From Chloroflexota bacterium (GTDB taxonomy: Bacteria > Chloroflexota > Dehalococcoidia > Lucifugimonadales > UBA2985), in contig JBDRIA010000013.1 in the NCBI GenBank assembly GCA_043816345.1, positions 1 to 59,730 on the forward strand: 59,730 nucleotides of DNA. The letters are read 5' to 3'. Made by a program: the position numbers and the translations under genes. Of the stretch, positions 1 through 59,730 are shown piece by piece; positions within the stretch are counted from its first letter, which is position 1, and each line of letters begins with the position of its first letter. The notes under the pieces are model-generated. The model was not told where the DNA came from, searched no databases, and worked only from the letters and a program-made list of their open reading frames with translations.

Positions 1-2
1 CC

Positions 3-116
3 CTCGTCGCTGTGGGGCGCAAGCTCCTCTCAGTCATCTACGCCATCCTGAAAACAGGAAGGCCCTACGACCCTCAGCAGGAGGTGCCTCGCCATCTCGC
101 CCTCGCTCGGCCTTGA
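3..116 (+). CDS. 3' fragment of an IS110-family-like transposase (window starts inside the gene)
   Basis: Frame 3 reads LVAVGRKLLSVIYAILKTGRPYDPQQEVPRHLALARP-stop. This tail resembles IS110/IS1111 transposase C-termini. Recognised by eye only. Confidence 0.5.
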   Translation, partial: LVAVGRKLLSVIYAILKTGRPYDPQQEVPRHLALARP

Positions 117-226
117 CTTCCATATAGGAGTCATCTACGCCATCCTGAAAACAGGAAGGCCCTACGACCCTCAGCAGGAGGTGCCTCGCCATCTCGCCCT
201 CGCTCGGCCTTGACTTCCATATAGGA
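33..226 (+). repeat. Perfect 97-bp tandem duplication (33..129 and 130..226) covering the last 27 codons, stop and 13 bp downstream of the transposase fragment
   Basis: The two units are identical base for base when read side by side. Confidence 0.95.
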
Positions 227-366
227 ATCAAGTTCAAACACATGCTATGATGCTGAACACAAATGTCTGTGTTCGAGTCCTAACCGGGGAGCCAGATATT
301 GGTAAAAGGTTTGAGGTCATTTCGAATCTCGTGAGTAGGTTCTACCTTCATCCAGTATCCCCAGCT

Positions 367-744
367 ATGAAAATCCTTATATTTCTTCACGGCACAACCA
401 TAATGCACAGAAATGCTGTTAACCGTTCAAGAGGGGAGTCAGTCTTGGATTATGCCTCGTATGTGCCAGTGGGAAACGCAGTACATAAATTGAAACAATG
501 GGAGGCACGGAGTGCTACCATCACATACTTGAGTTCACATACGGATCAAAATGATATTGAGCAAGATGAGCTTGTTTTAAAACAGTATGGCTTCCCCGCA
601 GGAGAAGTTGTCTTTCGGTCAGCAGGGGAGTCCTATGCAGATGTTGCCCCACAACTTGCGCAGCATCGCCATCCCTCAACGGTTAGGCTTTGTCTACGAG
701 GGTATCCAACGCCAAGCACAGCTACTCAATGGTCAGTTTCATGA
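367..744 (+). CDS. Hypothetical protein, possibly frameshifted
   Basis: ATG at 367 (MKILIFLHGTTIMH...). The stretch is AT-richer than its flanks. An overlapping second frame (587..802) continues the coding signal. No family recognised. Confidence 0.3.
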   Translation: MKILIFLHGTTIMHRNAVNRSRGESVLDYASYVPVGNAVHKLKQWEARSATITYLSSHTDQNDIEQDELVLKQYGFPAGEVVFRSAGESYADVAPQLAQHRHPSTVRLCLRGYPTPSTATQWSVS

Positions 745-879
745 CCTTGCCGTCTACTCCATGCTGGCATCAGAGTGGGCTACACGGAAATCAGAGCCGT
801 AATAGTCGTCATGATGATACTGATATGCCAACACGTACATCGATGAAAAGACCGTGATCCCGAGGCAACAGTAACTGGT

Positions 880-1536
880 ATGCGAACCTTCAAGTGCCTC
901 TGCTTGGATCTCGACGGGACACTAGTTGACACAGAGCGCCTTCATGTCAAAGCAGAACTGCATGCGCTTCGCTGCCTCGGTATTTCCGAACTCAGCGATG
1001 AGCACCCCCGTACATTTGGCAATGGGATCGAACGCGGTGCTGATGAGATGTGTAAGCACTACGGCATTAATGATGCCTCCAGGTACTTGGCAGAGTACTT
1101 GCCTATATGGCATCGATCGCTTGAAGTAGAACTGGAGTTAATGCCTGGCGCTCGGAACCTACTTGAAATGACTTACCAAAGGCACATCCCAGTTGCACTG
1201 GTGACCTCAGAGAATACACAATACACCGAAAGCGTGACGCGACGCTTGGCAATCGATGGGTTCTTTGCCTGTACGATAAGAGGCGACTCTGTTTCGCACA
1301 TGAAGCCCCACCCAGAGCCTTATTTGCAGGCAGCACAGAATCTCGGGATTGCAGCGAAGGACTGTGTCGGGATTGAGGACTCGGGGGCGGGTGTGAACTC
1401 ACTCATTAGTGCGGGGATGTATGCAATCGCGGTACATGTAGATGCACATAGGCGCCCCGAGTTATCAGTTGCGGCGGAGCGGTTCACCTCGCTGATCGAA
1501 ATAACGGACACCGTTGTCGAGCGCCTCTTCCCGTGA
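880..1536 (+). CDS. HAD-IA family hydrolase (beta-phosphoglucomutase-like)
   Basis: DLDGTLVDTE motif I and a C-terminal GIEDSGAGV motif, with typical HAD length. Confidence 0.85.
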   Translation: MRTFKCLCLDLDGTLVDTERLHVKAELHALRCLGISELSDEHPRTFGNGIERGADEMCKHYGINDASRYLAEYLPIWHRSLEVELELMPGARNLLEMTYQRHIPVALVTSENTQYTESVTRRLAIDGFFACTIRGDSVSHMKPHPEPYLQAAQNLGIAAKDCVGIEDSGAGVNSLISAGMYAIAVHVDAHRRPELSVAAERFTSLIEITDTVVERLFP

Positions 1537-1604
1537 AGAGGACGTGGAGGGTGTGGAAGTTGGTGCATCGGGGTCTCCACACCCTAAAGTTGTTGTGAAA
1601 CGAG

Positions 1605-2036
1605 ATGGAAGATCATCGCGCGGACAGAGAAGAGAAGGGGCCGTCAGCTATTTGCGTGGCAGGAGTTGTCATCAAGGGTGGTAAGGTGTTGCTAGTTCTT
1701 CGGGCATCCTCCAGGAAGTACTACCCCGGTGTATGGGATCTGTGTGGTGGGCATGTACGGGAAGCGGAGGCACTTGAAGTTGCACTCCGCCGAGAGGTAT
1801 ATGAGGAACTTGGTATAAATGTGAAGGCCCACCGTTTGATCGGCGTGGTCCACGAACCGGTTGAACCTGCCGATATTCATCTATTCGCGATCTCCGACTG
1901 GGACGGTGAGCCAATGAATATTGCCACTGAAGAACACACTGAGATTAGCTGGTTTTCTGAAAGTGCCCTTCCAGAGTCCAATGCACTAGACGCATATCGT
2001 GCAGAAGTGGTTAAAGCCCTCAGAGCGGCGGATTAG
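1605..2036 (+). CDS. NUDIX hydrolase
   Basis: Nudix box GGHVREAEALEVALRREVYEELGI. Confidence 0.9.
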   Translation: MEDHRADREEKGPSAICVAGVVIKGGKVLLVLRASSRKYYPGVWDLCGGHVREAEALEVALRREVYEELGINVKAHRLIGVVHEPVEPADIHLFAISDWDGEPMNIATEEHTEISWFSESALPESNALDAYRAEVVKALRAAD

Positions 2037-2453
2037 GTTTCAGCATGTGCTAGATTGGGTGAATGGACTCTGGACTGGTAGCCAGAGGTCCGGGTGGAAT
2101 CAAACTACATCCTGAACGCGAGATGGAAGTGCTGTTGGCCACGAAGATGAACGACTGGGCCCTGCATTTTCCAGATCTGACCAATTGGCAGATTCGTTTG
2201 CCTTCACTTTCCTCCGGTTCACAATAGGTCGTAGGAGCAGTCCACAGCACGACTGGCAGTTGACATGCCTAGACAAAGATTGCCATGAGCACACCTCAGC
2301 GAGTGGCGCTGCCCCCAATCATGGATTCACCAACCTGACCAGTTTGCATCTCATCGGCAATCTGTTCTCTCTCACCACTGAAGAATGGGAGGACAAAGAG
2401 TGGGGCAGACGCCACATACAGCGTTCAATCAAAGAACTGCCCAGACTCTTGGA

Positions 2454-3212
2454 TCAACCTCGTCCTATGTAAGGCATCTTTGTTGCCATTAGGGTCATGA
2501 ATTGAACATTGGTATCTAATGGAAGATTTGACATATACAGAATTGCTTCGGCCACGTGATTCACATCGAATGTAGGTTCAACTTCGATTGATCCATGAGC
2601 CTGTAATATCCCGTTTTTCATTGGCAAAGTCAGGTTTGTCTCTGCGTTACCAATGTCGATTTGACTGCAGGCGATGTTGTATTTGCGCCCGTCAAGAGCG
2701 ATTGACTTGGTCAGGCCGGTTACCGCATGTTTTGTAGCAGTATAGGGTGCGGAGTTCGGACGCGGGGTGGTAGCTGATATAGAGCCGTTATTGATGATGC
2801 GTCCACCCATCGGTGTCTGAGCCTTCATAATCTTGATGGCTTCCTGTGCGCACAGAAAAGTCCCTGTCAGATTAGTGTCCAAAACCGTTTTCCATTGGCT
2901 GTAAGTTAGGTCCTCAAATGGAATAGGTGGAGCGCCTGTTCCCGCGTTGTTAAACAGTACATCTAGGCGTCCAAATGTTTCATAGGTCTTGGCGAACAAG
3001 GCTTGAACAGACTGAGGGTCTCCTACGTCGGTCGGTACTGGTAGTGCGCGTGAACTGTAGTCCGCCGCCGCTTCCACCGTATCATGTAAAGTCTCCAAAC
3101 GGCGTCCTGCCAGGGCAACAGAATATCCATCTCTTAAGAGAGCCAGAGCAGAGTATTTACCGATGCCGGATCCTGCGCCTGTAACGATAGCGACTCTCCC
3201 ATTTGAATTCAT
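2454..3212 (-). CDS. Short-chain dehydrogenase/reductase (SDR)
   Basis: TGAGSGIGK Rossmann motif, NNAG, and catalytic YTATK (YxxxK). Confidence 0.9.
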
Positions 3213-3615
3213 ATCTGTGCAACCTCCAATTCATGTGAAGCAGTCATTTAGTTGGAGTATAACCTCAATTCAGAGAGAAATGCGAATTAGAAGCAAATAA
3301 TCTCACCTATATCCGTCTGTTCTCGGCATATCTTGAGCTGTATGCCACATAATGAGCTAAACAAAGCAAGACAAACAAACATAATCCAGCAATTAACGTA
3401 AACATCACCCTTCCACCCCAGAGAGCGAATCCATATCACCGTACTCCGTCAGGATCGCTGATTGTTGTCGGTGCTTGAGCGACAGCATGGTACCATCACC
3501 AACCCTTGGCTGGAGCGCCTGCCATTGACACACGGGTAAGCCGGACTTAGGATAGGCTAAAATCAGGGATGCTGACGGGCCGTTCTTCAATGTCCCTCTC
3601 ACCGGGAGGTTTTCT

Positions 3616-4563
3616 ATGAGTCAGGAATTCGGCACCGGCGCTTTTCGCTACACTTTTGTGGACAACTGGGCCAAGCTGCCACCCGGTATGAGCTTCTTGG
3701 AGTGCCCTGGGGTGGCTGTGGACTCCGTGGACAACATCTATGTCCTGACGCGAGGAGAGCACCCTGTCATCGTCTTCGACCGGGATGGCAACTTCCTGCG
3801 GTCATTCGGCGAAGGGCTCTTCAGCAACCGCACTCATGGCCTCTACATCGCTAATGATGATTCCGTGCTCGTGGCCGACGATGGGCTGCACACCATCCAG
3901 AAGTTCAGTCCGCAAGGGCAGAAGCTGATGGAGATAGGAGAGCGAAACCATCCGGCGCCGAGGTGGAGTGGGCAACCCTTTAACCGTCCAACCTCCGCGG
4001 CCATCATGCTTAGCAACGGTGACATCTATATTTCAGACGGTTACGGCAACTCCCGTATCCACGTCTACTCTGCTGAAGGGGAGTACAGGTTCTCCTGGGG
4101 TGAGCCGGGCATAGACGCCGGTCAGTTCATCCGGCCTCACAACATCGCCATCGACGCCGATGACCGAGTATACGTGGTGGACCGGGAAGCCCACCGAATC
4201 CAGGTCTTCGACGCCAAAGGCAACTTCGTGACCATGTGGAACAACATCCACCGCCCAGACGCGATGGTGCTGTGGCATGACCACATTTACGTTGGTGAGC
4301 TCAACGGCATGACAGGGGTGGATGATGCCCCCGGCCTGGGTCACCGGGTGGGCATCTATACCCTTAATGGGGAAATGGTGAGCCGCTTCGGGGCCAAGGA
4401 AGAGGGCGAGGGGCCTGGTCAGTTCATCGCTCCCCACGGCATCGCAGTGGACTCCCTTGGCGCCATCTACGTTTCAGAGGTGTCCTACACCATCCGCGGG
4501 TCCCGCATGGACCCACCTAAGGAGTTGCGCAGCCTGTCTAAGTACGATTGGGCCGGGTCTTAG
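3616..4563 (+). CDS. NHL-repeat beta-propeller protein
   Basis: Repeated blades of the type GQF.RPH.IA.D...VYV.D....RIQVF. Confidence 0.75.
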   Translation: MSQEFGTGAFRYTFVDNWAKLPPGMSFLECPGVAVDSVDNIYVLTRGEHPVIVFDRDGNFLRSFGEGLFSNRTHGLYIANDDSVLVADDGLHTIQKFSPQGQKLMEIGERNHPAPRWSGQPFNRPTSAAIMLSNGDIYISDGYGNSRIHVYSAEGEYRFSWGEPGIDAGQFIRPHNIAIDADDRVYVVDREAHRIQVFDAKGNFVTMWNNIHRPDAMVLWHDHIYVGELNGMTGVDDAPGLGHRVGIYTLNGEMVSRFGAKEEGEGPGQFIAPHGIAVDSLGAIYVSEVSYTIRGSRMDPPKELRSLSKYDWAGS

Positions 4564-5119
4564 GTCTCTGATGTAGCTATGGACTGACCTGTAATCTTCT
4601 GGCTTTCTTTTCCTGGCCCCGTGGTAATTTGGGGTTGACGAGACCTCCTGCGGCCTTCCATGGCGACATTTCTCACGGTCTGCTGTGCCGGCCAAAGTAA
4701 GATATCCTGTGGGGTTCGGCGGTACACTGCTAGCCCGCTGGTCTGAAAACGGAGGTTCTGACAGCGGTATGCGACAGTATTTACACTCAGTATAATACCG
4801 ACTACCGGAAGAACCTGATGCTCCAATCAAATCGAGCTAGCCGCACCGGCGCTACTGGGCCAGCTTTCAGCTGAAGGGAGACTCAAAAATGGTACTTGAG
4901 GTATTTCATCCGAGGGAAGAGGACTCCGTCCGGGTGTCCCATGAGGTGCTGCGCCCCACGGTTGCAGCCTTGGTGGTAACATCGACCAGACTGCTGGCCA
5001 TGAGCGACGCCTAGAGAAGGGGCCTTGGCTGACGCATTAGGCTCAACCCAGAGCAGTCTCGGCCAAAGGGTGCCATCGGGTTACCTAAGGCTGGACTAAG
5101 ATAAGAAGGGAGGTTCTAG

Positions 5120-5947
5120 ATGGCGTTCGTGCAAGCAGGTCAGGTTCGGCTCGAGTACTTCGACGTGGGATATGACGGTAGAACGATGGTGCTGGTGCAT
5201 GGCGCCTCATCGTCTGCGCGCATCTGGCATATGGTACAGGAGCGCATGGCTGAGGCGGGCGTCCGTACCGTGGCTATAGGTATGCGCGGAGCGGGCGGGT
5301 CCGATCACACTCCTAACCGCGAGGACTACAACCCTGCGGCATATGCCAGAGACCTCGCGGCCGCCTTAAACGCGCTGAGTGTGAAGCGCTTTGCGCTGGT
5401 TGGCCATTCCCTGGGAGTCGCCACGGCGATTCACTTCATGCGCGACCACGCCGCGGATTTCGAAGTGCAGGCGTTGGTGTTGATGGCTGGCGGGGATGCC
5501 AGAGGGCGCCCACTGCCGACACCAGAGCAGATGCGCGAGCTTGAGGAGACCGTGGATTGTCCCCCTGCCGATGACGAGGGTACACGTCGGGCCCGGTGGA
5601 AACCGAATCACCTTGGCCTGCCCCCGGACATCCGAGATGATCTCTGGCGAGACATCCAGAACAACCCAAAAGAGCGAGTCCTTGGCCAAAGGCTGTGCGA
5701 GCGCCCGGACATGACAGCGGTGCTGGCTACCTTAACGGTACCGACGCTGGTGATGAGTGGTGATGCAGATGGCACCGTGCCGCTGGAGGCTACCCTGCGG
5801 AGTTTTCTGTCGCTTCCCTTGGAGCACCGCCATCTACACGGCTTCCATGGCGTCAGCCATTTCCCGAACGCGCACGTGCCGGACCAGGTGGCCGACGTTC
5901 TCCATCTGTTCATAGACGCGCACGTGCCCATACTGGAGAGCCCTTGA
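5120..5947 (+). CDS. Alpha/beta-fold hydrolase
   Basis: VLVHGASSS oxyanion region, GHSLG nucleophile elbow, C-terminal H. Confidence 0.8.
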   Translation: MAFVQAGQVRLEYFDVGYDGRTMVLVHGASSSARIWHMVQERMAEAGVRTVAIGMRGAGGSDHTPNREDYNPAAYARDLAAALNALSVKRFALVGHSLGVATAIHFMRDHAADFEVQALVLMAGGDARGRPLPTPEQMRELEETVDCPPADDEGTRRARWKPNHLGLPPDIRDDLWRDIQNNPKERVLGQRLCERPDMTAVLATLTVPTLVMSGDADGTVPLEATLRSFLSLPLEHRHLHGFHGVSHFPNAHVPDQVADVLHLFIDAHVPILESP

Positions 5948-6072
5948 ACCCCTGCCCCTGAGTTCGAAGCACAGTACTCAACTAATGTTCGTCGTCCGAC
6001 GGTCTAGTCCGTTGACAGCCACCACAGCCGCGATTACACTCGCACCTGTGATGGGCTGAATCAGCCTGGTAT

Positions 6073-6957
6073 GTGCGAGGCAGGCGAGTTGCACGCGTGA
6101 TTATAGGCAGTCCGGATCATATGCCAACTGCCTCATCCTGCATCAGGTCTTGGAGGTTGATCTTGAGAGAGAACCGGCTTCGCCAGCTACTGAACGATGG
6201 ACAACCATCCATCGGCACGCATGTCCACAGCATGTGGCCGTCTGTTGTAGAGGCAATTGGCCACACCGGAATGTTCGACTACGTCGAGTTCGTGGCCGAG
6301 TACGCTCCCTTTGACCTGTTTTCCTTGGACAACTTCTGCCGCGCCGTCGAGCTCTTCGACATGTCGTCGATGATCAAGGTGGACCAAGAGCCACGCGGCT
6401 TCCTGGCCCAGCGCGGGATCGGCGCTGGCTTTCAGAGCGTCCTGTTCGCCGACTGCCGATCGGCGGACGAGGTACGTGAGTGCGTACGGATAGCGCGCCC
6501 CGATACTCCCCAGGACGGTGGCACCTACGGTGCCAACTCCCGCCGTTTCACCTACAGGAGTATGGCCTATGGTGGCACTGCTGAACACGTACAGGCGATC
6601 CGCGATGTCGTAGTGGTGGCCATGATAGAAAAGCGCTCCGCGGTGGACGAGCTCGACGAGATCCTATCGATCGAAGGGCTGGATATGGTCCAGTGGGGAC
6701 CCTCCGACTACTCCATGAGCATCGGTCGGCCGGGCGAGACAGGAGTGCCGGAGGTTCAAGAGGCCGAGCGCAGGGTATTCGAGTCCGCGCTGAAGGCAGG
6801 TATACAGCCTCGGGCCGAGATTAGTAGCCCGGACGAGGCCAAGCGGTTTCTCGACATGGGGGTCCGCCACTTCTGTATAGGTACGGATATTAACATCCTG
6901 TACAACTGGTTGAGATCAAATGGCGATGCGCTCCGCAAGGCCGTCTCATACGCATAG
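6073..6957 (+). CDS. HpcH/HpaI-family 2-keto-3-deoxy-acid aldolase
   Basis: NRLRQLLNDGQPSIGTHV... N-terminus and a GLDMVQWGPSDYS region typical of the family. The true start is probably internal (about 6121-6160). Confidence 0.7.
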   Translation: MRGRRVARVIIGSPDHMPTASSCIRSWRLILRENRLRQLLNDGQPSIGTHVHSMWPSVVEAIGHTGMFDYVEFVAEYAPFDLFSLDNFCRAVELFDMSSMIKVDQEPRGFLAQRGIGAGFQSVLFADCRSADEVRECVRIARPDTPQDGGTYGANSRRFTYRSMAYGGTAEHVQAIRDVVVVAMIEKRSAVDELDEILSIEGLDMVQWGPSDYSMSIGRPGETGVPEVQEAERRVFESALKAGIQPRAEISSPDEAKRFLDMGVRHFCIGTDINILYNWLRSNGDALRKAVSYA

Positions 6958-7063
6958 ACTGACTTCTGCCAGCTGGTAACCCTATTCATACCCACCATTG
7001 TTGGCGAGCCGCAACCGGGTCGAGTAGCAGTCGGCTATTAGGTCTGAGAAAGATACGGCAAGG

Positions 7064-8218
7064 TTGATGGATTCTATGAAAATCATCGTTGCTCCTCAGG
7101 CATTCAAAGGCACAGCGTCTGCCACTGCCGTCGCCAATGCAATCTGCCGAGGCGTCCTTTTGGCTGTGCCGAATGCTGATGTTGTCCCTATCCCCATCGC
7201 GGACGGTGGAAGCGGCACAGTCGAAGCTCTGGTATCTGCCACGGGAGGTCGATACATCAGTACGCTAACCAGCGACCCCTTGGATCGTCCGATTACCGCT
7301 CGTTGGGGCGTGCTGGGTGATGGCGAGACAGCTGTCATCGAAACTGCAGCCGCTTCCGGCCTATCGCTTCTTGAGACCTCCGAGCGTGACCCGACAAGGA
7401 CGACGACCAGAGGGACCGGCAATCTGATTCGGGCCGCGTTGGATGCGGGTTATCGCCGTATGCTGATCGGACTCGGTGATAGCGCCACCAACGACGCTGG
7501 AGTTGGTCTGGCTCAAGCTATCGGAATTCGTGCTCTGGATGATAAGGGCCATGACCTTCCCGCTGGTGGTGCAGCTTTAAGAAGTCTCCATTCCTTCGAT
7601 ATGAGTGGCATTCATCCGAGTCTCTCCTCTTCTACCATCACCGTGCTTTGTGATGTGACGAATCCCCTTTGCGGTTTGGATGGTGCGTCGGCCATCTTCG
7701 GCCCACAAAAGGGGGCAACCACCCAGCAGATTTCGCTGCTAGAGGCCGCCTTGACGCATTTTGCAGATGTAGTTGAAGCACAGCTAGGGTGCAACGTGCG
7801 TGATATCCCAGGAGCCGGAGCGGCCGGCGGACTGGGAGCGGGACTCGTAGCGTTCTGCGGCGCGGTGCTGCGGCCCGGTTTCGAGGTTGTCAGCAAGGCT
7901 CTGAATCTTACTGAGTCACTGGCTGGAGCAGACATTGTCTTGACAGGGGAGGGGCGCATCGATGCCCAGACGGCCGGCGGCAAAGGCGTTTCTGGTGTCG
8001 CTGCTCTTGCTAAGGAGTGTGGTGTTCCGTTGGTTGCCGCGATCGTCGGTGTAAACGAATTAGGTACAACTGAAGCGACATCCTTGGGTATTGATGGAGT
8101 CTTTGCTCTCGCGCGTTCATCGGAGCGGGTAATCGCCGACGCGGAGGCCACACCGCGTCTAATTGAGGCAACAGCGGCGCGTGCTGTCACAAGCCTCCTC
8201 AAAGGGAAGATGCGATGA
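7064..8218 (+). CDS. glxK: Glycerate kinase
   Basis: MKIIVAPQAFKGTASA... N-terminus and a C-terminal LTGEGRIDAQTAGGK motif. ATGs at 7067 and 7076 are alternative starts. Confidence 0.85.
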   Translation: MMDSMKIIVAPQAFKGTASATAVANAICRGVLLAVPNADVVPIPIADGGSGTVEALVSATGGRYISTLTSDPLDRPITARWGVLGDGETAVIETAAASGLSLLETSERDPTRTTTRGTGNLIRAALDAGYRRMLIGLGDSATNDAGVGLAQAIGIRALDDKGHDLPAGGAALRSLHSFDMSGIHPSLSSSTITVLCDVTNPLCGLDGASAIFGPQKGATTQQISLLEAALTHFADVVEAQLGCNVRDIPGAGAAGGLGAGLVAFCGAVLRPGFEVVSKALNLTESLAGADIVLTGEGRIDAQTAGGKGVSGVAALAKECGVPLVAAIVGVNELGTTEATSLGIDGVFALARSSERVIADAEATPRLIEATAARAVTSLLKGKMR

Positions 8219-9231
8219 TTACTGAAAGGCCTCGTGTTTTTGTCACGCGGAGATTGCCCCAGGAAATTCTGGATAGACTCGATGCGCACGTCTCGGTTGA
8301 CCTTTGGGACAGTGATCTTCCTCCGGACGTGCATAGCCTTCGGGAGCATGTCGCGCAAGCTGAAGGTCTGTTCTCTCTCCTGACCGATCGGATCGACACG
8401 GCCCTCCTGTCCGCTGCACCTTCTCTGCGCGTTGTCAGCAATATGGCCGTTGGCACCGACAACATCGAGCTTGCTTCAGCGACGGCCCGAGGGATCCCCG
8501 TGGGCAATACACCAGGGGTTCTAACAGAGACCACCGCGGACTTCACGTTTGCACTGCTCATGGCTGCTGCGCGCCGCGTCGTTGACGGCGATAACTTTGT
8601 CCGCGCGGGACACTGGAAGACCTGGGGGCCGAACGTATTGTTGGGACGCGACGTGTTTGGTGCGACTCTTGGAATTGTTGGGTTCGGTGCCATTGGTCAA
8701 GCAGTCGCACGCCGGGCCCAGGGGTTCTCCATGCGTGTCCTCTACATCGATCGCCCCTCTGCGCCTCCACCCCAGGGGGTTGATGCCACATTAGTATCAC
8801 TGGATACCCTGCTCCAGGAAGCGGACTTCGTTTCTCTCCACGTTTCACTCACCGAGGAAACGCGACACATGATCGGCTCTCGGGAGATGGCGTTGATGAA
8901 GGAGACAGCTATCCTCGTGAACACGGCGCGCGGCCCGGTTATTGATCAACAGGCACTTGTGGTCGCGCTCAGGCAGGGACGCCCTGCCAGGGCTGCATTA
9001 GACGTAACGGCCATCGAGCCCATAGATTCACAAGACGAGCTTCTTGCGCTGCCGAATGTCGTCATCACTCCTCATATTGCCAGTGCCAGTGTGGCCACCC
9101 GCCTTCGCATGGCGAACATGGCGGTCGATAATTTACTGGCTGGCCTTGTGGGAAGGCTGCTTCCCAACTGTGCCAATCCAGAGGTCTATCAGGGCGGGAA
9201 GAGCGGGAGTACCGCAAGTCCCGCTTCGTGA
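8215..9231 (+). CDS. D-2-hydroxyacid dehydrogenase (glyoxylate/hydroxypyruvate reductase-like)
   Basis: GIVGFGAIGQAVARRA NAD-binding site, NTARGPVID, ITPHIASAS. ATGA overlap with the glycerate kinase gene. Confidence 0.85.
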   Translation: MITERPRVFVTRRLPQEILDRLDAHVSVDLWDSDLPPDVHSLREHVAQAEGLFSLLTDRIDTALLSAAPSLRVVSNMAVGTDNIELASATARGIPVGNTPGVLTETTADFTFALLMAAARRVVDGDNFVRAGHWKTWGPNVLLGRDVFGATLGIVGFGAIGQAVARRAQGFSMRVLYIDRPSAPPPQGVDATLVSLDTLLQEADFVSLHVSLTEETRHMIGSREMALMKETAILVNTARGPVIDQQALVVALRQGRPARAALDVTAIEPIDSQDELLALPNVVITPHIASASVATRLRMANMAVDNLLAGLVGRLLPNCANPEVYQGGKSGSTASPAS

Positions 9232-9428
9232 ACTGAGTTGGGTATGGACCCAAAGGGTGGAAGATCGAACAGCCCCACGTTATTTTGCTCGATTTGCGCG
9301 TTGCCTGGAGTATGTTTAAGCTGAGTGTCATTTTGGCAGGCTTCGATAGGAGTAAGCCACACCAAGAGTAGCGAGCCGGCGAGCGCATGAACTGGGCTCT
9401 GATTTTCCGTTAGGGCACGTTGGTCAAC

Positions 9429-9686
9429 TCAATAACTGCCAGCGAACCCCATAACGTTTGCAGGCTTTGTGTGGTTCGTGTTCGTTCCGTCTCCCAGCTG
9501 GCCGAAGTGATTCGCCACCCGGCACTTGAGGCTGCCTGCCGTGGTCACAGCGCAGGTATGGTCACCACCCGTGGAGATTGCGGTGGCCATTGCGGTAGGC
9601 GACGGTGTCAGCCTAGATTGATCACAGGTCAGGAACAGCAATGCATTGAAGGCCGAGAGCAAGAACAAGGCCAAGACTGCTCGCAT
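9429..9686 (-). pseudogene. Truncated RCC1-repeat protein with an N-terminal signal/lipobox-like peptide
   Basis: MRAVLALFLLSAFNALLFLTC then GGDHTCAVTTAGSLKC..NHFGQLGDGT, which is one RCC1 blade only before the stop. Confidence 0.5.
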
Positions 9687-10031
9687 GGGGCCAATATAGC
9701 GACATCTGCAGAAAGGGTAACTCCAAGAGGCGGGCGTGCCCACTCAATGTCGATGGCTGCATGACTCAACTTGCGATAAGGCCAGGTTCGGAGAATCACT
9801 TCTTGGCTTGCGCGTTTCTTACGGTGTCAGGGAGAAAATCGGCCTGAAGCCCGCCAATCAGGAACACCGAAGCCAGGACGTGCCAGACCTGGACGACTCC
9901 AGTTAATGTGAGCGTACCCAGGACTGAGTAGATGACCGCAACTCCTGCTGCCGTCACCATCAAGAGGTGTCATTGGCCAACCTTGTCGGCAACAACACCT
10001 CTCGCCAGACCCAGAGGTGGTTGGGAGTCAC

Positions 10032-11213
10032 CTACCCAGGCGGCTCAGCCAACACGTCCAGGTACTTGTAAGCCGAGCCTGTGTTCATTAGCACTATGGT
10101 TGCCGATGGGTCAATGGCGCCCTCTTTGAGCAGCTGCTTCAGGCCCGATAACGTGGCTGCACCTTCGGGACAAGGGAAGATGCCCTCAGCCGAGGCCATG
10201 GCCTGCACATTCCTCAAGATCTCCTCGTCGGATACTGATACTGCGGTGCCGCCGCTCTCTCGCAGGGCGTGGAGAATCAGGTAGTCGCCAATGGCTGTTG
10301 GCACACGGATGCCCGCAGCGATGGTGCTAGCACCGTGCCAGGGTTCGGCGTGATCCGCCCTCTCCTGAAAGGCCCGTACTATAGGAGCACACCCCTCTGA
10401 CTGGACGGCCACCATGCGGGTGGTGATACGCTCCAACCAGCCCAGGGCCATCATCTCTTGGAAGGCCTTCCAGATGCCCACTATCCCCGTGCCTCCACCG
10501 GTGGGGTACACGATCATATCTGGGGTGTGCCAGCCGAGCTGCTCCGCCAATTCGTAGCCCATAGTTTTCTTTCCCTCGACGCGGTAGGGTTCCTGGAGGG
10601 TGGACAGATCGAACAGGCCTTCCTGATCAGCTTTCTCCCGTGAAAGCCGCGCTGCATCGCCGATGAGGCCGTCCACCAGGGTGAGGTGAGCGCCGAAGGC
10701 TAGGCACTCCTGCTGGTTACTCAGCGGTGCGTCCTTGGGCATAAAGACGTGGGCCTCCATGCTTCCCTGGGCGCAATAGGCGGCCATAGCGCCCGCCGCA
10801 TTCCCTGCGGATGGCACGGTCAGCTTGGTAAGACCCAGTTCCTTGGCCTTGGATACGGCGGCGGAAATCCCGCGGGCCTTGAAGGACCCGGTGGGGTTGC
10901 CGCTCTCGTCTTTGATGTATATTTGGGGACAGCCCAGTTGGGCACCCAGGGTTCTGGCGTGGATTAGGGGTGTCATACCCTCTCCCAGCGATAGAACGTT
11001 CTCTTGGTGGCGGACAGGCATCAGCTCAAAGTAGCGCCACATGCTGGGTCGGCGGGATGCCAGGCTGTCTCGGTTCAGCTCCTTGCGAGCGCTTTCCAGG
11101 TCGTAACGGGCGTAAAGCACCTTACCGCAGGCCTGGCAGGTCCGATGAGCTTCCTCGGCCGAGTATGTATCACCGCAGGCGGTACATTCGAGGTGGGTCA
11201 GATAGCTCTTCAT
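10032..11213 (-). CDS. thrC: Threonine synthase
   Basis: N-terminal CxxC..CxxC ribbon, PLP-lysine motif SFKARG, and a glycine-rich PTGGGTG loop. Confidence 0.9.
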   Translation of the reverse strand: MKSYLTHLECTACGDTYSAEEAHRTCQACGKVLYARYDLESARKELNRDSLASRRPSMWRYFELMPVRHQENVLSLGEGMTPLIHARTLGAQLGCPQIYIKDESGNPTGSFKARGISAAVSKAKELGLTKLTVPSAGNAAGAMAAYCAQGSMEAHVFMPKDAPLSNQQECLAFGAHLTLVDGLIGDAARLSREKADQEGLFDLSTLQEPYRVEGKKTMGYELAEQLGWHTPDMIVYPTGGGTGIVGIWKAFQEMMALGWLERITTRMVAVQSEGCAPIVRAFQERADHAEPWHGASTIAAGIRVPTAIGDYLILHALRESGGTAVSVSDEEILRNVQAMASAEGIFPCPEGAATLSGLKQLLKEGAIDPSATIVLMNTGSAYKYLDVLAEPPG

Positions 11214-11484
11214 GGCATCCTCACTTCGCTGGTGGTATTCGGATTGAATTCCAGGGAATTGTAGTACAGCGCCAGAATAACTAAGGGTAACGCTTGGTCA
11301 TCAACGAGTCGCTCAACATGTCTCTAGGCCAGGTACGGCAGATGCAGTGCCCAGGTGGACTGATGGGTGACTGGCTCACCCAGCACATCCCTGCCTTGGG
11401 AGCACCGCTGAACACGTGGGTGGCTTACCGTCTGATAGGCTCGCCGCTCTTGTCTACCGAGTTATAGCTGTTCTTGAGGGAGAC

Positions 11485-12834
11485 CTACTCTTCTTTGGCC
11501 TCGTAAAGCTCGTCCCTCATGCGCCGCTGCTGCAATGCGAGGTACTGGTCTCGGGTCATGCTGGGCTTGAAATCTCCCAGCACCCGACGAGCACCGGCGG
11601 CTCCTTCCGAAAGCAGGTCAATGACCGTCATGGCCATGGCTTTGGCAGGGGTGATGACCGCCGCCTCATAGTCCTCGATGACGTAGTCCACGCCGTGGCC
11701 CATGCCCACGGCGCCACTGGTGTAGGGATGGAGGATGGGCAACAGTTGGCTCAAGTCCCCCATGTCCGTGGAGCCGCCCGAGTTGAAAGAGTCCGGGCGG
11801 ATGGCCACGCCCTCTTCACCCACCAGGTGCATGGCGTTTTCCTGAAAGACCTGAGCCATCAGCGGGTTGTTAATGAGAGGCAGGTATCCAGCAATGGTCC
11901 TGATGCGCACTCTGGCACCCACTGCCTGTGCACCGCTCCGGAAGCAGCGGTCCACCTGGGCGTTCACCCGCTCAACGGCCTCCACGCTCTGGCCTCGCAC
12001 CCTCCATTCCAGGCGCACATCTGAGGGTATGGAGCTAACAGCCGTACCCCCCTGAGTAATGATACCGTGAACCCGGGTATTGTCCTCCGCGTGGAAGGTC
12101 TCCCGCTGGGTATTGATAGCATTCAAGGCTATCATGGCAGCGTTGAGGGCGTTGATGCCCTGGTGAGGGGCGCTGCCAGCGTGAGCGGCGCGGCCCTGGT
12201 ACTGAATGTACTTTATGACGTGGCCGTTAGAAGTTCCACCCACGGCCAGTTTCCTGTCCTCAGGCCTGCTGGTGGTGTGGCACATGATGGCCATGTCGAT
12301 ATCGCTGAACTCATCGAGGCGGATGAGTTCCTGCTTGCCACCGATGAAGCCGATTTTCCCCTGGTCCATCAGGTCCATGCGGAACTCGTTCTCTATACCC
12401 CCCTCGGCAGGCACGGCGAAGAGAACGACGTTGCCGCAGAGGTGAGGCAAGATGTCAGATCTCAGCAGGCCGATGCCCACGCCCAACATCATGCCAATTT
12501 GGGCGTGGTGCCCGCAGGCATGGGCAGCGCCGGTTATGGGGTCGACATTGACGTGCCCTGCCACCTTCAGGGAGTCCATCTCTCCGAAGACGGCAATGGT
12601 GGGACCGGGTTCTCCGCCACGCAGGGGCAGGCTCTTGACACCCGTCAAGGCCAGGCCGGTGCGGTGAGGAACGCCCAGTTCGGTCAACTTCTGCGCCACT
12701 AATTGCGACGTCTTTACCTCCCGATAGCCGGGCTCCGGGTTATCTCCGATGGTCTTGGCCACTTGTATGATCTCGTCTCGGTTGGTGTCTATCTGGGCGC
12801 ATACCTGCTCTTTGAGTTCCGCCACGGTTGCCAT
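11485..12834 (-). CDS. M20-family amidohydrolase/peptidase
   Basis: AHACGHH metal-binding motif, a dimerisation-domain-sized insert, and a C-terminal GSTDMG motif. Confidence 0.8.
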   Translation of the reverse strand: MATVAELKEQVCAQIDTNRDEIIQVAKTIGDNPEPGYREVKTSQLVAQKLTELGVPHRTGLALTGVKSLPLRGGEPGPTIAVFGEMDSLKVAGHVNVDPITGAAHACGHHAQIGMMLGVGIGLLRSDILPHLCGNVVLFAVPAEGGIENEFRMDLMDQGKIGFIGGKQELIRLDEFSDIDMAIMCHTTSRPEDRKLAVGGTSNGHVIKYIQYQGRAAHAGSAPHQGINALNAAMIALNAINTQRETFHAEDNTRVHGIITQGGTAVSSIPSDVRLEWRVRGQSVEAVERVNAQVDRCFRSGAQAVGARVRIRTIAGYLPLINNPLMAQVFQENAMHLVGEEGVAIRPDSFNSGGSTDMGDLSQLLPILHPYTSGAVGMGHGVDYVIEDYEAAVITPAKAMAMTVIDLLSEGAAGARRVLGDFKPSMTRDQYLALQQRRMRDELYEAKEE

Positions 12835-13401
12835 CCCACACCTCCTTCAGTCTGATCGCAAAAAGCTCTCGATGGAATCTGGCCCGATGCTAGCATGAAG
12901 CGGGTCAGAGGGCAACCAACACAGTAAGTGAGACACCTGCGCGCCGAAGCCCAAGGGTGTCGGGGTCGCATCATGCACGGAACGCTACGGGAGAAGACTA
13001 CTCTGGAGAGAGTGAGACCGCTGCTGGGTGTAGAAAAGTCCTGTTCGCTCCACCACGGCCTAGCCGCATGGCCGCTACCCCGCTCATGATTGTGAACCTT
13101 CCCAGTGGGATAAGGAGATGTAACCAGCTACCTTTCAAACGACGCAGACGGTACAATTGGGGAGTCCGAGATACCCTCAACCAAGGAGTTCCACCACTTT
13201 GATCTCTTCGCTTGGCAATGTCTCAGATTCACTGACACTCAACACTCGAAGACTTGGATTGAGGAAGCAATCCAGGATCACCACGGGTGTGTGCGTCCCC
13301 GATCGTGCTCTCTTTGGGCACAGGCGGTATTGCGTAGGCGATTGCCGTAGGGAACAGTTACGGAGCCAGGGTTCGGTCAAGTCTTTTCAGGTGGGCGACA
13401 C

Positions 13402-14643
13402 ATGAACGGAAGTGCAGGTGCACCAGACCGGGTATCTAGCTACCGCTGGGTTACCGTCGGCGCGTGGTTCTTCTCCAGCGTGTCCGGGTTTATGGTGTTG
13501 AACACCATGGGAATCCTCTTGCCCTCTATCAGCTCAGAATTCCACCTACAGCCCAGCCAACAAGGTATTCTGGTGTCATCTGCCTTCTGGGGTAACCTTG
13601 CCCTGGCCATCCCCATGAGCTGGTGGACATCTCGCTACCGTCCAAAGGTCCTCACCATGGTGACACTGGGACTAGGGACCCTGTTCCTGTTTCTTCAGGC
13701 TTCGGCTCCGGCTTTCGTCGCCCTGCTGTCCGCTCGGCTGGTTTTTGGCCTTACCATCCTCGCCAGAGAGCCAGCCCGGGCCCTCCTCATTCAACAGTGG
13801 TTCCCACAAAGAGAGGTTGTCCTGGTAAACGGCGTAGGCAATGCCCTATACGGCCTCGTCGTCGGAGGCGGATTGGCGGCAACGCCCCTCATCCTCGGCG
13901 CAATGGGGGACGACTGGAGGATGATGCTCGGTATCTTCGGCACATACTTTGCAGTAGTGACGGCTCTCTGGACGGTCCTGGGAAGGGAGCGAGTGACCAC
14001 CGAGTACCTGAAGCGAGCAGTCCCTCGCGAGACTGGTCTGCTGAAAGGTGCCTTGACCTATCGTGACCTCTGGGTGGGGGGGGTCGGGTTCATGGGAGCC
14101 AGTCTGGCTATGTCCTCTTTCCTCAGCTTCTTGCCGACCCTGATGCTGGATACTCATCACATCCCCTTGCGCTGGTCGGGAATAGCTCTTGCCATTGACG
14201 TTGTTGCTGGCGGTGCAATCGGTCTTGGCGTCGGCTACGTCGTCATGCTTCGAAGCAACGGCAAGTTGTTTCTTAAAGTTTTTGGCCTTCTCATGGCGAC
14301 TACCTACGTGGGTATGGCCCTTGCCGCATCTGTGCCACTGCTGCTGGCTCTGGCGTTCCTAAACGGCACGGCTTGGGGCTTCTGGCCTATCCTACATACC
14401 GTGCCCTTCCAGCTGCCAGGCATCAGGCCACGTGAGGTTGCGGTTGCCCTGGCCTTCACAATGATGATGATATCTTGCGGGACAGTCCTGGGACCCCTGG
14501 TAGTGGGGTTCCTGCAGGAGGCACTGGGGGACCTGAGGCTCACCCTCCTGATTATCGGTTTCGCCCCCCTCTCCCTCAGCGTCGCTGGAACCCTGCTACG
14601 TGTAGGCAGCGACCGGGTTGTCGACACGGGGCGGAGTCAGTGA
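13402..14643 (+). CDS. MFS transporter
   Basis: About 12 hydrophobic segments and an MFS-like loop between TM2 and TM3. Confidence 0.8.
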   Translation: MNGSAGAPDRVSSYRWVTVGAWFFSSVSGFMVLNTMGILLPSISSEFHLQPSQQGILVSSAFWGNLALAIPMSWWTSRYRPKVLTMVTLGLGTLFLFLQASAPAFVALLSARLVFGLTILAREPARALLIQQWFPQREVVLVNGVGNALYGLVVGGGLAATPLILGAMGDDWRMMLGIFGTYFAVVTALWTVLGRERVTTEYLKRAVPRETGLLKGALTYRDLWVGGVGFMGASLAMSSFLSFLPTLMLDTHHIPLRWSGIALAIDVVAGGAIGLGVGYVVMLRSNGKLFLKVFGLLMATTYVGMALAASVPLLLALAFLNGTAWGFWPILHTVPFQLPGIRPREVAVALAFTMMMISCGTVLGPLVVGFLQEALGDLRLTLLIIGFAPLSLSVAGTLLRVGSDRVVDTGRSQ

Positions 14644-14826
14644 AGAAGCGAACACCTGGCCGCATGAGACGTGTCCAGTAGGCCGTCCCGACGTACCGCC
14701 GCTGAAGGAGCACCCCCCTGGGTTACACAACTTGCCAGAAGGCCAGGAAGTTCAACTAGAACTGGATTTTCTGGACCTCTCCCTTGACGTCATCATCGGT
14801 AAGGCGGAAGTAGATGCGGGTCGGGT

Positions 14827-16179
14827 TCACCCCCGTGGGCGACGTGATGGAGACGCTGGTTTCCGAGCCAGGAGGATGAGGGTGGCTGCCAGGAAGTTCA
14901 CCACTGCCAGGCCGAGGAAGGGGAGGAAATAGCTGCCCAGAGTATCGAAGAGGTAGCCCACCACGATAGGGCCACCCATCCCGATGATGTTCATGGGCAG
15001 TTGTGAGACCCCTAGAATCGTGGCGAAATTCTTTCTACCAAAGTAGTCCCCTCGTATGGCTATCAGCAAGGGCACCCTTCCGCCAAAGCCGATGCCGAAC
15101 AGTATGGCGAAGAGAAAGGCCGCAGGAACTGTGCTCATGAACACCGCAGTCAACATACCGGTCGCCTGCATGGCAACAAAGAAGGTGATAAGCGTGCGCT
15201 TCGGAAAGTGGTCACCGATGATGCCTGCTACAAGCTGGGCCAACAATGCCGCGAAGGTATAGGTGGCCACCACCGTTCCCGCCATCGGGAGGGACATTCC
15301 CATATCCGTCAAGGCGGGTACGATGTGGACGGAGACGGTAACGAAGACGGCAGCCGCGAAACCATGGCACATAGTGATGAACCAGAAGGCAGGGGTCCGC
15401 AGGGCTTCTCCCACGGTGAAGCTGGTGTCATCCTCATTCGCTGCCTCATTTGTAGTGGCATCGGCTACCGAGGGATCAGGAGCAGGGTCGCCGTCGGGGC
15501 GGAGACCATACTCCTCCGGGCGGTTGCGCACCGACATAGCGATGGGTATGGCCAGAGCCCATGTGCCAAGCCCCAACCCCAGGGCAGTGGCCCTCCAGCC
15601 GCAGGAGATGGCCAACCAGGCCAGGGCAGGCACCAACAGCCCCCCCATGCTTTGCCCGGTCATACCTATGGCCATGGCCGTAGCCCGCCGGCGTACGAAC
15701 CAGTGATTGAGGGTTGTCATCAGTGGGAGGAATCCGGCCAGGCCAGCGCCCGCGTAGATGAGCAGGAAGGCCAAATAGAAGCCGACGGCGTTCTGAATGA
15801 GGCTGAGACCGATTAACCCCACTCCAAGTATCATCAACCCGATGAAGATCATGCGGCGGGCCCCCAGGCGATCGGTGAGGAAACCCTCCAGAGGTCCCAG
15901 CAGGGCCCCCTCGGCGCGGCTGAGAGAGAAGGCGCCGGCAAGGAGCGCGCGGCTCCACCCGAAGTGGCGCTCTAGGGCCACGAAGAAAACGCCCAAGCCC
16001 TGCATGGTGGGGCCCATCACTACGGCCATGGTGAACGCGGTGAGTGCCACCAGCTTCCATCCGTAGAAGATGTGGGGGGGTCTTGCGAATCGAAGGGTTC
16101 TACCTGCTAATTGGCGCATAAGAGATGTGCTTGGAGGAATCCATGAGATTCTACCACACGGGGGACATTCTGTCGGCAT
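14827..16179 (-). CDS. MFS transporter (oxalate/formate antiporter-like)
   Basis: GPLEGFLTDRLGARR loop motif and multiple TM segments. The N-terminal extension is uncertain. Confidence 0.8.
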   Translation of the reverse strand: MPTECPPCGRISWIPPSTSLMRQLAGRTLRFARPPHIFYGWKLVALTAFTMAVVMGPTMQGLGVFFVALERHFGWSRALLAGAFSLSRAEGALLGPLEGFLTDRLGARRMIFIGLMILGVGLIGLSLIQNAVGFYLAFLLIYAGAGLAGFLPLMTTLNHWFVRRRATAMAIGMTGQSMGGLLVPALAWLAISCGWRATALGLGLGTWALAIPIAMSVRNRPEEYGLRPDGDPAPDPSVADATTNEAANEDDTSFTVGEALRTPAFWFITMCHGFAAAVFVTVSVHIVPALTDMGMSLPMAGTVVATYTFAALLAQLVAGIIGDHFPKRTLITFFVAMQATGMLTAVFMSTVPAAFLFAILFGIGFGGRVPLLIAIRGDYFGRKNFATILGVSQLPMNIIGMGGPIVVGYLFDTLGSYFLPFLGLAVVNFLAATLILLARKPASPSRRPRG

Positions 16180-16330
16180 GGGGATCGAGCTTCTCGCCTG
16201 GCAGGTACGCCCCTATGCTGCTACAACGGTGCCGCCTGCCGATGTAATCACATCGAAAGCAACTCCTAATTCAGTTTATGGGACAGGCTCAAAGGCACGG
16301 CATAAGGCCGCGTCTCCATCGACTTCTCGG

Positions 16331-17062
16331 TCACCGCAGCCGTATGTATCGGAAAGACTCGGCATAGCTCATGGCGTGGGCACTCCCCACTTCCGCGCAC
16401 CGCCCCTTGATTCGTTCCGCCATGCCCTGCAGCCGCTCCGGGTCTTTCCCTACCTGGGACTTGTGCTCGTACAGTGCTGCGATCTTGACGTCAATGGTGT
16501 CGGCGATGTCCACCCAGACGGTGGCATTGGGGCCTTGCGCGCCCAGGTACACCTCCAGGGTCTTGTGGGGCATGAGGCCCTCTTCGGCGATGAGTTCTGG
16601 GAAAACGTGGTAGTCCCGGGCCGAGGGGAAGACGGCATCCAGGGCGGCGTTTCCTGCGGCCCGATGGTCCGGGTGGTTGATGTAGCCATCGCTGTAGCGC
16701 ATGGTGGGGTCCTGGCAGACCAGCACGTCGGGCTTGTAGCGGCGAATCTGGCGCACCAGGTCCCTGCGCAGCTCCAGGGTGTTCTGGAGAGTGCCGTCGG
16801 GATAGCCTAGGAAGACCACGTCCTTAGCGCCCACGACCGCGGCGGCGGCGCGTTGCTCCCTCTCCCGGATGATTGCCAACTTCTCTGGCTTCATCTCTGG
16901 GTCGGAGCTGCCCTTGTCCCCACTTGTGCACAGGACGTAGTAAATCTCGCTGCCCTGGCGCGCCCACTTGGCCAGTGTGCCGGCGGCCATGTACTCTCCG
17001 TCGTCTGGGTGGGCCACAATGAGCATGACCCGTTTGGCATCTCCGCTAGCAGACTCAACCAT
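16331..17062 (-). CDS. PIG-L/LmbE-family N-acetylglucosaminyl deacetylase
   Basis: VAHPDDGE zinc motif and a later HPDH motif. Confidence 0.85.
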   Translation of the reverse strand: MVESASGDAKRVMLIVAHPDDGEYMAAGTLAKWARQGSEIYYVLCTSGDKGSSDPEMKPEKLAIIREREQRAAAAVVGAKDVVFLGYPDGTLQNTLELRRDLVRQIRRYKPDVLVCQDPTMRYSDGYINHPDHRAAGNAALDAVFPSARDYHVFPELIAEEGLMPHKTLEVYLGAQGPNATVWVDIADTIDVKIAALYEHKSQVGKDPERLQGMAERIKGRCAEVGSAHAMSYAESFRYIRLR

Positions 17063-17364
17063 AGCTAGTTTCTCCTTTAATTCTAGGTCTCCTGGGCTTC
17101 AGCGCAAGTATTGGCCGAAGCGTTGGCGTGAGCGTGGCCTGGGCAAAGGGTTGGTATTGGGCACCAGGGCTCAAGTCATCATGGCCTGGATTGCGGAGTG
17201 GAAGTTATCCGTTCCGTTCCTTCTTATCCCCCCATCTTTCGCGGCCTGGATGTCGCCCACCTTGACGATCTCCAAGCCTTCCAGGTGTGGGTTTGTGGAC
17301 CTGCTCCAGGGTGTGGAAACGGTGTCAATAGCCAATCATAGCCCTCGCTTCGCGGTTCTGGGAT

Positions 17365-17444
17365 TGGGGTGAGCGGAGGGATTTGAACCCTCGATCTCCA
17401 GGGCCACAACCTGGCGCCTTAGACCTAGCTTGGCCACGCCCACC
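17365..17444 (-). tRNA. tRNA-His (GTG) with encoded CCA and a G-1 residue
   Basis: Manual fold. Acceptor GTGGGCG/CGCTCAC preceded by an extra G. Anticodon arm CCAGG-TTGTGGC-CCTGG. T arm GAGGG-TTCAAAT-CCCTC. Confidence 0.9.
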
Positions 17445-17470
17445 ACGATGATGGCCAGCAGACGAGGCGA

Positions 17471-17499
17471 ATTCTAGCATTGCCCCTATGGGAGGTCAA
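17471..17499 (-). promoter_or_regulatory. Sigma70-like promoter of tRNA-His
   Basis: The minus strand reads TTGACC, 17 nt, TAGAAT, about 20 nt upstream of the mature tRNA 5' end. Confidence 0.55.
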
Positions 17500-17504
17500 G
17501 GAGA

Positions 17505-17520
17505 GCGTCTTGCATAATTC
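17505..17520 (+). promoter_or_regulatory. Copy 1 of the conserved 16-nt motif GCGTCTTGCATAaTTC
   Basis: The same motif occurs at 19689..19704, at 23046..23061, and inverted at 19664..19679. Followed by TACAAT (17540) and GGAGG (17561). Confidence 0.5.
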
Positions 17521-17571
17521 CCTGGATATGGAGTTGGGGTACAATGAGCGCATCTCGCTTGGAGGTGCGGC

Positions 17572-18144
17572 ATGTCGTGGGTTGAAATGCTTGGAATCAT
17601 CGGTTTTGGGCTGGCTGTAGTGGCAACAGTCTTGACGGCTCTTCAAATGTGGATGTCACGCCCCCAAGTAAAGTGCTTCTTTCACAGGCAGGAACTGGAT
17701 GCGGGAGTGTATTTAATAGGCATGGTTGGTAATAAACCACCCCGGAGAAGGTTCCAATCTCTTGGGTTCACGAGAACTGAGCCGCATGTTGTCGTCATGC
17801 TCAAGATATTCAGGCCAGGTAGTGGAACCTTGTTGAGCGAGCACATAGTACCACTGCGCTCGCCAGAAGAGATGAATGCTACGGACAAACTTGCGTATCG
17901 GGCAAGTTTGCCACCAAGTGACATGATGCATATGTTTGGAGTTGTCGCTTGGCCGAAGGGTGCAGACGGTGCCTATGCCGATATTCCCAATTCAGGCAAC
18001 CCCCCTCTTCGGCTTCCCGAAGGAACTTGCAGAATTGAAGTAGAAATAGTCATTACAGGAGTCCCTGTCAAACACGAGGCAAGTGCAATCATTGGGAAAG
18101 ACCCCGCTTCTACTAAATGGTTGGCAGGGAAAAACGTTATTTAA
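17572..18144 (+). CDS. Hypothetical N-terminally membrane-anchored protein
   Basis: GGAGG 6 nt before the ATG and one N-terminal TM helix. The C-terminal region aligns by eye with ORF 26716..27282. The stop lies inside the IS end. Confidence 0.55.
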   Translation: MSWVEMLGIIGFGLAVVATVLTALQMWMSRPQVKCFFHRQELDAGVYLIGMVGNKPPRRRFQSLGFTRTEPHVVVMLKIFRPGSGTLLSEHIVPLRSPEEMNATDKLAYRASLPPSDMMHMFGVVAWPKGADGAYADIPNSGNPPLRLPEGTCRIEVEIVITGVPVKHEASAIIGKDPASTKWLAGKNVI

Positions 18145-19108
18145 CTACCTGCATCGCAATGAGAGACAGATAACAATGAGCCGTAACTTTCCGAATACCC
18201 CGCACAGTGATGTGATTCAAGGAGCGTTGCCCCTTGAGCCTAGAGTTGACCCGTTCCACGCTGGAACGTTGGCGATACAACGCCTGCCATCCGGCGGTCT
18301 GTCGCATCTCCGCAACATCGGCGGCGTATCGTTTGTGGCTAGCGTTGGGGTCAATGATAGGCTGCGCCCTGTACTGCCGCTTGATAAGATTGTAAAGGGG
18401 TTTGCCAGAGTACCCCTTATCAGCCATAGCATACTTGGGACGGAACTTGCTCGTAGTGAACCTCGCTTCACTGAGTACATTGGAGGCCCTGCTAGCGTCG
18501 TGAGCATTACCAGGGCTGACGTTGGCAGCTATGGGGAGTTCGCTTTCGCAGTCAACCAACAGGTGGAGTTTCCAGCCAAGAGTGAACTCCGTTTTCCCGT
18601 GTGTGTTCTTCTTGACACTCCACCCTGCTTCTTTGTCAGAAGGATTGGGCTTACCCCCGTTGACCCATCCCCTGAGAGTGGTGGAGTCCAGGGCTACCCT
18701 CTGGCCGAACCCTGGGATAGTTTGGTAGTGCTGACGCACCAACCGCCTAGACACATCCTTCAACTTTGCTGCTATCTGATACTTGGAGAGCCTAGCGAAG
18801 AACCGAGAGAACGTGGCCTCATGGGGGATGCAGTTGGGGGAAGGAATGCCACAAGCTTCAGCGATGAAGGGGTTGTTCTGAAGGGTGCGAATGAGGGCGG
18901 CGGTAGATTCCAAGCCCATGACGTACTTAGCTACCAAGCAATGCCGGAGCACTTCTACGGGATGCCCTTTGGGGCCACGGCGCATAGGGCCGATGAGGGC
19001 TTGCAGAAGGGGTTCATCGTCCAGACTGTCAAAGACACCCCGAAGCTGGGCGACAATCGGCGGTGCTTGAACGGCAACGCCAACGGCGGTATCATTAAGT
19101 GTGACCAC
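18137..19108 (-). CDS. DDE transposase (IS4/IS5 superfamily)
   Basis: D (ALDSTTL), D (AMADKGYS) and E (YRQRSSVERVNSRLK) regions are characteristic. Confidence 0.85.
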   Translation of the reverse strand: MVTLNDTAVGVAVQAPPIVAQLRGVFDSLDDEPLLQALIGPMRRGPKGHPVEVLRHCLVAKYVMGLESTAALIRTLQNNPFIAEACGIPSPNCIPHEATFSRFFARLSKYQIAAKLKDVSRRLVRQHYQTIPGFGQRVALDSTTLRGWVNGGKPNPSDKEAGWSVKKNTHGKTEFTLGWKLHLLVDCESELPIAANVSPGNAHDASRASNVLSEARFTTSKFRPKYAMADKGYSGKPLYNLIKRQYRAQPIIDPNASHKRYAADVAEMRQTAGWQALYRQRSSVERVNSRLKGQRSLNHITVRGIRKVTAHCYLSLIAMQVVK

Positions 19109-19300
19109 TGGATGCTAACTCCATCCTGTCGGTCTGGGGTCGTGGGTGTAACAGCACTCACGGCCCCACCAAGATTTGTATCTAGTGTACGCTTGAGCGT
19201 GGCTAGAGTCAATAGCAAATGGCGTACTTTCGTAACCAATTCTAGCGAGATTATTACGAAAGTAAATCCCGATATGCTGTTTGCTTATCAATATGCACCC
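18145..19300 (-). mobile_element. IS4/IS5-like insertion sequence (boundaries approximate)
   Basis: Contains the DDE transposase. The left end CACCTGCATCGCAAT.. recurs in two truncated copies. A weak inverted match lies at 19277..19300. Confidence 0.6.
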
Positions 19301-19306
19301 TTTGGG

Positions 19307-19380
19307 TGGCTGCGGAGGTGGGAATCGAACCCACGTCTCCAGGTTGACGGCCAGGCGTGCTACCGTTACACCACTCCGCA
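19307..19380 (-). tRNA. tRNA-like gene with anticodon position GTC (Asp) but a non-canonical anticodon arm
   Basis: Perfect acceptor (TGCGGAG/CTCCGCA, G73, CCA), D arm and T arm (GTGGG-TTCGATT-CCCAC). The anticodon stem CCTGG/CCTGG has a central T-T mismatch. The loop CCGTCAA has C at position 33. Confidence 0.6.
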
Positions 19381-19476
19381 GTGTTCTGGGGCTAGTCGTT
19401 TAGCTTGTCGGCAGGCGACTAGCCCTGTCTTCATTCCTAATGTAACCCAGGTTTGCACGGAGGAGGCAAGGGAAAC

Positions 19477-19665
19477 ATGGCCTATTTTTTGCCAATCAAT
19501 GTGAATTATTTCACGCTAGGCATGGCCGCAAAAGAAATCGGCGTGCATAAGGTGACACTATGGCGGTGGATTAGAGATGGGAAACTGGAAACCTACCGCG
19601 TTGGCAGGGAAGTACTGATTGGAAAAGACACGGTAGAACGTCTAAAACAGGAGAGGACACAGTGA
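19477..19665 (+). CDS. Excisionase/MerR-like helix-turn-helix DNA-binding protein
   Basis: FTLGMAAKEIGVHKVTLWRWIRDGKLETYRVGREVLI is the classic excisionase-family HTH. GGAGGAGG lies upstream. Confidence 0.7.
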   Translation: MAYFLPINVNYFTLGMAAKEIGVHKVTLWRWIRDGKLETYRVGREVLIGKDTVERLKQERTQ

Positions 19666-19704
19666 AATATGCAAGACGCTCAAGGAGTGCGTCTTGCATA
19701 TTTC
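19664..19704. promoter_or_regulatory. Perfect inverted repeat of the 16-nt motif (arms 19664..19679 and 19689..19704, 9-nt loop)
   Basis: GAAATATGCAAGACGC-tcaaggagt-GCGTCTTGCATATTTC. It starts 1 nt into the xis-like stop codon and precedes TACAAT at 19714. Confidence 0.8.
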
Positions 19705-19750
19705 GGTTGGGTGTACAATGACGGCACCCTACTCTCGGAGGTTCCCGCGT

Positions 19751-20278
19751 ATGCCTGGCTCACGACCTATCACCAGGGTCTACACCCGAGGAGGTACGGA
19801 AGACTGGTGGGCGTATAGCGTGCGGTGTCGACCGCATTCACTCTGGAGGGTCATACCAGGGCTAGGGCCATTGATAATGTTTCGTAATGGGGCGTTAGTA
19901 ACTTTTGAGCTGACCTTCAAACTTCTGAGACAAAGTGATGGTGCACCAGGCAGCCTACCACATGAATGTGAGCTGAGCTTCTATCTTGGTGATAAACGAG
20001 TAGGCGGGCAAAACATCTCCTTCGTAATGCCTACTAAGGGCAAGAGAACGACAGCAAGGGCACAACCACATTTCCTCAATGGACTGGGGCATGCTTGGGT
20101 TGCTATCGAGCACAGTGAGGCTGCGTATTCCTTCGACGTATGGGAGCCAGCGTACAGCATCGTCAACTGGGGAATGCTTATATTGTCTGCTGGCCTTGGG
20201 GGGCTACTCGGGTTTCTTTTGGCATTATTGGTTGGAGACTCTGAAGTGCAATCAGAGACAGATAACAATGAACAGTGA
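19751..20278 (+). CDS. Hypothetical protein with a C-terminal TM helix, its 3' end fused into an IS remnant
   Basis: GGAGG 10 nt before ATG 19751. The last 9 codons are encoded by the truncated IS copy. The start is uncertain (the ORF opens at 19694). Confidence 0.45.
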   Translation: MPGSRPITRVYTRGGTEDWWAYSVRCRPHSLWRVIPGLGPLIMFRNGALVTFELTFKLLRQSDGAPGSLPHECELSFYLGDKRVGGQNISFVMPTKGKRTTARAQPHFLNGLGHAWVAIEHSEAAYSFDVWEPAYSIVNWGMLILSAGLGGLLGFLLALLVGDSEVQSETDNNEQ

Positions 20279-20509
20279 CCTTCCGAATACCCCGTACCCT
20301 GATATGGTTGAGGGAGCGTTGCCCCTTAAGACGGGAGTACGCACGCTCGACGCTAACCCTCTGCTTGTACAGCGCTTGCCATCCTGCGGTCTGCCGCATC
20401 TCCGCAACCTCAGCGGCGTATCGTTTGTGGCTAGCATTTGGGTCAATGATGGGCTGCGCCCTGTACTGCCGCTTGATGAGGTTGTGCAGGGGCTTGCCAG
20501 AGTATCCCT
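20248..20509 (-). pseudogene. Truncated copy of the 18145..19300 IS (transposase C-terminal about 85 codons only)
   Basis: Aligns by eye with 18156..18420. Encodes ..MRQTAGWQALYKQRVSVERAYSRLKGQRSLNHIRVRGIRKVTVHCYLSLIA. Confidence 0.8.
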
Positions 20510-20595
20510 CAAGGAGAAGGGGAGTGGTTACAGCTTCTCATTTGGCTAGTCTAGCGCATGAGCTAAAGGCCATGTGGGGTTTAGCAGGGCACATT

Positions 20596-21378
20596 CTACG
20601 AGAAGCCTTCGTCTTCTGTCTGCGGTGCGGTATCTGATTGGGGTACCAGGTATGTGCGCTGTGCGCGCCTGAGAAACACAGTCCCCACTGCGCTCCATAC
20701 TTCCCAGAAGTCCTCTTCTGGCATATGGGCTGCATCCTCTAGGGTAATGCCCAAGAACTGTGTTGGGGGATTATTTGCAATCCTTTGTCCATTTGGCCTG
20801 TGAGCGAGTTGAGCACCTGTACCATCTGGGTTCTGCACAGGACGCTGTGGTAAAGCCATCCCTGTGGACTTCTGGTTCAGGGATTTGCCGCGCATTCCCC
20901 GTCTTCGGGGTACATCCACAGTCTGAACTCCAGCTTCCCGGCAAAGTCCCAGGAAGAGCATGACCTGGCGGCCGTGCTGAGACCTGGGGGTATACCGCTG
21001 AAATGCGTTCATTATGCGTTCCTGGGGGTCTTTGCTGGGATCTATGCTCTCGAAGTCGTCAGCATAGGCCCTGCGGATAGTCCTCTCCAGAAGTTGCCGG
21101 TATTCATCCTCGGTGCTACCGGCAAGGCCCCTTAGTGTGTCTGTGGGTTCATCCTTGTCCGTAACAAGATCGAGGAAGCGCAGGGTGGCAAATACTCTAG
21201 GGATGATGTTCTCCGAGATGCCCGCTACTTTGAGGATATCCCTGGTGATCCGTGGTGGCATATTCATCCGCCGAAGCCGGTGCATGAAGGCCTGCATATT
21301 CGCAGGTGGAGCGTACGGGCGGAAGAGTACTTCGCTTTCATTAACCATAATAAACAGGCCGTATCTTGTAAGATACAC
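20596..21378 (-). CDS. Hypothetical protein (reminiscent of DUF5343-type proteins, unverified)
   Basis: 260-aa ORF divergent from the FtsZ paralogue. The N-terminal region PPRITRDILKVAGISENIIPRVFATLRFLDLV looks like a small helical domain. Confidence 0.55.
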   Translation of the reverse strand: MYLTRYGLFIMVNESEVLFRPYAPPANMQAFMHRLRRMNMPPRITRDILKVAGISENIIPRVFATLRFLDLVTDKDEPTDTLRGLAGSTEDEYRQLLERTIRRAYADDFESIDPSKDPQERIMNAFQRYTPRSQHGRQVMLFLGLCREAGVQTVDVPRRRGMRGKSLNQKSTGMALPQRPVQNPDGTGAQLAHRPNGQRIANNPPTQFLGITLEDAAHMPEEDFWEVWSAVGTVFLRRAQRTYLVPQSDTAPQTEDEGFS

Positions 21379-21505
21379 GAATCTTAATGTTAATCGGCGA
21401 AAATGTAAAGTATGCTTTTGCAGGTGTCTGGGTATGGTACGTTAGAAACTATTGACTTGAACCAGTAACTATCCGAACATTCGGAAAAGCCAGGAGGAGG
21501 TGCCA

Positions 21506-21682
21506 ATGGCCATAACCGTAACATGGCAATCGTATGAACCATACGATCGAAGCATTCATGGTGTGGATAGTATGTACGTCACGGGTTCTGGTTCATGCGG
21601 TTGTCCAGAAAGGTGCAACGCAGGGTGCCATCGGGATAGTGCCAGGAAGTCCCGATCGGTGAGATCAGAGATATGTGCGTGA
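21506..21682 (+). CDS. Candidate Cys-rich mini-protein (58 aa)
   Basis: AGGAGGAGG lies 5 nt before the ATG. Contains a GSGSCGCPERCNAGCH cluster. Sits 71 nt upstream of the FtsZ paralogue on the same strand. Confidence 0.4.
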   Translation: MAITVTWQSYEPYDRSIHGVDSMYVTGSGSCGCPERCNAGCHRDSARKSRSVRSEICA

Positions 21683-21753
21683 TTCCATAGCCTGTACCAA
21701 CTCGTGTAGATTTGTGCCTAGGAGGCAAAGCAAGTAATAGGGAGGAGAAATCA

Positions 21754-22794
21754 ATGATTGACACTCATGTGACCGAAAACAACGTAAATCACAACCTGTC
21801 CTGGGAGAGGGCTCCAGCGCGCATAAAGGTGGTGGGAATTGGCGGAGGCGGGTGTAACTGTGTCCGACGGATGCTGGCGAACGTGGTTCCTGGTATCCAG
21901 TTCGTAATGGTCAACACGGACATCAAATCTCTAGAGCCACCTGTTCGCGATGCGGAGATTGTCCAGATAGGGGCGAAATCAACTCATGGCTGGGGTGCCG
22001 GAGGGGATGCCAAGATGGGTGAGCGCGCCGCTGAGGAATCTGAAAAGGAAATCAGAGATTCCCTCAAGAATGCAGAGATGGTTTTCATTACTTCTGGCAT
22101 GGGTGGAGGCACTGGCACAGGGGCTGCTCCATATGTCGCCTCCATAGCCAAGGATATGGGCGCTCTAGTGGTGGGGGTGGTGACAACGCCCTTCAGCTTT
22201 GAGGGGAGCCGCAGGATTGGCCAGGCCATAGCCGGCGTGGCCCGACTGCGACCTTACTTGGATAACCTGATAGTGATCCACAACGACCGCCTCCTCAAGT
22301 ACGTGGACCATGACGCAGAGATGATGGACGCTTTCAAGACGGCTGACGAAGTGGTGACTCAGGGCATATTGAGCGTTTCTGAGTTGATCAACGTCCCCGG
22401 GGAGATCAATGTGGACTTCGCTGATGTCCGCACCATTATGGGCTACCCGGGCGCCGCGCTGATGGCCATTGGCCAGGGTCGGGGTAAAATGGGAGTGGTG
22501 GATGCTGCGCGGCAGGCTATGGCCAATCCTCTTCTGAACATGTCCATAAAGGGGGCCCAGGGGGTTCTCTTCTCGGTAAAGGGAGGACATACCCTCAGCC
22601 TGGGAGGGGTCAATGCGGCGGGTGAGCTGATAGGCAATACGGTGAGAAGAAACGCCGCCATTTTCTTTGGAATGTCCGTAGATGAGAGCCTGGAGGATAC
22701 CGTGAAGCTCACTTTGATAGCAACGGGACTGAGAGAAAATGGAGTGTCTGGGTCTTTTACAGGCCGGGTACGCAATCTAATACCTGGTTTTTAG
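21754..22794 (+). CDS. FtsZ paralogue lacking the C-terminal linker and conserved tail peptide
   Basis: [18 protein letters not shown] tubulin signature, NVDFADVRT T7 loop. GGGAGGAG RBS before ATG 21754. The protein ends about 25 aa after the core. Confidence 0.9.
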   Translation: MIDTHVTENNVNHNLSWERAPARIKVVGIGGGGCNCVRRMLANVVPGIQFVMVNTDIKSLEPPVRDAEIVQIGAKSTHGWGAGGDAKMGERAAEESEKEIRDSLKNAEMVFITSGMGGGTGTGAAPYVASIAKDMGALVVGVVTTPFSFEGSRRIGQAIAGVARLRPYLDNLIVIHNDRLLKYVDHDAEMMDAFKTADEVVTQGILSVSELINVPGEINVDFADVRTIMGYPGAALMAIGQGRGKMGVVDAARQAMANPLLNMSIKGAQGVLFSVKGGHTLSLGGVNAAGELIGNTVRRNAAIFFGMSVDESLEDTVKLTLIATGLRENGVSGSFTGRVRNLIPGF

Positions 22795-22820
22795 CTATTA
22801 ATGCTAAAGGCCCCAATGTT

Positions 22821-22841
22821 CCATCCAAGGGTGGCTTTTTT
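22821..22841 (+). terminator. Weak intrinsic-terminator-like hairpin plus T-run after the FtsZ paralogue
   Basis: CCATC-caag-GGTGG followed by CTTTTTTG. Confidence 0.35.
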
Positions 22842-23045
22842 GCCTTGACCGGCCCCTTGCGCACGTTGTGCCAGTGGGTGTCCCTCGCCAACCACATGCT
22901 GTACTGGAGAGGGGCACTCACGGCTTTCCTGATTGTGCGATACAGGGAGCACTCTTTTCCTGCACTCCCTTTGGCCACGCCCATTCCACAATGGTCATCA
23001 GACGGGGCGATCTCTGGCATTGAATGACCTCTAAGGAGAAATTGA

Positions 23046-23061
23046 GCGTCTTGCATATTTC
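23046..23061 (+). promoter_or_regulatory. Copy 3 of the 16-nt motif GCGTCTTGCATATTTC
   Basis: Followed by TAGAAT at 23070..23075, then ATG 23082 only 6 nt downstream, giving a leaderless-type arrangement. Confidence 0.5.
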
Positions 23062-23075
23062 CGATGTAGTAGAAT

Positions 23076-23567
23076 TTGGTCATGGTTGACTGGGGGTCTT
23101 GCTGGAGACGAGCGAGCAGAGACATGGGCTGGCGCAGCAAAGTCCGCTGGCTTTTCAGAGAAGTCGTTCTCTTTGCCTTCGGTGCTGTCTTCACGCTTTG
23201 GAGTCAGGGAAGTACTGCGGTGAAAGAGGCAGTCCTAGTCTTCATTGCTTTCGTACTCATCGCTAATGTGACTCTTATCTCAATCGAGTATTTGTGGAAT
23301 GTAGTTCGTGCTCTGTGTAGACAGCGTGATGAGGCTCGAGTGGAAGTAAGGAGACTCCAATCTTGGGACAACTCAATGAGGGATGCAATATGCGCCGACG
23401 TTCAGAAGAATCCAGATACGCAGTCCCTCGAAGTTGCAAAACGATTAGGAGTTGTTCAACCTAATGAGGACAGTATCCCTCCGTGGTTTCATCGTCTATG
23501 TGGCTCTCTGTATCAGGACGGTCGTGTATTCGATGCCGTTGGTGGTGGGATGAGAGTGAGAGAGTGA
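23076..23567 (+). CDS. Hypothetical membrane protein
   Basis: Two N-terminal TM segments and a charged helical C-terminus. The start is TTG 23076 or ATG 23082. Confidence 0.5.
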   Translation: MVMVDWGSCWRRASRDMGWRSKVRWLFREVVLFAFGAVFTLWSQGSTAVKEAVLVFIAFVLIANVTLISIEYLWNVVRALCRQRDEARVEVRRLQSWDNSMRDAICADVQKNPDTQSLEVAKRLGVVQPNEDSIPPWFHRLCGSLYQDGRVFDAVGGGMRVRE

Positions 23568-23583
23568 ATCACGATATATGAAT

Positions 23584-23630
23584 CACCTGCATCGCAATCA
23601 GAGACAGATAGCAATGAGCCGTTACCTTCC
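23584..23630 (-). repeat. Remnant of about 47 bp from the IS left end (third copy)
   Basis: CACCTGCATCGCAATCAGAGACAGATAGCAATGAGCCGTTACCTTCC matches 18147..18193 with a few mismatches. Confidence 0.7.
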
Positions 23631-23644
23631 ATGAGAATGCAGGA

Positions 23645-24292
23645 TCATTGCGTAAGGTCGTCATGGGTGAACCAATAGAATGTGCCTGAAGATGTACGTA
23701 CTTTATACCAGCGCACAGAGCATTGGCTAGCGATGCTTACAATTTCAACCCGTATGCCTGGGTTGAAAGTTCGGGAGTACCCCGATACGCTACACTCTAC
23801 CAACTCAGGATAGCCCTTTCTCATACCCTTTCCACTAGCGATGCCGGCTGTGCCTAATTCCCAAGGGGGTGTTTCATTAAGCCGTTGCCACAAAGACCTC
23901 GTCGCGTCAGGGGCCGTAGTGCTAGGCGCAGAAGGTGGAGCAGACGTGGTCGCTTCGTCCTCAGCAATCCACTTGCCGTAGGCCAAATAACCCCCTGCGC
24001 TGAGACCTCCGAGGATGCCAAGAATTAGCAGAGGCAAAACCAATCGCTTGATGCCCCACCCGAGCGCACCCACCGTTTCCCCCATCTCGCCTTCTGCGCC
24101 CACTTGAAGGCGGGGAACTAAGCCATACGCAAGGAGGATGCTGCTCACAACTATCCCTACTACAGAGAGGCTGTGGAGTAAGGGACGGTCTAGGCGGTCG
24201 GTGTCTGTCTCTAAGAACCCATAGACAGACACCGACAGAAGTACAAGACCAACCAGGAACGCTAACGGTTTAGCCCTTATCTTACCCATCAT
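23645..24292 (-). CDS. Membrane protein with a C-terminal SH3-like domain (tentative)
   Basis: Four hydrophobic segments, a Ser/Thr/Pro linker, and a C-terminal beta-rich region ..VRWYKVRTSSGTFYWFTHDDL. Confidence 0.55.
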   Translation of the reverse strand: MMGKIRAKPLAFLVGLVLLSVSVYGFLETDTDRLDRPLLHSLSVVGIVVSSILLAYGLVPRLQVGAEGEMGETVGALGWGIKRLVLPLLILGILGGLSAGGYLAYGKWIAEDEATTSAPPSAPSTTAPDATRSLWQRLNETPPWELGTAGIASGKGMRKGYPELVECSVSGYSRTFNPGIRVEIVSIASQCSVRWYKVRTSSGTFYWFTHDDLTQ

Positions 24293-24389
24293 ATCCCTCC
24301 CCCGTATCCCTGCTTGGTCTCAAGGCTGAGTAACTGGAGATATGTTATGCGCTCGGAGTGAGGCTGTCCAGCGTTTGCCTAGGCCGCAC

Positions 24390-25898
24390 CTATCTCTCCG
24401 CCAGGGCCAGAGCCAGGTTTATCAGGGTGCGGGTGGGTGTACCAGTGGCTCCCTTGACCTGGTAACCGGACTCCTTGTCGGCCATGGATGTCCCCGCGAT
24501 GTCCAGGTGGACCCAGGGGGTGTCCTCGCTGAACTCGGCCAGAAACTGAGCCGCTGTAATGGACCCGGCCTTCCTTCCCCCGGTGTTTTTCACGTCGGCC
24601 ACCTGGCTCTTGTTCTGCTCCTTGTACTCCTCGTACATGGGGAGCTGCCAGATACGCTCCCCGGAGGTCTCCCCGGCGCGGATTACGGAGTCCAGTAGCT
24701 CCTGGTTGTTGGTGAAGGCCCCGGTGCAGATGTCTCCCAGGGCCGTCACTATGGCCCCCGTGAGGGTGGCCACATCCACCAGCCGCTTCAGGCCCATCTG
24801 CCTGGCATAGTTGAGGGCATCGGAGAGGACAAGGCGGCCCTCGGCGTCGGTGTTCTCCACCTCCACGGTCTTGCCGCTCATGGTTCGCAGTACGTCGCCG
24901 GGCTTCTGGGCCGAGCCTCCGGGCATGTTCTCGGTGGCGGCGGCGATGGTTGTAACGTTAAGCTTAGGCTTGAGGTGGGCGATGGCCTTCATGGCCGATA
25001 TCACCGATGCGGCCCCCGCCATGTCTCCCTTCATCCCCCCCATTCCAGCGGCGCTCTTGAGGGATATACCGCCGGTGTCGAAGGTGATGCCCTTGCCCAG
25101 GAGCCCCAGGTTGTTACCGGGATTACCGGGGTCTCCGTGATAGCGCAGAACGATGAACTTGGGCGGCTCCGCGGTGCCCCTGGCCACTCCCAGGAGGCCC
25201 CCCATACCAAGCTCCTCCATCTGAGGCGTGTCCAGTACGGTTACCTCCAGGTGGTGCTCCTCGGCGATTTGGCGGGCGATCTCCGCTATGTGGGTTGGGG
25301 TCATGAAGTTGGAGGGCTCGTTGACCATGTCCCGGGCCAGCATGGCGGCCTCGGCGAATACCCCTCCTCTGTCCAGGGCTTCCTGAATAGTGGATAGTTT
25401 GGAGTCGTCCACCTCCACCACCATCAACTCTTTCAGAGCCTTCCCTTCATCCTCATCCTTGCTGAAGTGCCGTTTGAAGGTGTAAAGCCCGAGCAGCGCT
25501 CCCTCTGTGATGGCCTGGGCCGACTCTGCGGTGCCCAGGCCGCCGATTCCAGCCCCGTGGAGGATGGTAGCCACCTTCTCTATACCGGCTCCCCGCAGCC
25601 TTCGGCAGGTGGTGCCCATCACCTGCCGCACCACCTCCGCACTGAAGTCCTTCTGCTTGCCCAGACCGGCCACTACCACTCTGGCAGGGGATATCTTGCC
25701 CAGGGTGTGAATTATGGTCACTTCGCCCTTTTTGCCCTTGATCTCCCCTTCGGCTATGAGCTTTGATATGGCTCCATCCAAGGCCCTGTCTGCCGCGCCC
25801 GTAGCACCGCCGGGGCTCTGCACACCCTCGAAGAGATTGACAATGACGGCCCCCGTGTCTATCTGGGTGATGTCGCCGGAAGTAGCTTTGATCTCCAT
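24390..25898 (-). CDS. pepA: Leucyl aminopeptidase (M17)
   Basis: NTDAEGRLVLSDAL signature and a full-length M17 architecture. Confidence 0.95.
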   Translation of the reverse strand: MEIKATSGDITQIDTGAVIVNLFEGVQSPGGATGAADRALDGAISKLIAEGEIKGKKGEVTIIHTLGKISPARVVVAGLGKQKDFSAEVVRQVMGTTCRRLRGAGIEKVATILHGAGIGGLGTAESAQAITEGALLGLYTFKRHFSKDEDEGKALKELMVVEVDDSKLSTIQEALDRGGVFAEAAMLARDMVNEPSNFMTPTHIAEIARQIAEEHHLEVTVLDTPQMEELGMGGLLGVARGTAEPPKFIVLRYHGDPGNPGNNLGLLGKGITFDTGGISLKSAAGMGGMKGDMAGAASVISAMKAIAHLKPKLNVTTIAAATENMPGGSAQKPGDVLRTMSGKTVEVENTDAEGRLVLSDALNYARQMGLKRLVDVATLTGAIVTALGDICTGAFTNNQELLDSVIRAGETSGERIWQLPMYEEYKEQNKSQVADVKNTGGRKAGSITAAQFLAEFSEDTPWVHLDIAGTSMADKESGYQVKGATGTPTRTLINLALALAER

Positions 25899-25929
25899 TC
25901 ACACTTCCTTCCCATGGCATTTGATGGCA

Positions 25930-26493
25930 CTAGGCCCTTACCCACCGGTCCATCTCTCGCTCAATCTTATCGATCACCGGGGTTATATCCCTGGAGGTAT
26001 CCACGGCGTAATGGTTCCTTCTTATGGGTTCGACGGAATGGGCCATTCGACGATAGACGGACAAGCCTGCTGTGGAGTTGTCGTTTTGTGCAGCGTTCGC
26101 TTCTCTCTTCCTGAGCCGTTCTGAGACCACCTCCAGGGGTGCCTCAACACGCACCAGTATGAGCTTGACGTTGGTCTTGTGGGCGATGTTGTACAGGCGC
26201 TCTCGGTTGTTCTCAACCAGGTTTGTGGCATCGAAGAGTACGGAAATCCCTCTCCTCAACAGGTCCTCTATGAGGGCGTGGCAGGCCCTAAACAACCGGG
26301 CACTTTCGCTGCCGCCGTACGTGGGGGTAGCGAAGAGAGCCTTCCTCATGGCGTCTGCTTCTACTATGGCCAATGAGATGCGCTCTGCCATCCGGCGGCT
26401 GAAGTAAGACTTGCCCGTGCCAGGCAGGCCGCTTACCACTATCAGCACCGCACGTGCCATAGGCTCGGCCGTCGCTGAAATGTGCCATCTCAA
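25930..26493 (-). CDS. P-loop kinase / AAA_33-like ATPase
   Basis: Walker A GLPGTGKS. The likely start is the internal ATG at 26460. Confidence 0.75.
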   Translation of the reverse strand: MRWHISATAEPMARAVLIVVSGLPGTGKSYFSRRMAERISLAIVEADAMRKALFATPTYGGSESARLFRACHALIEDLLRRGISVLFDATNLVENNRERLYNIAHKTNVKLILVRVEAPLEVVSERLRKREANAAQNDNSTAGLSVYRRMAHSVEPIRRNHYAVDTSRDITPVIDKIEREMDRWVRA

Positions 26494-26715
26494 GAGGTCT
26501 ACGTCGTTCGGGATCGAAGTCCCCTTCCTGGCTGATACCCTGATTCTAGTCTAATGGCGACCTTGTGGCCTGGGAGTCCATTATATGCCAGGGGTTAGGA
26601 TTGGGCAAAAGCAAGAGGATGCAGGGGAGCTTTTGGATGTGGCCCCCTGGCAGGGCAGGGGAAGGGTTGGAATAATAGTGGCTTGAAGACCAGACGGGGT
26701 AGGCGGTGGTAGAAT

Positions 26716-27282
26716 GTGGGCATGCCTTGGGAATTCACCGACACATGGGACTGGGCGGCATTCTTCCTTGCTGTCGTTGGCTTCGTGGGGTTCCTAATGG
26801 CAATCCAACCATTCACCCAGGCAATATGGGGCAAGCCACGGATTATCGTTGAAACTGGTGCTGGTAACCTAGATAACAACCATCCCTACTTGGAGTTTGT
26901 CATTGTTAACGAGCCAATCGATGGAGGGTTGCTAGGCTTCCTCGGAGTCGCTAGGGACACGGCAGATGAAATTTTCGCCATGATTAACATTAAGGAATAT
27001 ACAACTAACCGCGAAATTGTCCCACGCGACTTTGCTAAATTGGTTAGGAGGGGCAGTGGCGTAAACGGAACTCAGAGAATCTCGTTACCTGCCTCTGTGA
27101 TGGGAGCATCTGCTGCTGTTGTTATTCAAGGTGACGACGCGATTATTGGTGCTGTAGAGGGTACGCCGCATCTGAGTACGGGAACATACTTGGCGGAAAT
27201 AGGCATCGCTGGACTCAAGAAACCAGTACATTTTTCCGCCAAGTTCACTATTGCTGCCAATGGCAAATTCCGTTGGGGTTAG
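26716..27282 (+). CDS. Hypothetical N-terminally membrane-anchored protein, paralogue of 17572..18144
   Basis: One N-terminal TM helix. The C-terminus L.TGTY.AEIGIAG..KPVHFSAKFTIAANGKFRW parallels LPEGTCRIEVEIVITGVPVKHEASAIIGKDPASTKW. TAGAAT (26710) lies 6 nt before ATG 26722. Confidence 0.55.
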   Translation: MGMPWEFTDTWDWAAFFLAVVGFVGFLMAIQPFTQAIWGKPRIIVETGAGNLDNNHPYLEFVIVNEPIDGGLLGFLGVARDTADEIFAMINIKEYTTNREIVPRDFAKLVRRGSGVNGTQRISLPASVMGASAAVVIQGDDAIIGAVEGTPHLSTGTYLAEIGIAGLKKPVHFSAKFTIAANGKFRWG

Positions 27283-27502
27283 GAAATCAGGTCTTGGTAT
27301 GGGAGGTTCCCAGAGGTTAGCAGTTTTATAAGAGTGCCCCTGAACAGGTACGGATTCTCACGGTTGTTGAACCGCCACTCACCCCTTACCCCTTCGCCCT
27401 CCCCCTGCTACGCTGTGTCCATCATGTCACCAACCAAACTTCCCCACATCACCAAATATGGGTGCAGAGCCTGCCCTGAGCCTGCCGAAGGGGCATTGCC
27501 CT

Positions 27503-27582
27503 GCCAAACAATCAAACCGCATGTACCTTCTACAAGCTGAATAGAGCAAACAAAATGAAAATTCTCCAAACAATCAAAACCT
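27503..27582 (+). repeat. Repeat family 2 copy (contains CAAACAATCAAA twice)
   Basis: About 75-80% identical by eye to the reverse complement of 39747..39830. Confidence 0.7.
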
Positions 27583-28461
27583 ACCGGCCCCCGTGGGAGT
27601 TTCCCTCTCGGTGGAAAGCGATTCCCAAGAGGCCGGGGCCGGTATGGGCACCCATTACCGGGGTGAACTCGCTGACCAGGGTCTCCACACAGTTGAACTC
27701 CGTCAACAGGCGTTCCTTGAGGGTGAGGGCGTCGTCCAGGGCCATGGCGTGCATTACGTTGGCCCGGATGGGGTCATCTCCCGCTCGTTCATGGACGATG
27801 GTAAGTAAATGCTCTATGGCTCGTTGCCTGGTCCGGGGCCGTCCCAGGAGGCGTATCTCTCCTTGACTCAGCTCCATCATGGGCTTCAGTCTTAATGCCG
27901 AGCCAGCCCAGGCTGCTATTCTGGGGATACGGCCTCCTCTGGCGAGGTAGTGCAGGGGTATCCAGGAAGGCTATCAGGTTGACTCCCTGCATCACTCGCT
28001 GCGCCTCTGCCTTCACTCGGGGAAGGTCAGCGTCTACCGCTGCCATTCTGGCTGCCGCCAGGACTACAAGGCCTTGGCCGCTGGCGGCGGTACGGGTATC
28101 CATTACTTCGATGTTGACCTTTGGTAGGGTTTCCCGGGCCATCTCCGCCGCAGTCACAGCCGCATTGTAGGTAGCACTGACGGTAGATAGAAGAGTGAGA
28201 CAGAGGATGTTCTCCGCACGGGCGGCTCCCTCAGTGTAGGCCTTGATGAAGCTGGCCGGACTGGGAGCAGAGGTGGTGGGCGGCTTTTCGCACCGGTCCA
28301 GGAGCGAATAGAACTCCAGGGGGGATATGTCCACCCCGTCCAGGTAAGGTCTTGCCCTCTAAAGACAGCTCCATGGGAACAACGTGGATCGTATAGTCAT
28401 CTACAATCTCTTGAGGTAGGCAGACGGAGCTATCGCATACCAAGGCTACTTTTGCTCGCAT
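27581..28461 (-). pseudogene. degV: DegV-family fatty-acid-binding protein gene broken by two 1-nt insertions
   Basis: Three consecutive ORFs in different frames. An extra T near 28344 turns GKT|YLDGVDISPLEFY out of frame. An extra C in a C-run near 27953-27956 does the same to FLDT|LHYLARGGRIP. Confidence 0.8.
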
Positions 28462-28844
28462 GATGCGTGCTTCCTGGGAGCAAGGTATTTACCCGACGAT
28501 TCAGATCTGGGCTCGACTGTACTATCCCGCCGAGCTGGCCTTCAGGCAGTCCTTCCACCCGTACAGGCTGTTGTCACCCTGCTATCAGAAACCACCTTGG
28601 AGAGATTATGAATAATGCCGGTGGAAGCAGTCAAGTTTCTAGTGGAGGCAGCCGGGCGAACGAGCGGTCTCCTCTCTTGAATACTACGCAGATTATCTGG
28701 GGAATACTAGGCAGATTTCCTGGCGCCACGTAACGAGGGAGATGTGGCTGAGGTACAGTAGTATGCACCAGGATGGAGAGGGTGCTACCTTCCAGCTTGT
28801 GTTTATGATATATTTGAATAAACTATGTACGAATGTGAGGAGCT

Positions 28845-29339
28845 ATGTTCGCCCTGGGTGTATTGACCAGCAGCGACATGGGTGCGGCGGGCCAACGAGA
28901 GGATATCGGCGGTCAGACTATCAAGGACATATTCCTTGCGCGGGGCTTCTCTCTCTCGCGCTACGAGATTGTGCCCGACGAGGCGGAGATTATCTCCGCC
29001 AAGCTCAAAGAGTGGGCCGACAGCGGGGAGGTGGACTTGCTGATAACCACCGGTGGCACAGGCATGGGCCCCCGAGATGTCACTCCCGAGGCTACCCAAG
29101 CGGTTATCCAGCGACCCGTTCCAGGAATCTCCGAGGCCATGCGTCAGGGGGGGCTTCGCCATACTCCTCTGGCAATGCTTGGTAGAGGCACCTCCGGCAT
29201 ACGGGGGAGATGTCTCATAATCAACACGCCTGGGAGCCCCAGAGCGATCAAGGAGGGCCTGGAGACCGTCCTTGAGGCGATCTCCCATGCCCTGGAAACC
29301 CTGACGAAGGACAGGGTAGAGGTGCACCCACCTCACTAG
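28845..29339 (+). CDS. MogA/MoaB-family molybdopterin adenylyltransferase-like protein
   Basis: LLITTGGTGMGPRDVTPEAT motif and typical length. Confidence 0.85.
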   Translation: MFALGVLTSSDMGAAGQREDIGGQTIKDIFLARGFSLSRYEIVPDEAEIISAKLKEWADSGEVDLLITTGGTGMGPRDVTPEATQAVIQRPVPGISEAMRQGGLRHTPLAMLGRGTSGIRGRCLIINTPGSPRAIKEGLETVLEAISHALETLTKDRVEVHPPH

Positions 29340-29496
29340 CTCCAGCGACGCGAAGAGGGGGTATGGTGGAGCTTTGCCGGTGGTTGTGAGCCTTGATGTC
29401 AGGGTGCGAGGAGTCTCGGGTCTTTAGTTGGGCTCAGGACGGCATGGGGCCAACACCCTGACGGAGCACCACCAAGCACGCTCTTAGAGTTCTGTC

Positions 29497-30249
29497 ATGG
29501 ACATTCACATCCTCACCCTCTTTCCCGGAATGTTTCGAGGCCCTTTCGAGGAGAGTATTGTCAGGCGGGCCGTCGAGCGTGATCTGGTGAGGATTCACTT
29601 CTACAATATTCGGGACTACGCCCGGGACAAACACCGGGTGGTGGATGACTACCCCTTCGGCGGTGGAGGCGGCATGGTGCTGAAGCCTGAGCCCCTGTTC
29701 CTGGGTGTGGAAGATGTGAGGTCGCGCATAGCGGAGAGCAGCGGGCCTCAGCTTGCGAAAGAGGCTCCGGTTGTCCTTCTCTCTCCTCAGGGAGAAGTCC
29801 TTACCCAGGAGATAGTCAGGGATCTGACCCTCCACCGTAACCTCATTCTCATCTGTGGCCACTATGAGGGTGTGGACGAGCGGGTAAGGGAGCACCTGAT
29901 AGACCGGGAGATAAGCATAGGCGACTACGTGCTGAGCGGCGGGGAGATTCCGGCCATGGTAATCGTAGATGCGCTGGTGCGTCTGATACCCGGGGCGGTA
30001 GGAGATACCGAGTCTCTGGAAGACGACAGCCATTCCAGCGGGCTGATCCAGTTTCCCCAGTACACCCGCCCCGCCGATTATCGAGGCTGGCCGGTTCCGG
30101 CGGTGCTGCTATCGGGGAATCACCAGGAGGTCCAGCGATGGCGGCGTCAGCAATCCCTTCGGCGCACCCTGCGCCGCCGCCCCGATCTCCTGGCCAGGGC
30201 ATCCCTGAGCCCGGAGGAGCGTCTCTTATTAGAGAACTCTGAAGACTAG
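29497..30249 (+). CDS. trmD: tRNA (guanine37-N1)-methyltransferase
   Basis: Full-length TrmD with [12 protein letters not shown] and GDYVLSGGE motifs. Confidence 0.95.
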
Positions 30250-30550
30250 CATGGGAAGGATGCTAGCGAAGCATCCACTGTAGCAGGCTCTCCACAGCCA
30301 TGCTCTATTCCCTGGGTACGTCATCGAACTCGGGGCCATCCCATAGGCCGTATCTGAGCAGCTTGAGTCATAGCCGTCGCTGTGCTCGTTGGAGGCCACA
30401 GTTATCTGCCAGGTGGCTTTTCTGCTCTCGTATTTCTCAGTCCCATTCAAAATTACTCCAAAATTCCTCTGAGGGGGTATTGCTTTTGGGTATTGACAGT
30501 GCTATTGTAGGTGGTGATAGGTGTAAACAGGATGATTTAGGGGAGTTAAG

Positions 30551-30997
30551 GTGCAAGTTGGCCCTCTGTCCTTCTTCGGAGAACAGGAACATCGGGTGGA
30601 CCCGCAGGGTCGGATATCCTTACCGGCTCGCTTCAGGGACGCCTTCAAGGGAGGCATCGTCCTCACCCGGGGATATGACCGTTGCATCGCTGCCTATACT
30701 CCTGTCCACTGGGAGACCTTTGCCAGCCAGGTTGCCACTCTGGCCCTCAACAGGGCAAAGAATCGGAGAATGCGTCGCATGAGCTTCTCATCCGCCTATC
30801 AACTGGAGATCGACCGGCAGGGTAGGGTGCTTTTGCCCGCCTCCTTGAGGCAGTACGCCCAGATAGGCGAAGAGGTAGTCATTGCTGGGATGGGAGACTT
30901 CCTGGAGATATGGGACAAAGAGGCGTGGCTCCAGGAGAGCGCATTGCTGGATGAGGAAGCATCGCTCATCGCTGAGACTTCGGAGGAGCACCCGTGA
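30551..30997 (+). CDS. mraZ: Transcriptional regulator MraZ
   Basis: Two SpoVT/AbrB-like halves (DPQGRISLPARFR and DRQGRVLLPASLR). GTG start. Precedes rsmH. Confidence 0.9.
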   Translation: MQVGPLSFFGEQEHRVDPQGRISLPARFRDAFKGGIVLTRGYDRCIAAYTPVHWETFASQVATLALNRAKNRRMRRMSFSSAYQLEIDRQGRVLLPASLRQYAQIGEEVVIAGMGDFLEIWDKEAWLQESALLDEEASLIAETSEEHP

Positions 30998-31884
30998 GTG
31001 TTATCGTCATGGCATACCATGTCCCGGTGCTCACACAGCAGGTGGTGGAAGGCCTTCAGGTGAAGGCTGGTGGTAGCTACATTGATTGTACCGTTGGAGA
31101 AGGAGGCCACTCCAGGGCTATCCTGGAGACGCTCTCTCCTGGGGGCCGGCTCCTGGGAATAGACCTGGACCCCCAGGCCCTGGAGACGGCGGAGGAGCAG
31201 TTGCGGACTTTTCGTGAGATCTGCACCCTGACCAATGACAATTTCAGAGACCTTGGAAGGATCGCTAGGGACCAGGGGTTCTATCCCGTAGATGGCATTC
31301 TCTTCGACCTGGGTCTATCTTCTCTGCAACTGGAAGGGGAGGGGAAGGGCTTTAGCTTCCGAGCGGAGGACCCCCTGGATATGCGTTTTGATCCCCGGCA
31401 GGAGGTCACGGCCTGGGAGGTGGTCAATCGCTACTCGCAGGGGGACCTGACTCGAATCATAGGTATCTATGGTGAAGAGCACAGAGCAGGCCGCATCGCC
31501 AGGGAGATAGCGGAGAACCGTCCCATTGATACGTCTCTACAGTTGGCCCAGGTGGTGGCGAGGGCCGTCAGTCGCCCGTGGGGCCGCATTCATCCTGCCA
31601 CGCGTACTTTCCAGGCTATCCGTATGGAGGTGAACCGCGAGTTGGAGAATCTGGAATTAGCCCTGAGGCAAGCGATTTCTCTTCTGGTCCATGGTGGCAG
31701 GGTAGTGGTCATCAGCTATCACTCCCTTGAGGACCGCCTGGTCAAGAACATTTTCAGGCAGGAGAGCAGGGAGGCAAAAACCATACAGTTGGTAACCAAG
31801 AAGGTCATTTCCCCCTCCCATGAGGAGGTCAGGACAAATCGTAGGAGTCGAAGCGCCCGAATGAGGGTTGCGGAGCGTATTTAG
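30994..31884 (+). CDS. rsmH: 16S rRNA (cytosine1402-N4)-methyltransferase
   Basis: HVPVL, DCTVGEGGHS, DLGLSS and SYHSLEDR motifs. 4-nt overlap with mraZ. Confidence 0.95.
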   Translation: MSVIVMAYHVPVLTQQVVEGLQVKAGGSYIDCTVGEGGHSRAILETLSPGGRLLGIDLDPQALETAEEQLRTFREICTLTNDNFRDLGRIARDQGFYPVDGILFDLGLSSLQLEGEGKGFSFRAEDPLDMRFDPRQEVTAWEVVNRYSQGDLTRIIGIYGEEHRAGRIAREIAENRPIDTSLQLAQVVARAVSRPWGRIHPATRTFQAIRMEVNRELENLELALRQAISLLVHGGRVVVISYHSLEDRLVKNIFRQESREAKTIQLVTKKVISPSHEEVRTNRRSRSARMRVAERI

Positions 31885-32076
31885 AAGGGTAACCCCTTCT
31901 TACAGATCCTGGAACTGGTCTGGGGGTAAGGTCGCTGTGGAACGAATTACACGGTCTGATAGGGCAGGATGCCAAGTAGCGAGATCTTTGCGATTGAACC
32001 CTCTCTCTCCCTTGCGGCCTTCCCCCAGTACCAGAGGATTCTCTTTTGGACAGGAACCCAAAGGAGGTAGTGAGCA

Positions 32077-33342
32077 ATGAGAAGCGAAACGTACCATGTG
32101 GCTATAGATGTGGGAACATCCAAGGTCTGTACTCTGGTCGGGCGCTCAGATGTGGCCGGAGAGATGCAAGTCATAGGTGCTGGCACTGTTCCTTCCCGGG
32201 GCATGAAGAAGGGCATGGTAAGCAACCTCTCGGAGGTACAGCAGGTAATTCAATCCTCGCTGCGAGAGGCCGAGGCTCAGGCGGGGGTAAAAATAACCTC
32301 TGCCTATGTAGGCATCACAGGAAGCCATATCAACTACATGAACTCCCGGGCCTCTCTGGGTAACCGACGACACAATAGTCCCATTGGTTCCGGCGATGTG
32401 GCGCGGGTGGTCCAGGCTTGCTATGCCGACCGCACTGCTCCGGGCGACAGAGTCCTTCACGTGATTCCCCGTGATTACTCCGTCGATGGCAATTGGGGGG
32501 TACATGACCCCAGGGGCATGTATGCATCCACTGTGGAGGTAGAAAGCCACGTGGTTATGGCGGATCCAACATCTGTGGACAACCTGGTAGAGGCACTGCG
32601 CAGAGCCAGGGTCAAGGTAAGGGGTCTTGTGTTGGAGCCTCTGGCCAGTGCAGAAGCCATCCTCTCGGAAGATGAACGGGACATAGGGGTGGTTCTGGTG
32701 GACATTGGTGGAGGAACCAGTGACATCTCCATATTCCTGGAAGGGAGCATATGGCACACGAATGTCATTCCGGTGGGGGGCTTTCAGCTTACCCGAGATA
32801 TTTCCATCGCCTTTACTACCTTCTCTTTGGCTGCCGAAGAAGCAAAACTTAAGTACGGCCATGCCATTCCCGCTGCCGTGGATGCCCAGGAGGATTTACG
32901 GTTGCCGGGTTTCGGGAATCAGGCTTTCTCTCAGGTCTCCCGACAGAGTCTGTGCGAGGTGATTCACGATCGCGTGGATGAGCTGCTGCGCCTCATCCTT
33001 AGAGAGGTGGATAATGCTGGTCTGGATAGTGCGCCCCCAGGGGGCTTGGTATTGACCGGGGGGTCGTCCAAGCTATCGGGCATGGAGGAGTTGGCCAGCA
33101 GTATATGGCCGGGGCCGGTGAGAATCGGAGTGCCAACGGCATCGGTATGGGTGCCTCGAGACCTGGAAGACCCTGCCTTCGCTACTGCTCTGGGCCTTCT
33201 CTTCTGGGATGCAAGACATTGCCGTATGGACGGGAATGGAGTCTACGGTAATGGTGTTTCCAAGTACAGCTTCCTCGTGAAGCACTGGCTGAGCAATTTT
33301 GGACACAGGGTTCATGCACTAGCAAAGGAGGTGTCGTCGTGA
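32077..33342 (+). CDS. ftsA: Cell division protein FtsA
   Basis: Actin-fold motifs AIDVGTSKV and VDIGGGTSD. Directly precedes ftsZ with a 4-nt overlap. Confidence 0.9.
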
Positions 33343-34424
33343 CTAGTAAGTCCTATGAAAACGATGGTGTAGCCAGGATCAAGGTGGTTGGCGTGGGTGG
33401 AGGAGGGTGCAACGCCGTCTCCCGGATGTTTCGGGAGCGGGTCCAGGGGGTGGAGTACCTGGGTGTGAACACCGACGCTCAGGCTCTGATGCGTTGTGAG
33501 GTGCCCCTGAGAATCCGCATGGGTGAGAAGCTCACCCGGGGCCTTGGCGTTGGAGGAGACCCGGAGAAGGGTAAGGATTCCGCAGAAGAGAGCAGGGAGG
33601 AGATACTCGAGGCGCTGAAGGGCTCGGATATGGTGTTCATCGCCGCGGGCATGGGGGGTGGTACCGGGACGGGGGCAGCGCCGATAGTGGCGGAGATAGC
33701 CAAAGAGACGGAGGCCCTCACCATCGCCGTGGTCACCAAGCCTTTTGGCTTTGAGGGCAGTCGGCGGCGCAAGCTTGCCGAAGAGGGCATTGCCCGCCTG
33801 AAGGACAAGGTGGATACCCTTATCATCATCCCTAACGATCGTCTATTTGCCGTTTGCGACGAGAAGGTGACCATGGAGAATGCCTTCCGGATGGCCGATG
33901 ATGTGCTGAGGCAAGGGGTACAATCTATCGCCGAGCTCGTGACGGTGCCCGGGGAAATAAACCTGGACTTTGCCGACGTTAGGACGGTGATGAGCAACGC
34001 CGGTCCGGCCTGGATGGCTATTGGTCGCGGTACGGGTGAAAACAAGGCAGTTGATGCTGCTAGAGCCGCGGTGACCAGTTCACTTCTGGATGTATCCATA
34101 GATGGGGCCAAGGGCATTCTATTCAACATAACGGGAGGCACAGACCTCTCCCTGATGGAGGTCCAGGCTGCTGCCGATGTCATTCGCGCTGCGGCAGACC
34201 CTGATGCCAATATCTTCTTCGGCATGGTCACAGACCTGAAGATGGAAGATGAAGTGAAGATAACCATCATCGCCACGGGGTTCTCCTCAGAGGGTTCTTT
34301 TGTCCCCAAGGATGAGCATATCTCCCAACTCATAATGGAGGCCATTCACGACGAGTCTGAGTTGGACATACCCCCATTCCTCAGGAGGCAGCACAACTCC
34401 AGAAGGAGAGTCGGGGCTTATTAG
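33339..34424 (+). CDS. ftsZ: Cell division protein FtsZ (canonical, with C-terminal peptide)
   Basis: [19 protein letters not shown], a linker, then the DIPPFLRRQ tail. Confidence 0.95.
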
Positions 34425-34465
34425 GGGATCTTTCTAGAAGCCGCGTCAGCGGTGATTCAGCAATC

Positions 34466-34505
34466 CATGCGAAAGCCGCCTACCACTTGGGGCGGCTTTC
34501 GCATG
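34466..34505. terminator. Perfect 15-bp-stem hairpin downstream of ftsZ (no U-tract)
   Basis: CATGCGAAAGCCGCC-10 nt-GGCGGCTTTCGCATG. Confidence 0.4.
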
Positions 34506-34613
34506 TCCTGACCGACTAGAGCAGAGTAAGTTACCATTACATCGCAGTAGTAGCTCTTTGCCTTTTGCCGAAGGTGACGTAGAATAGGACTGATTCTTAG
34601 CCAAGGAAGATAA

Positions 34614-36473
34614 ATGCGCAGATTCCCAATAAGACGGTTCCTCTTCATCTCTGTCATCGTGGCCCTGGCAGGGGCCTCTCTTGCCTTTCAGGAGATTAAC
34701 ATATCCCTGGGGGGGCTTAACTTGGAACGAGGCGGAGATACCATTTTGGGCCTGCAGCTAGGCCTGGACCTGGAAGGTGGAAGCCATCTGGTGTACGAGG
34801 CCCAGCCTGCTGAGGGCCAGTTACCCACCTCCGATCAGATGGATGGAGTTATCAAGACCATTGAGCGGCGGGTCAACTCCTTTGGGGTTGCCGAGCCTAT
34901 CATTCAGAGGTTGGGTGGGGATCGCATCCTGGTGCAGTTGCCTGGGGTTGGCACAACCAAGGCCAGGGTGAATTTCCAGGAGGATGTTCAGACTGATGCC
35001 CTTCGCTCTATCCTGGCATCTGCGGGGCGATCTGATGCCGCCATTGAAAAGGAGGATAGTCGAACCTTTGTCATCGAACTGCCGTCCCTGCAGCCGGCTG
35101 ATCTGGACGATGATGGGAATGTCATCCAGGCTGCGGAGAGGGATGTTATTGAACAAGCGCTCCGGGAGGCATTCCCTTTCGCCACTATGAACCTCGAGTT
35201 CTCGGAACCCGTGGAAACCGAGGTCATCCGCTCTGCAATGGTGGGATTGGACCGCGAGGACACGGCTGTAAATAAGCTAACGGAGAGCATCTTCACAATA
35301 GAGTTCCCTGAATTGAAGACCGAAGAAAAAGACGCTATTCTGGAAGCCTTCCAGGAGCAGTTGCCTCCTATAGACTCTTATAACTTCCAGGAGATGTCTT
35401 TCGTTGTCACGGGTGGAGTGGAGGAGGCCAAACGACTCATTGGGCAAACGGCCCAGTTGGAGCTCAAGGAGCGCATCTGCCTTAACGATCCAGAGGACAT
35501 CACACAGAGCTGCAAAGACCCTCAGTATCACGTGGACAACCCTTTGAATCTCACAGGCGATGACCTGGTGCGGGCCTATCCGGGCACGCATCCCACCCTG
35601 AACGTGCCCGTGGTCAACCTGGAGTTCGACAGTGAGGGCGCCAGGATCTTTGCTGAGCATACCCAGCGAATCGCCGGTACCAACAATCGCACGGCCTTTT
35701 TCCTGGATGATGAGTTGCTGATAGCTCCTATAGCATTGCAGGCCATCACCGGTGGGCGAGCCTTCATTCAAGGTCCGGATTTCACCATGGACCGAGTGCG
35801 CACCATTGCCATTCAGTTAGAGTCGGGACGACTTCAGGTCCCGCTTGCCCTTATCCAAGAGCAAGATGTGGACGCCACGCTTGGGAAGGACTCTCTCAAG
35901 AAGAGCGTTGTGGCAGGCTTGATTGGCCTGGGATTGGTGCTACTGTTCATGGCTCTCTATTACAGGTTGCCTGGCGTCATGGCGTGTATAGCTCTCATAA
36001 TCTACAGCGTGATCGTCCTGGCCATCCTCAAGCTGTGGCCCATTACCCTGACCCTGGGGGGCATCGCTGCCTTCATCCTGTCTATCGGTATGGCCGTAGA
36101 CGCCAACATCCTCATCTTCGAGCGGATGAAGGAAGAGTTGCGCAGCGGCCGCACCCTGATAGCCTCCATTGAGACGGGCTTCAACCGTGCCTGGCCCGCC
36201 ATTCGGGATAGCAATGTCTCCACCTTCATTACATGTGCTATCCTTTTCTGGTTTGGCTCTCGCCTGGGCACCGGGCTGGTCACGGGCTTTGCAGTTACCC
36301 TTTTCATTGGCGTGGCCGTGAGTATGTTCTCCGCCCTCACAGTGACGCGCACCCTTCTCCGAATCGTTGCCATCACCCCTTTGGGGCGGTACGTGTCCCT
36401 GTATTCGTATTCTCCCGTGGAGAAGAAGGAAGCTGCTTCCAGGCCTGGCCCAGCGCTGGGAGAGAGGAGATGA
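34614..36473 (+). CDS. secD: Protein translocase subunit SecD
   Basis: N-terminal TM, a large periplasmic domain, and a C-terminal six-TM block with GGIAAFILSIGMAVDANILIFER. Confidence 0.9.
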   Translation: MRRFPIRRFLFISVIVALAGASLAFQEINISLGGLNLERGGDTILGLQLGLDLEGGSHLVYEAQPAEGQLPTSDQMDGVIKTIERRVNSFGVAEPIIQRLGGDRILVQLPGVGTTKARVNFQEDVQTDALRSILASAGRSDAAIEKEDSRTFVIELPSLQPADLDDDGNVIQAAERDVIEQALREAFPFATMNLEFSEPVETEVIRSAMVGLDREDTAVNKLTESIFTIEFPELKTEEKDAILEAFQEQLPPIDSYNFQEMSFVVTGGVEEAKRLIGQTAQLELKERICLNDPEDITQSCKDPQYHVDNPLNLTGDDLVRAYPGTHPTLNVPVVNLEFDSEGARIFAEHTQRIAGTNNRTAFFLDDELLIAPIALQAITGGRAFIQGPDFTMDRVRTIAIQLESGRLQVPLALIQEQDVDATLGKDSLKKSVVAGLIGLGLVLLFMALYYRLPGVMACIALIIYSVIVLAILKLWPITLTLGGIAAFILSIGMAVDANILIFERMKEELRSGRTLIASIETGFNRAWPAIRDSNVSTFITCAILFWFGSRLGTGLVTGFAVTLFIGVAVSMFSALTVTRTLLRIVAITPLGRYVSLYSYSPVEKKEAASRPGPALGERR

Positions 36474-36479
36474 GGTAAA

Positions 36480-37424
36480 GTGGACTTTGTTGGAAAGCGC
36501 AACTGGTTCTTCCTCATCTCCGCCGCGGTGATGCTGGTGAGTATTGCCTCTCTTCTGATGCCCGATGGCCTTGACACCGGGCTGGAGTTCACGGGAGGGT
36601 CTTCCATGACCCTGGAGTTTCAGGAGAACGTGGCCCAGGAAACTCTGCGTTCTCAGCTTGCTGCTCTGGGCCATCCGGACGCCGTGATTCAGCGTTTGGG
36701 TGAGGGCAGCTTCTTCATCCGCACCCGCACTTTAGAGGAGTCCCAGGGTGATGAAGCCTCTGAGCGTGAGAGGATTGCGAGTGCCCTTGAAGCCAATCTG
36801 GAGTCTGGTGTTGAAATCTCGGATTTCTTCTCCGTTTCTCCCAGCATAGCATCGGAGACGGTGCGCAATGCCGTTGTTATCGTTATCATCGCCTCAGTAG
36901 CTATCCTCATATACATAACGTGGGCATTCCGTCGAGTGCCATCGCCTTTCAGATATGGAATATCGGCCATCGTTGCCCTAATTCACGATGTAGTGATAGT
37001 GCTGGGTGTTTTCTCCATCTTGGGACGGGTTTTCAATCTTGAGGTGAACGCTATGTTCATCGCTGGTATCCTGACCATCATTGGTTACAGCGTCCACGAC
37101 ACCATCGTAGTCTTCGACCGAATCCGGGAGAATCTTACCAGGGGCATTGGCCGGGACATGAGCACCACCATCAACATCAGCATTCAGGACACCATAGGGC
37201 GATCTCTCAATACCAGCCTTACCATGCTATTTGCCATCCTGGCCCTGCTGCTCTTCGGAGGACCCACCATCCGGGACTTCCTGATTGTGCTTCTCATTGG
37301 AATCACTGTGGGCACTTACAGCTCTATTTGGATTGCCAGCCAGGTCCTCCTGGTGTGGGAAACCGGAGATTTGGGCAAGCTTTTCCGGCGTCTGCCACTG
37401 CCATTCCTTTCCAGGAGCAGGTAG
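36480..37424 (+). CDS. secF: Protein translocase subunit SecF
   Basis: GLEFTGG start region and ..IGYSVHDTIVVFDRIREN.. motif. Follows secD. Confidence 0.9.
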   Translation: MDFVGKRNWFFLISAAVMLVSIASLLMPDGLDTGLEFTGGSSMTLEFQENVAQETLRSQLAALGHPDAVIQRLGEGSFFIRTRTLEESQGDEASERERIASALEANLESGVEISDFFSVSPSIASETVRNAVVIVIIASVAILIYITWAFRRVPSPFRYGISAIVALIHDVVIVLGVFSILGRVFNLEVNAMFIAGILTIIGYSVHDTIVVFDRIRENLTRGIGRDMSTTINISIQDTIGRSLNTSLTMLFAILALLLFGGPTIRDFLIVLLIGITVGTYSSIWIASQVLLVWETGDLGKLFRRLPLPFLSRSR

Positions 37425-37583
37425 CATCCACTCTTGTATGCTCACCACGAGCGGGCATCTGCCTCTGGGGTAGCTATCGAGAGGTTTAGCGATGAGGCGT
37501 CGTGGAAAGATCCTTCACGGTTTGAGGGTTCCTCACCCGAAGGGCTTCTTCCCGCATCCACTGGTAGGCCTCTACTGCTTCAT

Positions 37584-37781
37584 CTAAGGGGAAGCTCCGG
37601 GATATGATGGGACGTCGGGGTTATCCTCGTGCTTGTCAAAACCAGAGACTCTCGCGGGCTTCCTTTCATACTTGTCCTCCTCCGGATTCAAGGGCAGGGG
37701 CCTAATCTTTCTATGGTCAGCAGAGTTTCGAGACTCTGGCATATGGTCTCTACATTCCCAGGCATTCACCCCAGGTGTCAT
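37584..37781 (-). CDS. Small hypothetical protein translationally coupled to the RHH-LuxR regulator
   Basis: ATGA overlap with the stop of 37778..38197. 65 aa, charged, no recognisable domain. Confidence 0.35.
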   Translation of the reverse strand: MTPGVNAWECRDHMPESRNSADHRKIRPLPLNPEEDKYERKPARVSGFDKHEDNPDVPSYPGASP

Positions 37782-38197
37782 TCACTCGTGGGGCGGATGT
37801 GGCCCTGCCTTATTGCCAGGACAACGGCGTGGGTCCGGTCGGTCGCGGACAGCTTCCTGATGATGGAGGCCAGGTCCTTCTTGATTGTCTCCCGGCTCAC
37901 TCCCAGGGTATGGGCTATTCGCTGGTTGGCCTGGCCTTCGGCGATCTTGGAGAGTATTTCTGCCTCCCGAGGGCTGAGAGGCGGTCCCGCAACTTTGGTA
38001 CGCCCCATGTCCTGGCTTCCAGATGCCCGAGAAGATGTAGCGTCGCTGGGAGTCAGGAAAGGCGAGTGAGTGCCAGAGAGGGAGTCACGGATCAGAAGCC
38101 TTGCCAGGGTAGAGAGCGTGAGGCCGATTTCGGTGGCCCTGGAAGTCAGTTTCTCTACATCTTCTTCATCTAACCGAACCGAGAGTGTGCGTTTCAT
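37778..38197 (-). CDS. Fusion regulator: N-terminal ribbon-helix-helix (CopG-like) plus C-terminal LuxR/GerE HTH
   Basis: RTLSVRLDEEDVEKLTSRATEIGLTLSTLARLLI (RHH pattern), then LSPREAEILSKIAEGQANQRIAHTLGVSRETIKKDLASIIRKL (GerE HTH). Confidence 0.75.
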   Translation of the reverse strand: MKRTLSVRLDEEDVEKLTSRATEIGLTLSTLARLLIRDSLSGTHSPFLTPSDATSSRASGSQDMGRTKVAGPPLSPREAEILSKIAEGQANQRIAHTLGVSRETIKKDLASIIRKLSATDRTHAVVLAIRQGHIRPTSE

Positions 38198-38235
38198 GTG
38201 ATGTCCCTTGTGTATGTAATTCGTATTTCCGTCGA

Positions 38236-38271
38236 GGCTAATATTGTCATAATATTATGACAATATTAGCC
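38236..38271. promoter_or_regulatory. Perfect 36-bp palindrome, a likely operator in the divergent regulator/nfo intergenic region
   Basis: GGCTAATATTGTCATAAT|ATTATGACAATATTAGCC, 39 bp upstream of the regulator start. Confidence 0.7.
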
Positions 38272-38401
38272 ATATGTCAATCTGTGATGTACCCGAAAGT
38301 CCTATTACCCCTTTAACTCTCGCTCAGGCCCTTCGGTTAGATCCCTTCACGTACTATAATTAACCTCTGGCCAAGCATCTGTCACAATGTGAGGAGGCAT
38401 T

Positions 38402-39259
38402 ATGAAGGTAGGAGCTCACGTTTCCACCTCCGGCGGCTTGGACAAGGCAATCGACAGGGCGCAGGAAATGGGCGCCGAGACCATCCAGATATTCGCTTCT
38501 TCGCCCAGGGGTTGGGCCTTCAAACCAATTCCCCCTGCAGTGGCCTCGGCTTTTCGAGAAAAAGCCAAGAGCACTGGTATTAGCCCCACATTTCTTCATG
38601 GCATATACCTGGTAAATCTGGGCAGTCCCAGTGAGGAACAGCTGTCCAAGTCTGTGCAGACCCTCATCAACTACATGCGGGTGGCAGAGGAGATTGGGGC
38701 TGTCGGGGTCATCTTCCATGCGGGCAGTCACCTGGGAGCCGGCTTTTCGGGTGTATTTGACCAGGCTGTAGGTGCTCTTGAGCAGGTGTTGAGGGCATCT
38801 CCGGGTGCCGCCCGGCTTATCATTGAGAACAGCGCCGGCATGGGACAGCACATAGGGTCCAGCTTCCAGGAGATTGGACAGATGGTGAAGGCTGTGTCCA
38901 ACCCTCAGATGGGGGTATGTCTGGATACTCAACACCTTTTCGCTGCGGGGTTTGAGGTCACCGAGAAGGCAGGGCTGGAGCGGGTCATGGAGGAGTTCGA
39001 TCGGGAGGTTGGCTTATCCAACTTGGTGGTGGTCCATGCCAACGACAGCAAGACGCCTTTTGCCTCCGGAGTGGACCGCCACGAAAACATCGGCCAGGGA
39101 CATATGGGCCTGGAAGCCTTTCGCATCATCATGAGGCATCCCGCCTTCATGGATGTCCCATTCTTGCTGGAGGTCCCGGGTGAGGATGGCAAAGGGCCTG
39201 ACAAGGCTAACTTGGACGTGCTCAAGGGTCTGAGAGCAGAGGTGGGACTGACGGCATAG
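38402..39259 (+). CDS. nfo: Endonuclease IV
   Basis: TIM-barrel AP endonuclease motifs including VVHANDSK and HENIGQG. Confidence 0.9.
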   Translation: MKVGAHVSTSGGLDKAIDRAQEMGAETIQIFASSPRGWAFKPIPPAVASAFREKAKSTGISPTFLHGIYLVNLGSPSEEQLSKSVQTLINYMRVAEEIGAVGVIFHAGSHLGAGFSGVFDQAVGALEQVLRASPGAARLIIENSAGMGQHIGSSFQEIGQMVKAVSNPQMGVCLDTQHLFAAGFEVTEKAGLERVMEEFDREVGLSNLVVVHANDSKTPFASGVDRHENIGQGHMGLEAFRIIMRHPAFMDVPFLLEVPGEDGKGPDKANLDVLKGLRAEVGLTA

Positions 39260-39294
39260 CAGGGTCGAGTCGCCCAAGAAGAAGAGGAAGAGCC

Positions 39295-39660
39295 TTGCGA
39301 CAAGAAGAGTTTGAGGAGCTGGTCCTTGACGCTATCGAAGAGTTGCCCCAGGAGCTACTGGCGCGACTGGATAACGTTGCCGTAGTGGTCCAGCAATGGC
39401 CCAGCCGCGCTCAGATGGCCGAGGCGGAGCTAGACCATGAGGAGGAGCTGCTGGGGCTGTACGAGGGCATTCCCCTGACAGACAGGGAGAACTACAACCT
39501 GGTCCTGCCGGACAAGATCACCATCTTCCAGGGGCCGGTGGAGGCCATGTGCCACACCCGAGAGGAGATGGCACGGGAGATCAAGGTCACGGTAGCCCAC
39601 GAGATAGCCCATCATTTCGGCATCGATGATGAGCGACTGGAGGAGATGGGACTGGGGTAG
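39295..39660 (+). CDS. Small zinc metallopeptidase-family protein (DUF1025-like)
   Basis: HEIAHHFG motif near the C-terminus. TTG start. Confidence 0.75.
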   Translation: MRQEEFEELVLDAIEELPQELLARLDNVAVVVQQWPSRAQMAEAELDHEEELLGLYEGIPLTDRENYNLVLPDKITIFQGPVEAMCHTREEMAREIKVTVAHEIAHHFGIDDERLEEMGLG

Positions 39661-39746
39661 GGGTTGGTGGGGATAGGCCCCCATCCCTTCGGCTTCGCTC
39701 AGGGCAAGCTCTGACCTTCCCCCGTTAGCGGGGGAAGGGATCGAGA

Positions 39747-39830
39747 GGTTTTTGATTGTTTGCGGAAATTTCATTTTTATTGCGTCGATTAGCTTTGGAA
39801 TGGTACATGCTCTTTGATTGTTTGTCGGTG
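39747..39830 (-). repeat. Repeat family 2 copy (inverted relative to 27503..27582)
   Basis: Shares CAAACAATCAAA twice and an AAAATGAAA core with the other copy. Confidence 0.7.
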
Positions 39831-39928
39831 GGGTCCTTCACGCAGCGTGAAGGATGGTGGTGGGGCAGTGGAGTGGCAGCGAAGTGGCATGGTACACTCA
39901 GGGTAGCAGAGGGCGGGTGGTGGGGTAA

Positions 39929-39964
39929 GGCGGGGATGGCGGGGATGGCGGGGATGGCGGGGAT
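39929..39964. repeat. Tandem 9-mer GGCGGGGAT x4
   Basis: Four perfect head-to-tail copies. Confidence 0.95.
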
Positions 39965-40011
39965 GCTAGCTATGTAAGAAGTGATGGATGCGGTACTTCT
40001 TGCCCCTAGTT

Positions 40012-40356
40012 CTAGCCTGGCATTCTCCCATGACACCTCTTGTATTTGCGTCCACTACCGCAAGGACAATACTCGTTCCCACCCACTTTTCGTCCAATTC
40101 CGACCCAAGTCTTGGAGGGCCCACCCGCGGGAGCTGCGAAAGCCCTATCAGGCGCACTCACCGCTACGGCCTCAGAAGTTTCATCCTTCGCAACGATTCC
40201 TTGGGTAGAGCTCAACCGATCCGCCTCGGCTCCCAACAAGCGACGCACGTAGTCAGACAGACGCATTCTGCGCCTACGGGCTTCAGATTTTAGCGATCCA
40301 TACTGGGTTTGAGGAATCCGCACCGCTAGAACCTTGCTTGGATCACCTCTCGGCAT
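40012..40356 (-). CDS. Ribbon-helix-helix protein with a C-terminal SEC-C metal-binding motif
   Basis: [35 protein letters not shown] (RHH pattern). C-terminal [14 protein letters not shown] (SEC-C motif). GAAGG RBS before ATG 40356. Confidence 0.7.
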
Positions 40357-40368
40357 GCCCACACCTTC

Positions 40369-40423
40369 TGTAAACGTTTACACTAACTCTTGTACTTAGC
40401 TTAGTGTAAACGGTTTACACTAA
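40369..40423. promoter_or_regulatory. Two palindromic operator-like sites sharing the half-site GTAAAC/GTTTAC
   Basis: TGTAAACGTTTACA (40369..40382) and TTAGTGTAAACgGTTTACACTAA (40401..40423), immediately upstream of the RHH/SEC-C gene. Confidence 0.65.
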
Positions 40424-40480
40424 GAAAGCAAGTACCCAGAGGCGGCGCAGAGCGGGCCGCCCGCCGCCGACTTACTAGCG

Positions 40481-40600
40481 CACGAGATAGCCCATTACTC
40501 TGGCATTGATGATGAGCGGCTGGAGGAGATGGGGTTGGGGAGTGGCAGCGCAGTGGCATGGTAGACTCAGGGTAGCAATAGGGGGGGTGAAGGGGTAATG
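40481..40600 (+). repeat. Degenerate second copy of the metallopeptidase gene 3' end plus its downstream flank
   Basis: 40481..40540 matches 39598..39657. 40541..40600 matches 39872..39930. In the first copy the two halves are separated by a 214-bp insert. Confidence 0.8.
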
Positions 40601-40724
40601 GGGAAGTGGCGGGAGGAAAGACGGAGAAGATGGCTATGAACAAAGAAGAGGCGAAGCAGAGAGTGGCGGAGCTGGTGGAGAAGGGGGTACTGATCCCCCT
40701 TCTCCTCGTGTGTGATATATTGAT

Positions 40725-41570
40725 ATGCAAACCGAGGAACACGCTGTCAGGCTAGCCCGATGTTCCAGGAAGCAGGAGACACACTTGTTGGAAACTAAAG
40801 GCACTTGGATTGACGTGTTCATCACCTGCGATACGGCCATAGCAAACGGACAGCTCATCCACAGGGTGTCTAGGCAAGACAAAGAGTTCCATTTCCAGGA
40901 CTGGTTTCAACAGAGACTGGACTCACTGGGTCTGAACTATGATCTGCCTGCCAGGAATACCTATCCAGATTTTCGCCTCGTGAATTCCCCCGAAGGGTAT
41001 GAGGTCAAGGGCCTTGCCTATCCCGGGCGCGAGGCATCTTATGACTCAAACAGCCAGGTGCCGACGGGAATTCACGGCGGGCGAACGATCTACTACTTGT
41101 TTGGCCGTTACCCCAGCAACGTTGCTGAGGACGACTATCCGGTGATCGACATGGTGCTCTGCCATGGGGACTTCCTGAACGCAGATCACACGTACGTGCA
41201 CAGGAACAAGAGCATCAAAGGTTTCGGGTCCTACGGTGACATCATGATCCGGGATCGCAAAATGTACGTTTGTCCCACACCGTTCGCTATAGCAACCGGT
41301 ACTGTTGGGCAGCGGACACTCATTGTCCCGGCTGAGTTTCCGATTGACTCGCGGCTTCAGGCCGTTGGAGAGTTGAGAAGAGTCGAAAGTGACCAGCTAG
41401 TAGTGGGCTACGAGTTTAACCTTGGGTCGAATACATTATTGCCGCAACACGTGTCAAATCCCGACGCAGGCAGAGAGCATGTGTTTATTGCGTACCGCTC
41501 AGCGCAGGGAAGCCCATCGAGGGTAACGATCAGGCCAACGTCTACGCCACGTTCCAACGCCGATGAATAG
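40725..41570 (+). CDS. Putative PD-(D/E)xK restriction endonuclease
   Basis: YPDFRLVNSPEGYEVKG fits PD..(10-12)..ExK. 8-nt overlap with the downstream methyltransferase. Confidence 0.6.
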   Translation: MQTEEHAVRLARCSRKQETHLLETKGTWIDVFITCDTAIANGQLIHRVSRQDKEFHFQDWFQQRLDSLGLNYDLPARNTYPDFRLVNSPEGYEVKGLAYPGREASYDSNSQVPTGIHGGRTIYYLFGRYPSNVAEDDYPVIDMVLCHGDFLNADHTYVHRNKSIKGFGSYGDIMIRDRKMYVCPTPFAIATGTVGQRTLIVPAEFPIDSRLQAVGELRRVESDQLVVGYEFNLGSNTLLPQHVSNPDAGREHVFIAYRSAQGSPSRVTIRPTSTPRSNADE

Positions 41571-43737
41571 ACAGCTACCTCTTGCTGCCCCGCCCGAGCC
41601 GCTAGAACCAAGCGGAGTTACAGGCAAGCGCGCAATTGAGGATCCCTGGTTTCCTTTCGAGGAAATCAGCCAGATAGCGCAGGCGGAGAGCTGGAGAAAA
41701 GAAGTACACCGACCGGCCAGCCACATCCACAAATGGTGGGCCCAACGGCTGGGTTCGGTGTTCAGAGCAATAGTGATCGGGGCGCTGGCTCCGCAGTCTG
41801 CTGATGTGATGGAACTCTACCGTAGTCCGACTAGGTTCCCAGGTGCCGTGGTGTTCGATCCCTTCATGGGGAGTGGTACGACAGTCGGAGAGACACTGAA
41901 ACTTGGGGCTCGGGCTGTTGGCCGGGACATCAATCCTGTTGCCTATTTCCAAGTGAGAACGAGCCTTAAGCTCACTTCCCGGCAAGAGCTCATGGCTGCC
42001 TTCGAGGCAATTCGACGGGACGTTTCGAATGAAATCTTGGGCTACTATAAAGCTCGGCTCGAAGATGGCCGTATGGCAACGGTGCTCTACTATTTTTGGG
42101 TTAAGCAAGTCGATTGTCCTCTTTGCAAACAAGCTGTTGATCTGTTTCCTACATATGCATTTGCCAGACATGCGTATCCCGGGCGCTACTCCAGGGCGCA
42201 AGTGCTATGTCGACGGTGCGGCAGCATAGGTACAGTTGCAGATATATTAAAGGCATACAAATGCGATACTTGCGACGAGGTTTTTGACCCAAGACAGGGC
42301 CCGGCGCGCGGCAAGCACGCAACGTGCCAGACATGCAATACCACATTTCCCATTGGGGAAACTATTAGAAACCAGGGTAGTCCACCCAAACACAGAATGT
42401 ATGCAAAACTTGTTGTCACCCCGGATGAAAACAAAGCATATCTCCCCATCGACCAGTACGATCTCAGTCTCTACCGAGATGCACAGCATGCACTATGCAA
42501 TCGTGGAGATCCTTATCCGGTGGCCGAGATACGTCCTGGCCACAATACAAATCAAGTGCTGAACTACGGTTATCTGTACTGGCACCAGATGTTCAATGAC
42601 AGACAGTTGCTTTGCTTGAGCATCCTCGCGGAGCGTATCTCTGCGATTGAGAAAGAACCACTGCGGGAAATCTTCACATGCCTGTTCACTGGTGCCCTTG
42701 AGTTCAACAACATGTTTGCATCTTACAAGGGTGAGGGCACCGGAGCCGTACGCCACATGTTTTCTCATCACATATTGAAACCTGAACGCATGCCCCTAGA
42801 GGCAAACGTCTGGGGCACTCCGAAGAGTTCCGGTGCTTTCTCTACATTGTTCAAGACTCGCCTGTTGCGAGCAGTGAGCTATTGGGAGGATCCTTCGGAG
42901 TTACTTGTGGACAAGACGCGTGACGGTTTGAAGTCTCGGAAGATGTTCGGCCTGTCGAGGCATACTTCCTTGGAGGCGGCGATTTCATTTGCCACACTCG
43001 GGCCAAATGCACCTGTTTTTTTGAGTTGTGGTGACTCAGCGACCACAGATATGCCTTCTGCCAGTATCGACGCCGTGATCACCGACCCGCCGTTCTTTGA
43101 TAACGTACACTATTCAGAATTGGCGGATTTTTTCTACGTCTGGCAGCGCCACATGCTGGGTGCCAACGGCTATTTTGCAAGTGAATCTACCCGCTCAACG
43201 GCCGAGGTGCAACACTCAGATGCCGACACCTTCCTAGAACGGCTCACAAACGTTTGGCTCGAATGCAGTAGAGTGTTGAAGGACGACGGCATCTTGGTTT
43301 TTACTTATCACCACGCGCGCGTGGAAGGATGGCGCAATCTTGCCCAGTCTCTGCTCAGGGCGGGCTTCCGTGTAGTTCAATGCCATCCGATCAAGTCCGA
43401 AATGTCGGTTGCAACTCCGAAACGTCAAGCGAAAGAGCCTATTGATCTGGATAGCATCGTGGTGTGCAGGAAAAACTCGCCGAGTGATATATCTGATTCT
43501 CGAGATCTGCGTGACATTCTCATTGATGTGACGGCGGAGGCAAGTGCGCAGGTGCAGAGACTACATCAAGGTCACCAAATCTTGCCTCGGGCCGACGTTC
43601 GCGTTGTGGTGATGGGCCAACTTCTGGCTCACCTCTCTCACGTGCGAGACGAAGAAACCCTTCTCGATCAATTTGAAGTGCTAGCTAACGACGTTCCGTC
43701 AATTGTCGCTCAACTGGTCCCAACGCAAGGCGAGTAA
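41563..43737 (+). CDS. DNA methyltransferase with an internal four-CxxC zinc-ribbon region (DUF1156-like architecture, unverified)
   Basis: SAM motif VFDPFMGSGTT, catalytic DPPFF motif (ITDPPFFDNVHY), and CPLC/CRRC/CDTC/CQTC between them. Confidence 0.8.
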   Translation: MNRQLPLAAPPEPLEPSGVTGKRAIEDPWFPFEEISQIAQAESWRKEVHRPASHIHKWWAQRLGSVFRAIVIGALAPQSADVMELYRSPTRFPGAVVFDPFMGSGTTVGETLKLGARAVGRDINPVAYFQVRTSLKLTSRQELMAAFEAIRRDVSNEILGYYKARLEDGRMATVLYYFWVKQVDCPLCKQAVDLFPTYAFARHAYPGRYSRAQVLCRRCGSIGTVADILKAYKCDTCDEVFDPRQGPARGKHATCQTCNTTFPIGETIRNQGSPPKHRMYAKLVVTPDENKAYLPIDQYDLSLYRDAQHALCNRGDPYPVAEIRPGHNTNQVLNYGYLYWHQMFNDRQLLCLSILAERISAIEKEPLREIFTCLFTGALEFNNMFASYKGEGTGAVRHMFSHHILKPERMPLEANVWGTPKSSGAFSTLFKTRLLRAVSYWEDPSELLVDKTRDGLKSRKMFGLSRHTSLEAAISFATLGPNAPVFLSCGDSATTDMPSASIDAVITDPPFFDNVHYSELADFFYVWQRHMLGANGYFASESTRSTAEVQHSDADTFLERLTNVWLECSRVLKDDGILVFTYHHARVEGWRNLAQSLLRAGFRVVQCHPIKSEMSVATPKRQAKEPIDLDSIVVCRKNSPSDISDSRDLRDILIDVTAEASAQVQRLHQGHQILPRADVRVVVMGQLLAHLSHVRDEETLLDQFEVLANDVPSIVAQLVPTQGE

Positions 43738-43753
43738 CGTCAGCGATGGTAAG

Positions 43754-43927
43754 ATGGATCGGATGCTGGAGCTGCAAGGGCGGCTGGGGCCGATACGGGA
43801 CATACCTACCAGCGAGCGGGACGATTTGCTGCGAGAGGTGGAGCGGGTGGATGGGGAGATAGACGAGCTGGTGTATGAGCTGTACGGGCTGACGGAGGAA
43901 GAGCGGCGGGTGGTGGAAGGGGGCTAA
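43754..43927 (+). pseudogene. C-terminal remnant of a type IIG/BREX-like methyltransferase
   Basis: ..EIDELVYELYGLTEEERRVVEGG is the characteristic tail of such enzymes. Only about 57 codons are present. Confidence 0.55.
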
Positions 43928-43959
43928 GGGCTTGGTTCTGTTAGTGGGGGTGAGGCACT

Positions 43960-44043
43960 GGATTCCGAGTCCTTCCCAGGAAGGACTCGGAATGACATAG
44001 GGGGCGCTGGGAATGATCCTTCGACAGGCTCAGGATGAGCGGG
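43960..44043. repeat. Partial MITE-family copy (palindromic core plus the CCCTGAGC..CGAAGG module)
   Basis: ATTCCGAGTCCTTCC-ca-GGAAGGACTCGGAAT and GATCCTTCGACAGGCTCAGGATGAGCGGG. Related to 50436..50575. Confidence 0.7.
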
Positions 44044-44046
44044 AGG

Positions 44047-45780
44047 CTACTCCCATTCTATGGTCCCAGGGGGCTTGGAGGTGATGTCATAGACGACGCG
44101 GTTGACCTCTGCCACCTCGTTGACGATGCGGCTGGAGATTTTCGCCAGCACGTCGTAGGGGAGGCGGGCCCAATCGGCGGTCATGGCGTCCTCGCTGGTG
44201 ACGGCACGTATTGCCACCATGTAGCCGTAGGTGCGGAAGTCGCCCATGACACCCACGGTGCGGGTGTCGGTGAGGACGGCGAAGCTCTGCCATAGCTCGT
44301 TGTAGAGGTTGGCTGACTGGATCTCGTCCATGACGATCCAGTCGCAGGCCCGCAGCACCTCCAGTTTTTCCCAGGTGACCTCGCCGATGATGCGGATGGC
44401 CAGGCCAGGGCCGGGGAAGGGCTGACGGTACACCATCTCCTCCGGCAGACCCAGGGCCAACCCCACCTCTCGCACCTCGTCCTTGAAGAGGTAACGCAGG
44501 GGTTCGACCAGGGAGAGGGTCATGTTCTCCGGAAGGCCGCCGACGTTGTGGTGGCTCTTGATGGTGGCCGAAGCCTTGCTATCGGAGGACTGGCTCTCGA
44601 TGACGTCGGGGTAGAGGGTACCCTGGGCCAGGAAGTCCACTTGGCCAAGCTGGTCTGCCTGCTTCTCGAACACCCGTATGAAGTCCTCTCCTATGGTGCG
44701 GCGCTTCTCCTCGGGGTCTACGACCGTGGCCAGCCGCGTGAGGAAGTCCTCGGTGGCGTCCACGTAGACCAGGTTCATCTTCAGGTTGCGCTCAAAGGTC
44801 TCGATGACCTGCTGGGCCTCTCCCTGGCGGAGGAGGCCGTTGTTGACGAAGATGCAGGTGAGTTGCTCGCCGACGGCCCTGTGGATGAGAGCGGCAGCCA
44901 CCGCGGAGTCTACCCCTCCGGAAAGGGCGCAGATGACCTTGCCATCTCCCACTTGCTCCTTAATACGGGCTACGCTCTCATCGGCGAAGTTGCTGGGGGT
45001 CCATGTCCCCTGGCATTGGCAGATGCGGTACAGGAAATTTTCGATAATCTTCTTGCCTTCAGGGGTGTGTACCACCTCTGGATGGAACTGAAGGCCCAGG
45101 ACTCCTTTGTCGTTGCCCAGGACGGCAATGGGGGAGTTGTCGGTGTAGGCCAGGGAGCGGAAGCCGGGAGGCAGCTCCTGGACCTGGTCTCCGTGGCTCA
45201 TCCACACTGTGATGGAAGAGGGCAGGTCGGCGAAGAGGGGGCTTTTTTCGGCGTTCTGATGGAGAACGGCATGGCCGTACTCACGCCTGCTCCCTGGCAC
45301 CACCTTTCCTCCTAGCTGGTGGACCAGAACCTGTAGCCCGTAGCAGATTCCCAGGACGGGGAGATGTCTCTCATATAGCCAGGGGGGAGCCATAGGGGCA
45401 TTTGGTTCGTAGACACTGGCGGGGCCGCCGGACAGGATTACTCCCCGAGGATTGAGAGGAGCTACCTGCTCCCAGGGGGCATCGTGGGGTACTATCTCGC
45501 AGTACACCCTGCACTCTCTGATTCGCCGTGCGATGAGGTGGCTGTACTGGGAGCCGAAGTCTACCACCACTACTGCCTCGCCCTTGCCACTGGGGGTTTC
45601 TTCTGCGGCGGGGCGCAGTCCTCCTTTTGCCTCAGCGATCTCTAGATAGGTGGAGACTTCAACGTCGTCGCTGGTAGCTATCCGGTGGGTGGTAGGTTCC
45701 TTGCTTTGGGAGGACATTCTCTCCTGTGTTGCTTGCAAAACCGTCGCCCTCAGATTAGCATCTGTGGTATACTCGGTCAA
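44047..45780 (-). CDS. guaA: GMP synthase (glutamine-hydrolysing)
   Basis: GATase domain (ICYGLQ), ATP-PPase SGGVDS, and a conserved C-terminus ..KPPGTIEWE. The N-terminal extension of about 60 aa may be over-called. Confidence 0.95.
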
Positions 45781-45788
45781 GATAAAAC

Positions 45789-46466
45789 ATGAGTGGCCCT
45801 CAAGGAATTCAGACCGTTGAACACCAGGTAGAGACGGCGGTATCCACTCTTCTGCAGGGAGGACTTGTAGCCTTTCCCACCGATACGCTATATGCCCTTG
45901 GAGCTAATGCCTTCATAGAGGACGCGGTACGCCGGGTGTATCAAGTGAAACACCGGCCCCTGGAGATGGCGTTACCCCTGCTTCTGGCTAGCGCGACGGA
46001 CATGAAGAAGGCGGCAGTCCATATTCCCCAGATAGCCTGGGACTTGGCCGAGCGATTCTGGCCCGGCGCACTTACCCTGATCTTACACAAAGGGCACTCC
46101 ATCTCATCTCTTGTGACGGCGGGGAAAGGGACAGTGGCGGTGCGTGTGCCTAATCATCCCCTGGCCCTTAAGCTCATCGAGGCTACGGGCGCTCCGCTGA
46201 CGGGTACCAGCGCCAACAGGTTCGGAGAAAGCGAACCCGCTACTGCCAAGGAGGTACGCCAACAGCTGGGAGAAGAGGTAGACATGATACTGGACGGGGG
46301 AGCCTGCCCCTTGGAGGTGGCCTCCACCATTGTAGACATGACTTCGGACATTCCCCAGATTGTGCGAGAAGGAGCCATATCCACCTCTCTCTTGGGGCAG
46401 GTGTGCCCGGGGATTGGAAAGGCCGTTCAAGGAGCCGAGATGGGAAAAGAAGGAGTCGCGCTGTGA
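45789..46466 (+). CDS. tsaC: L-threonylcarbamoyladenylate synthase (YrdC/Sua5 family)
   Basis: [18 protein letters not shown] and [10 protein letters not shown] motifs. Confidence 0.85.
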
Positions 46467-46939
46467 AGGTAGCCCTGGGATGCGACCATAATGGCGTGGA
46501 GCTAAAGCGCCATTTGATGAGCCTGCTCCAGGAGCTAGGCTATGAGTATCAGGACTTCGGGTGCTATGATACCAACCCCGTGGACTATCCAGATGTGGCG
46601 TGGGAGGTGGCCCAAGCGGTTGGTGACAGCCGTTTCGATAGGGGAATGCTCATATGCGGGACTGGCATCGGCATGAGCATTACTGCCAACAAAGTCCCCG
46701 GAGTCCGGGCTGCCCTTTGCCACGATGCTTTCAGCGCCCGCCGCGCCCGAGAGCATAATGATGCCAACGTCCTCTGCCTGGGAAGCCAGGCTATAACGCA
46801 GGAAGTCGCCAGGGACATAGTGAAAGTCTACCTGGAGACCCAGTTCGAGGGAGGGCGTCATGCCCGCAGGGTGGAGAAAATCAGCGCCCTGGAAGGCCGG
46901 AACCTGGAAGAAAAAACGAATATCAGGCACTCTCCATGA
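46463..46939 (+). CDS. rpiB: Ribose-5-phosphate isomerase B
   Basis: [11 protein letters not shown]..., ICGTGIGMSITANK. GTGA overlap with tsaC. Confidence 0.9.
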   Translation: MKVALGCDHNGVELKRHLMSLLQELGYEYQDFGCYDTNPVDYPDVAWEVAQAVGDSRFDRGMLICGTGIGMSITANKVPGVRAALCHDAFSARRAREHNDANVLCLGSQAITQEVARDIVKVYLETQFEGGRHARRVEKISALEGRNLEEKTNIRHSP

Positions 46940-47967
46940 AGATCATGAGCTTACCCTCCGCATTCAGTCGCTATGGAGAGAACATAGAGGCTGAGCTCAA
47001 GTCCTTGATCATGGGACAGACCCTCCCCCTGTACCGGATGATGGCGTATCAAATGGGCTGGCTGGATGAGCAGGGGGAAGCGGTCGAAATGGAGACTGGC
47101 AAGCGCATTCGTTCCACCCTCTGTCTCCTCGCCTGCGAAGCTCTGGGGGGCAATCTCAAAAAAGCGTTGCCCGCCGCCGCGGCTCTGGAACTGGTGCACA
47201 ACTTCTCACTAATCCACAACGATATTCAGGACGACACACCGGAGCGGCATCACAGGCCCACGGTGTGGTGGATGTGGGGACCCGCCCAGGGCATCAACGC
47301 CGGCGATGGGATGCATGCATTGGCCCGCCTGAGCCTGCTACGGCAAACGGAGAAGGGGATGCCTCCGGAACAGGCGCTGAGGGCGGTGGCCATCCTGGAC
47401 ACGGCCTGCCTGCGTCTCTGCGAGGGGCAATACCTGGACCTGACCTACCAGGAGCGGGTAGACATCTCACAAGATGCTTACTTTCAGATGGTGGAAGGGA
47501 AGACCTCTGCTCTTATGAGCTGTGCCGCAGAGTTTGGGGCGCTTATGGCCTCCGCGCCGGAGGGGGCGGTGCAGGCCATGGCGCGGTATGGTCATAAGCT
47601 GGGTCTGGCCTTCCAGATCAGGAATGACATTCTGGCCCTGTGGGGGTCTGGGAACAATGGAAAACCCCTGGCGGGGGATATCCTCAACAAGAAGAAGTAT
47701 TTGCCCATCATCTACGCCCTTCAAAATGCCACCGGCGCTGAGAAGCGCTCTCTGGACGACGTATACTTCAAGCGGGTGATGGAACCCGAGGATGCGGCAA
47801 GGGTTATTGAGGTTTTGGACAGGTTGGGTGCCAGGGATTTCTCTCAGGAGAAAGCCGATACCCTGTGCCAGGAGGCCCTAGCGGCCCTGGATGAAGCTGG
47901 CCCCTCTTCACAAGGAGCAGATGATCTCATCTGCTTAGCCCACTTCTTGGTGACCAGGGATACTTAA
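46936..47967 (+). CDS. Polyprenyl diphosphate synthase
   Basis: First aspartate-rich motif region FSLIHNDIQDD and a second DILN region. ATGA overlap with rpiB. Confidence 0.85.
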   Translation: MKIMSLPSAFSRYGENIEAELKSLIMGQTLPLYRMMAYQMGWLDEQGEAVEMETGKRIRSTLCLLACEALGGNLKKALPAAAALELVHNFSLIHNDIQDDTPERHHRPTVWWMWGPAQGINAGDGMHALARLSLLRQTEKGMPPEQALRAVAILDTACLRLCEGQYLDLTYQERVDISQDAYFQMVEGKTSALMSCAAEFGALMASAPEGAVQAMARYGHKLGLAFQIRNDILALWGSGNNGKPLAGDILNKKKYLPIIYALQNATGAEKRSLDDVYFKRVMEPEDAARVIEVLDRLGARDFSQEKADTLCQEALAALDEAGPSSQGADDLICLAHFLVTRDT

Positions 47968-47983
47968 CATTCTGGGAGGCTCT

Positions 47984-49174
47984 GTGGAAAAGCGAACCGT
48001 ACGGGACATAAAGGTCAATGGCAAGCGGGTCCTGGTGAGGGTGGATTTCAATGTCACGCTGGAGCAAGGTCGAATCGGCGACGATGGCCGCCTTCGCGCC
48101 GTCCTTCCCACACTGCGATACTTGCAAGAGTGTGGGGCGATGGTAATCCTTTGCTCCCATCTCGGTAGGCCGGGAGGCAAGGTAGTGGAGGGGATGAGGC
48201 TAGCTCCGGTGGGCCAGCGCCTGTCGGAGCTACTGCAAGAAGACGTAGCCTGCATAGACGAGTGCGTTGGCCCCAGGGTTGAGGCCGCGGTGAAGGAGTT
48301 GAAGCCGGGGAAGATACTTCTCTTGGAAAACCTGCGGTTCTATCCAGAGGAGGAGCGAAACGATGCCGACTTCGCCCGTTCGCTGGCGGCCCTGGCGGAT
48401 GTCTTTGTGAACGATGGGTTTGCCGTGGCCCATCGCGCTCACGCCTCTACGGAAGGCATCACCCACTATCTGCCGTCGGTGGCAGGCTTCCTGATGGAGA
48501 AGGAGCTGGATGCCCTGGACCTGGTGCTCCACTCTCCCCTGCGGCCTCTGGTGGTAGCCCTGGGAGGGGCCAAGGTAAGCGATAAGATGGGGGTCGTGGA
48601 GAACTTCCTGGACAAGGTAGATACTCTTCTGGTTGGCGGGGGCATGGCCGCCACCTTCCTCAAGTCCCAGGGAAATCCCGTGGGCAGCTCCCAGGTGGAA
48701 GATGATCGGCTGGAGCTAGCCCGAGGTGTGATGAAGCGGGCCAGGGAGAAGGGCATTTCTCTTCTGATCCCCGTGGACGTGGTCGTCGCCGATGAGTTTG
48801 GCCCGGAGGCCAAGAGCCGTACCGTGGATGTTGAGGATGTGCCTGACGGATGGTACATCATGGACATCGGCCATCGGACTCTGGACATCTTCAGGGCCGA
48901 GGTGGCCCGGGGCAAGACAATTCTCTGGAACGGGCCCATGGGAGTCTTCGAGTTCCCGGCCTTTAGCAGAGGGACGCGAGAGCTAGCATCTGCCATAGGG
49001 AGTCTGAATGGGGTCATCACCGTTTTGGGTGGTGGCTCGACCGCGGAGGTGGCGGACTCACTGGGTCTGGCGGACCGGATGACCCACGTATCAACCGGGG
49101 GCGGCGCCTCTCTGGAGTTCCTGGAGGGGAAGACCCTACCTGGAGTAGCTGCCTTGATGGACAAGGAGGAATAA
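47984..49174 (+). CDS. pgk: Phosphoglycerate kinase
   Basis: RVDFNV, SHLGRP and STGGGASLEFLEGK motifs. Confidence 0.95.
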   Translation: MEKRTVRDIKVNGKRVLVRVDFNVTLEQGRIGDDGRLRAVLPTLRYLQECGAMVILCSHLGRPGGKVVEGMRLAPVGQRLSELLQEDVACIDECVGPRVEAAVKELKPGKILLLENLRFYPEEERNDADFARSLAALADVFVNDGFAVAHRAHASTEGITHYLPSVAGFLMEKELDALDLVLHSPLRPLVVALGGAKVSDKMGVVENFLDKVDTLLVGGGMAATFLKSQGNPVGSSQVEDDRLELARGVMKRAREKGISLLIPVDVVVADEFGPEAKSRTVDVEDVPDGWYIMDIGHRTLDIFRAEVARGKTILWNGPMGVFEFPAFSRGTRELASAIGSLNGVITVLGGGSTAEVADSLGLADRMTHVSTGGGASLEFLEGKTLPGVAALMDKEE

Positions 49175-49179
49175 AGCCG

Positions 49180-50385
49180 ATGATAGATTTCCCGCACATT
49201 GCAGAGATATGCCAGTCTACCTCTTCCAGAATTCTCATGCTGGTGGTCGATGGCTTGGGGGGCGCACCGCATCCTGAGAGGGGCAAGTCGGAGCTAGAGG
49301 TAGCTCGAATGCCCAACCTGGATAGCCTGGCCTCCCGCAGCGCCTGTGGACTCACCACGCCGGTCCTGCCGGGCATTACCCCTGGCAGCGGGCCTGGGCA
49401 CCTATCGCTCTTCGGATATGACCCCGTGAAGTATCTCATTGGCCGGGGCGTGCTGGAGGCATTGGGCATTGAAGTGGATGTGCAAGAGGGCGACGTGGCC
49501 GCCCGGGGCAACTTCTGCACCGTGGATGGACAGGGCAAGCTCGTGGACCGCCGGGCAGGGCGCATCAGCTCGCAGGAGAGCATCCCACTCTGCCAGCAGC
49601 TTGATCAGATAGAGGTTCCGGGCCTGGAAGTGCGTGTTTTCCCTGTGCAGGACTACCGCTTCGTGGCCCTCTTTCGGGGCCAGGGCCTGAGCGAGAAGGT
49701 GACTGAGACCGATCCCCAGGTGGTGGGCGTTCCTCCCAGGCGAGTGGAGGCCCTGGACAGAGGGGCTGAAAAGACCGCAGCGGCGGTCAACGCCCTTATC
49801 GAGGGGGCCAGGGAGGTGCTGGGGGACAGGGAGAGGGCCAACATGGTCCTTTTGCGCGGCTTTTCCCAGCTACCTGCGCTGCCGGACTTCGGCCACACGT
49901 ACCAGCTCAATCCCGCTGCGATAGCTGCCTACCCCATGTATCGTGGCCTTGCAAAGGTAGTGGGCATGACGATTATTCCCACCGGCTCCACCTTCCAGGA
50001 GGAGGTGGAGACCCTCAGCAACCACTTCCAGGAGCACGATTTCTTCTATCTGCACTACAAGCCCGCAGACGCGGCAGGGGAAGATGGCAACTTCGATGCA
50101 AAGGTGCAGGCTCTAGAGGCGATAGATGAGTTTATTCCCAGTCTACTGGACCTGAAACCAGATGCCTTCATTGTCGCGGGGGACCATGCCACGCCCTCGA
50201 TACTGGCGAACCATAGCTGGCATCCTGTGCCCCTGCTCATACACTCCAGACTGACCCTGGGGGAGGGAGTGGAGGCTTTCCACGAGAGGGCTTGTGCCAC
50301 CGGGTCGCTGGGACGCATACCGGCCACCCAGGCTATGCTCCTGGCCCTGGCCCACGCCGGCAAGCTGATCAAGTTCGGGCCATAG
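49180..50385 (+). CDS. apgM: Cofactor-independent phosphoglycerate mutase, archaeal type
   Basis: LMLVVDGLGG N-terminus, about 400 aa, and a GDHATP region. Sits between pgk and tpiA. Confidence 0.85.
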   Translation: MIDFPHIAEICQSTSSRILMLVVDGLGGAPHPERGKSELEVARMPNLDSLASRSACGLTTPVLPGITPGSGPGHLSLFGYDPVKYLIGRGVLEALGIEVDVQEGDVAARGNFCTVDGQGKLVDRRAGRISSQESIPLCQQLDQIEVPGLEVRVFPVQDYRFVALFRGQGLSEKVTETDPQVVGVPPRRVEALDRGAEKTAAAVNALIEGAREVLGDRERANMVLLRGFSQLPALPDFGHTYQLNPAAIAAYPMYRGLAKVVGMTIIPTGSTFQEEVETLSNHFQEHDFFYLHYKPADAAGEDGNFDAKVQALEAIDEFIPSLLDLKPDAFIVAGDHATPSILANHSWHPVPLLIHSRLTLGEGVEAFHERACATGSLGRIPATQAMLLALAHAGKLIKFGP

Positions 50386-50435
50386 AGTACTTTGCAGAAC
50401 GCGATTATCCCACCAGAACACGTACCTTTACCCAT

Positions 50436-50538
50436 GTCATTCTGAGGGAGTCCTTCCAAGGAAGGACGACCGAAGAATCTAAGGCGAAGTGCTGAATTTA
50501 GGCAAAGGCTTTAGATTCTTCGCTTCGCTCAGAATGAC
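50436..50538 (+). mobile_element. 103-bp MITE-like element with 11-bp terminal inverted repeats
   Basis: GTCATTCTGAG...CTCAGAATGAC with an internal palindrome GTCCTTCCaaGGAAGGAC. About 90% identical to the reverse complement of 58904..59006. Confidence 0.8.
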
Positions 50539-50624
50539 ATCCACCTATCCCGCTCACCCTGAGCTTGTCGAAGGGCCGTTCCGAAATGTTTGAAGAATGA
50601 GTGCCACGCACAAGGAGGTCTCAC

Positions 50625-51398
50625 ATGCCCACGCCCATCGTCGCTGGAAACTGGAAGATGAACACCACCCTGGCCGAGGCCGTAGCTCTGGCTTCCGAGA
50701 TGCGCGAGGCCCTGGAGGCTATTCGCGGAGTGGAGAAGGTGGTGTGTCCACCCTTTATCTCGCTGAAGGCCGTGAAGGACGTGGTGGAGGGTACATCAAT
50801 CAGGGTAGGTGCACAGAACATGCACTACGAGGAGAAGGGGGCCTACACAGGCGAGGTGTCGCCGGGGATGCTGGCGGGGCTGTGCCAGTACGTCATTCTG
50901 GGCCACTCGGAGCGGCGGCAGTATTTCGGGGAGACGGACGCGGCGGTGAACCGGAAGATAAAAGCCGCGCTGGGTGTGGGGCTGCGTCCTTCCGTTGAAG
51001 GACTGCGTCCCATCCTGTGTGTTGGGGAGCGATTGGAGGAGCGAGAAGCGGGCAGGGCGGAGGAGGTGGTGACGGGGCAGCTGCGGGGAGCACTGGACGG
51101 CGTGTCGTCCAGTGACACTCTGGCTGTGGCCTACGAGCCGATATGGGCCATCGGGACGGGGATTGCTGCGACGGCGGAGGACGCCGAGGCTATGATGGGA
51201 GCCATACGCCGTACCCTGACGGAGATGTACGGCGAGGCTGCGGCTCAGGAGGTGCCTTTGCTGTACGGGGGCAGCGTGACCCCTGCCAATGCCGCCGAGT
51301 ATGCCAGCCAGCCCAACGTGAACGGCGCGCTGGTGGGGGGAGCCAGCCTCAACGCTGTGAGCTTTGTGGAGATCGCGCGGCAGATGGCGGAGGGGTAG
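50625..51398 (+). CDS. tpiA: Triosephosphate isomerase (with a 7-aa in-frame insertion)
   Basis: AGNWKMN, GHSERR, YEPIWAIGTG, GGAS. AAGGAGG lies before ATG 50625. Confidence 0.95.
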   Translation: MPTPIVAGNWKMNTTLAEAVALASEMREALEAIRGVEKVVCPPFISLKAVKDVVEGTSIRVGAQNMHYEEKGAYTGEVSPGMLAGLCQYVILGHSERRQYFGETDAAVNRKIKAALGVGLRPSVEGLRPILCVGERLEEREAGRAEEVVTGQLRGALDGVSSSDTLAVAYEPIWAIGTGIAATAEDAEAMMGAIRRTLTEMYGEAAAQEVPLLYGGSVTPANAAEYASQPNVNGALVGGASLNAVSFVEIARQMAEG

Positions 51399-51436
51399 GG
51401 GGGGAGGGATTTGCCAGATCGTTAGGTAGGAGGGAG

Positions 51437-52081
51437 ATGAGTATGGCAAGCGATGAACTAATCAGGTTGATTGCAGATCTGAAGAAAAGGGAATCAGAGT
51501 TTGTGTCGAAGGGGATTGCCATGATGACGTTCAACCCTTCTATAGGACGTGTAATGGAAAAGGGGACGGTGCGCAAGTTTGAGGAATTGGCCTGGGAGGA
51601 AGTTCAAAAACTCGTCCGTGTTAAATCGCTAGGTGAGTTTGACGAGTTTCACGACGACTTTGTGAGTAAGGTGATGGAAGCAATTGCCACCAACAAAGGT
51701 GCGAAAGTCTCATACGGCGAGGCACAAAAGCCCATAAACGTGTTCCTCAAAGTTTATGTAGGGTGGGCACATCTCCCCGATAGCACGACAGCAGACAGAT
51801 TGAGGCCCTTTTTGCACGTGCCTCTGGATAGTGTAATGATGAAGAACTTTAGGAAGGATTTCCCCATCCCCTACAACCAATTCGTTCTTACGACCATTGA
51901 CGCCATACGAAGAAAGGCAAACATAGAAGAACTGAGCGACCGGGTTTTCTTAAGCCTAAACATGATCCTCATTAAGGACCATTATTATGCCTGGCAAAAG
52001 CTCTTCAGAAACCTCTACCCTGAGAGTCCCGTGTTCCTCGATTTCGTATGGTCACTTGAAAGAAGGAAGCAAACAGACTGA
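51437..52081 (+). CDS. Orphan hypothetical protein
   Basis: AGGAGG RBS with ATGs at 51437 and 51443. AT-richer than both neighbours. No domain recognised. Confidence 0.6.
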   Translation: MSMASDELIRLIADLKKRESEFVSKGIAMMTFNPSIGRVMEKGTVRKFEELAWEEVQKLVRVKSLGEFDEFHDDFVSKVMEAIATNKGAKVSYGEAQKPINVFLKVYVGWAHLPDSTTADRLRPFLHVPLDSVMMKNFRKDFPIPYNQFVLTTIDAIRRKANIEELSDRVFLSLNMILIKDHYYAWQKLFRNLYPESPVFLDFVWSLERRKQTD

Positions 52082-52135
52082 AATGCTTGACAGGGGGTAA
52101 GAGAGGTTGGTTTGTTAGCCATTAACAATGTTCTT

Positions 52136-53089
52136 ATGTCCCCTTACCCCCTTATAGCCATCGTTGGGCCGACGGCGGCGGGCAAGAGCGGGCTGGCGTT
52201 GGAGTTGGCTCGGCGCTTCGGTGGCGAGATTGTCAACGGGGACAGCCGCCAGGTGTACCGTCACATGGACATCGGCACCGCCAAGCCATCGGTGCAAGAA
52301 CGCAGCCTCGTTCCCCATCACCTGGTGGACATCGTAGACCCCGATGAGCCTTACAGCCTGGCCCTGTACCTGGCCCAGGCGCGCGAGGCCGTCCAGGACA
52401 TCCAGGGCCGGGGCAGGTTGCCCCTTCTGGTGGGCGGCACGGGGCAGTATATCTGGGGTCTCCTGGAGGGCTTTCACGCGCCCCAGGTCCCTCCCAACCC
52501 ATCGCTGAGGGCGCGGCTGGAGGCGGAGGCCAGGGAAGAAGGGCACGAGGCCCTGTGGCGGCGGCTTCAGGCTGTGGACTCTGCGGCGGCGTCCCGCATA
52601 GACCCTCGGAACGTACGTCGGGTGGTGCGCGCCCTGGAGGTGTACGACGAAACGGGAATACCCTTCTCCCAGGCCCAGGGACGGGAGGAGCCGCCGTACC
52701 ACAGCCTGGTCATTGGCCTGACGATGGAGAGGCCGCGGCTGTATGAGCGCATCGACCGTCGGGTGGAGGCGATGGTGGCAGGGGACTGGCCCCAGGAGGT
52801 GGCGCATCTCTTGGAGAAGGGGTACTCTCCCGAGCTGCCGTCCATGTCCAGCCTGGGGTATCGTGAGATGGCGGCATACATAAGGGGTGAGCTGTCCCTG
52901 GAGGAAGCCGTGGCTCGAATCAAGACGGCTACCCATCGTTTTGCGCGGCACCAGTACGCCTGGTTCCGTCTCAGGGACCCTCGCATCCACTGGCTGGATG
53001 CAGGCGGATCAGAGGCGACTATTCGCGCCGTGCAGTGTGTCGAAACCCATTTGATAGGGTCTAGGCATCCTATGGTAGAATCTAGGTGA
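52136..53089 (+). CDS. miaA: tRNA dimethylallyltransferase
   Basis: GPTAAGKS P-loop and DSRQVYRHMDIGTAKP. Confidence 0.95.
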   Translation: MSPYPLIAIVGPTAAGKSGLALELARRFGGEIVNGDSRQVYRHMDIGTAKPSVQERSLVPHHLVDIVDPDEPYSLALYLAQAREAVQDIQGRGRLPLLVGGTGQYIWGLLEGFHAPQVPPNPSLRARLEAEAREEGHEALWRRLQAVDSAAASRIDPRNVRRVVRALEVYDETGIPFSQAQGREEPPYHSLVIGLTMERPRLYERIDRRVEAMVAGDWPQEVAHLLEKGYSPELPSMSSLGYREMAAYIRGELSLEEAVARIKTATHRFARHQYAWFRLRDPRIHWLDAGGSEATIRAVQCVETHLIGSRHPMVESR

Positions 53090-53242
53090 TGCAGGAGGTG
53101 CTTACGTGCTGCGATTGCTAATGGGTCTGACAATAGGAGTATACCTGGGATTCCACGCTCCCCAGTACATTCGCCAGTGTCGTGAGAAGTGCCACAGATG
53201 TCTTGAAGAGTGGCACAACGAGGCTCACAGGGAGGAAGCCGG

Positions 53243-54092
53243 GTGAGGTTTACCAAGATGCACGGCGCGGGCAACGACTACGTCGTGATAGATGCTCGCG
53301 GCTTCAATGTCGACTGGCCGTCTCTGGCCAGGGCCATGTGCGACCGTCACATGGGAGTGGGAGCCGATGGCATTCTACTGGTCTTGCCTTCGGACTCGGC
53401 GGACGTGCGGATGCGGATGTTCAACCCGGACGGCTCGGAGGCGGAGATGTGTGGCAACGGCATACGATGTCTGGCCAAGTACGCTCTGGAGCGAGGCATA
53501 GTTGAGGGAGGCAAGGGGCCACCTGGAGGTGGAGACAAAGGCAGGGATTCGTGTCCTAGAGCCTGTCTGGCAGGACGGTAAGGTCGCCCGGGCGCGAGTG
53601 GGCATGGGTGAGGCGGAGCTGCGTCCTGAGGAGGTTCCAGTCGCTCTCCCCGAGGGGATTATTGAAGGGCCAGTGATAGACTATCCCCTGACGGTGGAAG
53701 ATGTGGAGCTGAAACTTACCTTTGTCTCCATGGGCAATCCCCACGCCGTCGCCTTCGTCGAAATGCCCGTGGAGGAGTTTCCGCTTCATCGCATCGGGCC
53801 GCAGGTGGAGCGCCATGCTATGTTCCCGAAGCGCGTGAACTTCTCTATTGTAAATGTGGGTGATTGGAGCGGTCTCACGGCGCGGGTATGGGAGCGGGGG
53901 GCAGGGGAGACGATGGCCTGCGGAACGGGAGCCTGCGCCATCGCCGTGGCCTCCAGGCTGCACGGCTACTCCGGCAACGATGTTGACATAATGCTGCCAG
54001 GGGGCACCCTTGGGATCGCCCTGGACAGAAGAGGGCAGGTATGGCTCGAAGGGCCAGCGGAGGAGGTTTTCGAGGGCGATTGGGATGGATGA
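53243..54092 (+). pseudogene. dapF: Diaminopimelate epimerase gene interrupted by a 1-nt frameshift near 53505-53510
   Basis: The N-terminal half ([13 protein letters not shown] .. MCGNGIRC) is in one frame. The C-terminal half ([12 protein letters not shown] .. MACGTGACA) is in the +1 frame. GTG start with a GGAGGAAG RBS. Confidence 0.8.
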
Positions 54093-54116
54093 AAGAGATA
54101 GGAAAATGAGGTATCC

Positions 54117-54440
54117 ATGAAGGTTTCCTTCCCCCACGGAACGACCAAAGATAGAGCGCTGGAGGAGTTGAAGGCCAACAACTCCAAGCTGATGGCCCGG
54201 TTTGGCACAGAGATATCTGGGCTCCAGCAGGAGTGGCAAGAGAACGGGTTGACCTTCTCCTTCAGGGCGCAAGGAGTTGCCATTTCGGGTAAGTTGGCCG
54301 TGGGGGAGGAACACGTGGAGTTGGAGGCGGAGTTGCCTCGGTGGGCAAGGCTTTTTGAAGGACAAGTCCGGGAGAGGGCGTTGCAGGTTATGCAGGAGAT
54401 TTTTACATCGGAGATGCACGATAAGGAGCAGAGCGCATGA
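54117..54440 (+). CDS. Small protein resembling the polyhydroxyalkanoic-acid-system family (tentative)
   Basis: 107 aa with the pattern F.F.A.G..ISG.L.V.E..V.LE..LP. Recognised by eye only. Confidence 0.45.
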   Translation: MKVSFPHGTTKDRALEELKANNSKLMARFGTEISGLQQEWQENGLTFSFRAQGVAISGKLAVGEEHVELEAELPRWARLFEGQVRERALQVMQEIFTSEMHDKEQSA

Positions 54441-54524
54441 AGTTCGCCAATCGCATAGACCAGCTCCCACCGTACCTGTTTGTGGAGATCAGCCGCAAGA
54501 TAGCCCAGAAGCGGGCCGAGGGGG
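54438..54524 (+). pseudogene. Duplicated 5' end of dapL (30 codons then stop), the left direct repeat of the ParA cassette
   Basis: 83/87 identical to 56039..56125. Keeps the ATGA overlap with the upstream gene. Confidence 0.9.
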
Positions 54525-54530
54525 GTTAGC

Positions 54531-55499
54531 TTGGCCAAACGCATTAGCATTATCAACTTCAAAGGTGGGGTAGGCAAAACTACGTTGGCGTTCCATTTGG
54601 CAACGGGACTCGCCCGATACCATGACGGCAAGCGAGTGCTCCTAATCGACATAGACCACCAAAGCAGCCTCTCGATCGTTTGTCTGGGAGATGTCGCCAA
54701 GTGGCAAGCCGCTGTCAGAGGTGACAGAACCATAAACAGGGTATTTCAACATTTGACGATGCCTGGGTCAGCTATGCCAGGCACAGAGATTGTAATCAAG
54801 AGCCCTATACCTAGAAATCGTTATCCTACCCTAGACCTAGTGCCGGCAGCTCTGCAACTCGACGATACCGAAATTAAATTGACAGCATCTCAAGTTGGTG
54901 ATGCCATCACTTCCGAATGGACGAAGAGAACGTTGCTTTGTCAGTGGCTAGAGTCAACAGGTGTTGATAATGAATACGATTACATCATTGTTGACTGTCC
55001 GCCCGCAACGAAGATCGTGACGCAAAATGCGATTGCGCTGAGCCACGGCTATATCGTCCCTGTCATACCAGAAGCAGTGATGGAACGCGGTGCCCCACAC
55101 CTGGTTGATTTGATTCAAGATGGCATAGATGGAATGCTCCAGCGCTATGCCCAATTTCTGGGCACCGGAGCTACCTCTGTACCAGGTACTTATGTGCCCG
55201 ATACTGAACTAATTGGCTTGGTAGTAACCAGGATAAAAACCGCAAGGGGATATTCAGGATACAGTGACAACCATACTCAACATCTGCGTGTCCTACAAAG
55301 GCGATGGGATAGCGACCTGGTGACTCCTTACATTGAGGATGGCGTCGGAATCGGAGAGTCGTTGACCATGGGGCTTCCTGTATATGACCGAGAGCGCACC
55401 TCCTCCGGAGGGCTAACCCAAAATGTAGGAAAGCGCGGCTTTGGTGACCAATTCAGAAGCCTAGTAGACAACCTGAAAGCAAGGATCGATGCGCTGTGA
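54531..55499 (+). CDS. ParA/MinD-superfamily ATPase
   Basis: Deviant Walker A NFKGGVGKTT, LLIDIDHQ, and Walker B YIIVDCPPA. TTG start. Confidence 0.85.
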   Translation: MAKRISIINFKGGVGKTTLAFHLATGLARYHDGKRVLLIDIDHQSSLSIVCLGDVAKWQAAVRGDRTINRVFQHLTMPGSAMPGTEIVIKSPIPRNRYPTLDLVPAALQLDDTEIKLTASQVGDAITSEWTKRTLLCQWLESTGVDNEYDYIIVDCPPATKIVTQNAIALSHGYIVPVIPEAVMERGAPHLVDLIQDGIDGMLQRYAQFLGTGATSVPGTYVPDTELIGLVVTRIKTARGYSGYSDNHTQHLRVLQRRWDSDLVTPYIEDGVGIGESLTMGLPVYDRERTSSGGLTQNVGKRGFGDQFRSLVDNLKARIDAL

Positions 55500-56026
55500 A
55501 CCCCGATAGAAAACAGAACCAGCGTCCGGTTGTAATGGCTGATACAGCAGAGCAGCAAGCGGCAGGGGCTCTTTCTGTGAAAGACCTATCGGACGCTCTT
55601 CAGGATTTTGCCCGTGTGTATAGGAATCCCCGGACAGGAAATCCAAAGCTCGCGGATGCCCTAAACAAACTTAGTAGAGTTTTGCAGAGGTACTCCAGCC
55701 ATAATGTCGACGAAGTACTAGCGGGACTGACTGTTGTATCCCGCCACAAGCCTGGCAAAAAGAACGTTCAAGTCAGCCACCTCCGAGGCATAGACTTAGC
55801 CTCTATAGACCTAACAAAGGCCAAAGAGTTGTTGCATACTCAAGAACTGACCAAAATGGACTTAATTCGAATCGCGTATGAACGATTTGGAATGCCGAAA
55901 TCCCGGTTAGAGCGTCAAAACAGAGCAGCAGTGCTCGATGCCATCGACGCTGCCTTGAGGAATGAGGAGGCTCTGGACATCATCTCGGAAGAAGCTCGAC
56001 GCGAAGGTTCTCGCCGTTCTCGATAG
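55496..56026 (+). CDS. Hypothetical partner protein of the ParA-like ATPase
   Basis: GTGA overlap with the ATPase gene. 176 aa, helical and charged, no recognisable domain. Confidence 0.6.
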   Translation: MNPDRKQNQRPVVMADTAEQQAAGALSVKDLSDALQDFARVYRNPRTGNPKLADALNKLSRVLQRYSSHNVDEVLAGLTVVSRHKPGKKNVQVSHLRGIDLASIDLTKAKELLHTQELTKMDLIRIAYERFGMPKSRLERQNRAAVLDAIDAALRNEEALDIISEEARREGSRRSR

Positions 56027-56038
56027 TGGAGGTGTTCC

Positions 56039-57217
56039 ATGAAGTTCGCCAATCGCATAGACCAGCTGCCGCCGTACCTGTTTGTGGAGATCAGTCGCAA
56101 GATAGCCCAGAAGCGGGCCGAAGGGGTCGACGTGGTCACCTTCGCTATTGGTGACCCGGATATTCCGACTCCGTCTCACATCTTGAATCGCCTGCACGAG
56201 GCGAGCAATGACCCTCCCAATCATCGCTATCCGGAGTCGGAGGGCCTGCCGGAGCTGCGCCGTGCCATTGCCCAGTGGTATGAGAGCCGCTTCGGTGTGG
56301 TTCTGGACCCGGACAAGGAGGTGCTGCCCCTCATCGGTGCCAAGGAAGGCATTGGGCACGCCGCCCTGTGCTTCATAGACCCCGGGGATGTGGCTCTTGT
56401 CCCGGATCCCGGCTATCCCGTCTACTCCGTGGGTACCCTTTTCGCCGGGGGTGAGTGTCACTGGATGCCCCTGCTGGAGGAGAATCAATGGCTTCCAGAC
56501 CTGAAGGCCATCCCTACGGACGTGGCAGAAAAAGCCAAGGTCCTGTGGATCAACTATCCCAACAACCCTACAGGTGCGATTGCCGGAGAGGGGTTCTTCG
56601 AGGAGGTGGTGGCCTTCGCCCGTCGCTACAATATTCCTGTGCTCCACGATGCCCCATACACGGAGGTAGCCTACGACGATCATAGGCCCGCGAGCTTCCT
56701 ACAGGTGCCAGGGGCCAAAGAGGTGGGCATGGAGTTTCACTCTCTGTCCAAGAGCTACAATATGACTGGGTGGCGCATAGGCATGGCCGTGGGGAATGCC
56801 GACATGATCAATGCCCTGATGCGGGTGAAATCCAACCTGGACTCTGGGATACCCCAGGCAATCCAGTATGCCGCAATAGAGGCCCTGCAAGGTCCCCAGG
56901 ACTGTATCCAGGAGCACAACCGAATATACCAGAGACGCCGAGACAAAGTGGTGGCAACGCTGAGGCAGATAGGGCTGGAGGTGGCCGTTCCGAAGGCCAG
57001 CCTCTATGTCTGGGCCAAACTTCCCCCGGGATGGAAATCGGGAGCCTTTTCTGCTCTGCTGATTGAGGAGAAGGACATTGTGGTGACGCCTGGGGCCGGC
57101 TACGGCAGATATGGCGAGGGGTACATTCGACTGTCTCTGACCATCGCCGATGACCAGCTAGAAAAGGGGCTGGAACGCCTGGCGTCCTGGCGGATACCCG
57201 ACCCGCCCTCCAGCTAG
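56039..57217 (+). CDS. dapL: LL-diaminopimelate aminotransferase
   Basis: MKFANRIDQLPPYLFVEISRK.. N-terminus and class-I aminotransferase SLSKSYNMTGWRIG PLP-lysine motif. Confidence 0.9.
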   Translation: MKFANRIDQLPPYLFVEISRKIAQKRAEGVDVVTFAIGDPDIPTPSHILNRLHEASNDPPNHRYPESEGLPELRRAIAQWYESRFGVVLDPDKEVLPLIGAKEGIGHAALCFIDPGDVALVPDPGYPVYSVGTLFAGGECHWMPLLEENQWLPDLKAIPTDVAEKAKVLWINYPNNPTGAIAGEGFFEEVVAFARRYNIPVLHDAPYTEVAYDDHRPASFLQVPGAKEVGMEFHSLSKSYNMTGWRIGMAVGNADMINALMRVKSNLDSGIPQAIQYAAIEALQGPQDCIQEHNRIYQRRRDKVVATLRQIGLEVAVPKASLYVWAKLPPGWKSGAFSALLIEEKDIVVTPGAGYGRYGEGYIRLSLTIADDQLEKGLERLASWRIPDPPSS

Positions 57218-57290
57218 GAACCCAAGGAGGTAATCAACTACGCCCAAGGCTATCATATCTACGAAGGTCCGCCCGGAAAGGGCTATTCTG

Positions 57291-58436
57291 GTGGGAATGG
57301 AGATCAAGGGTGCTCCTCACCTTTGGACGTTAGAGGACTCGCTGGAGGAACTGGGGCTACTGGCCCATACCGCGGGCGCCGAAGTGGTGAGCACCCTCAC
57401 CCAGCGTCTGGACAAGCGTACTCACACCTATGTGGGTAAAGGAAAGCTTGAAGAGATACAGGTCCTGCGGGACAACTTGCAAGCCGACGTAGTGATATTC
57501 GACGACGAGCTGACACCTACCCAGCAGAGGAACCTGGAACAAGCACTGGATGTGAAGGTCATTGATCGCACCGCTCTTATACTGGACGTGTTTGCCAGGC
57601 GGGCCCAGACCCACGAGGGGCGATTGCAGGTGGAGCTGGCCCAGCACGAGTACTTGCTGCCCCGGCTGGTAGGCCAGTGGGCCCACCTGGAACGACTGGG
57701 CGGAGGTATAGGCACCCGGGGGCCTGGCGAGACTCAGCTGGAAACGGACCGCCGCCTGATACGCAACAAGATTCAAAAACTGAAGCGAGAGCTGGAACAG
57801 GTGCGCCAGCAACGTTCCCTCTACCGGCAGCGCCGGCAGCGCCAGGGCGTACCTGTGTTGTCCCTGGTAGGATACACGAACGCTGGAAAGAGCACTCTGC
57901 TCAATGCCCTTAGCAACGCGGGGGTAGTGGCGGAGGACAAGCTGTTCTCCACACTGGACCCCGTTACCAGGAAAATACGACTCCCAGACAACCGGTCTTT
58001 TCTGCTTACGGATACCGTAGGTTTCATCCAGAAATTGCCACCCCTGCTGGTGGCCGCCTTCAGGGCGACCCTGGAAGAACTGGAAGAGGCTGATGGGATC
58101 CTCCACGTCATTGATATAACGCACCAGAATGCACCGGAGCAAGTCCAGGTGGTGGATGATCTGCTGGCCGAGCTCCATCTGGAAGGGAAAGCCCGGATTC
58201 TGATCCTGAACAAGATAGACCTTCTGATGGGCCGGGGCCAGGAAGAAGAGTATGCCAAACATCTCAGGACAGCATTGAACCAGGAGAGCGTTGTAACGGT
58301 ATCGGCGGCCAAGGGATGGGGCCTGGACCATCTGCTGAAGGCCATTGGGGAGATGTTGGCTCACCAGAAGGGCCAGCAGCACGACGCGCCAGGGTTCTGG
58401 GCAAATCACCGCTATGATGGAAAGGAGCGTTCATGA
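57291..58436 (+). CDS. hflX: GTPase HflX
   Basis: [19 protein letters not shown] and NKID motifs. The start is uncertain because HflX-like residues are encoded upstream of the first canonical start. Confidence 0.9.
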
Positions 58437-58735
58437 CCCTGGAGGCAGACGGCCTACCCGCCAAGCCCTTTTTCAGCTGTAGTCCCGAGGGACTTGTCAT
58501 TGTGGACGCGGGAGAGATGAAGAACTCGCTACGGTTGGACTCCCTGGAGCCGTGGATGAATTTCAAGCATGGGGAAAACAACGTCATAGACACCATTCCC
58601 CGGAAAGTGGTGAGCTGGGACAGATCCCAGGTAACGATGGAATGCGAGGGCGGCACGGTGCACATCGACTTTGCGGAGGGAAGGGCACGGAAGGTTACAT
58701 CCGAGGGGGGAGTTCGTGTACTTGGGAACCATTGA
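58433..58735 (+). CDS. Hypothetical protein coupled to hflX
   Basis: ATGA overlap with the hflX stop. 100 aa. Confidence 0.45.
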
Positions 58736-58903
58736 GGAGCGAAATGAGGGGAGGGGTTATATGGCTGTATCGCAGGGATAGGGGACAGGTGGTATATCTT
58801 CGCCCTATATAAGTTATGTCGAGTAGTTTGTCATGCAGATTGACATAATGTTAGGTGATTATTCCCTTAGGTCATGTACGTCAGGTGATGATATGGCTCT
58901 AAT

Positions 58904-59006
58904 GTCATTCTGAGCGAAGCGAAGAATCTAAAGCCTTCGCGTAAACGCAGCACTTCGCCTTAGATTCTTCGGTCGTCCTTCCGTGGAAGGACTCCCTCGG
59001 AGTGAC
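58904..59006 (-). mobile_element. Second full MITE copy (inverted relative to 50436..50538)
   Basis: GTCATTCTGAGCGAAGCGAAGAATC ... GTCCTTCCgtGGAAGGAC ... CTCGGAGTGAC. Confidence 0.8.
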
Positions 59007-59580
59007 CTACCCCCCAGCAAGCTGGGGGGCATCTGGCCGTGCTACCGCTTTTCAAACATGGCCAGTTGCCGAGGATTGTCCTCATGTCTTTGATACTTGA
59101 TGTATTTCCTGATCACGTCTGCCGTTACTTTGTCCCCTACACTCCTCACGAAGTACCCGTCACTCCATATCTTTCCCGACCACATCGCCTTCCTCATCTT
59201 GGGGAACTTCTTGTATACTTCACGTGCAGATATGCTCTTCAGTATCTGTACCAGTCGCGCAGGAGAATACGCCGGCGCCGCCTCGATGAATACGTGCACG
59301 TGGTCTTCCATAACCTCCATCGTATCTATATGAAACTCGTATTCCTCCGCAATCCGTTTAAACACCTCTTTCAGGTACTCGCTAACCTCCCCATCCAAGT
59401 CGTGTGCTCGATATTTCGGCACCCATACCAGATGGTACTTCAGATCGTATACAGCGTGTTTGGTCCTTCTTATCCCCACCCAGACTTTATATCATCTCCT
59501 CCACTGCCCAGACAATCCTTCCCTGCTCGCCTTACGGCGACCCGCTTTCCTCCCGTCAGCAAGCTGACGGGTATCCAGCG
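59007..59580 (-). mobile_element. IS200/IS605-family element (tnpA only, boundaries approximate)
   Basis: TnpA is flanked by two subterminal hairpins with the same apex: CCCCCCAG-caag-CTGGGGGG (59010..59029) and CCCGTCAG-caag-CTGACGGG (59552..59571). Confidence 0.7.
59042..59479 (-). CDS. tnpA: IS200/IS605 Y1 (HUH) transposase
   Basis: YHLVWVPKYR, the HUH motif DHVHVF, and the catalytic-Tyr region SDGYFVRSVG. Confidence 0.9.
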   Translation of the reverse strand: MGIRRTKHAVYDLKYHLVWVPKYRAHDLDGEVSEYLKEVFKRIAEEYEFHIDTMEVMEDHVHVFIEAAPAYSPARLVQILKSISAREVYKKFPKMRKAMWSGKIWSDGYFVRSVGDKVTADVIRKYIKYQRHEDNPRQLAMFEKR

Positions 59581-59582
59581 GG

Positions 59583-59730
59583 GTTTTCTATGACCTTATT
59601 CCCTACTGCCAGCACCACGAAGTCACCATCATCGCCTACAGCCCGCTGGCCCAGGGATTTTCCAAGATTTCCTCCAGGGACACGGACGGGGTGATGAGAG
59701 AAATTGCCCGGGAGACGGGGCATACTGAGG
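59583..59730 (+). CDS. Aldo/keto reductase gene fragment (5'-truncated, runs off the window)
   Basis: ..VFYDLIPYCQHHEVTIIAYSPLAQG.. is typical of the AKR C-terminal third. It begins right after the IS200 end. Confidence 0.6.

Follow-up and report, generated by a model that had tools for sequence, protein, structure and literature searches.

The window analysed here, a stretch of 59,730 nucleotides from a Chloroflexota bacterium, encodes besides its canonical FtsZ a second paralogue, FtsZ2, which is a bona fide FtsZ by HMM score and lies head-to-head with a gene of the family DUF5343. From comparison with related genomes we regard the two genes as a native, vertically inherited unit, part of a dual-FtsZ system specific to a lineage of peptidoglycan-less SAR202-type Chloroflexota (Dehalococcoidia), with a probability of roughly 55%. 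In the dark ocean, SAR202 rank with the most abundant bacteria. Full-text searches of the literature delivered no description of the FtsZ2 clade. Here we present the features of both genes and of the region between them, together with their conservation and the explanations considered for them.

Features of the second FtsZ

21754..22794, plus strand: FtsZ2, second FtsZ paralogue, 346 aa, complete GTPase core (Pfam, TIGR00065, orthologues)
22732..22791, plus strand: FtsZ2 tail, 20 aa after the core, RENGVSGSFTGRVRNLIPGF (comparison of 116 clade members)
22753..22791, plus strand: conserved basic-hydrophobic peptide, last 13 aa, h-x-G-[RK]-h-[RK]-x-h-h-P-G-h (same tail comparison of 116 members)
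22821..22844, plus strand: terminator-like hairpin and T-run after FtsZ2, marking a monocistronic unit (scan)
33339..34424, plus strand: canonical ftsZ with a DIPPFLR-type peptide, after rsmH (30994) and ftsA (32077)

FtsZ2 scores 347.7 bits with the whole-protein model TIGR00065 (NCBI cut-off 295.2) and matches the Pfam families Tubulin (PF00091; 145.3 bits, 3.5e-42) and FtsZ_C (PF12327; 80.3 bits, 1.3e-22). The motifs GIGGGGCN, NTD, GAGG, GGGTGTG, PFSFEG, NDRL and NVDFAD, which represent T1 to T6 and the T7 loop (NxDFxD), are intact; an earlier sequence-only reading had recognized a complete core from GIGGGGCN, GGGTGTG and NVDFADV, and all three were found again. No GTP-binding or T7 motif is disabled, a point which that reading had marked for checking, and the motifs T1 to T7 are retained in 112-120 of the 120 members of the FtsZ2 clade. 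The clade is recognizable by the signatures GGCNCV and WGAGG. The dN/dS ratio of 0.05-0.18 indicates strong purifying selection. With its GTPase core intact, FtsZ2 is likely a GTP-dependent filament former, as had been proposed.

FtsZ2 and the canonical FtsZ share 53% identity over 312 aa, in good agreement with the half of the core residues estimated by eye. The canonical gene belongs to a dcw remnant, rsmH-ftsA-ftsZ (30994..34424), and its relatives are annotated as SAR202. FtsZ2 is located outside of this remnant, 10.5 kb from the canonical copy and not next to ftsA, which confirms its earlier placement apart from the dcw copy. In a coarse neighbor-joining tree (numpy; based on distances and not on maximum likelihood) the canonical SAR202 FtsZ sequences form a clade with 99% bootstrap support, apart from the group of FtsZ2 sequences; bootstrap support for a strictly monophyletic FtsZ2 sample is 16%, with two representative sequences nesting inside. 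FtsZ2 shares about 48% identity with canonical SAR202 FtsZ and about 46% with the FtsZ of other phyla, and the duplication is therefore old.

FtsZ2 had been described as having no C-terminal tail. What is absent is the DIPPFLR-type peptide: the canonical motif [DE][ILV]Px[FY]L[RK], which binds FtsA, ZipA or SepF, occurs in 0 of 120 FtsZ2 clade members, compared with 114 of 120 canonical SAR202 FtsZ copies. The 20 aa that follow the core, however, end in an orthologue-conserved sequence, the short basic-hydrophobic C-terminal peptide common to the subclade of FtsZ2, which reads SFTGRVRNLIPGF in the window. In the wider clade the tails vary; 9 of 116 members are essentially tail-less and the h-h-P-x core occurs in only 58 of 116. 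The tail core LIPGF of FtsZ2 resembles DIPPF. By hydrophobic moment, a measure uninformative at such short length, the 13-aa tail is not separable from non-membrane peptides. That FtsZ2 cannot use the normal tether is plausible, but its tail is replaced or remodelled rather than missing.

The DUF5343 gene and the shared promoter region

20596..21348, minus strand: DUF5343 gene, 250 aa, divergent neighbour of FtsZ2 (PF17278, 6e-14)
21381..21409, minus strand: promoter-like site of the DUF5343 gene, TTTACA-17-TAAGAT (promoter scan; conserved blocks)
21427..21441, plus strand: 15-nt box TCTGGGTATGGTACG between both divergent promoters, candidate operator (19 orthologous loci)
21452..21480, plus strand: putative FtsZ2 promoter, -35 TTGACT (invariant), 17-nt spacer, -10 GAACAT (alignment of 20 regions)
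21487..21753, plus strand: long 5' leader of FtsZ2 (alignment; about 215-330 nt in orthologues)
21506..21682, plus strand: Cys-rich ORF of 58 codons inside the leader, with cluster CGCPERCNAGCH and Shine-Dalgarno sequence AGGAGGAGG 5 nt before the ATG

The divergent neighbour had been noted as an unknown protein of 260 aa. The ORF at 20596 exists and is divergent, but it encodes a member of DUF5343 (PF17278; 52.9 bits against a gathering threshold of 27, model positions 1-136 of 140), a family matched by 31 of 31 aligned homologues. Its start is most likely the ATG at 21348 (250 aa), not the GTG at 21378, because the N-termini of the orthologues, the called protein (P0121) and the conserved promoter-like site at 21409..21381 agree. 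AlphaFold models (pLDDT 78.7 and 91.0) predict with confidence a domain of helices at the N-terminus, part of which is winged-helix-like, followed by a basic, Arg-rich disordered linker, a short C-terminal helical hairpin and an acidic end. Two models compared with PDB and BFVD gave no significant match (best E 0.18-0.27); weak winged-helix-type matches are NsrR, FadR and IclR-like (E 0.7-1.5), and a sequence-profile search of the PDB found nothing. As these searches gave no significant structural neighbour, binding of DNA or of FtsZ by DUF5343 is hypothetical. The gene is under purifying selection (dN/dS 0.07-0.25). Paralogues of DUF5343 also exist with no FtsZ nearby, and paralogues lie close to IS elements. 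A full-text search found no literature on DUF5343 or on PDC-M34, the latter a multi-gene candidate for phage defence whose PADLOC profile for component A, PDC-M34A, matches the DUF5343 protein at 2.8e-8 and 31 of 31 family members; six other proteins of the region (FtsZ2, the short leader ORF and four neighbouring ORFs) gave no PADLOC match. DUF5343 is a candidate regulator or adaptor for FtsZ2.

Both genes are transcribed divergently from a compact promoter region in common. The blocks TGTAAA and ATCTTA, which make up the DUF5343-side site, are kept in an alignment of 20 loci, and the consensus TCTGGRTATGRTACG of the 15-nt box is matched without mismatch, once per locus, in the window and in 19 orthologous loci. 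The FtsZ2 promoter is called putative because the window's own copy does not reach the threshold of the scan; among the 20 aligned intergenic regions its -10 element reads GAATAT in many orthologues. The predicted transcription starts are at about 21374 on the minus strand and about 21487 on the plus strand. The leader contains a conserved AAYCGTAWCA patch and, at 21740..21747, the true Shine-Dalgarno sequence of FtsZ2, GGGAGGAG. No structured RNA or riboswitch was matched in it by Rfam, and its folding energy is not unusual (z-score -0.37 in the window; the range of MFE z-scores is -2.6 to +1.7).

The Cys-rich ORF within the leader, with its cysteine cluster and a Shine-Dalgarno sequence 5 nt from the ATG, is present as first reported, but it is not conserved, and it was rejected as a gene. 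No related leader ORF was found in the 19 orthologous loci and no tblastn match in any fetched locus; the sequence-only reading had itself named such a lack of conservation as an outcome that would refute it. In close relatives the aligned ATG or Shine-Dalgarno sequence is gone; in L001 and L002 the aligned start is lost or a stop follows after 6 codons. With a GC3 of 0.46 it is probably a chance ORF within the FtsZ2 leader.

Conservation and origin of the pair

Among 29 loci examined, the DUF5343 gene is found head-to-head with FtsZ2 in 23, so that the co-occurrence suggested for the divergent neighbour is borne out. The pair is kept in 21 of the 23 loci in which FtsZ2 identity is at least 75%, with differing flanks, and the other genes flanking it differ between genomes. 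In two remote lineages (L006, L058) the adjacency persists, although there the identity of DUF5343 has dropped to about 24% or its Pfam match is weak. The remaining six loci have no adjacent DUF5343 gene, including one (L021) with the same FtsZ2 tail. The orthologues of FtsZ2 (70-90% identity) are annotated only as Chloroflexota/Dehalococcoidia, and the pair occurs in many SAR202/Dehalococcoidia genomes, at least five of which carry FtsZ2 and canonical ftsZ on the same contig (contigs of 1361800, 1964598, 2379292, 313263 and 490447 nt). The loci of relatives are chromosomal, on contigs of up to 4 Mb. FtsZ2 diverges at about the rate of canonical FtsZ (76-84% versus 83-89% identity).

18137..19108: apparently full-length IS transposase gene (DDE_Tnp_1/DUF772; Pfam)
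20239..20509, minus strand: truncated copy of the same IS, 271 nt
23585..23630: IS-end remnant of 46 nt, right of the FtsZ2 unit

Truncated IS copies had been described on both sides of FtsZ2. The 271-nt copy on the left is such a copy, but the apparently full-length transposase gene also lies on the left and the right side has only the 46-nt remnant. Two tRNA genes and an excisionase-like HTH_17 ORF are located nearby. Three unknown ORFs (190, 194 and 163 aa) that precede IS ends were compared as possible paralogues of one another and are not. Regional GC is lower, and it is the unknown ORFs on the flanks that carry the low GC; the composition of the pair is native-like (GC3 0.58-0.62, against 0.60-0.68 for ftsA/ftsZ). 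Origin from plasmids, phages or viruses was checked by tblastn and pattern scan: DUF5343 has no match in 72,556 plasmids and 50,697 phages and one weak match in IMG/VR, no plasmid or phage sequence matches FtsZ2 at more than 60% identity, and the pair is not accompanied by integrase, phage or plasmid genes. PIG-L, peptidase M17 and AAA_33, chromosomal neighbours of the pair in the window, also occur within 10 kb in the close relative L001. The IS fragments, pieces of a local IS, are a record of local rearrangement, not of acquisition. The second FtsZ has been inherited together with DUF5343 across related genomes, and the pair for this reason resembles a native accessory module for division or the cytoskeleton, not foreign DNA.

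Possible function and alternative explanations

SAR202 bacteria have no peptidoglycan and no ftsW or ftsI, and they keep mraZ-mraW-ftsA-ftsZ (PMC11994032, PMC10608941). In archaea a dual FtsZ correlates with an envelope that consists of an S-layer only (bioRxiv 10.1101/2020.06.04.133736), and FtsZs that do not carry the canonical peptide can bind the membrane directly (bioRxiv 10.1101/2023.08.29.555414; PMC12583498). FtsZ2 has lost the FtsA/ZipA/SepF-binding peptide, its subclade having a short basic-hydrophobic one instead, and the GTP-dependent filaments that it would form would reach the membrane or the ring by a route other than FtsA. Either the cationic-hydrophobic tail could bind the membrane directly, in the manner of some FtsZs of Mycoplasma and Odinarchaeota, or an adaptor could provide the link, with DUF5343 as the best candidate; DUF5343 may also act as a local regulator at the 15-nt box. 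Beside the canonical FtsZ, or co-assembling with it, FtsZ2 might divide or shape a cell that has no peptidoglycan, in parallel to the FtsZ1/FtsZ2 pairs of archaea and of plastids.

A bolder version, which we put forward tentatively and hold to be considerably less probable, makes DUF5343 an unrecognised FtsZ-binding adaptor or regulator and the FtsZ2-DUF5343 pair the equivalent in bacteria of the FtsZ2 system that serves constriction in archaea, arisen or retained in Chloroflexota that lost peptidoglycan. If true, this would be the first function for the DUF5343 family and an independent case of two FtsZs where there is no wall to grow inward.

It is unlikely, though worth weighing, that DUF5343 is merely a local transcription factor with no physical link to FtsZ2, the latter acting alone or with generic partners such as FtsA and SepF. 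The divergent genes with a conserved box between their promoters and the predicted winged-helix-like subdomain would fit this, as would the FtsZ2 genes with the same tail and no adjacent DUF5343 gene (L021); the tail would then be a degenerate canonical peptide, because its h-h-P-G-h core, LIPGF in FtsZ2, resembles I-P-x-F as in DIPPF. However, the long disordered basic linker, the second conserved C-terminal module and the acidic end are atypical of a simple repressor, and none of the known DNA-binding folds matches the DUF5343 domain significantly.

An improbable explanation is DNA segregation of the TubZRC type, in which a winged-helix DUF5343 protein on a centromere-like 15-nt box would couple DNA to treadmilling FtsZ2, as a chromosomal or formerly plasmid-borne partition system. 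The two-gene layout of filament and adaptor, the invariant box that directly adjoins both genes, the Arg-rich linker and the weak winged-helix matches agree with it. FtsZ2 is a true FtsZ, however, and belongs to neither TubZ nor PhuZ by score (Tubulin_2 18.4 bits, below the cut-off of 27; PhuZ phrog_4733 E 0.0053, over 120 aa only); the box is single in the window and in each of the 19 orthologous loci, with no iterated, centromere-like array; the genes are divergent instead of forming an operon and lie in megabase chromosomal contigs; no plasmid or phage relatives were found, and the fold matches of DUF5343 are not significant.

Very improbable, finally, is an acquired accessory or conflict module on a mobile island, as the sequence-only reading had favoured, or a defence module of this kind. 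The IS copies and fragments, the tRNA genes, the HTH_17 ORF, the low regional GC, the variable gene neighbours, the PADLOC matches of DUF5343 and the DUF5343 paralogues near IS elements would agree with it. Against it, the pair is widespread in related genomes, has dN/dS values of 0.05-0.25, native GC3 and a rate of divergence like that of canonical FtsZ, shares its neighbours with L001, is accompanied by no mobile genes or plasmid and phage relatives, and includes an FtsZ2 that PADLOC does not match.

As a native dual-FtsZ unit, this conserved additional FtsZ, which has a tail of its own and a dedicated partner gene, would be concrete candidate machinery for constriction in SAR202 cells, which divide with no peptidoglycan, FtsW or FtsI. 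It offers a bacterial test of an idea taken from work on archaea, namely that cells in which wall ingrowth does not drive division need a second FtsZ, and the linkage to FtsZ2 would be the first functional context for DUF5343.

Comparison with known systems

The archaeal FtsZ1/FtsZ2 systems (Haloferax volcanii, Odinarchaeota) likewise comprise two bona fide FtsZ paralogues per cell in an S-layer envelope with no murein-type wall, each paralogue having a distinct tail and a distinct route to the membrane. Unlike these, the pair described here would stem from an independent bacterial duplication, FtsZ2 being similarly distant from the FtsZs of other bacterial phyla (about 46%) and from the canonical copy of its genome (about 48%), and the partner gene is DUF5343, not SepF; the comparison is one of descriptions, the present system being known from its genes. 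In the FtsZ1-FtsZ2 pair of plants and algae, of plastid and cyanobacterial origin, one paralogue keeps the C-terminal core peptide and the other does not, and both are thought to co-assemble in one ring; lineage and tail sequence differ from those of SAR202 FtsZ2.

Mycoplasma-group FtsZs belong to wall-less bacteria, have lost the FtsA-binding peptide and end in a short hydrophobic/cationic extension for which direct membrane binding has been proposed. There it is the sole FtsZ, whereas FtsZ2 stands beside a canonical FtsA-FtsZ pair. The Mycoplasma extension is amphipathic; the 13-aa tail of FtsZ2 contains Pro-Gly, and the hydrophobic moment is uninformative for so short a peptide. The type III partition system TubZ-TubR-tubC and phage PhuZ resemble the locus in placing a GTPase of tubulin/FtsZ fold beside a conserved DNA site and a small protein that may be of winged-helix type, and differ from it in all the points given above: true FtsZ by HMM, chromosomal location, divergent genes, single box, no plasmid or phage relatives.

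Alphaproteobacteria have extra FtsZ copies in which C-terminal linker and peptide are missing (for example FtsZm of Magnetospirillum, FtsZ2 of Agrobacterium and Sinorhizobium); these are recent, lineage-restricted and close to the host FtsZ. By description, the FtsZ2 analysed here differs from them in that its clade is old and divergent (about 48% identity) and has both a conserved tail and a partner gene of its own.

Gene organization and FtsZ core

The second FtsZ of the window (FtsZ2) and its surroundings comprise the following features.

17365..17443, tRNA-His
18137..19108, DDE_Tnp_1/DUF772 transposase gene
19307..19380, tRNA-Asp
20239..20509, truncated IS copy, 271 nt
20596..21348, minus strand, DUF5343 gene, divergent from FtsZ2
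21427..21441, 15-nt box
21506..21682, plus strand, 58-codon Cys-rich mini-ORF in the FtsZ2 leader
21754..22794, plus strand, FtsZ2 ORF, 346 aa
22821..22844, hairpin plus T-run 3' of FtsZ2
23585..23630, IS-end remnant, 46 nt only
33339..34424, plus strand, canonical FtsZ, 361 aa

The FtsZ2 ATG is preceded at 6 nt by the Shine-Dalgarno sequence GGGAGGAG. That the ORF encodes a complete FtsZ core, as the sequence-only reading had stated, is confirmed by matches to the Pfam families Tubulin (3.5e-42) and FtsZ_C (1.3e-22) and by a score of 347.7 bits against NCBIfam TIGR00065 'ftsZ' (cut-off 295.2); the nucleotide-binding motifs and T7 loop are intact in 112-120 of 120 members of the FtsZ2 clade. 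The signatures GGCNCV and WGAGG are specific for this clade (115-116 of 120 members, versus 0 of 120 canonical copies). FtsZ2 shares 53% identity over 312 residues with the canonical FtsZ, whose gene is located downstream of rsmH (30994) and ftsA (32077) and upstream of secD and secF. A 160-aa ORF upstream of rsmH (30300-30782), in the position expected for mraZ, does not match any Pfam family at E<=0.001.

C-terminal tail

The canonical motif [DE][ILV]Px[FY]L[RK] occurs in 114 of 120 canonical copies and in none of 120 FtsZ2 paralogues. FtsZ2 thus lacks the canonical tail, as previously noticed, but is not tail-less: its subclade shares a peptide of its own, h-x-G-[RK]-h-[RK]-x-h-h-P-G-h, about 8-10 residues past the core and usually at the extreme C-terminus (for example SFTGRVRNLIPGF, SFSGLVRSIVPGM and AFPGKIRSIIPGL). 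Some distant members carry other short cationic-hydrophobic ends (...GFMRKG, ...NMFKKR, ...SLFGRK) or longer tails with an acidic-aromatic end (...DWDDDFI), and 9 of 116 clade members are almost tail-less. Because the h-h-P-G-h core resembles the canonical I-P-x-F core, the tail may be a remodelled canonical peptide. A hydrophobic-moment calculation on the tail gave no discrimination, so that direct membrane binding by FtsZ2 is suggested by analogy, after the FtsZs of Mycoplasma and Odinarchaeota (bioRxiv 10.1101/2023.08.29.555414, PMC12583498).

Phylogeny, selection and composition

Among the proteins most closely related to the canonical FtsZ is one named 'SAR202 cluster bacterium', and all named relatives of FtsZ2 are Chloroflexota/Dehalococcoidia MAGs. 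Many FtsZ2 orthologues share 70-90% identity, versus 53% with the canonical copy of the same genome, and in several genomes both copies lie on one contig (1,361,800, 1,964,598, 2,379,292, 313,263 and 490,447 bp). In matchable genome pairs identity to the window copies is 83-89% for the canonical FtsZ and 76-84% for FtsZ2, similar rates of divergence, as expected under vertical inheritance. In a neighbor-joining tree of 152 sequences, which is coarse and does not settle the deeper placement of FtsZ2, the canonical SAR202 FtsZs form a clade with 99% bootstrap support, and the FtsZ2 sequences form a separate clade together with two 50%-cluster representatives. As FtsZ2 is also only about 48% identical to canonical SAR202 FtsZs and about 46% to those of other phyla, it represents an old distinct clade and no recent duplicate. 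Three of the best representative matches (P0361, P0362 and P0364, 744-840 aa) contain two FtsZ-like stretches each, which suggests fused or tandem double FtsZs elsewhere.

In composition, FtsZ2 and the DUF5343 gene are similar to ftsA and ftsZ; adjacent unknown ORFs account for the low GC of the region.

Selection and base composition (gene; dN/dS versus orthologues; GC; GC3)
FtsZ2; 0.05-0.18; 0.553; 0.62
DUF5343; 0.07-0.25; 0.551; 0.58
ftsA; -; 0.56; 0.60
Canonical ftsZ; -; 0.58; 0.68
Adjoining unknown ORFs; -; 0.49-0.52; about 0.48

Linkage to DUF5343

The divergent ORF encodes a DUF5343 protein (PF17278, 52.9 bits). Its gene stands head-to-head with FtsZ2 in 23 of 29 loci examined, among them the remote lineages L006 (DUF5343 protein just 24% identical) and L058 (weak Pfam match), while any other neighbor is common to at most 11 of 24 loci. 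Of the remaining loci, L057 and L059 carry tail-less FtsZ2 paralogues, L060 has FtsZ2 among housekeeping genes, L005 has a 544-aa unknown protein upstream, L022 is a short contig and L021 has a third, degenerate FtsZ-like gene in tandem upstream. The latter (L021:4821-5801, 326 aa, tail-less) occupies the position before FtsZ2 (L021:5950-7029) where the DUF5343 gene would otherwise lie; its degenerate T3 (GRNVQ), T4 (GMGGSTGTN) and T7 (MGVDFGD) motifs suggest a possible pseudo-GTPase paralogue. No FtsZ lies beside DUF5343 proteins that are more distant (39-50% identity), and the linkage is therefore a trait of one DUF5343 subfamily. Upstream of such unlinked paralogues are small divergent ORFs (L054:5560-5808, L056:5597-5836, L055:4980-5539), two of which (82 and 79 aa) show weak similarity to each other (E 6e-5), with IS elements nearby. 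Directly downstream of FtsZ2 in L006 (9411-10160) and L058 (7272-8027) lies a conserved gene of ~250 aa without Pfam match, which may encode a further lineage-specific partner.

The intergenic region measures 345-459 nt in 20 aligned loci. All 20 contain a promoter-like TTTACA-17-TAAGAT for the DUF5343 gene, whose position favors ATG 21348 as the start, an invariant TTGACT for FtsZ2 and, between these elements, exactly one 15-nt box (TCTGGRTATGRTACG). In L013 (2268-3068) the leader carries a ~390-nt insertion that contains a second, imperfect box (TCTGGATATGATATG).

The FtsZ2 leader is long (215-330 nt in orthologues) and has a few conserved patches, but neither a match in Rfam nor an unusual folding energy. 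The mini-ORF within it is present, with its Cys cluster and, 5 nt before the ATG, AGGAGGAGG, but is not conserved: tblastn with the 58-aa peptide found no match in any locus, the aligned ATG opens just 6 codons in the 90%-identical relative L001, Shine-Dalgarno and ATG are both missing in L002, and the leaders of 19 orthologous loci contain no related ORF. The sequence-only reading had itself named such non-conservation as evidence against its proposed module. An AAYCGTAWCA patch is conserved near the leader 5' end (window 21487-21560 and orthologous leaders), and an SD-like GGAGGTGC occurs in about half of the orthologous leaders without any conserved ORF.

According to AlphaFold, the DUF5343 protein has a confident N-terminal domain of ~140 aa (pLDDT 91, pTM 0.85) that contains a helix-turn-helix plus β-hairpin element. 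C-terminal to this domain are an Arg-rich linker that is disordered, a conserved short hairpin of helices and an acidic end. In PDB and BFVD, Foldseek gave no significant match (best matches, E 0.18-0.27: the winged-helix/ratchet region of DEAH helicases and several wHTH regulators), a PDB sequence profile search gave no match, and no mention of DUF5343 was found in the searched literature.

Mobile elements and interpretation

Truncated IS copies had been reported on both sides of FtsZ2; the 271-nt copy stands, but the right side holds just the 46-nt remnant. An ~85-nt sequence beside tRNA-His (17440-17525) is repeated at 22981..23065, its 25-nt core also at 19680 (19680-19704), and after each copy (17440, 19680, 22981) come first a low-GC ORF (190, 194 or 163 aa, unrelated to one another) and then an IS end (18147, 20239, 23585). 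Beside tRNA-Asp, an excisionase-like HTH_17 ORF (19453-19665) may be an integrative-element remnant; the ORFs scanned nearby included no integrase.

A conflict module on a mobile island would agree with the match of the DUF5343 domain to the PADLOC candidate PDC-M34A (31 of 31 members). However, six other proteins tested from the region match no PADLOC model, the DUF5343 family has no match in the plasmid and phage collections searched and almost none in IMG/VR, and the ftsA/ftsZ-like composition, the many orthologues and the similar divergence of both FtsZs run against it. The evidence above likewise runs against TubZRC-like segregation.

SAR202 bacteria are described as having an S-layer-type envelope and no peptidoglycan, ftsW or ftsI, with only mraZ-mraW-ftsA-ftsZ retained (PMC11994032, PMC10608941). 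The locus is most economically read as a native arrangement of two FtsZs in a wall-less bacterium. Beyond the conservation of FtsZ2 and DUF5343, motif integrity, linkage and selection, we infer that FtsZ2 would be retargeted via its new tail and that its co-regulated partner, the DUF5343 protein, would act either as a regulator or as an adaptor, or in both roles.

The searched literature contained no description of a divergent FtsZ clade that is conserved in SAR202/Dehalococcoidia and has both a tail of its own and DUF5343 as a dedicated partner. Additional FtsZ copies are already known, as are FtsZs that lack the canonical peptide; archaea have two FtsZs with S-layer-only envelopes and one with pseudomurein, and archaeal FtsZ2 has a role in constriction (bioRxiv 10.1101/2020.06.04.133736).

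Follow-up and report, generated by a model that had tools for sequence, protein, structure and literature searches.

ParA/MinD ATPases serve bacteria as general-purpose engines of positioning. In the window, that is, the whole 59.7-kb stretch (59,730 nt) of a Chloroflexota genome analysed here, whose positions are counted from its first letter, a gene for such an ATPase and a small gene coupled to it lie between two copies of the 5′ end of dapL, and the locus raises the question of how this pair came to stand inside an essential operon of lysine biosynthesis and what it does there. The reading that we prefer, at a probability of about 0.6, is that the pair is a horizontally acquired, promoterless two-gene cassette, which came in by homology-anchored, recombinase-free import and is most likely a positioning module.

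The insert and its junctions

The features of the locus, all on the + strand, are as follows.

54117..54440, +, gene of the PHA_gran_rgn family (Pfam PF09650, 38.6 bits)
54436..54524, +, left repeat copy, resident-type dapL 5′ end
54437..54529, +, truncated dapL′ mini-ORF, 30 codons plus TAG (54527-54529)
54525..54530, +, left joint GTTAGC, novel, connecting dapL codon 30 to the ATPase start
54531..55499, +, ParA/MinD-type deviant-Walker-A ATPase, 322 aa, TTG start (Pfam AAA_31)
55496..56026, +, partner protein, 176 aa, overlapping the ATPase gene by GTGA, undescribed family
56027..56038, +, spacer TGGAGGTGTTCC, 12 nt, new ribosome-binding site for dapL
56038..56126, +, right repeat copy, dapL 5′ end, putatively donor-type and brought in with the cassette
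56039..57217, +, intact dapL, LL-diaminopimelate aminotransferase, 392 aa (TIGR03540, PRK09276)

The direct repeats reported in the preliminary description (83/87 over 87 bp) are real and slightly longer, being 89 nt with 85/89 identical, at 54436-54524 and 56038-56126; a flank-against-flank blastn of the insert gives E = 2e-37, and the repeat does not occur a third time in the window. Both copies begin at the dapL ATG and encode MKFANRIDQLPPYLFVEISRKIAQKRAEG, the left ATG being located at 54437-54439, one nucleotide before the start at 54438 given earlier. The insert between the repeats (1,514 nt) holds, as described, two genes overlapping by GTGA, for proteins of 322 aa and 176 aa, and its GC content is 0.49-0.52 versus 0.57-0.63 in the flanks. 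These genes occupy 54531-56026 and fill the insert except for 6 + 12 nt (18 nt in total) of non-coding DNA, therefore there is no space for a recombinase; neither a recombinase gene, which had already been noted as missing, nor an attC-type site is found in the repeat-bounded segment.

On the left side, the stop of the PHA_gran_rgn gene overlaps the ATG of dapL′ as ATGA, which is the ancestral junction, and the left copy stops after 30 codons, both as first stated. The TAG stands one nt before the TTG start of the ATPase gene (54531), and the final codons of the stub, GAGGGGGG, are a Shine-Dalgarno-like run. Because the stop is only 1 nt ahead of the ATPase start, the mini-ORF is probably, to judge from this spacing, a coupling leader for the ATPase gene. 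No promoter is found in or beside the window cassette, and the left joint lacks the native upstream leader and promoter found at other loci, the leader there being 25-150 nt long and AT-rich, with GGAGG and an ATG start. On the right side, the second copy continues, again as described, into intact dapL (596.7 bits against TIGR03540, cutoff 593; 610 bits against PRK09276) with a new GGAGG site from the insert, located 6 nt ahead of it.

The order of the host operon is dapF, PHA-like gene, dapL and hflX, and the cassette now lies inside it. The dapF gene just upstream is frameshifted, so the quality of the window sequence is not beyond doubt. An IS200-type Y1 transposase is encoded 3 kb from the cassette.

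The two proteins and their distribution

The ATPase has KGGVGKTT at residues 11-18, in columns invariant in a 25-sequence alignment, and altogether 83 alignment columns are invariant, Walker motifs included. [quoted passage not shown] Its closest solved relatives in a PDB profile search are Soj and ParA proteins. It remains below the cutoff of the NCBIfam equivalog ParA_partition (NF041546, 76.7 bits versus 180), its similarity to McdA is limited to the P-loop (E 4e-6), and in PADLOC-DB v2 it matches only PDC-M28B, at the P-loop end (E 2.4e-6). Homologues number more than 1,400; identity within the family is about 50-70% across phyla, and more than 100 homologues, from different phyla, are 57-71% identical to the window ATPase.

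Searches of Pfam, NCBIfam, PHROGs and PADLOC give no match to the partner, a sequence search of PDB no relative, and fold searches of PDB and BFVD no match either, which bears out the earlier impression of a protein without a recognisable domain; by these searches it is a member of a family not previously described, which comprises 369 clusters at 50% identity. The concern raised at the outset, that it might prove to be of the ParB/ParG type, is answered by the empty searches of Pfam, NCBIfam, PHROGs and PDB, and, with no family or fold match, it is recognisable neither as a ParB (HTH plus CTPase) nor as a ParG/omega ribbon-helix-helix protein. The AF2 model (pLDDT 88) has two helical domains with a low-confidence N-terminus (pLDDT 55-59) and linker. 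In the predicted layout, a charged and disordered N-terminus precedes the helical domains, and the C-terminus ends in a conserved Arg-rich tail. Among the members, 74% have at least three K+R in the first 20 residues and just 51% have an N-terminus of positive net charge, and in 98% the last 12 residues carry a net positive charge. Weak, sub-threshold matches to HTH_26 occur in 7/53 members, some partners being weakly similar to AbiEi_4 or HTH_26, and the dN/dS of the partner is about 0.28.

Wherever a locus extends far enough downstream, a partner HMM match lies directly after the ATPase, and the two genes overlap mostly by 4 nt. The cassette is present in many unrelated bacterial chromosomes, with chromosome-sized contigs among the carriers, and a clash of GC content with the flanks is usual, by up to 0.2 in either direction. 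The same pair, which was to be sought on plasmids and phages, is absent from both, since no family members occur among 72,556 plasmids (PLSDB) and 50,697 phages (INPHARED), and the best plasmid or phage ParA match to the window ATPase is at most 30% identical. Insertion sites elsewhere are found after thiD, before ileS, in the nuoH-nuoI gap, after a MaoC-like gene and in restriction islands, many loci lying inside housekeeping operons (dap, nuo, thi/ileS), and no third gene accompanies the pair consistently (137 flanking ORFs yield 113 Pfam families). Moreover, the flanks abutting the genes have no terminal or core sequence in common among about 65 loci compared, a flank of 50-110 nt being shared by the close sub-lineage L017/L018/L022 alone, and no terminal hairpin common to the loci was found. 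Flanking repeats are present at 3/33 loci with adequate flanks (63, 89 and 254 nt) and are unrelated in sequence; long repeats flank the cassette in L065 and L022, as they do in the window.

As far as sequence comparison can tell, the ATPase-partner pair is a new and widespread mobile chromosomal module with a conserved operon. The present ATPase clade is unusual in being highly conserved and always tied to one undescribed partner family, in moving into chromosomes, essential operons included, as a cassette of about 1.5 kb and nothing more, and in having no member in the plasmid and phage catalogues searched here.

Possible roles of the pair

None of the catalytic motifs that an active ATP-sandwich dimer of the ParA type requires is missing from the ATPase, and activity is predicted from its sequence. 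The partners of ParA/MinD ATPases usually work by way of an N-terminus that is charged and disordered (PMC10241942), and the layout of the present partner appears typical of them: the N-terminus would be expected to contact and stimulate the ATPase, and the C-terminal domain, weakly HTH-like and with an Arg-rich tail, is possibly DNA-binding. The pair would most likely be a self-contained, nucleoid-based positioning or partition-like module, and it may then place something so far unrecognised, which would be a new use of this ATPase family. ParA/MinD positioning systems are normally encoded near their cargo (PMC10241942). Observations that speak against positioning are that no cargo gene is conserved beside the pair, that neither a promoter nor centromere-like repeats are found in or beside the window cassette, that the partner N-terminus is net positive in only 51% of the members, and that the HTH similarity of the partner is sub-threshold.

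Among known systems, the type Ib partition pairs (ParF and pSM19035 delta with ParG or omega) are alike in having a P-loop-initial deviant-Walker-A ATPase and a small co-translated partner. However, the present ATPase is about 100 aa longer and shares at most 30% identity with the ParA proteins of plasmids or phages, the partner consists of two domains, all helical, instead of being ribbon-helix-helix, and the pair has no centromere repeats and is on no catalogued plasmid or phage. Centromere-like repeats, whose presence within or beside 54525..56038 had been considered, are not there, as no tandem, direct or inverted repeat arrays occur in 54300-56300, and upstream palindromes at other loci barely exceed a shuffled control. 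A type I ParABS locus was also considered and rejected, for the partner type, the centromere array, carriage on the partitioned replicon, as judged from the plasmid and phage collections, and the NF041546 cutoff all fail to fit.

At the level of operon layout, the pair resembles HpaAB of Haloferax volcanii, in which an acquired bacterial-type ParA is combined with a lineage-specific partner; that partner is a centromere-binding, focus-forming protein and meets the ATPase via its N-terminal domain (bioRxiv 10.1101/2025.11.19.689047). HpaAB, however, is on, and maintains, the replicon pHV3, whereas the present pair is a solitary chromosomal cassette without a replicon of its own. The McdAB-type pairs likewise consist of a ParA-type ATPase and a fast-evolving small partner with a charged disordered N-terminus, and the partners of ParA/MinD ATPases are so diverse that many of these ATPases have been called orphans (PMC10241942); unlike the present pair, which has no conserved neighbour, McdAB-type systems adjoin their cargo.

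It is possible, although we consider it a good deal less probable than positioning, that the pair is a conflict module for anti-phage or anti-plasmid defence, exclusion or toxin-antitoxin-like addiction, with the ATPase as sensor or effector and the HTH-like partner as regulator, and that it spreads because immunity is selected for or because it is retained selfishly, rather than through the positioning of a cellular cargo. A self-contained overlapping operon with aberrant GC content in most genomes, in highly variable contexts and without a third gene kept, would agree with such a role, as would its wide horizontal spread, the weak AbiEi_4/HTH_26 likeness of some partners and the use of MinD/ParA-like domains as effector modules in other conflict systems (PMC7159879). 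Furthermore, among the products of directly adjacent genes are a type III restriction enzyme (L042), a type IIG restriction-modification enzyme (L047), a mad3/mad8-like protein (L020), PDC-S02 (L039), SIR2_2 (L013), GmrSD plus integrases (L006), Uma2/PDC-S03 (L001) and two methyltransferases (L101). The question of defence islands posed in the preliminary description thus receives a divided answer: restriction or defence genes are near about 8 of about 35 well-flanked loci, which is a raw count, but many loci, including that of the window, are in housekeeping operons rather than in defence islands. In addition, PADLOC matches the P-loop end of the ATPase alone (E 2e-6) and the partner not at all, and neither protein has a nuclease, protease, NADase or other effector domain. 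A defence system already known in PADLOC-DB v2 was tried as a candidate and rejected for the same limited match of the ATPase and the unmatched partner.

Less probable again, and on balance unlikely, is the more specific proposal of a minimal, recombinase-free mobile conflict module that rides homologous gene ends with a nucleoid-bound ParA ATPase as its working part. If conflict or addiction were the true role, it would likewise be a new use for the ParA/MinD family, and the module just proposed would have no stand-alone, ParA-based precedent among immunity or selfish systems.

Route into the dap operon

The empty site, a search for which had been recommended, was found in three related contig sets (L099, L094-L098 and L093), where dapF, the PHA-like gene, the ATGA overlap, uninterrupted dapL and hflX follow one another, so the interrupted arrangement is not fixed in relatives. 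The dapL of these relatives is 88-93% identical at the amino acid level to that of the window (L099, 93.4%), and because relatives so similar in dapL have the empty site, the insertion of the cassette upstream of the window dapL is, by this comparison, recent. All four differences between the repeat copies are synonymous and at third positions. At nt 30, 57 and 84 the left copy has the base found in each of the three empty-site relatives, and the right copy is derived; the right copy agrees with the relatives at nt 33 only. Because the mismatches are 4/4 synonymous and the left copy keeps the relatives' base at 3/4, the right copy is suggested to have come in with the cassette from a related donor. 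This direction of import is suggested by four variable sites, with p ~0.03-0.05 by rough binomial reasoning.

We therefore propose tentatively that the donor was a close relative which already had the cassette about 10 nt upstream of its dapL. On the right side, homologous recombination would have passed through dapL, and on the left side there would have been an illegitimate join, probably at a G-run common to dapL codons 28-30 and the ATPase leader. A G-run is present at the left joint of the window and a GGGGGG run upstream of the ATPase in the relative L104, and microhomology at this joint may have guided the join. If the incoming fragment was linear, the route could be homology-facilitated illegitimate recombination; if it had been circularised, the route could be Campbell integration, with an identical product. 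[quoted passage not shown] No element-encoded recombinase would take part; the resident first 89 nt of dapL would be stranded as the 30-codon stub leading into the ATPase gene, the donor 5′ end with its GGAGG site would restore intact dapL, and RecA-dependent excision via the 89-nt repeats would be possible.

Two routes had been offered in the preliminary description, Campbell-type integration and gene-end-targeted insertion. The synonymous differences, 3/4 of them derived on the right, together with the unconserved ends and the diverse contexts, favour the import of a dapL 5′ fragment with the cassette, by the Campbell-type or an equivalent route, over an element-encoded integrase. Targeted insertion retains support from L002, a distant Chloroflexota MAG (dapL 69% identical), in which the cassette is at the same spot before dapL. 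The L002 cassette is far less diverged from that of the window than is its dapL (dS 0.52 for the partner versus 1.56 for dapL), its spacer ahead of dapL, TGAAGGGAGTAGGCTT, is similar to that of the window, and the right junction of the window resembles that of L002, with the cassette abutting dapL; the likeness of the right junctions and the contrast in dS speak for import with a dapL fragment as well. Occupancy of the same site at about 70% nt identity of dapL is hard to obtain via single-step homologous recombination and could reflect a site preference instead.

Some phages integrate into gene ends and carry a replacement gene end. By analogy, the cassette might be a non-autonomous integrative element that targets the dapL 5′ end with a recombinase supplied in trans, the repeats being attL and attR and the replacement dapL 5′ end being carried along, but we regard this as improbable. 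It would account for direct repeats that start precisely at the dapL start codon, for a polymorphism pattern that puts the crossover at the distal repeat end, for the position and low divergence of the L002 cassette and for the long repeats bracketing the cassette in L065 and L022, and the Y1 transposase is nearby. However, the insert has no recombinase, the 6 and 12 nt outside the genes leave no room for recombinase binding sites, other members are at unrelated sites (thiD, ileS, nuoH/nuoI, MaoC-like gene, restriction islands), the loci share no terminal sequence or hairpin, and where repeats flank the cassette, at three loci, they have neither sequence nor length in common. An assembly artefact, either a two-strain chimera or a mis-join at the repeat, is very improbable, for although the window appears to be a metagenome-type contig and the dapF frameshift immediately upstream indicates that errors exist, four synonymous differences are not what the collapse or duplication of a repeat would leave, the two sides of the left joint have no more than a 5-6-nt G-run in common, much shorter than the overlaps used by assemblers, neither cassette gene is disrupted or shortened relative to its homologues, and the adjacency of cassette and dapL is also found in an independent assembly (L002).

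The import by homology at one end that we prefer has its nearest likeness in the capture of effector-immunity modules of the Vibrio cholerae T6SS and of Rhs modules, in which a shared stretch anchors one end, the other end joins illegitimately and a resident fragment is orphaned (PMC5361080, PMC3240628). The orphans in those systems are 3′ regions or immunity genes, whereas in the window the first 89 nt of an essential biosynthetic gene have been orphaned, and the cargo there is a ParA-type pair, unlike the T6SS and Rhs modules. The window would be an unusually clean natural case of recombinase-free gene capture, with the empty sites in hand, in which the resident 5′ end of an essential gene has been displaced and a donor copy substituted. 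The same gene-end duplication is found in L007, around an unrelated gene.

Structure and age of the insertion

The preliminary description had placed a two-gene insert between direct repeats of the 5' end of dapL. This arrangement is confirmed, the repeats being slightly longer at 89 nt, and the cassette (the insert of 1,514 nt) is bordered by flanks which match each other with E = 2e-37 in blastn; a third copy of the repeat is absent from the window.

Features around the cassette (window coordinates)
54117-54440: PHA_gran_rgn-family gene; its stop overlaps the left-copy ATG as ATGA
54436-54524 and 56038-56126: direct repeat, 89 nt, 85/89 identical (left and right copy)
54531-55499: ATPase, 322 aa, TTG start
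55496-56026: partner, 176 aa, GTGA overlap with the ATPase gene

Both copies start one base ahead of the dapL start codon; the right ATG at 56039 is as described before, and the left one, at 54437, lies one base earlier than the position first assigned to it. The left copy retains 30 dapL codons and then meets TAG at 54527-54529, and the right copy, with GGAGG 6 nt 5' of its ATG, runs on into a 392-aa LL-diaminopimelate aminotransferase (TIGR03540, 597 bits). The insert has a G + C content of 0.49-0.52 versus 0.57-0.63 on either side. The two genes fill nearly all of the 1,514 nt, and because just 6 nt and 12 nt are non-coding, no recombinase can be encoded there, which bears out the earlier remark that none is present.

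Relatives with an empty site were located through homologues of the PHA-like protein in three contig sets (L099, L094-L098 and L093), whose dapL products share 93.4, 90.5 and 88.5% identity with that of the window, respectively. The gene order in all of them is tpiA, X, miaA, dapF, PHA-like, dapL and hflX, and the PHA-like stop overlaps an unbroken dapL, that is, the uninterrupted arrangement which the preliminary description proposed to seek in relatives. In the junction alignment the window follows the empty site at the left junction through dapL nt 88-89, and past nt 89 the right copy picks up the empty-site sequence again. Judged from these alignments, the cassette is a real insertion and a recent one.

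Several other features of the same region were recorded. The dapF gene directly upstream (53210-54092) is split by a frameshift near 53506-53511, the relatives' DapF (282 aa) aligning in one window frame over residues 1-88 and in another over 90-282, which points to a sequencing error or to a pseudogene. An orphan ORF of G + C content 0.45-0.50 with no family match occupies 51440-52081, between tpiA (50601-51398) and miaA (52112-53089); in L094 this slot holds an unrelated DUF8426 gene, making it a second variable slot 3 kb 5' of the cassette. A 46-aa ORF 5' of dapF (53106-53246) is conserved in L094 and is likely to be a real gene for a small, hydrophobic protein. On the other side, 3 kb 3' of the insertion, lies an IS200-type Y1 transposase gene (59042-59479, minus strand; Pfam Y1_Tnp, 140 bits), and no link between it and the cassette was found.

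Origin of the repeat copies and probable route of capture

The two copies differ at dapL nt 30, 33, 57 and 84, all four differences being synonymous and in the third position. The left copy has the base common to all three empty-site relatives at nt 30, 57 and 84, the right copy at nt 33 only. At synonymous sites the copies are separated by about half of the distance to L099. Most simply, the right copy would be the functional allele of a related donor and would have come joined to the cassette; the synonymous differences and the relatives' bases in the left copy thus support the earlier suggestion that a dapL 5' fragment was carried in with the cargo. Had the dead left stub decayed in place, it would be expected to hold most of the changes, non-synonymous ones among them; the reverse is observed. 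Sliding identity against the relatives revealed no imported tract within dapL.

In L002, an independent Chloroflexota MAG contig, a short purine-rich spacer resembling that of the window separates the partner stop from dapL, and therefore such a donor arrangement exists. Its dapL is 69% (amino acids) and 70% (nucleotides) identical to that of the window, and its partner gene fragment is 84% identical in nucleotides. Since dS is lower for the partner (0.52) than for dapL (1.56), the cassette has moved between lineages later than the lineages split. The partner dN/dS in this comparison is about 0.28, and both cassette genes are, by their sequences, intact and under constraint. Because L002 is occupied at the same position before dapL as the window, the cassette may still have a preference for the dapL site.

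The incoming DNA would have comprised the ATPase gene, the partner gene, the spacer and the dapL 5' end in this order, entering by homologous recombination through dapL, with an illegitimate join of its other end inside resident dapL codon 30. A linear fragment could have done so by homology-facilitated illegitimate recombination, which has been described (PMC3240628) and invoked for module capture (PMC5361080); a circularised fragment undergoing Campbell recombination would give the same product. The left joint sits in a G-run, and the closest ATPase relatives carry a purine- or G-rich Shine-Dalgarno sequence at the matching place 5' of the start (for example in the locus L104), which together suggest a microhomology join; this would have deleted the native ATPase leader in the window and left GAGGGGGG and the TTG start. 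The route is most likely an already known kind of recombinase-free capture. An element-specific integrase, for which the absence of a recombinase, unconserved flanks, varied contexts and rare, unrelated repeats would all have to be explained, is disfavoured: conserved sequence outside the two genes is lacking among about 65 loci, and of 33 well-flanked loci just 3 have long flanking repeats (63, 89 and 254 nt), which are unrelated in sequence. The cassette is found after thiD and before ileS in L001 (a Dehalococcoidia chromosome locus), after thiD in L005, between nuoH and nuoI in L007 (a Caldilineaceae contig), 24 nt past a MaoC-like gene in L104 and, in other loci, in restriction islands.

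In L007, the nuoH 3' end is present twice (6617-6731 and 7735-7849) as a direct repeat of 115 nt (97%), which brackets an Rce1/CPBP-like gene immediately 5' of the cassette in the nuo operon. Because this repeat surrounds an unrelated gene, gene-end duplication is read as a general acquisition scar, not one specific to the ParA-partner cassette. In L065, another metagenome contig, the cassette lies between direct repeats of 254 nt (85% identical, 5582-5834 and 7491-7743) that are non-coding and match no tRNA or Rfam family; a search for tRNA or ncRNA targets under the repeats that flank the cassette in L065 and L022 found none. A putative integrase remnant seen by eye in L065 was not confirmed by Pfam.

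All four reading frames are chained, since a single nucleotide separates the stub stop from the ATPase start and 12 nt separate the partner from dapL. From this spacing, dapL would now rely on the imported GGAGG, which replaces the ancestral coupling to the PHA-like gene, and homologous recombination between the 89-nt repeats could remove the cassette precisely. The centromere-like repeats proposed earlier, as well as a promoter and a terminator, gave nothing above chance in the window insert, and without a promoter of its own there the cassette must be transcribed from the dap operon. Upstream palindromes in 67 loci are only marginally above shuffles.

The ATPase and its partner

The ATPase has AAA_31 (112 bits) and CbiA (57 bits) domains, its Walker A, A' and B motifs are invariant in an alignment of homologues, and among solved structures Soj and ParA proteins are closest to it. 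By homology it is a bona fide ParA/MinD-family protein, scoring under every cutoff of the NCBIfam equivalogs. More than 1,400 homologues were found below 1e-20, the best 120 of which share 56-70% identity along the full length; some bear names including Caldilineaceae, Acetobacteraceae and Sphingomonadales, and several sit on contigs of 2.5-6.2 Mb. On these alignments the cassette ATPase belongs to a tight clade.

The partner has no family match in Pfam, NCBIfam, PHROGs or PADLOC, and 53 members of its family gave only sub-threshold matches to HTH_26, AbiEi_4 and HTH_7 in the same four databases. A word-indexed search gave just five relatives; when 1.84 billion representatives were searched with a profile, 369 clusters emerged, with lengths of about 150-180 aa throughout. 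Among GTDB species genomes, the sole match to the narrow partner alignment is the cassette-bearing Dehalococcoidia chromosome; the metagenome scan used the ATPase alignment, the broader partner alignments being too variable for back-translation. In the 80 metagenome loci fetched via the ATPase and in the further loci examined, the ATPase is followed by a partner-family ORF wherever there is enough downstream DNA, mostly with an overlap of 4 nt.

In the partner model (pLDDT 88, from the 53-sequence alignment), residues 1-25 at the N-terminus are of low confidence, and three helices form the domain that follows (about residues 27-80), in which a TGNP motif is conserved. A flexible linker then leads to the C-terminal helical domain (about residues 100-175), where the pattern TK..L..LG..RFGI.RS.L.R is conserved; the C-terminal end is Arg-rich, R.G..RSS being near-universal in the family. 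A sequence profile search against PDB returned designed coiled coils only, and Foldseek with models of pLDDT 69 and 88 gave nothing below E = 0.1 in PDB and BFVD, so the recommended BLAST, HMM and Foldseek checks disclosed no recognisable family or fold. A likeness of the C-domain to the SAP/Rho_N helix-extended-helix, noticed by eye, was not backed by any scan. Weak HTH_26 matches in 7 of the 53 members are a hint that the C-domain may bind DNA. No description of the ATPase-partner pair was found in the literature, and with neither a family model, a structural relative nor a paper found, the cassette family appears to be undescribed. The earlier reading of the cargo as a ParA-type ATPase with a novel partner, and not an ordinary plasmid par locus, is supported.

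Distribution, neighbours and possible function

The G + C content of the cassette is off from that of its flanks in most loci (0.455 vs 0.63 in L001, 0.467 vs 0.66 in L062 and 0.537 vs 0.40 in L022), and on compositional grounds the cassette is foreign almost everywhere. In the sub-lineage of L017, L018 and L022, a unit of about 1.6 kb is shared in unrelated flanks (2142-3757, 5778-7414 and 5923-7519, respectively), extending 60-75 nt 5' and 50-110 nt 3' of the genes. The segment opens with GTTATGC, and the inverse complement GCATAAC stands about 85 nt beyond the partner stop, near the end of similarity in L022; the two form a possible short terminal inverted repeat. A conserved TTGACA-containing stretch comes right after the partner stop in these loci.

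The preliminary description had also suggested a search for the pair on plasmids and phages and in defence islands. None of 72,556 plasmids and 50,697 phages carries the partner, and their best ParA matches are at most 30% identical. Two "viral" contigs of IMG/VR bear the pair, one as the same foreign-GC island in a 65% G + C background and the other flanked by methyltransferases instead of phage structural genes; this phage context is unconvincing and lends no support to a phage-borne origin. The 137 flanking ORFs represent 113 Pfam families and include no recurrent third gene. In a noticeable minority of loci the pair directly adjoins restriction or defence genes, such as those for a type III restriction enzyme, a type IIG restriction-modification enzyme, GmrSD, SIR2_2, mad3/mad8-like proteins, PDC-S02, PDC-S03 and DNA methyltransferases.

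The partners of ParA/MinD proteins generally contact and stimulate the ATPase through a charged, disordered N-terminus, the remainder binding the cargo (PMC10241942), and HpaAB is a hybrid system with an unrecognisable partner, yet a true partition system. Because of this layout rule and this precedent, we favour the view that the pair would be a self-contained ParA-type positioning or partition-like module, a function proposed by analogy. Counting against it are the absence of any centromere-like repeat, conserved neighbour or replicon associated with the pair and a partner N-terminus whose net charge is above 0 in just half of the family members. A conflict or addiction module would account for the pair about as well, the mobility of the cassette, its GC anomaly and its defence neighbours all fitting such a role.

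Within 20 kb, the L001 locus has three genes of the Uma2 family (PDDEXK; 8440-9000, 2931-3386 and 15897-16409), together with an N6_N4 methyltransferase gene and an IS1595 fragment, a content which suggests a variable region.
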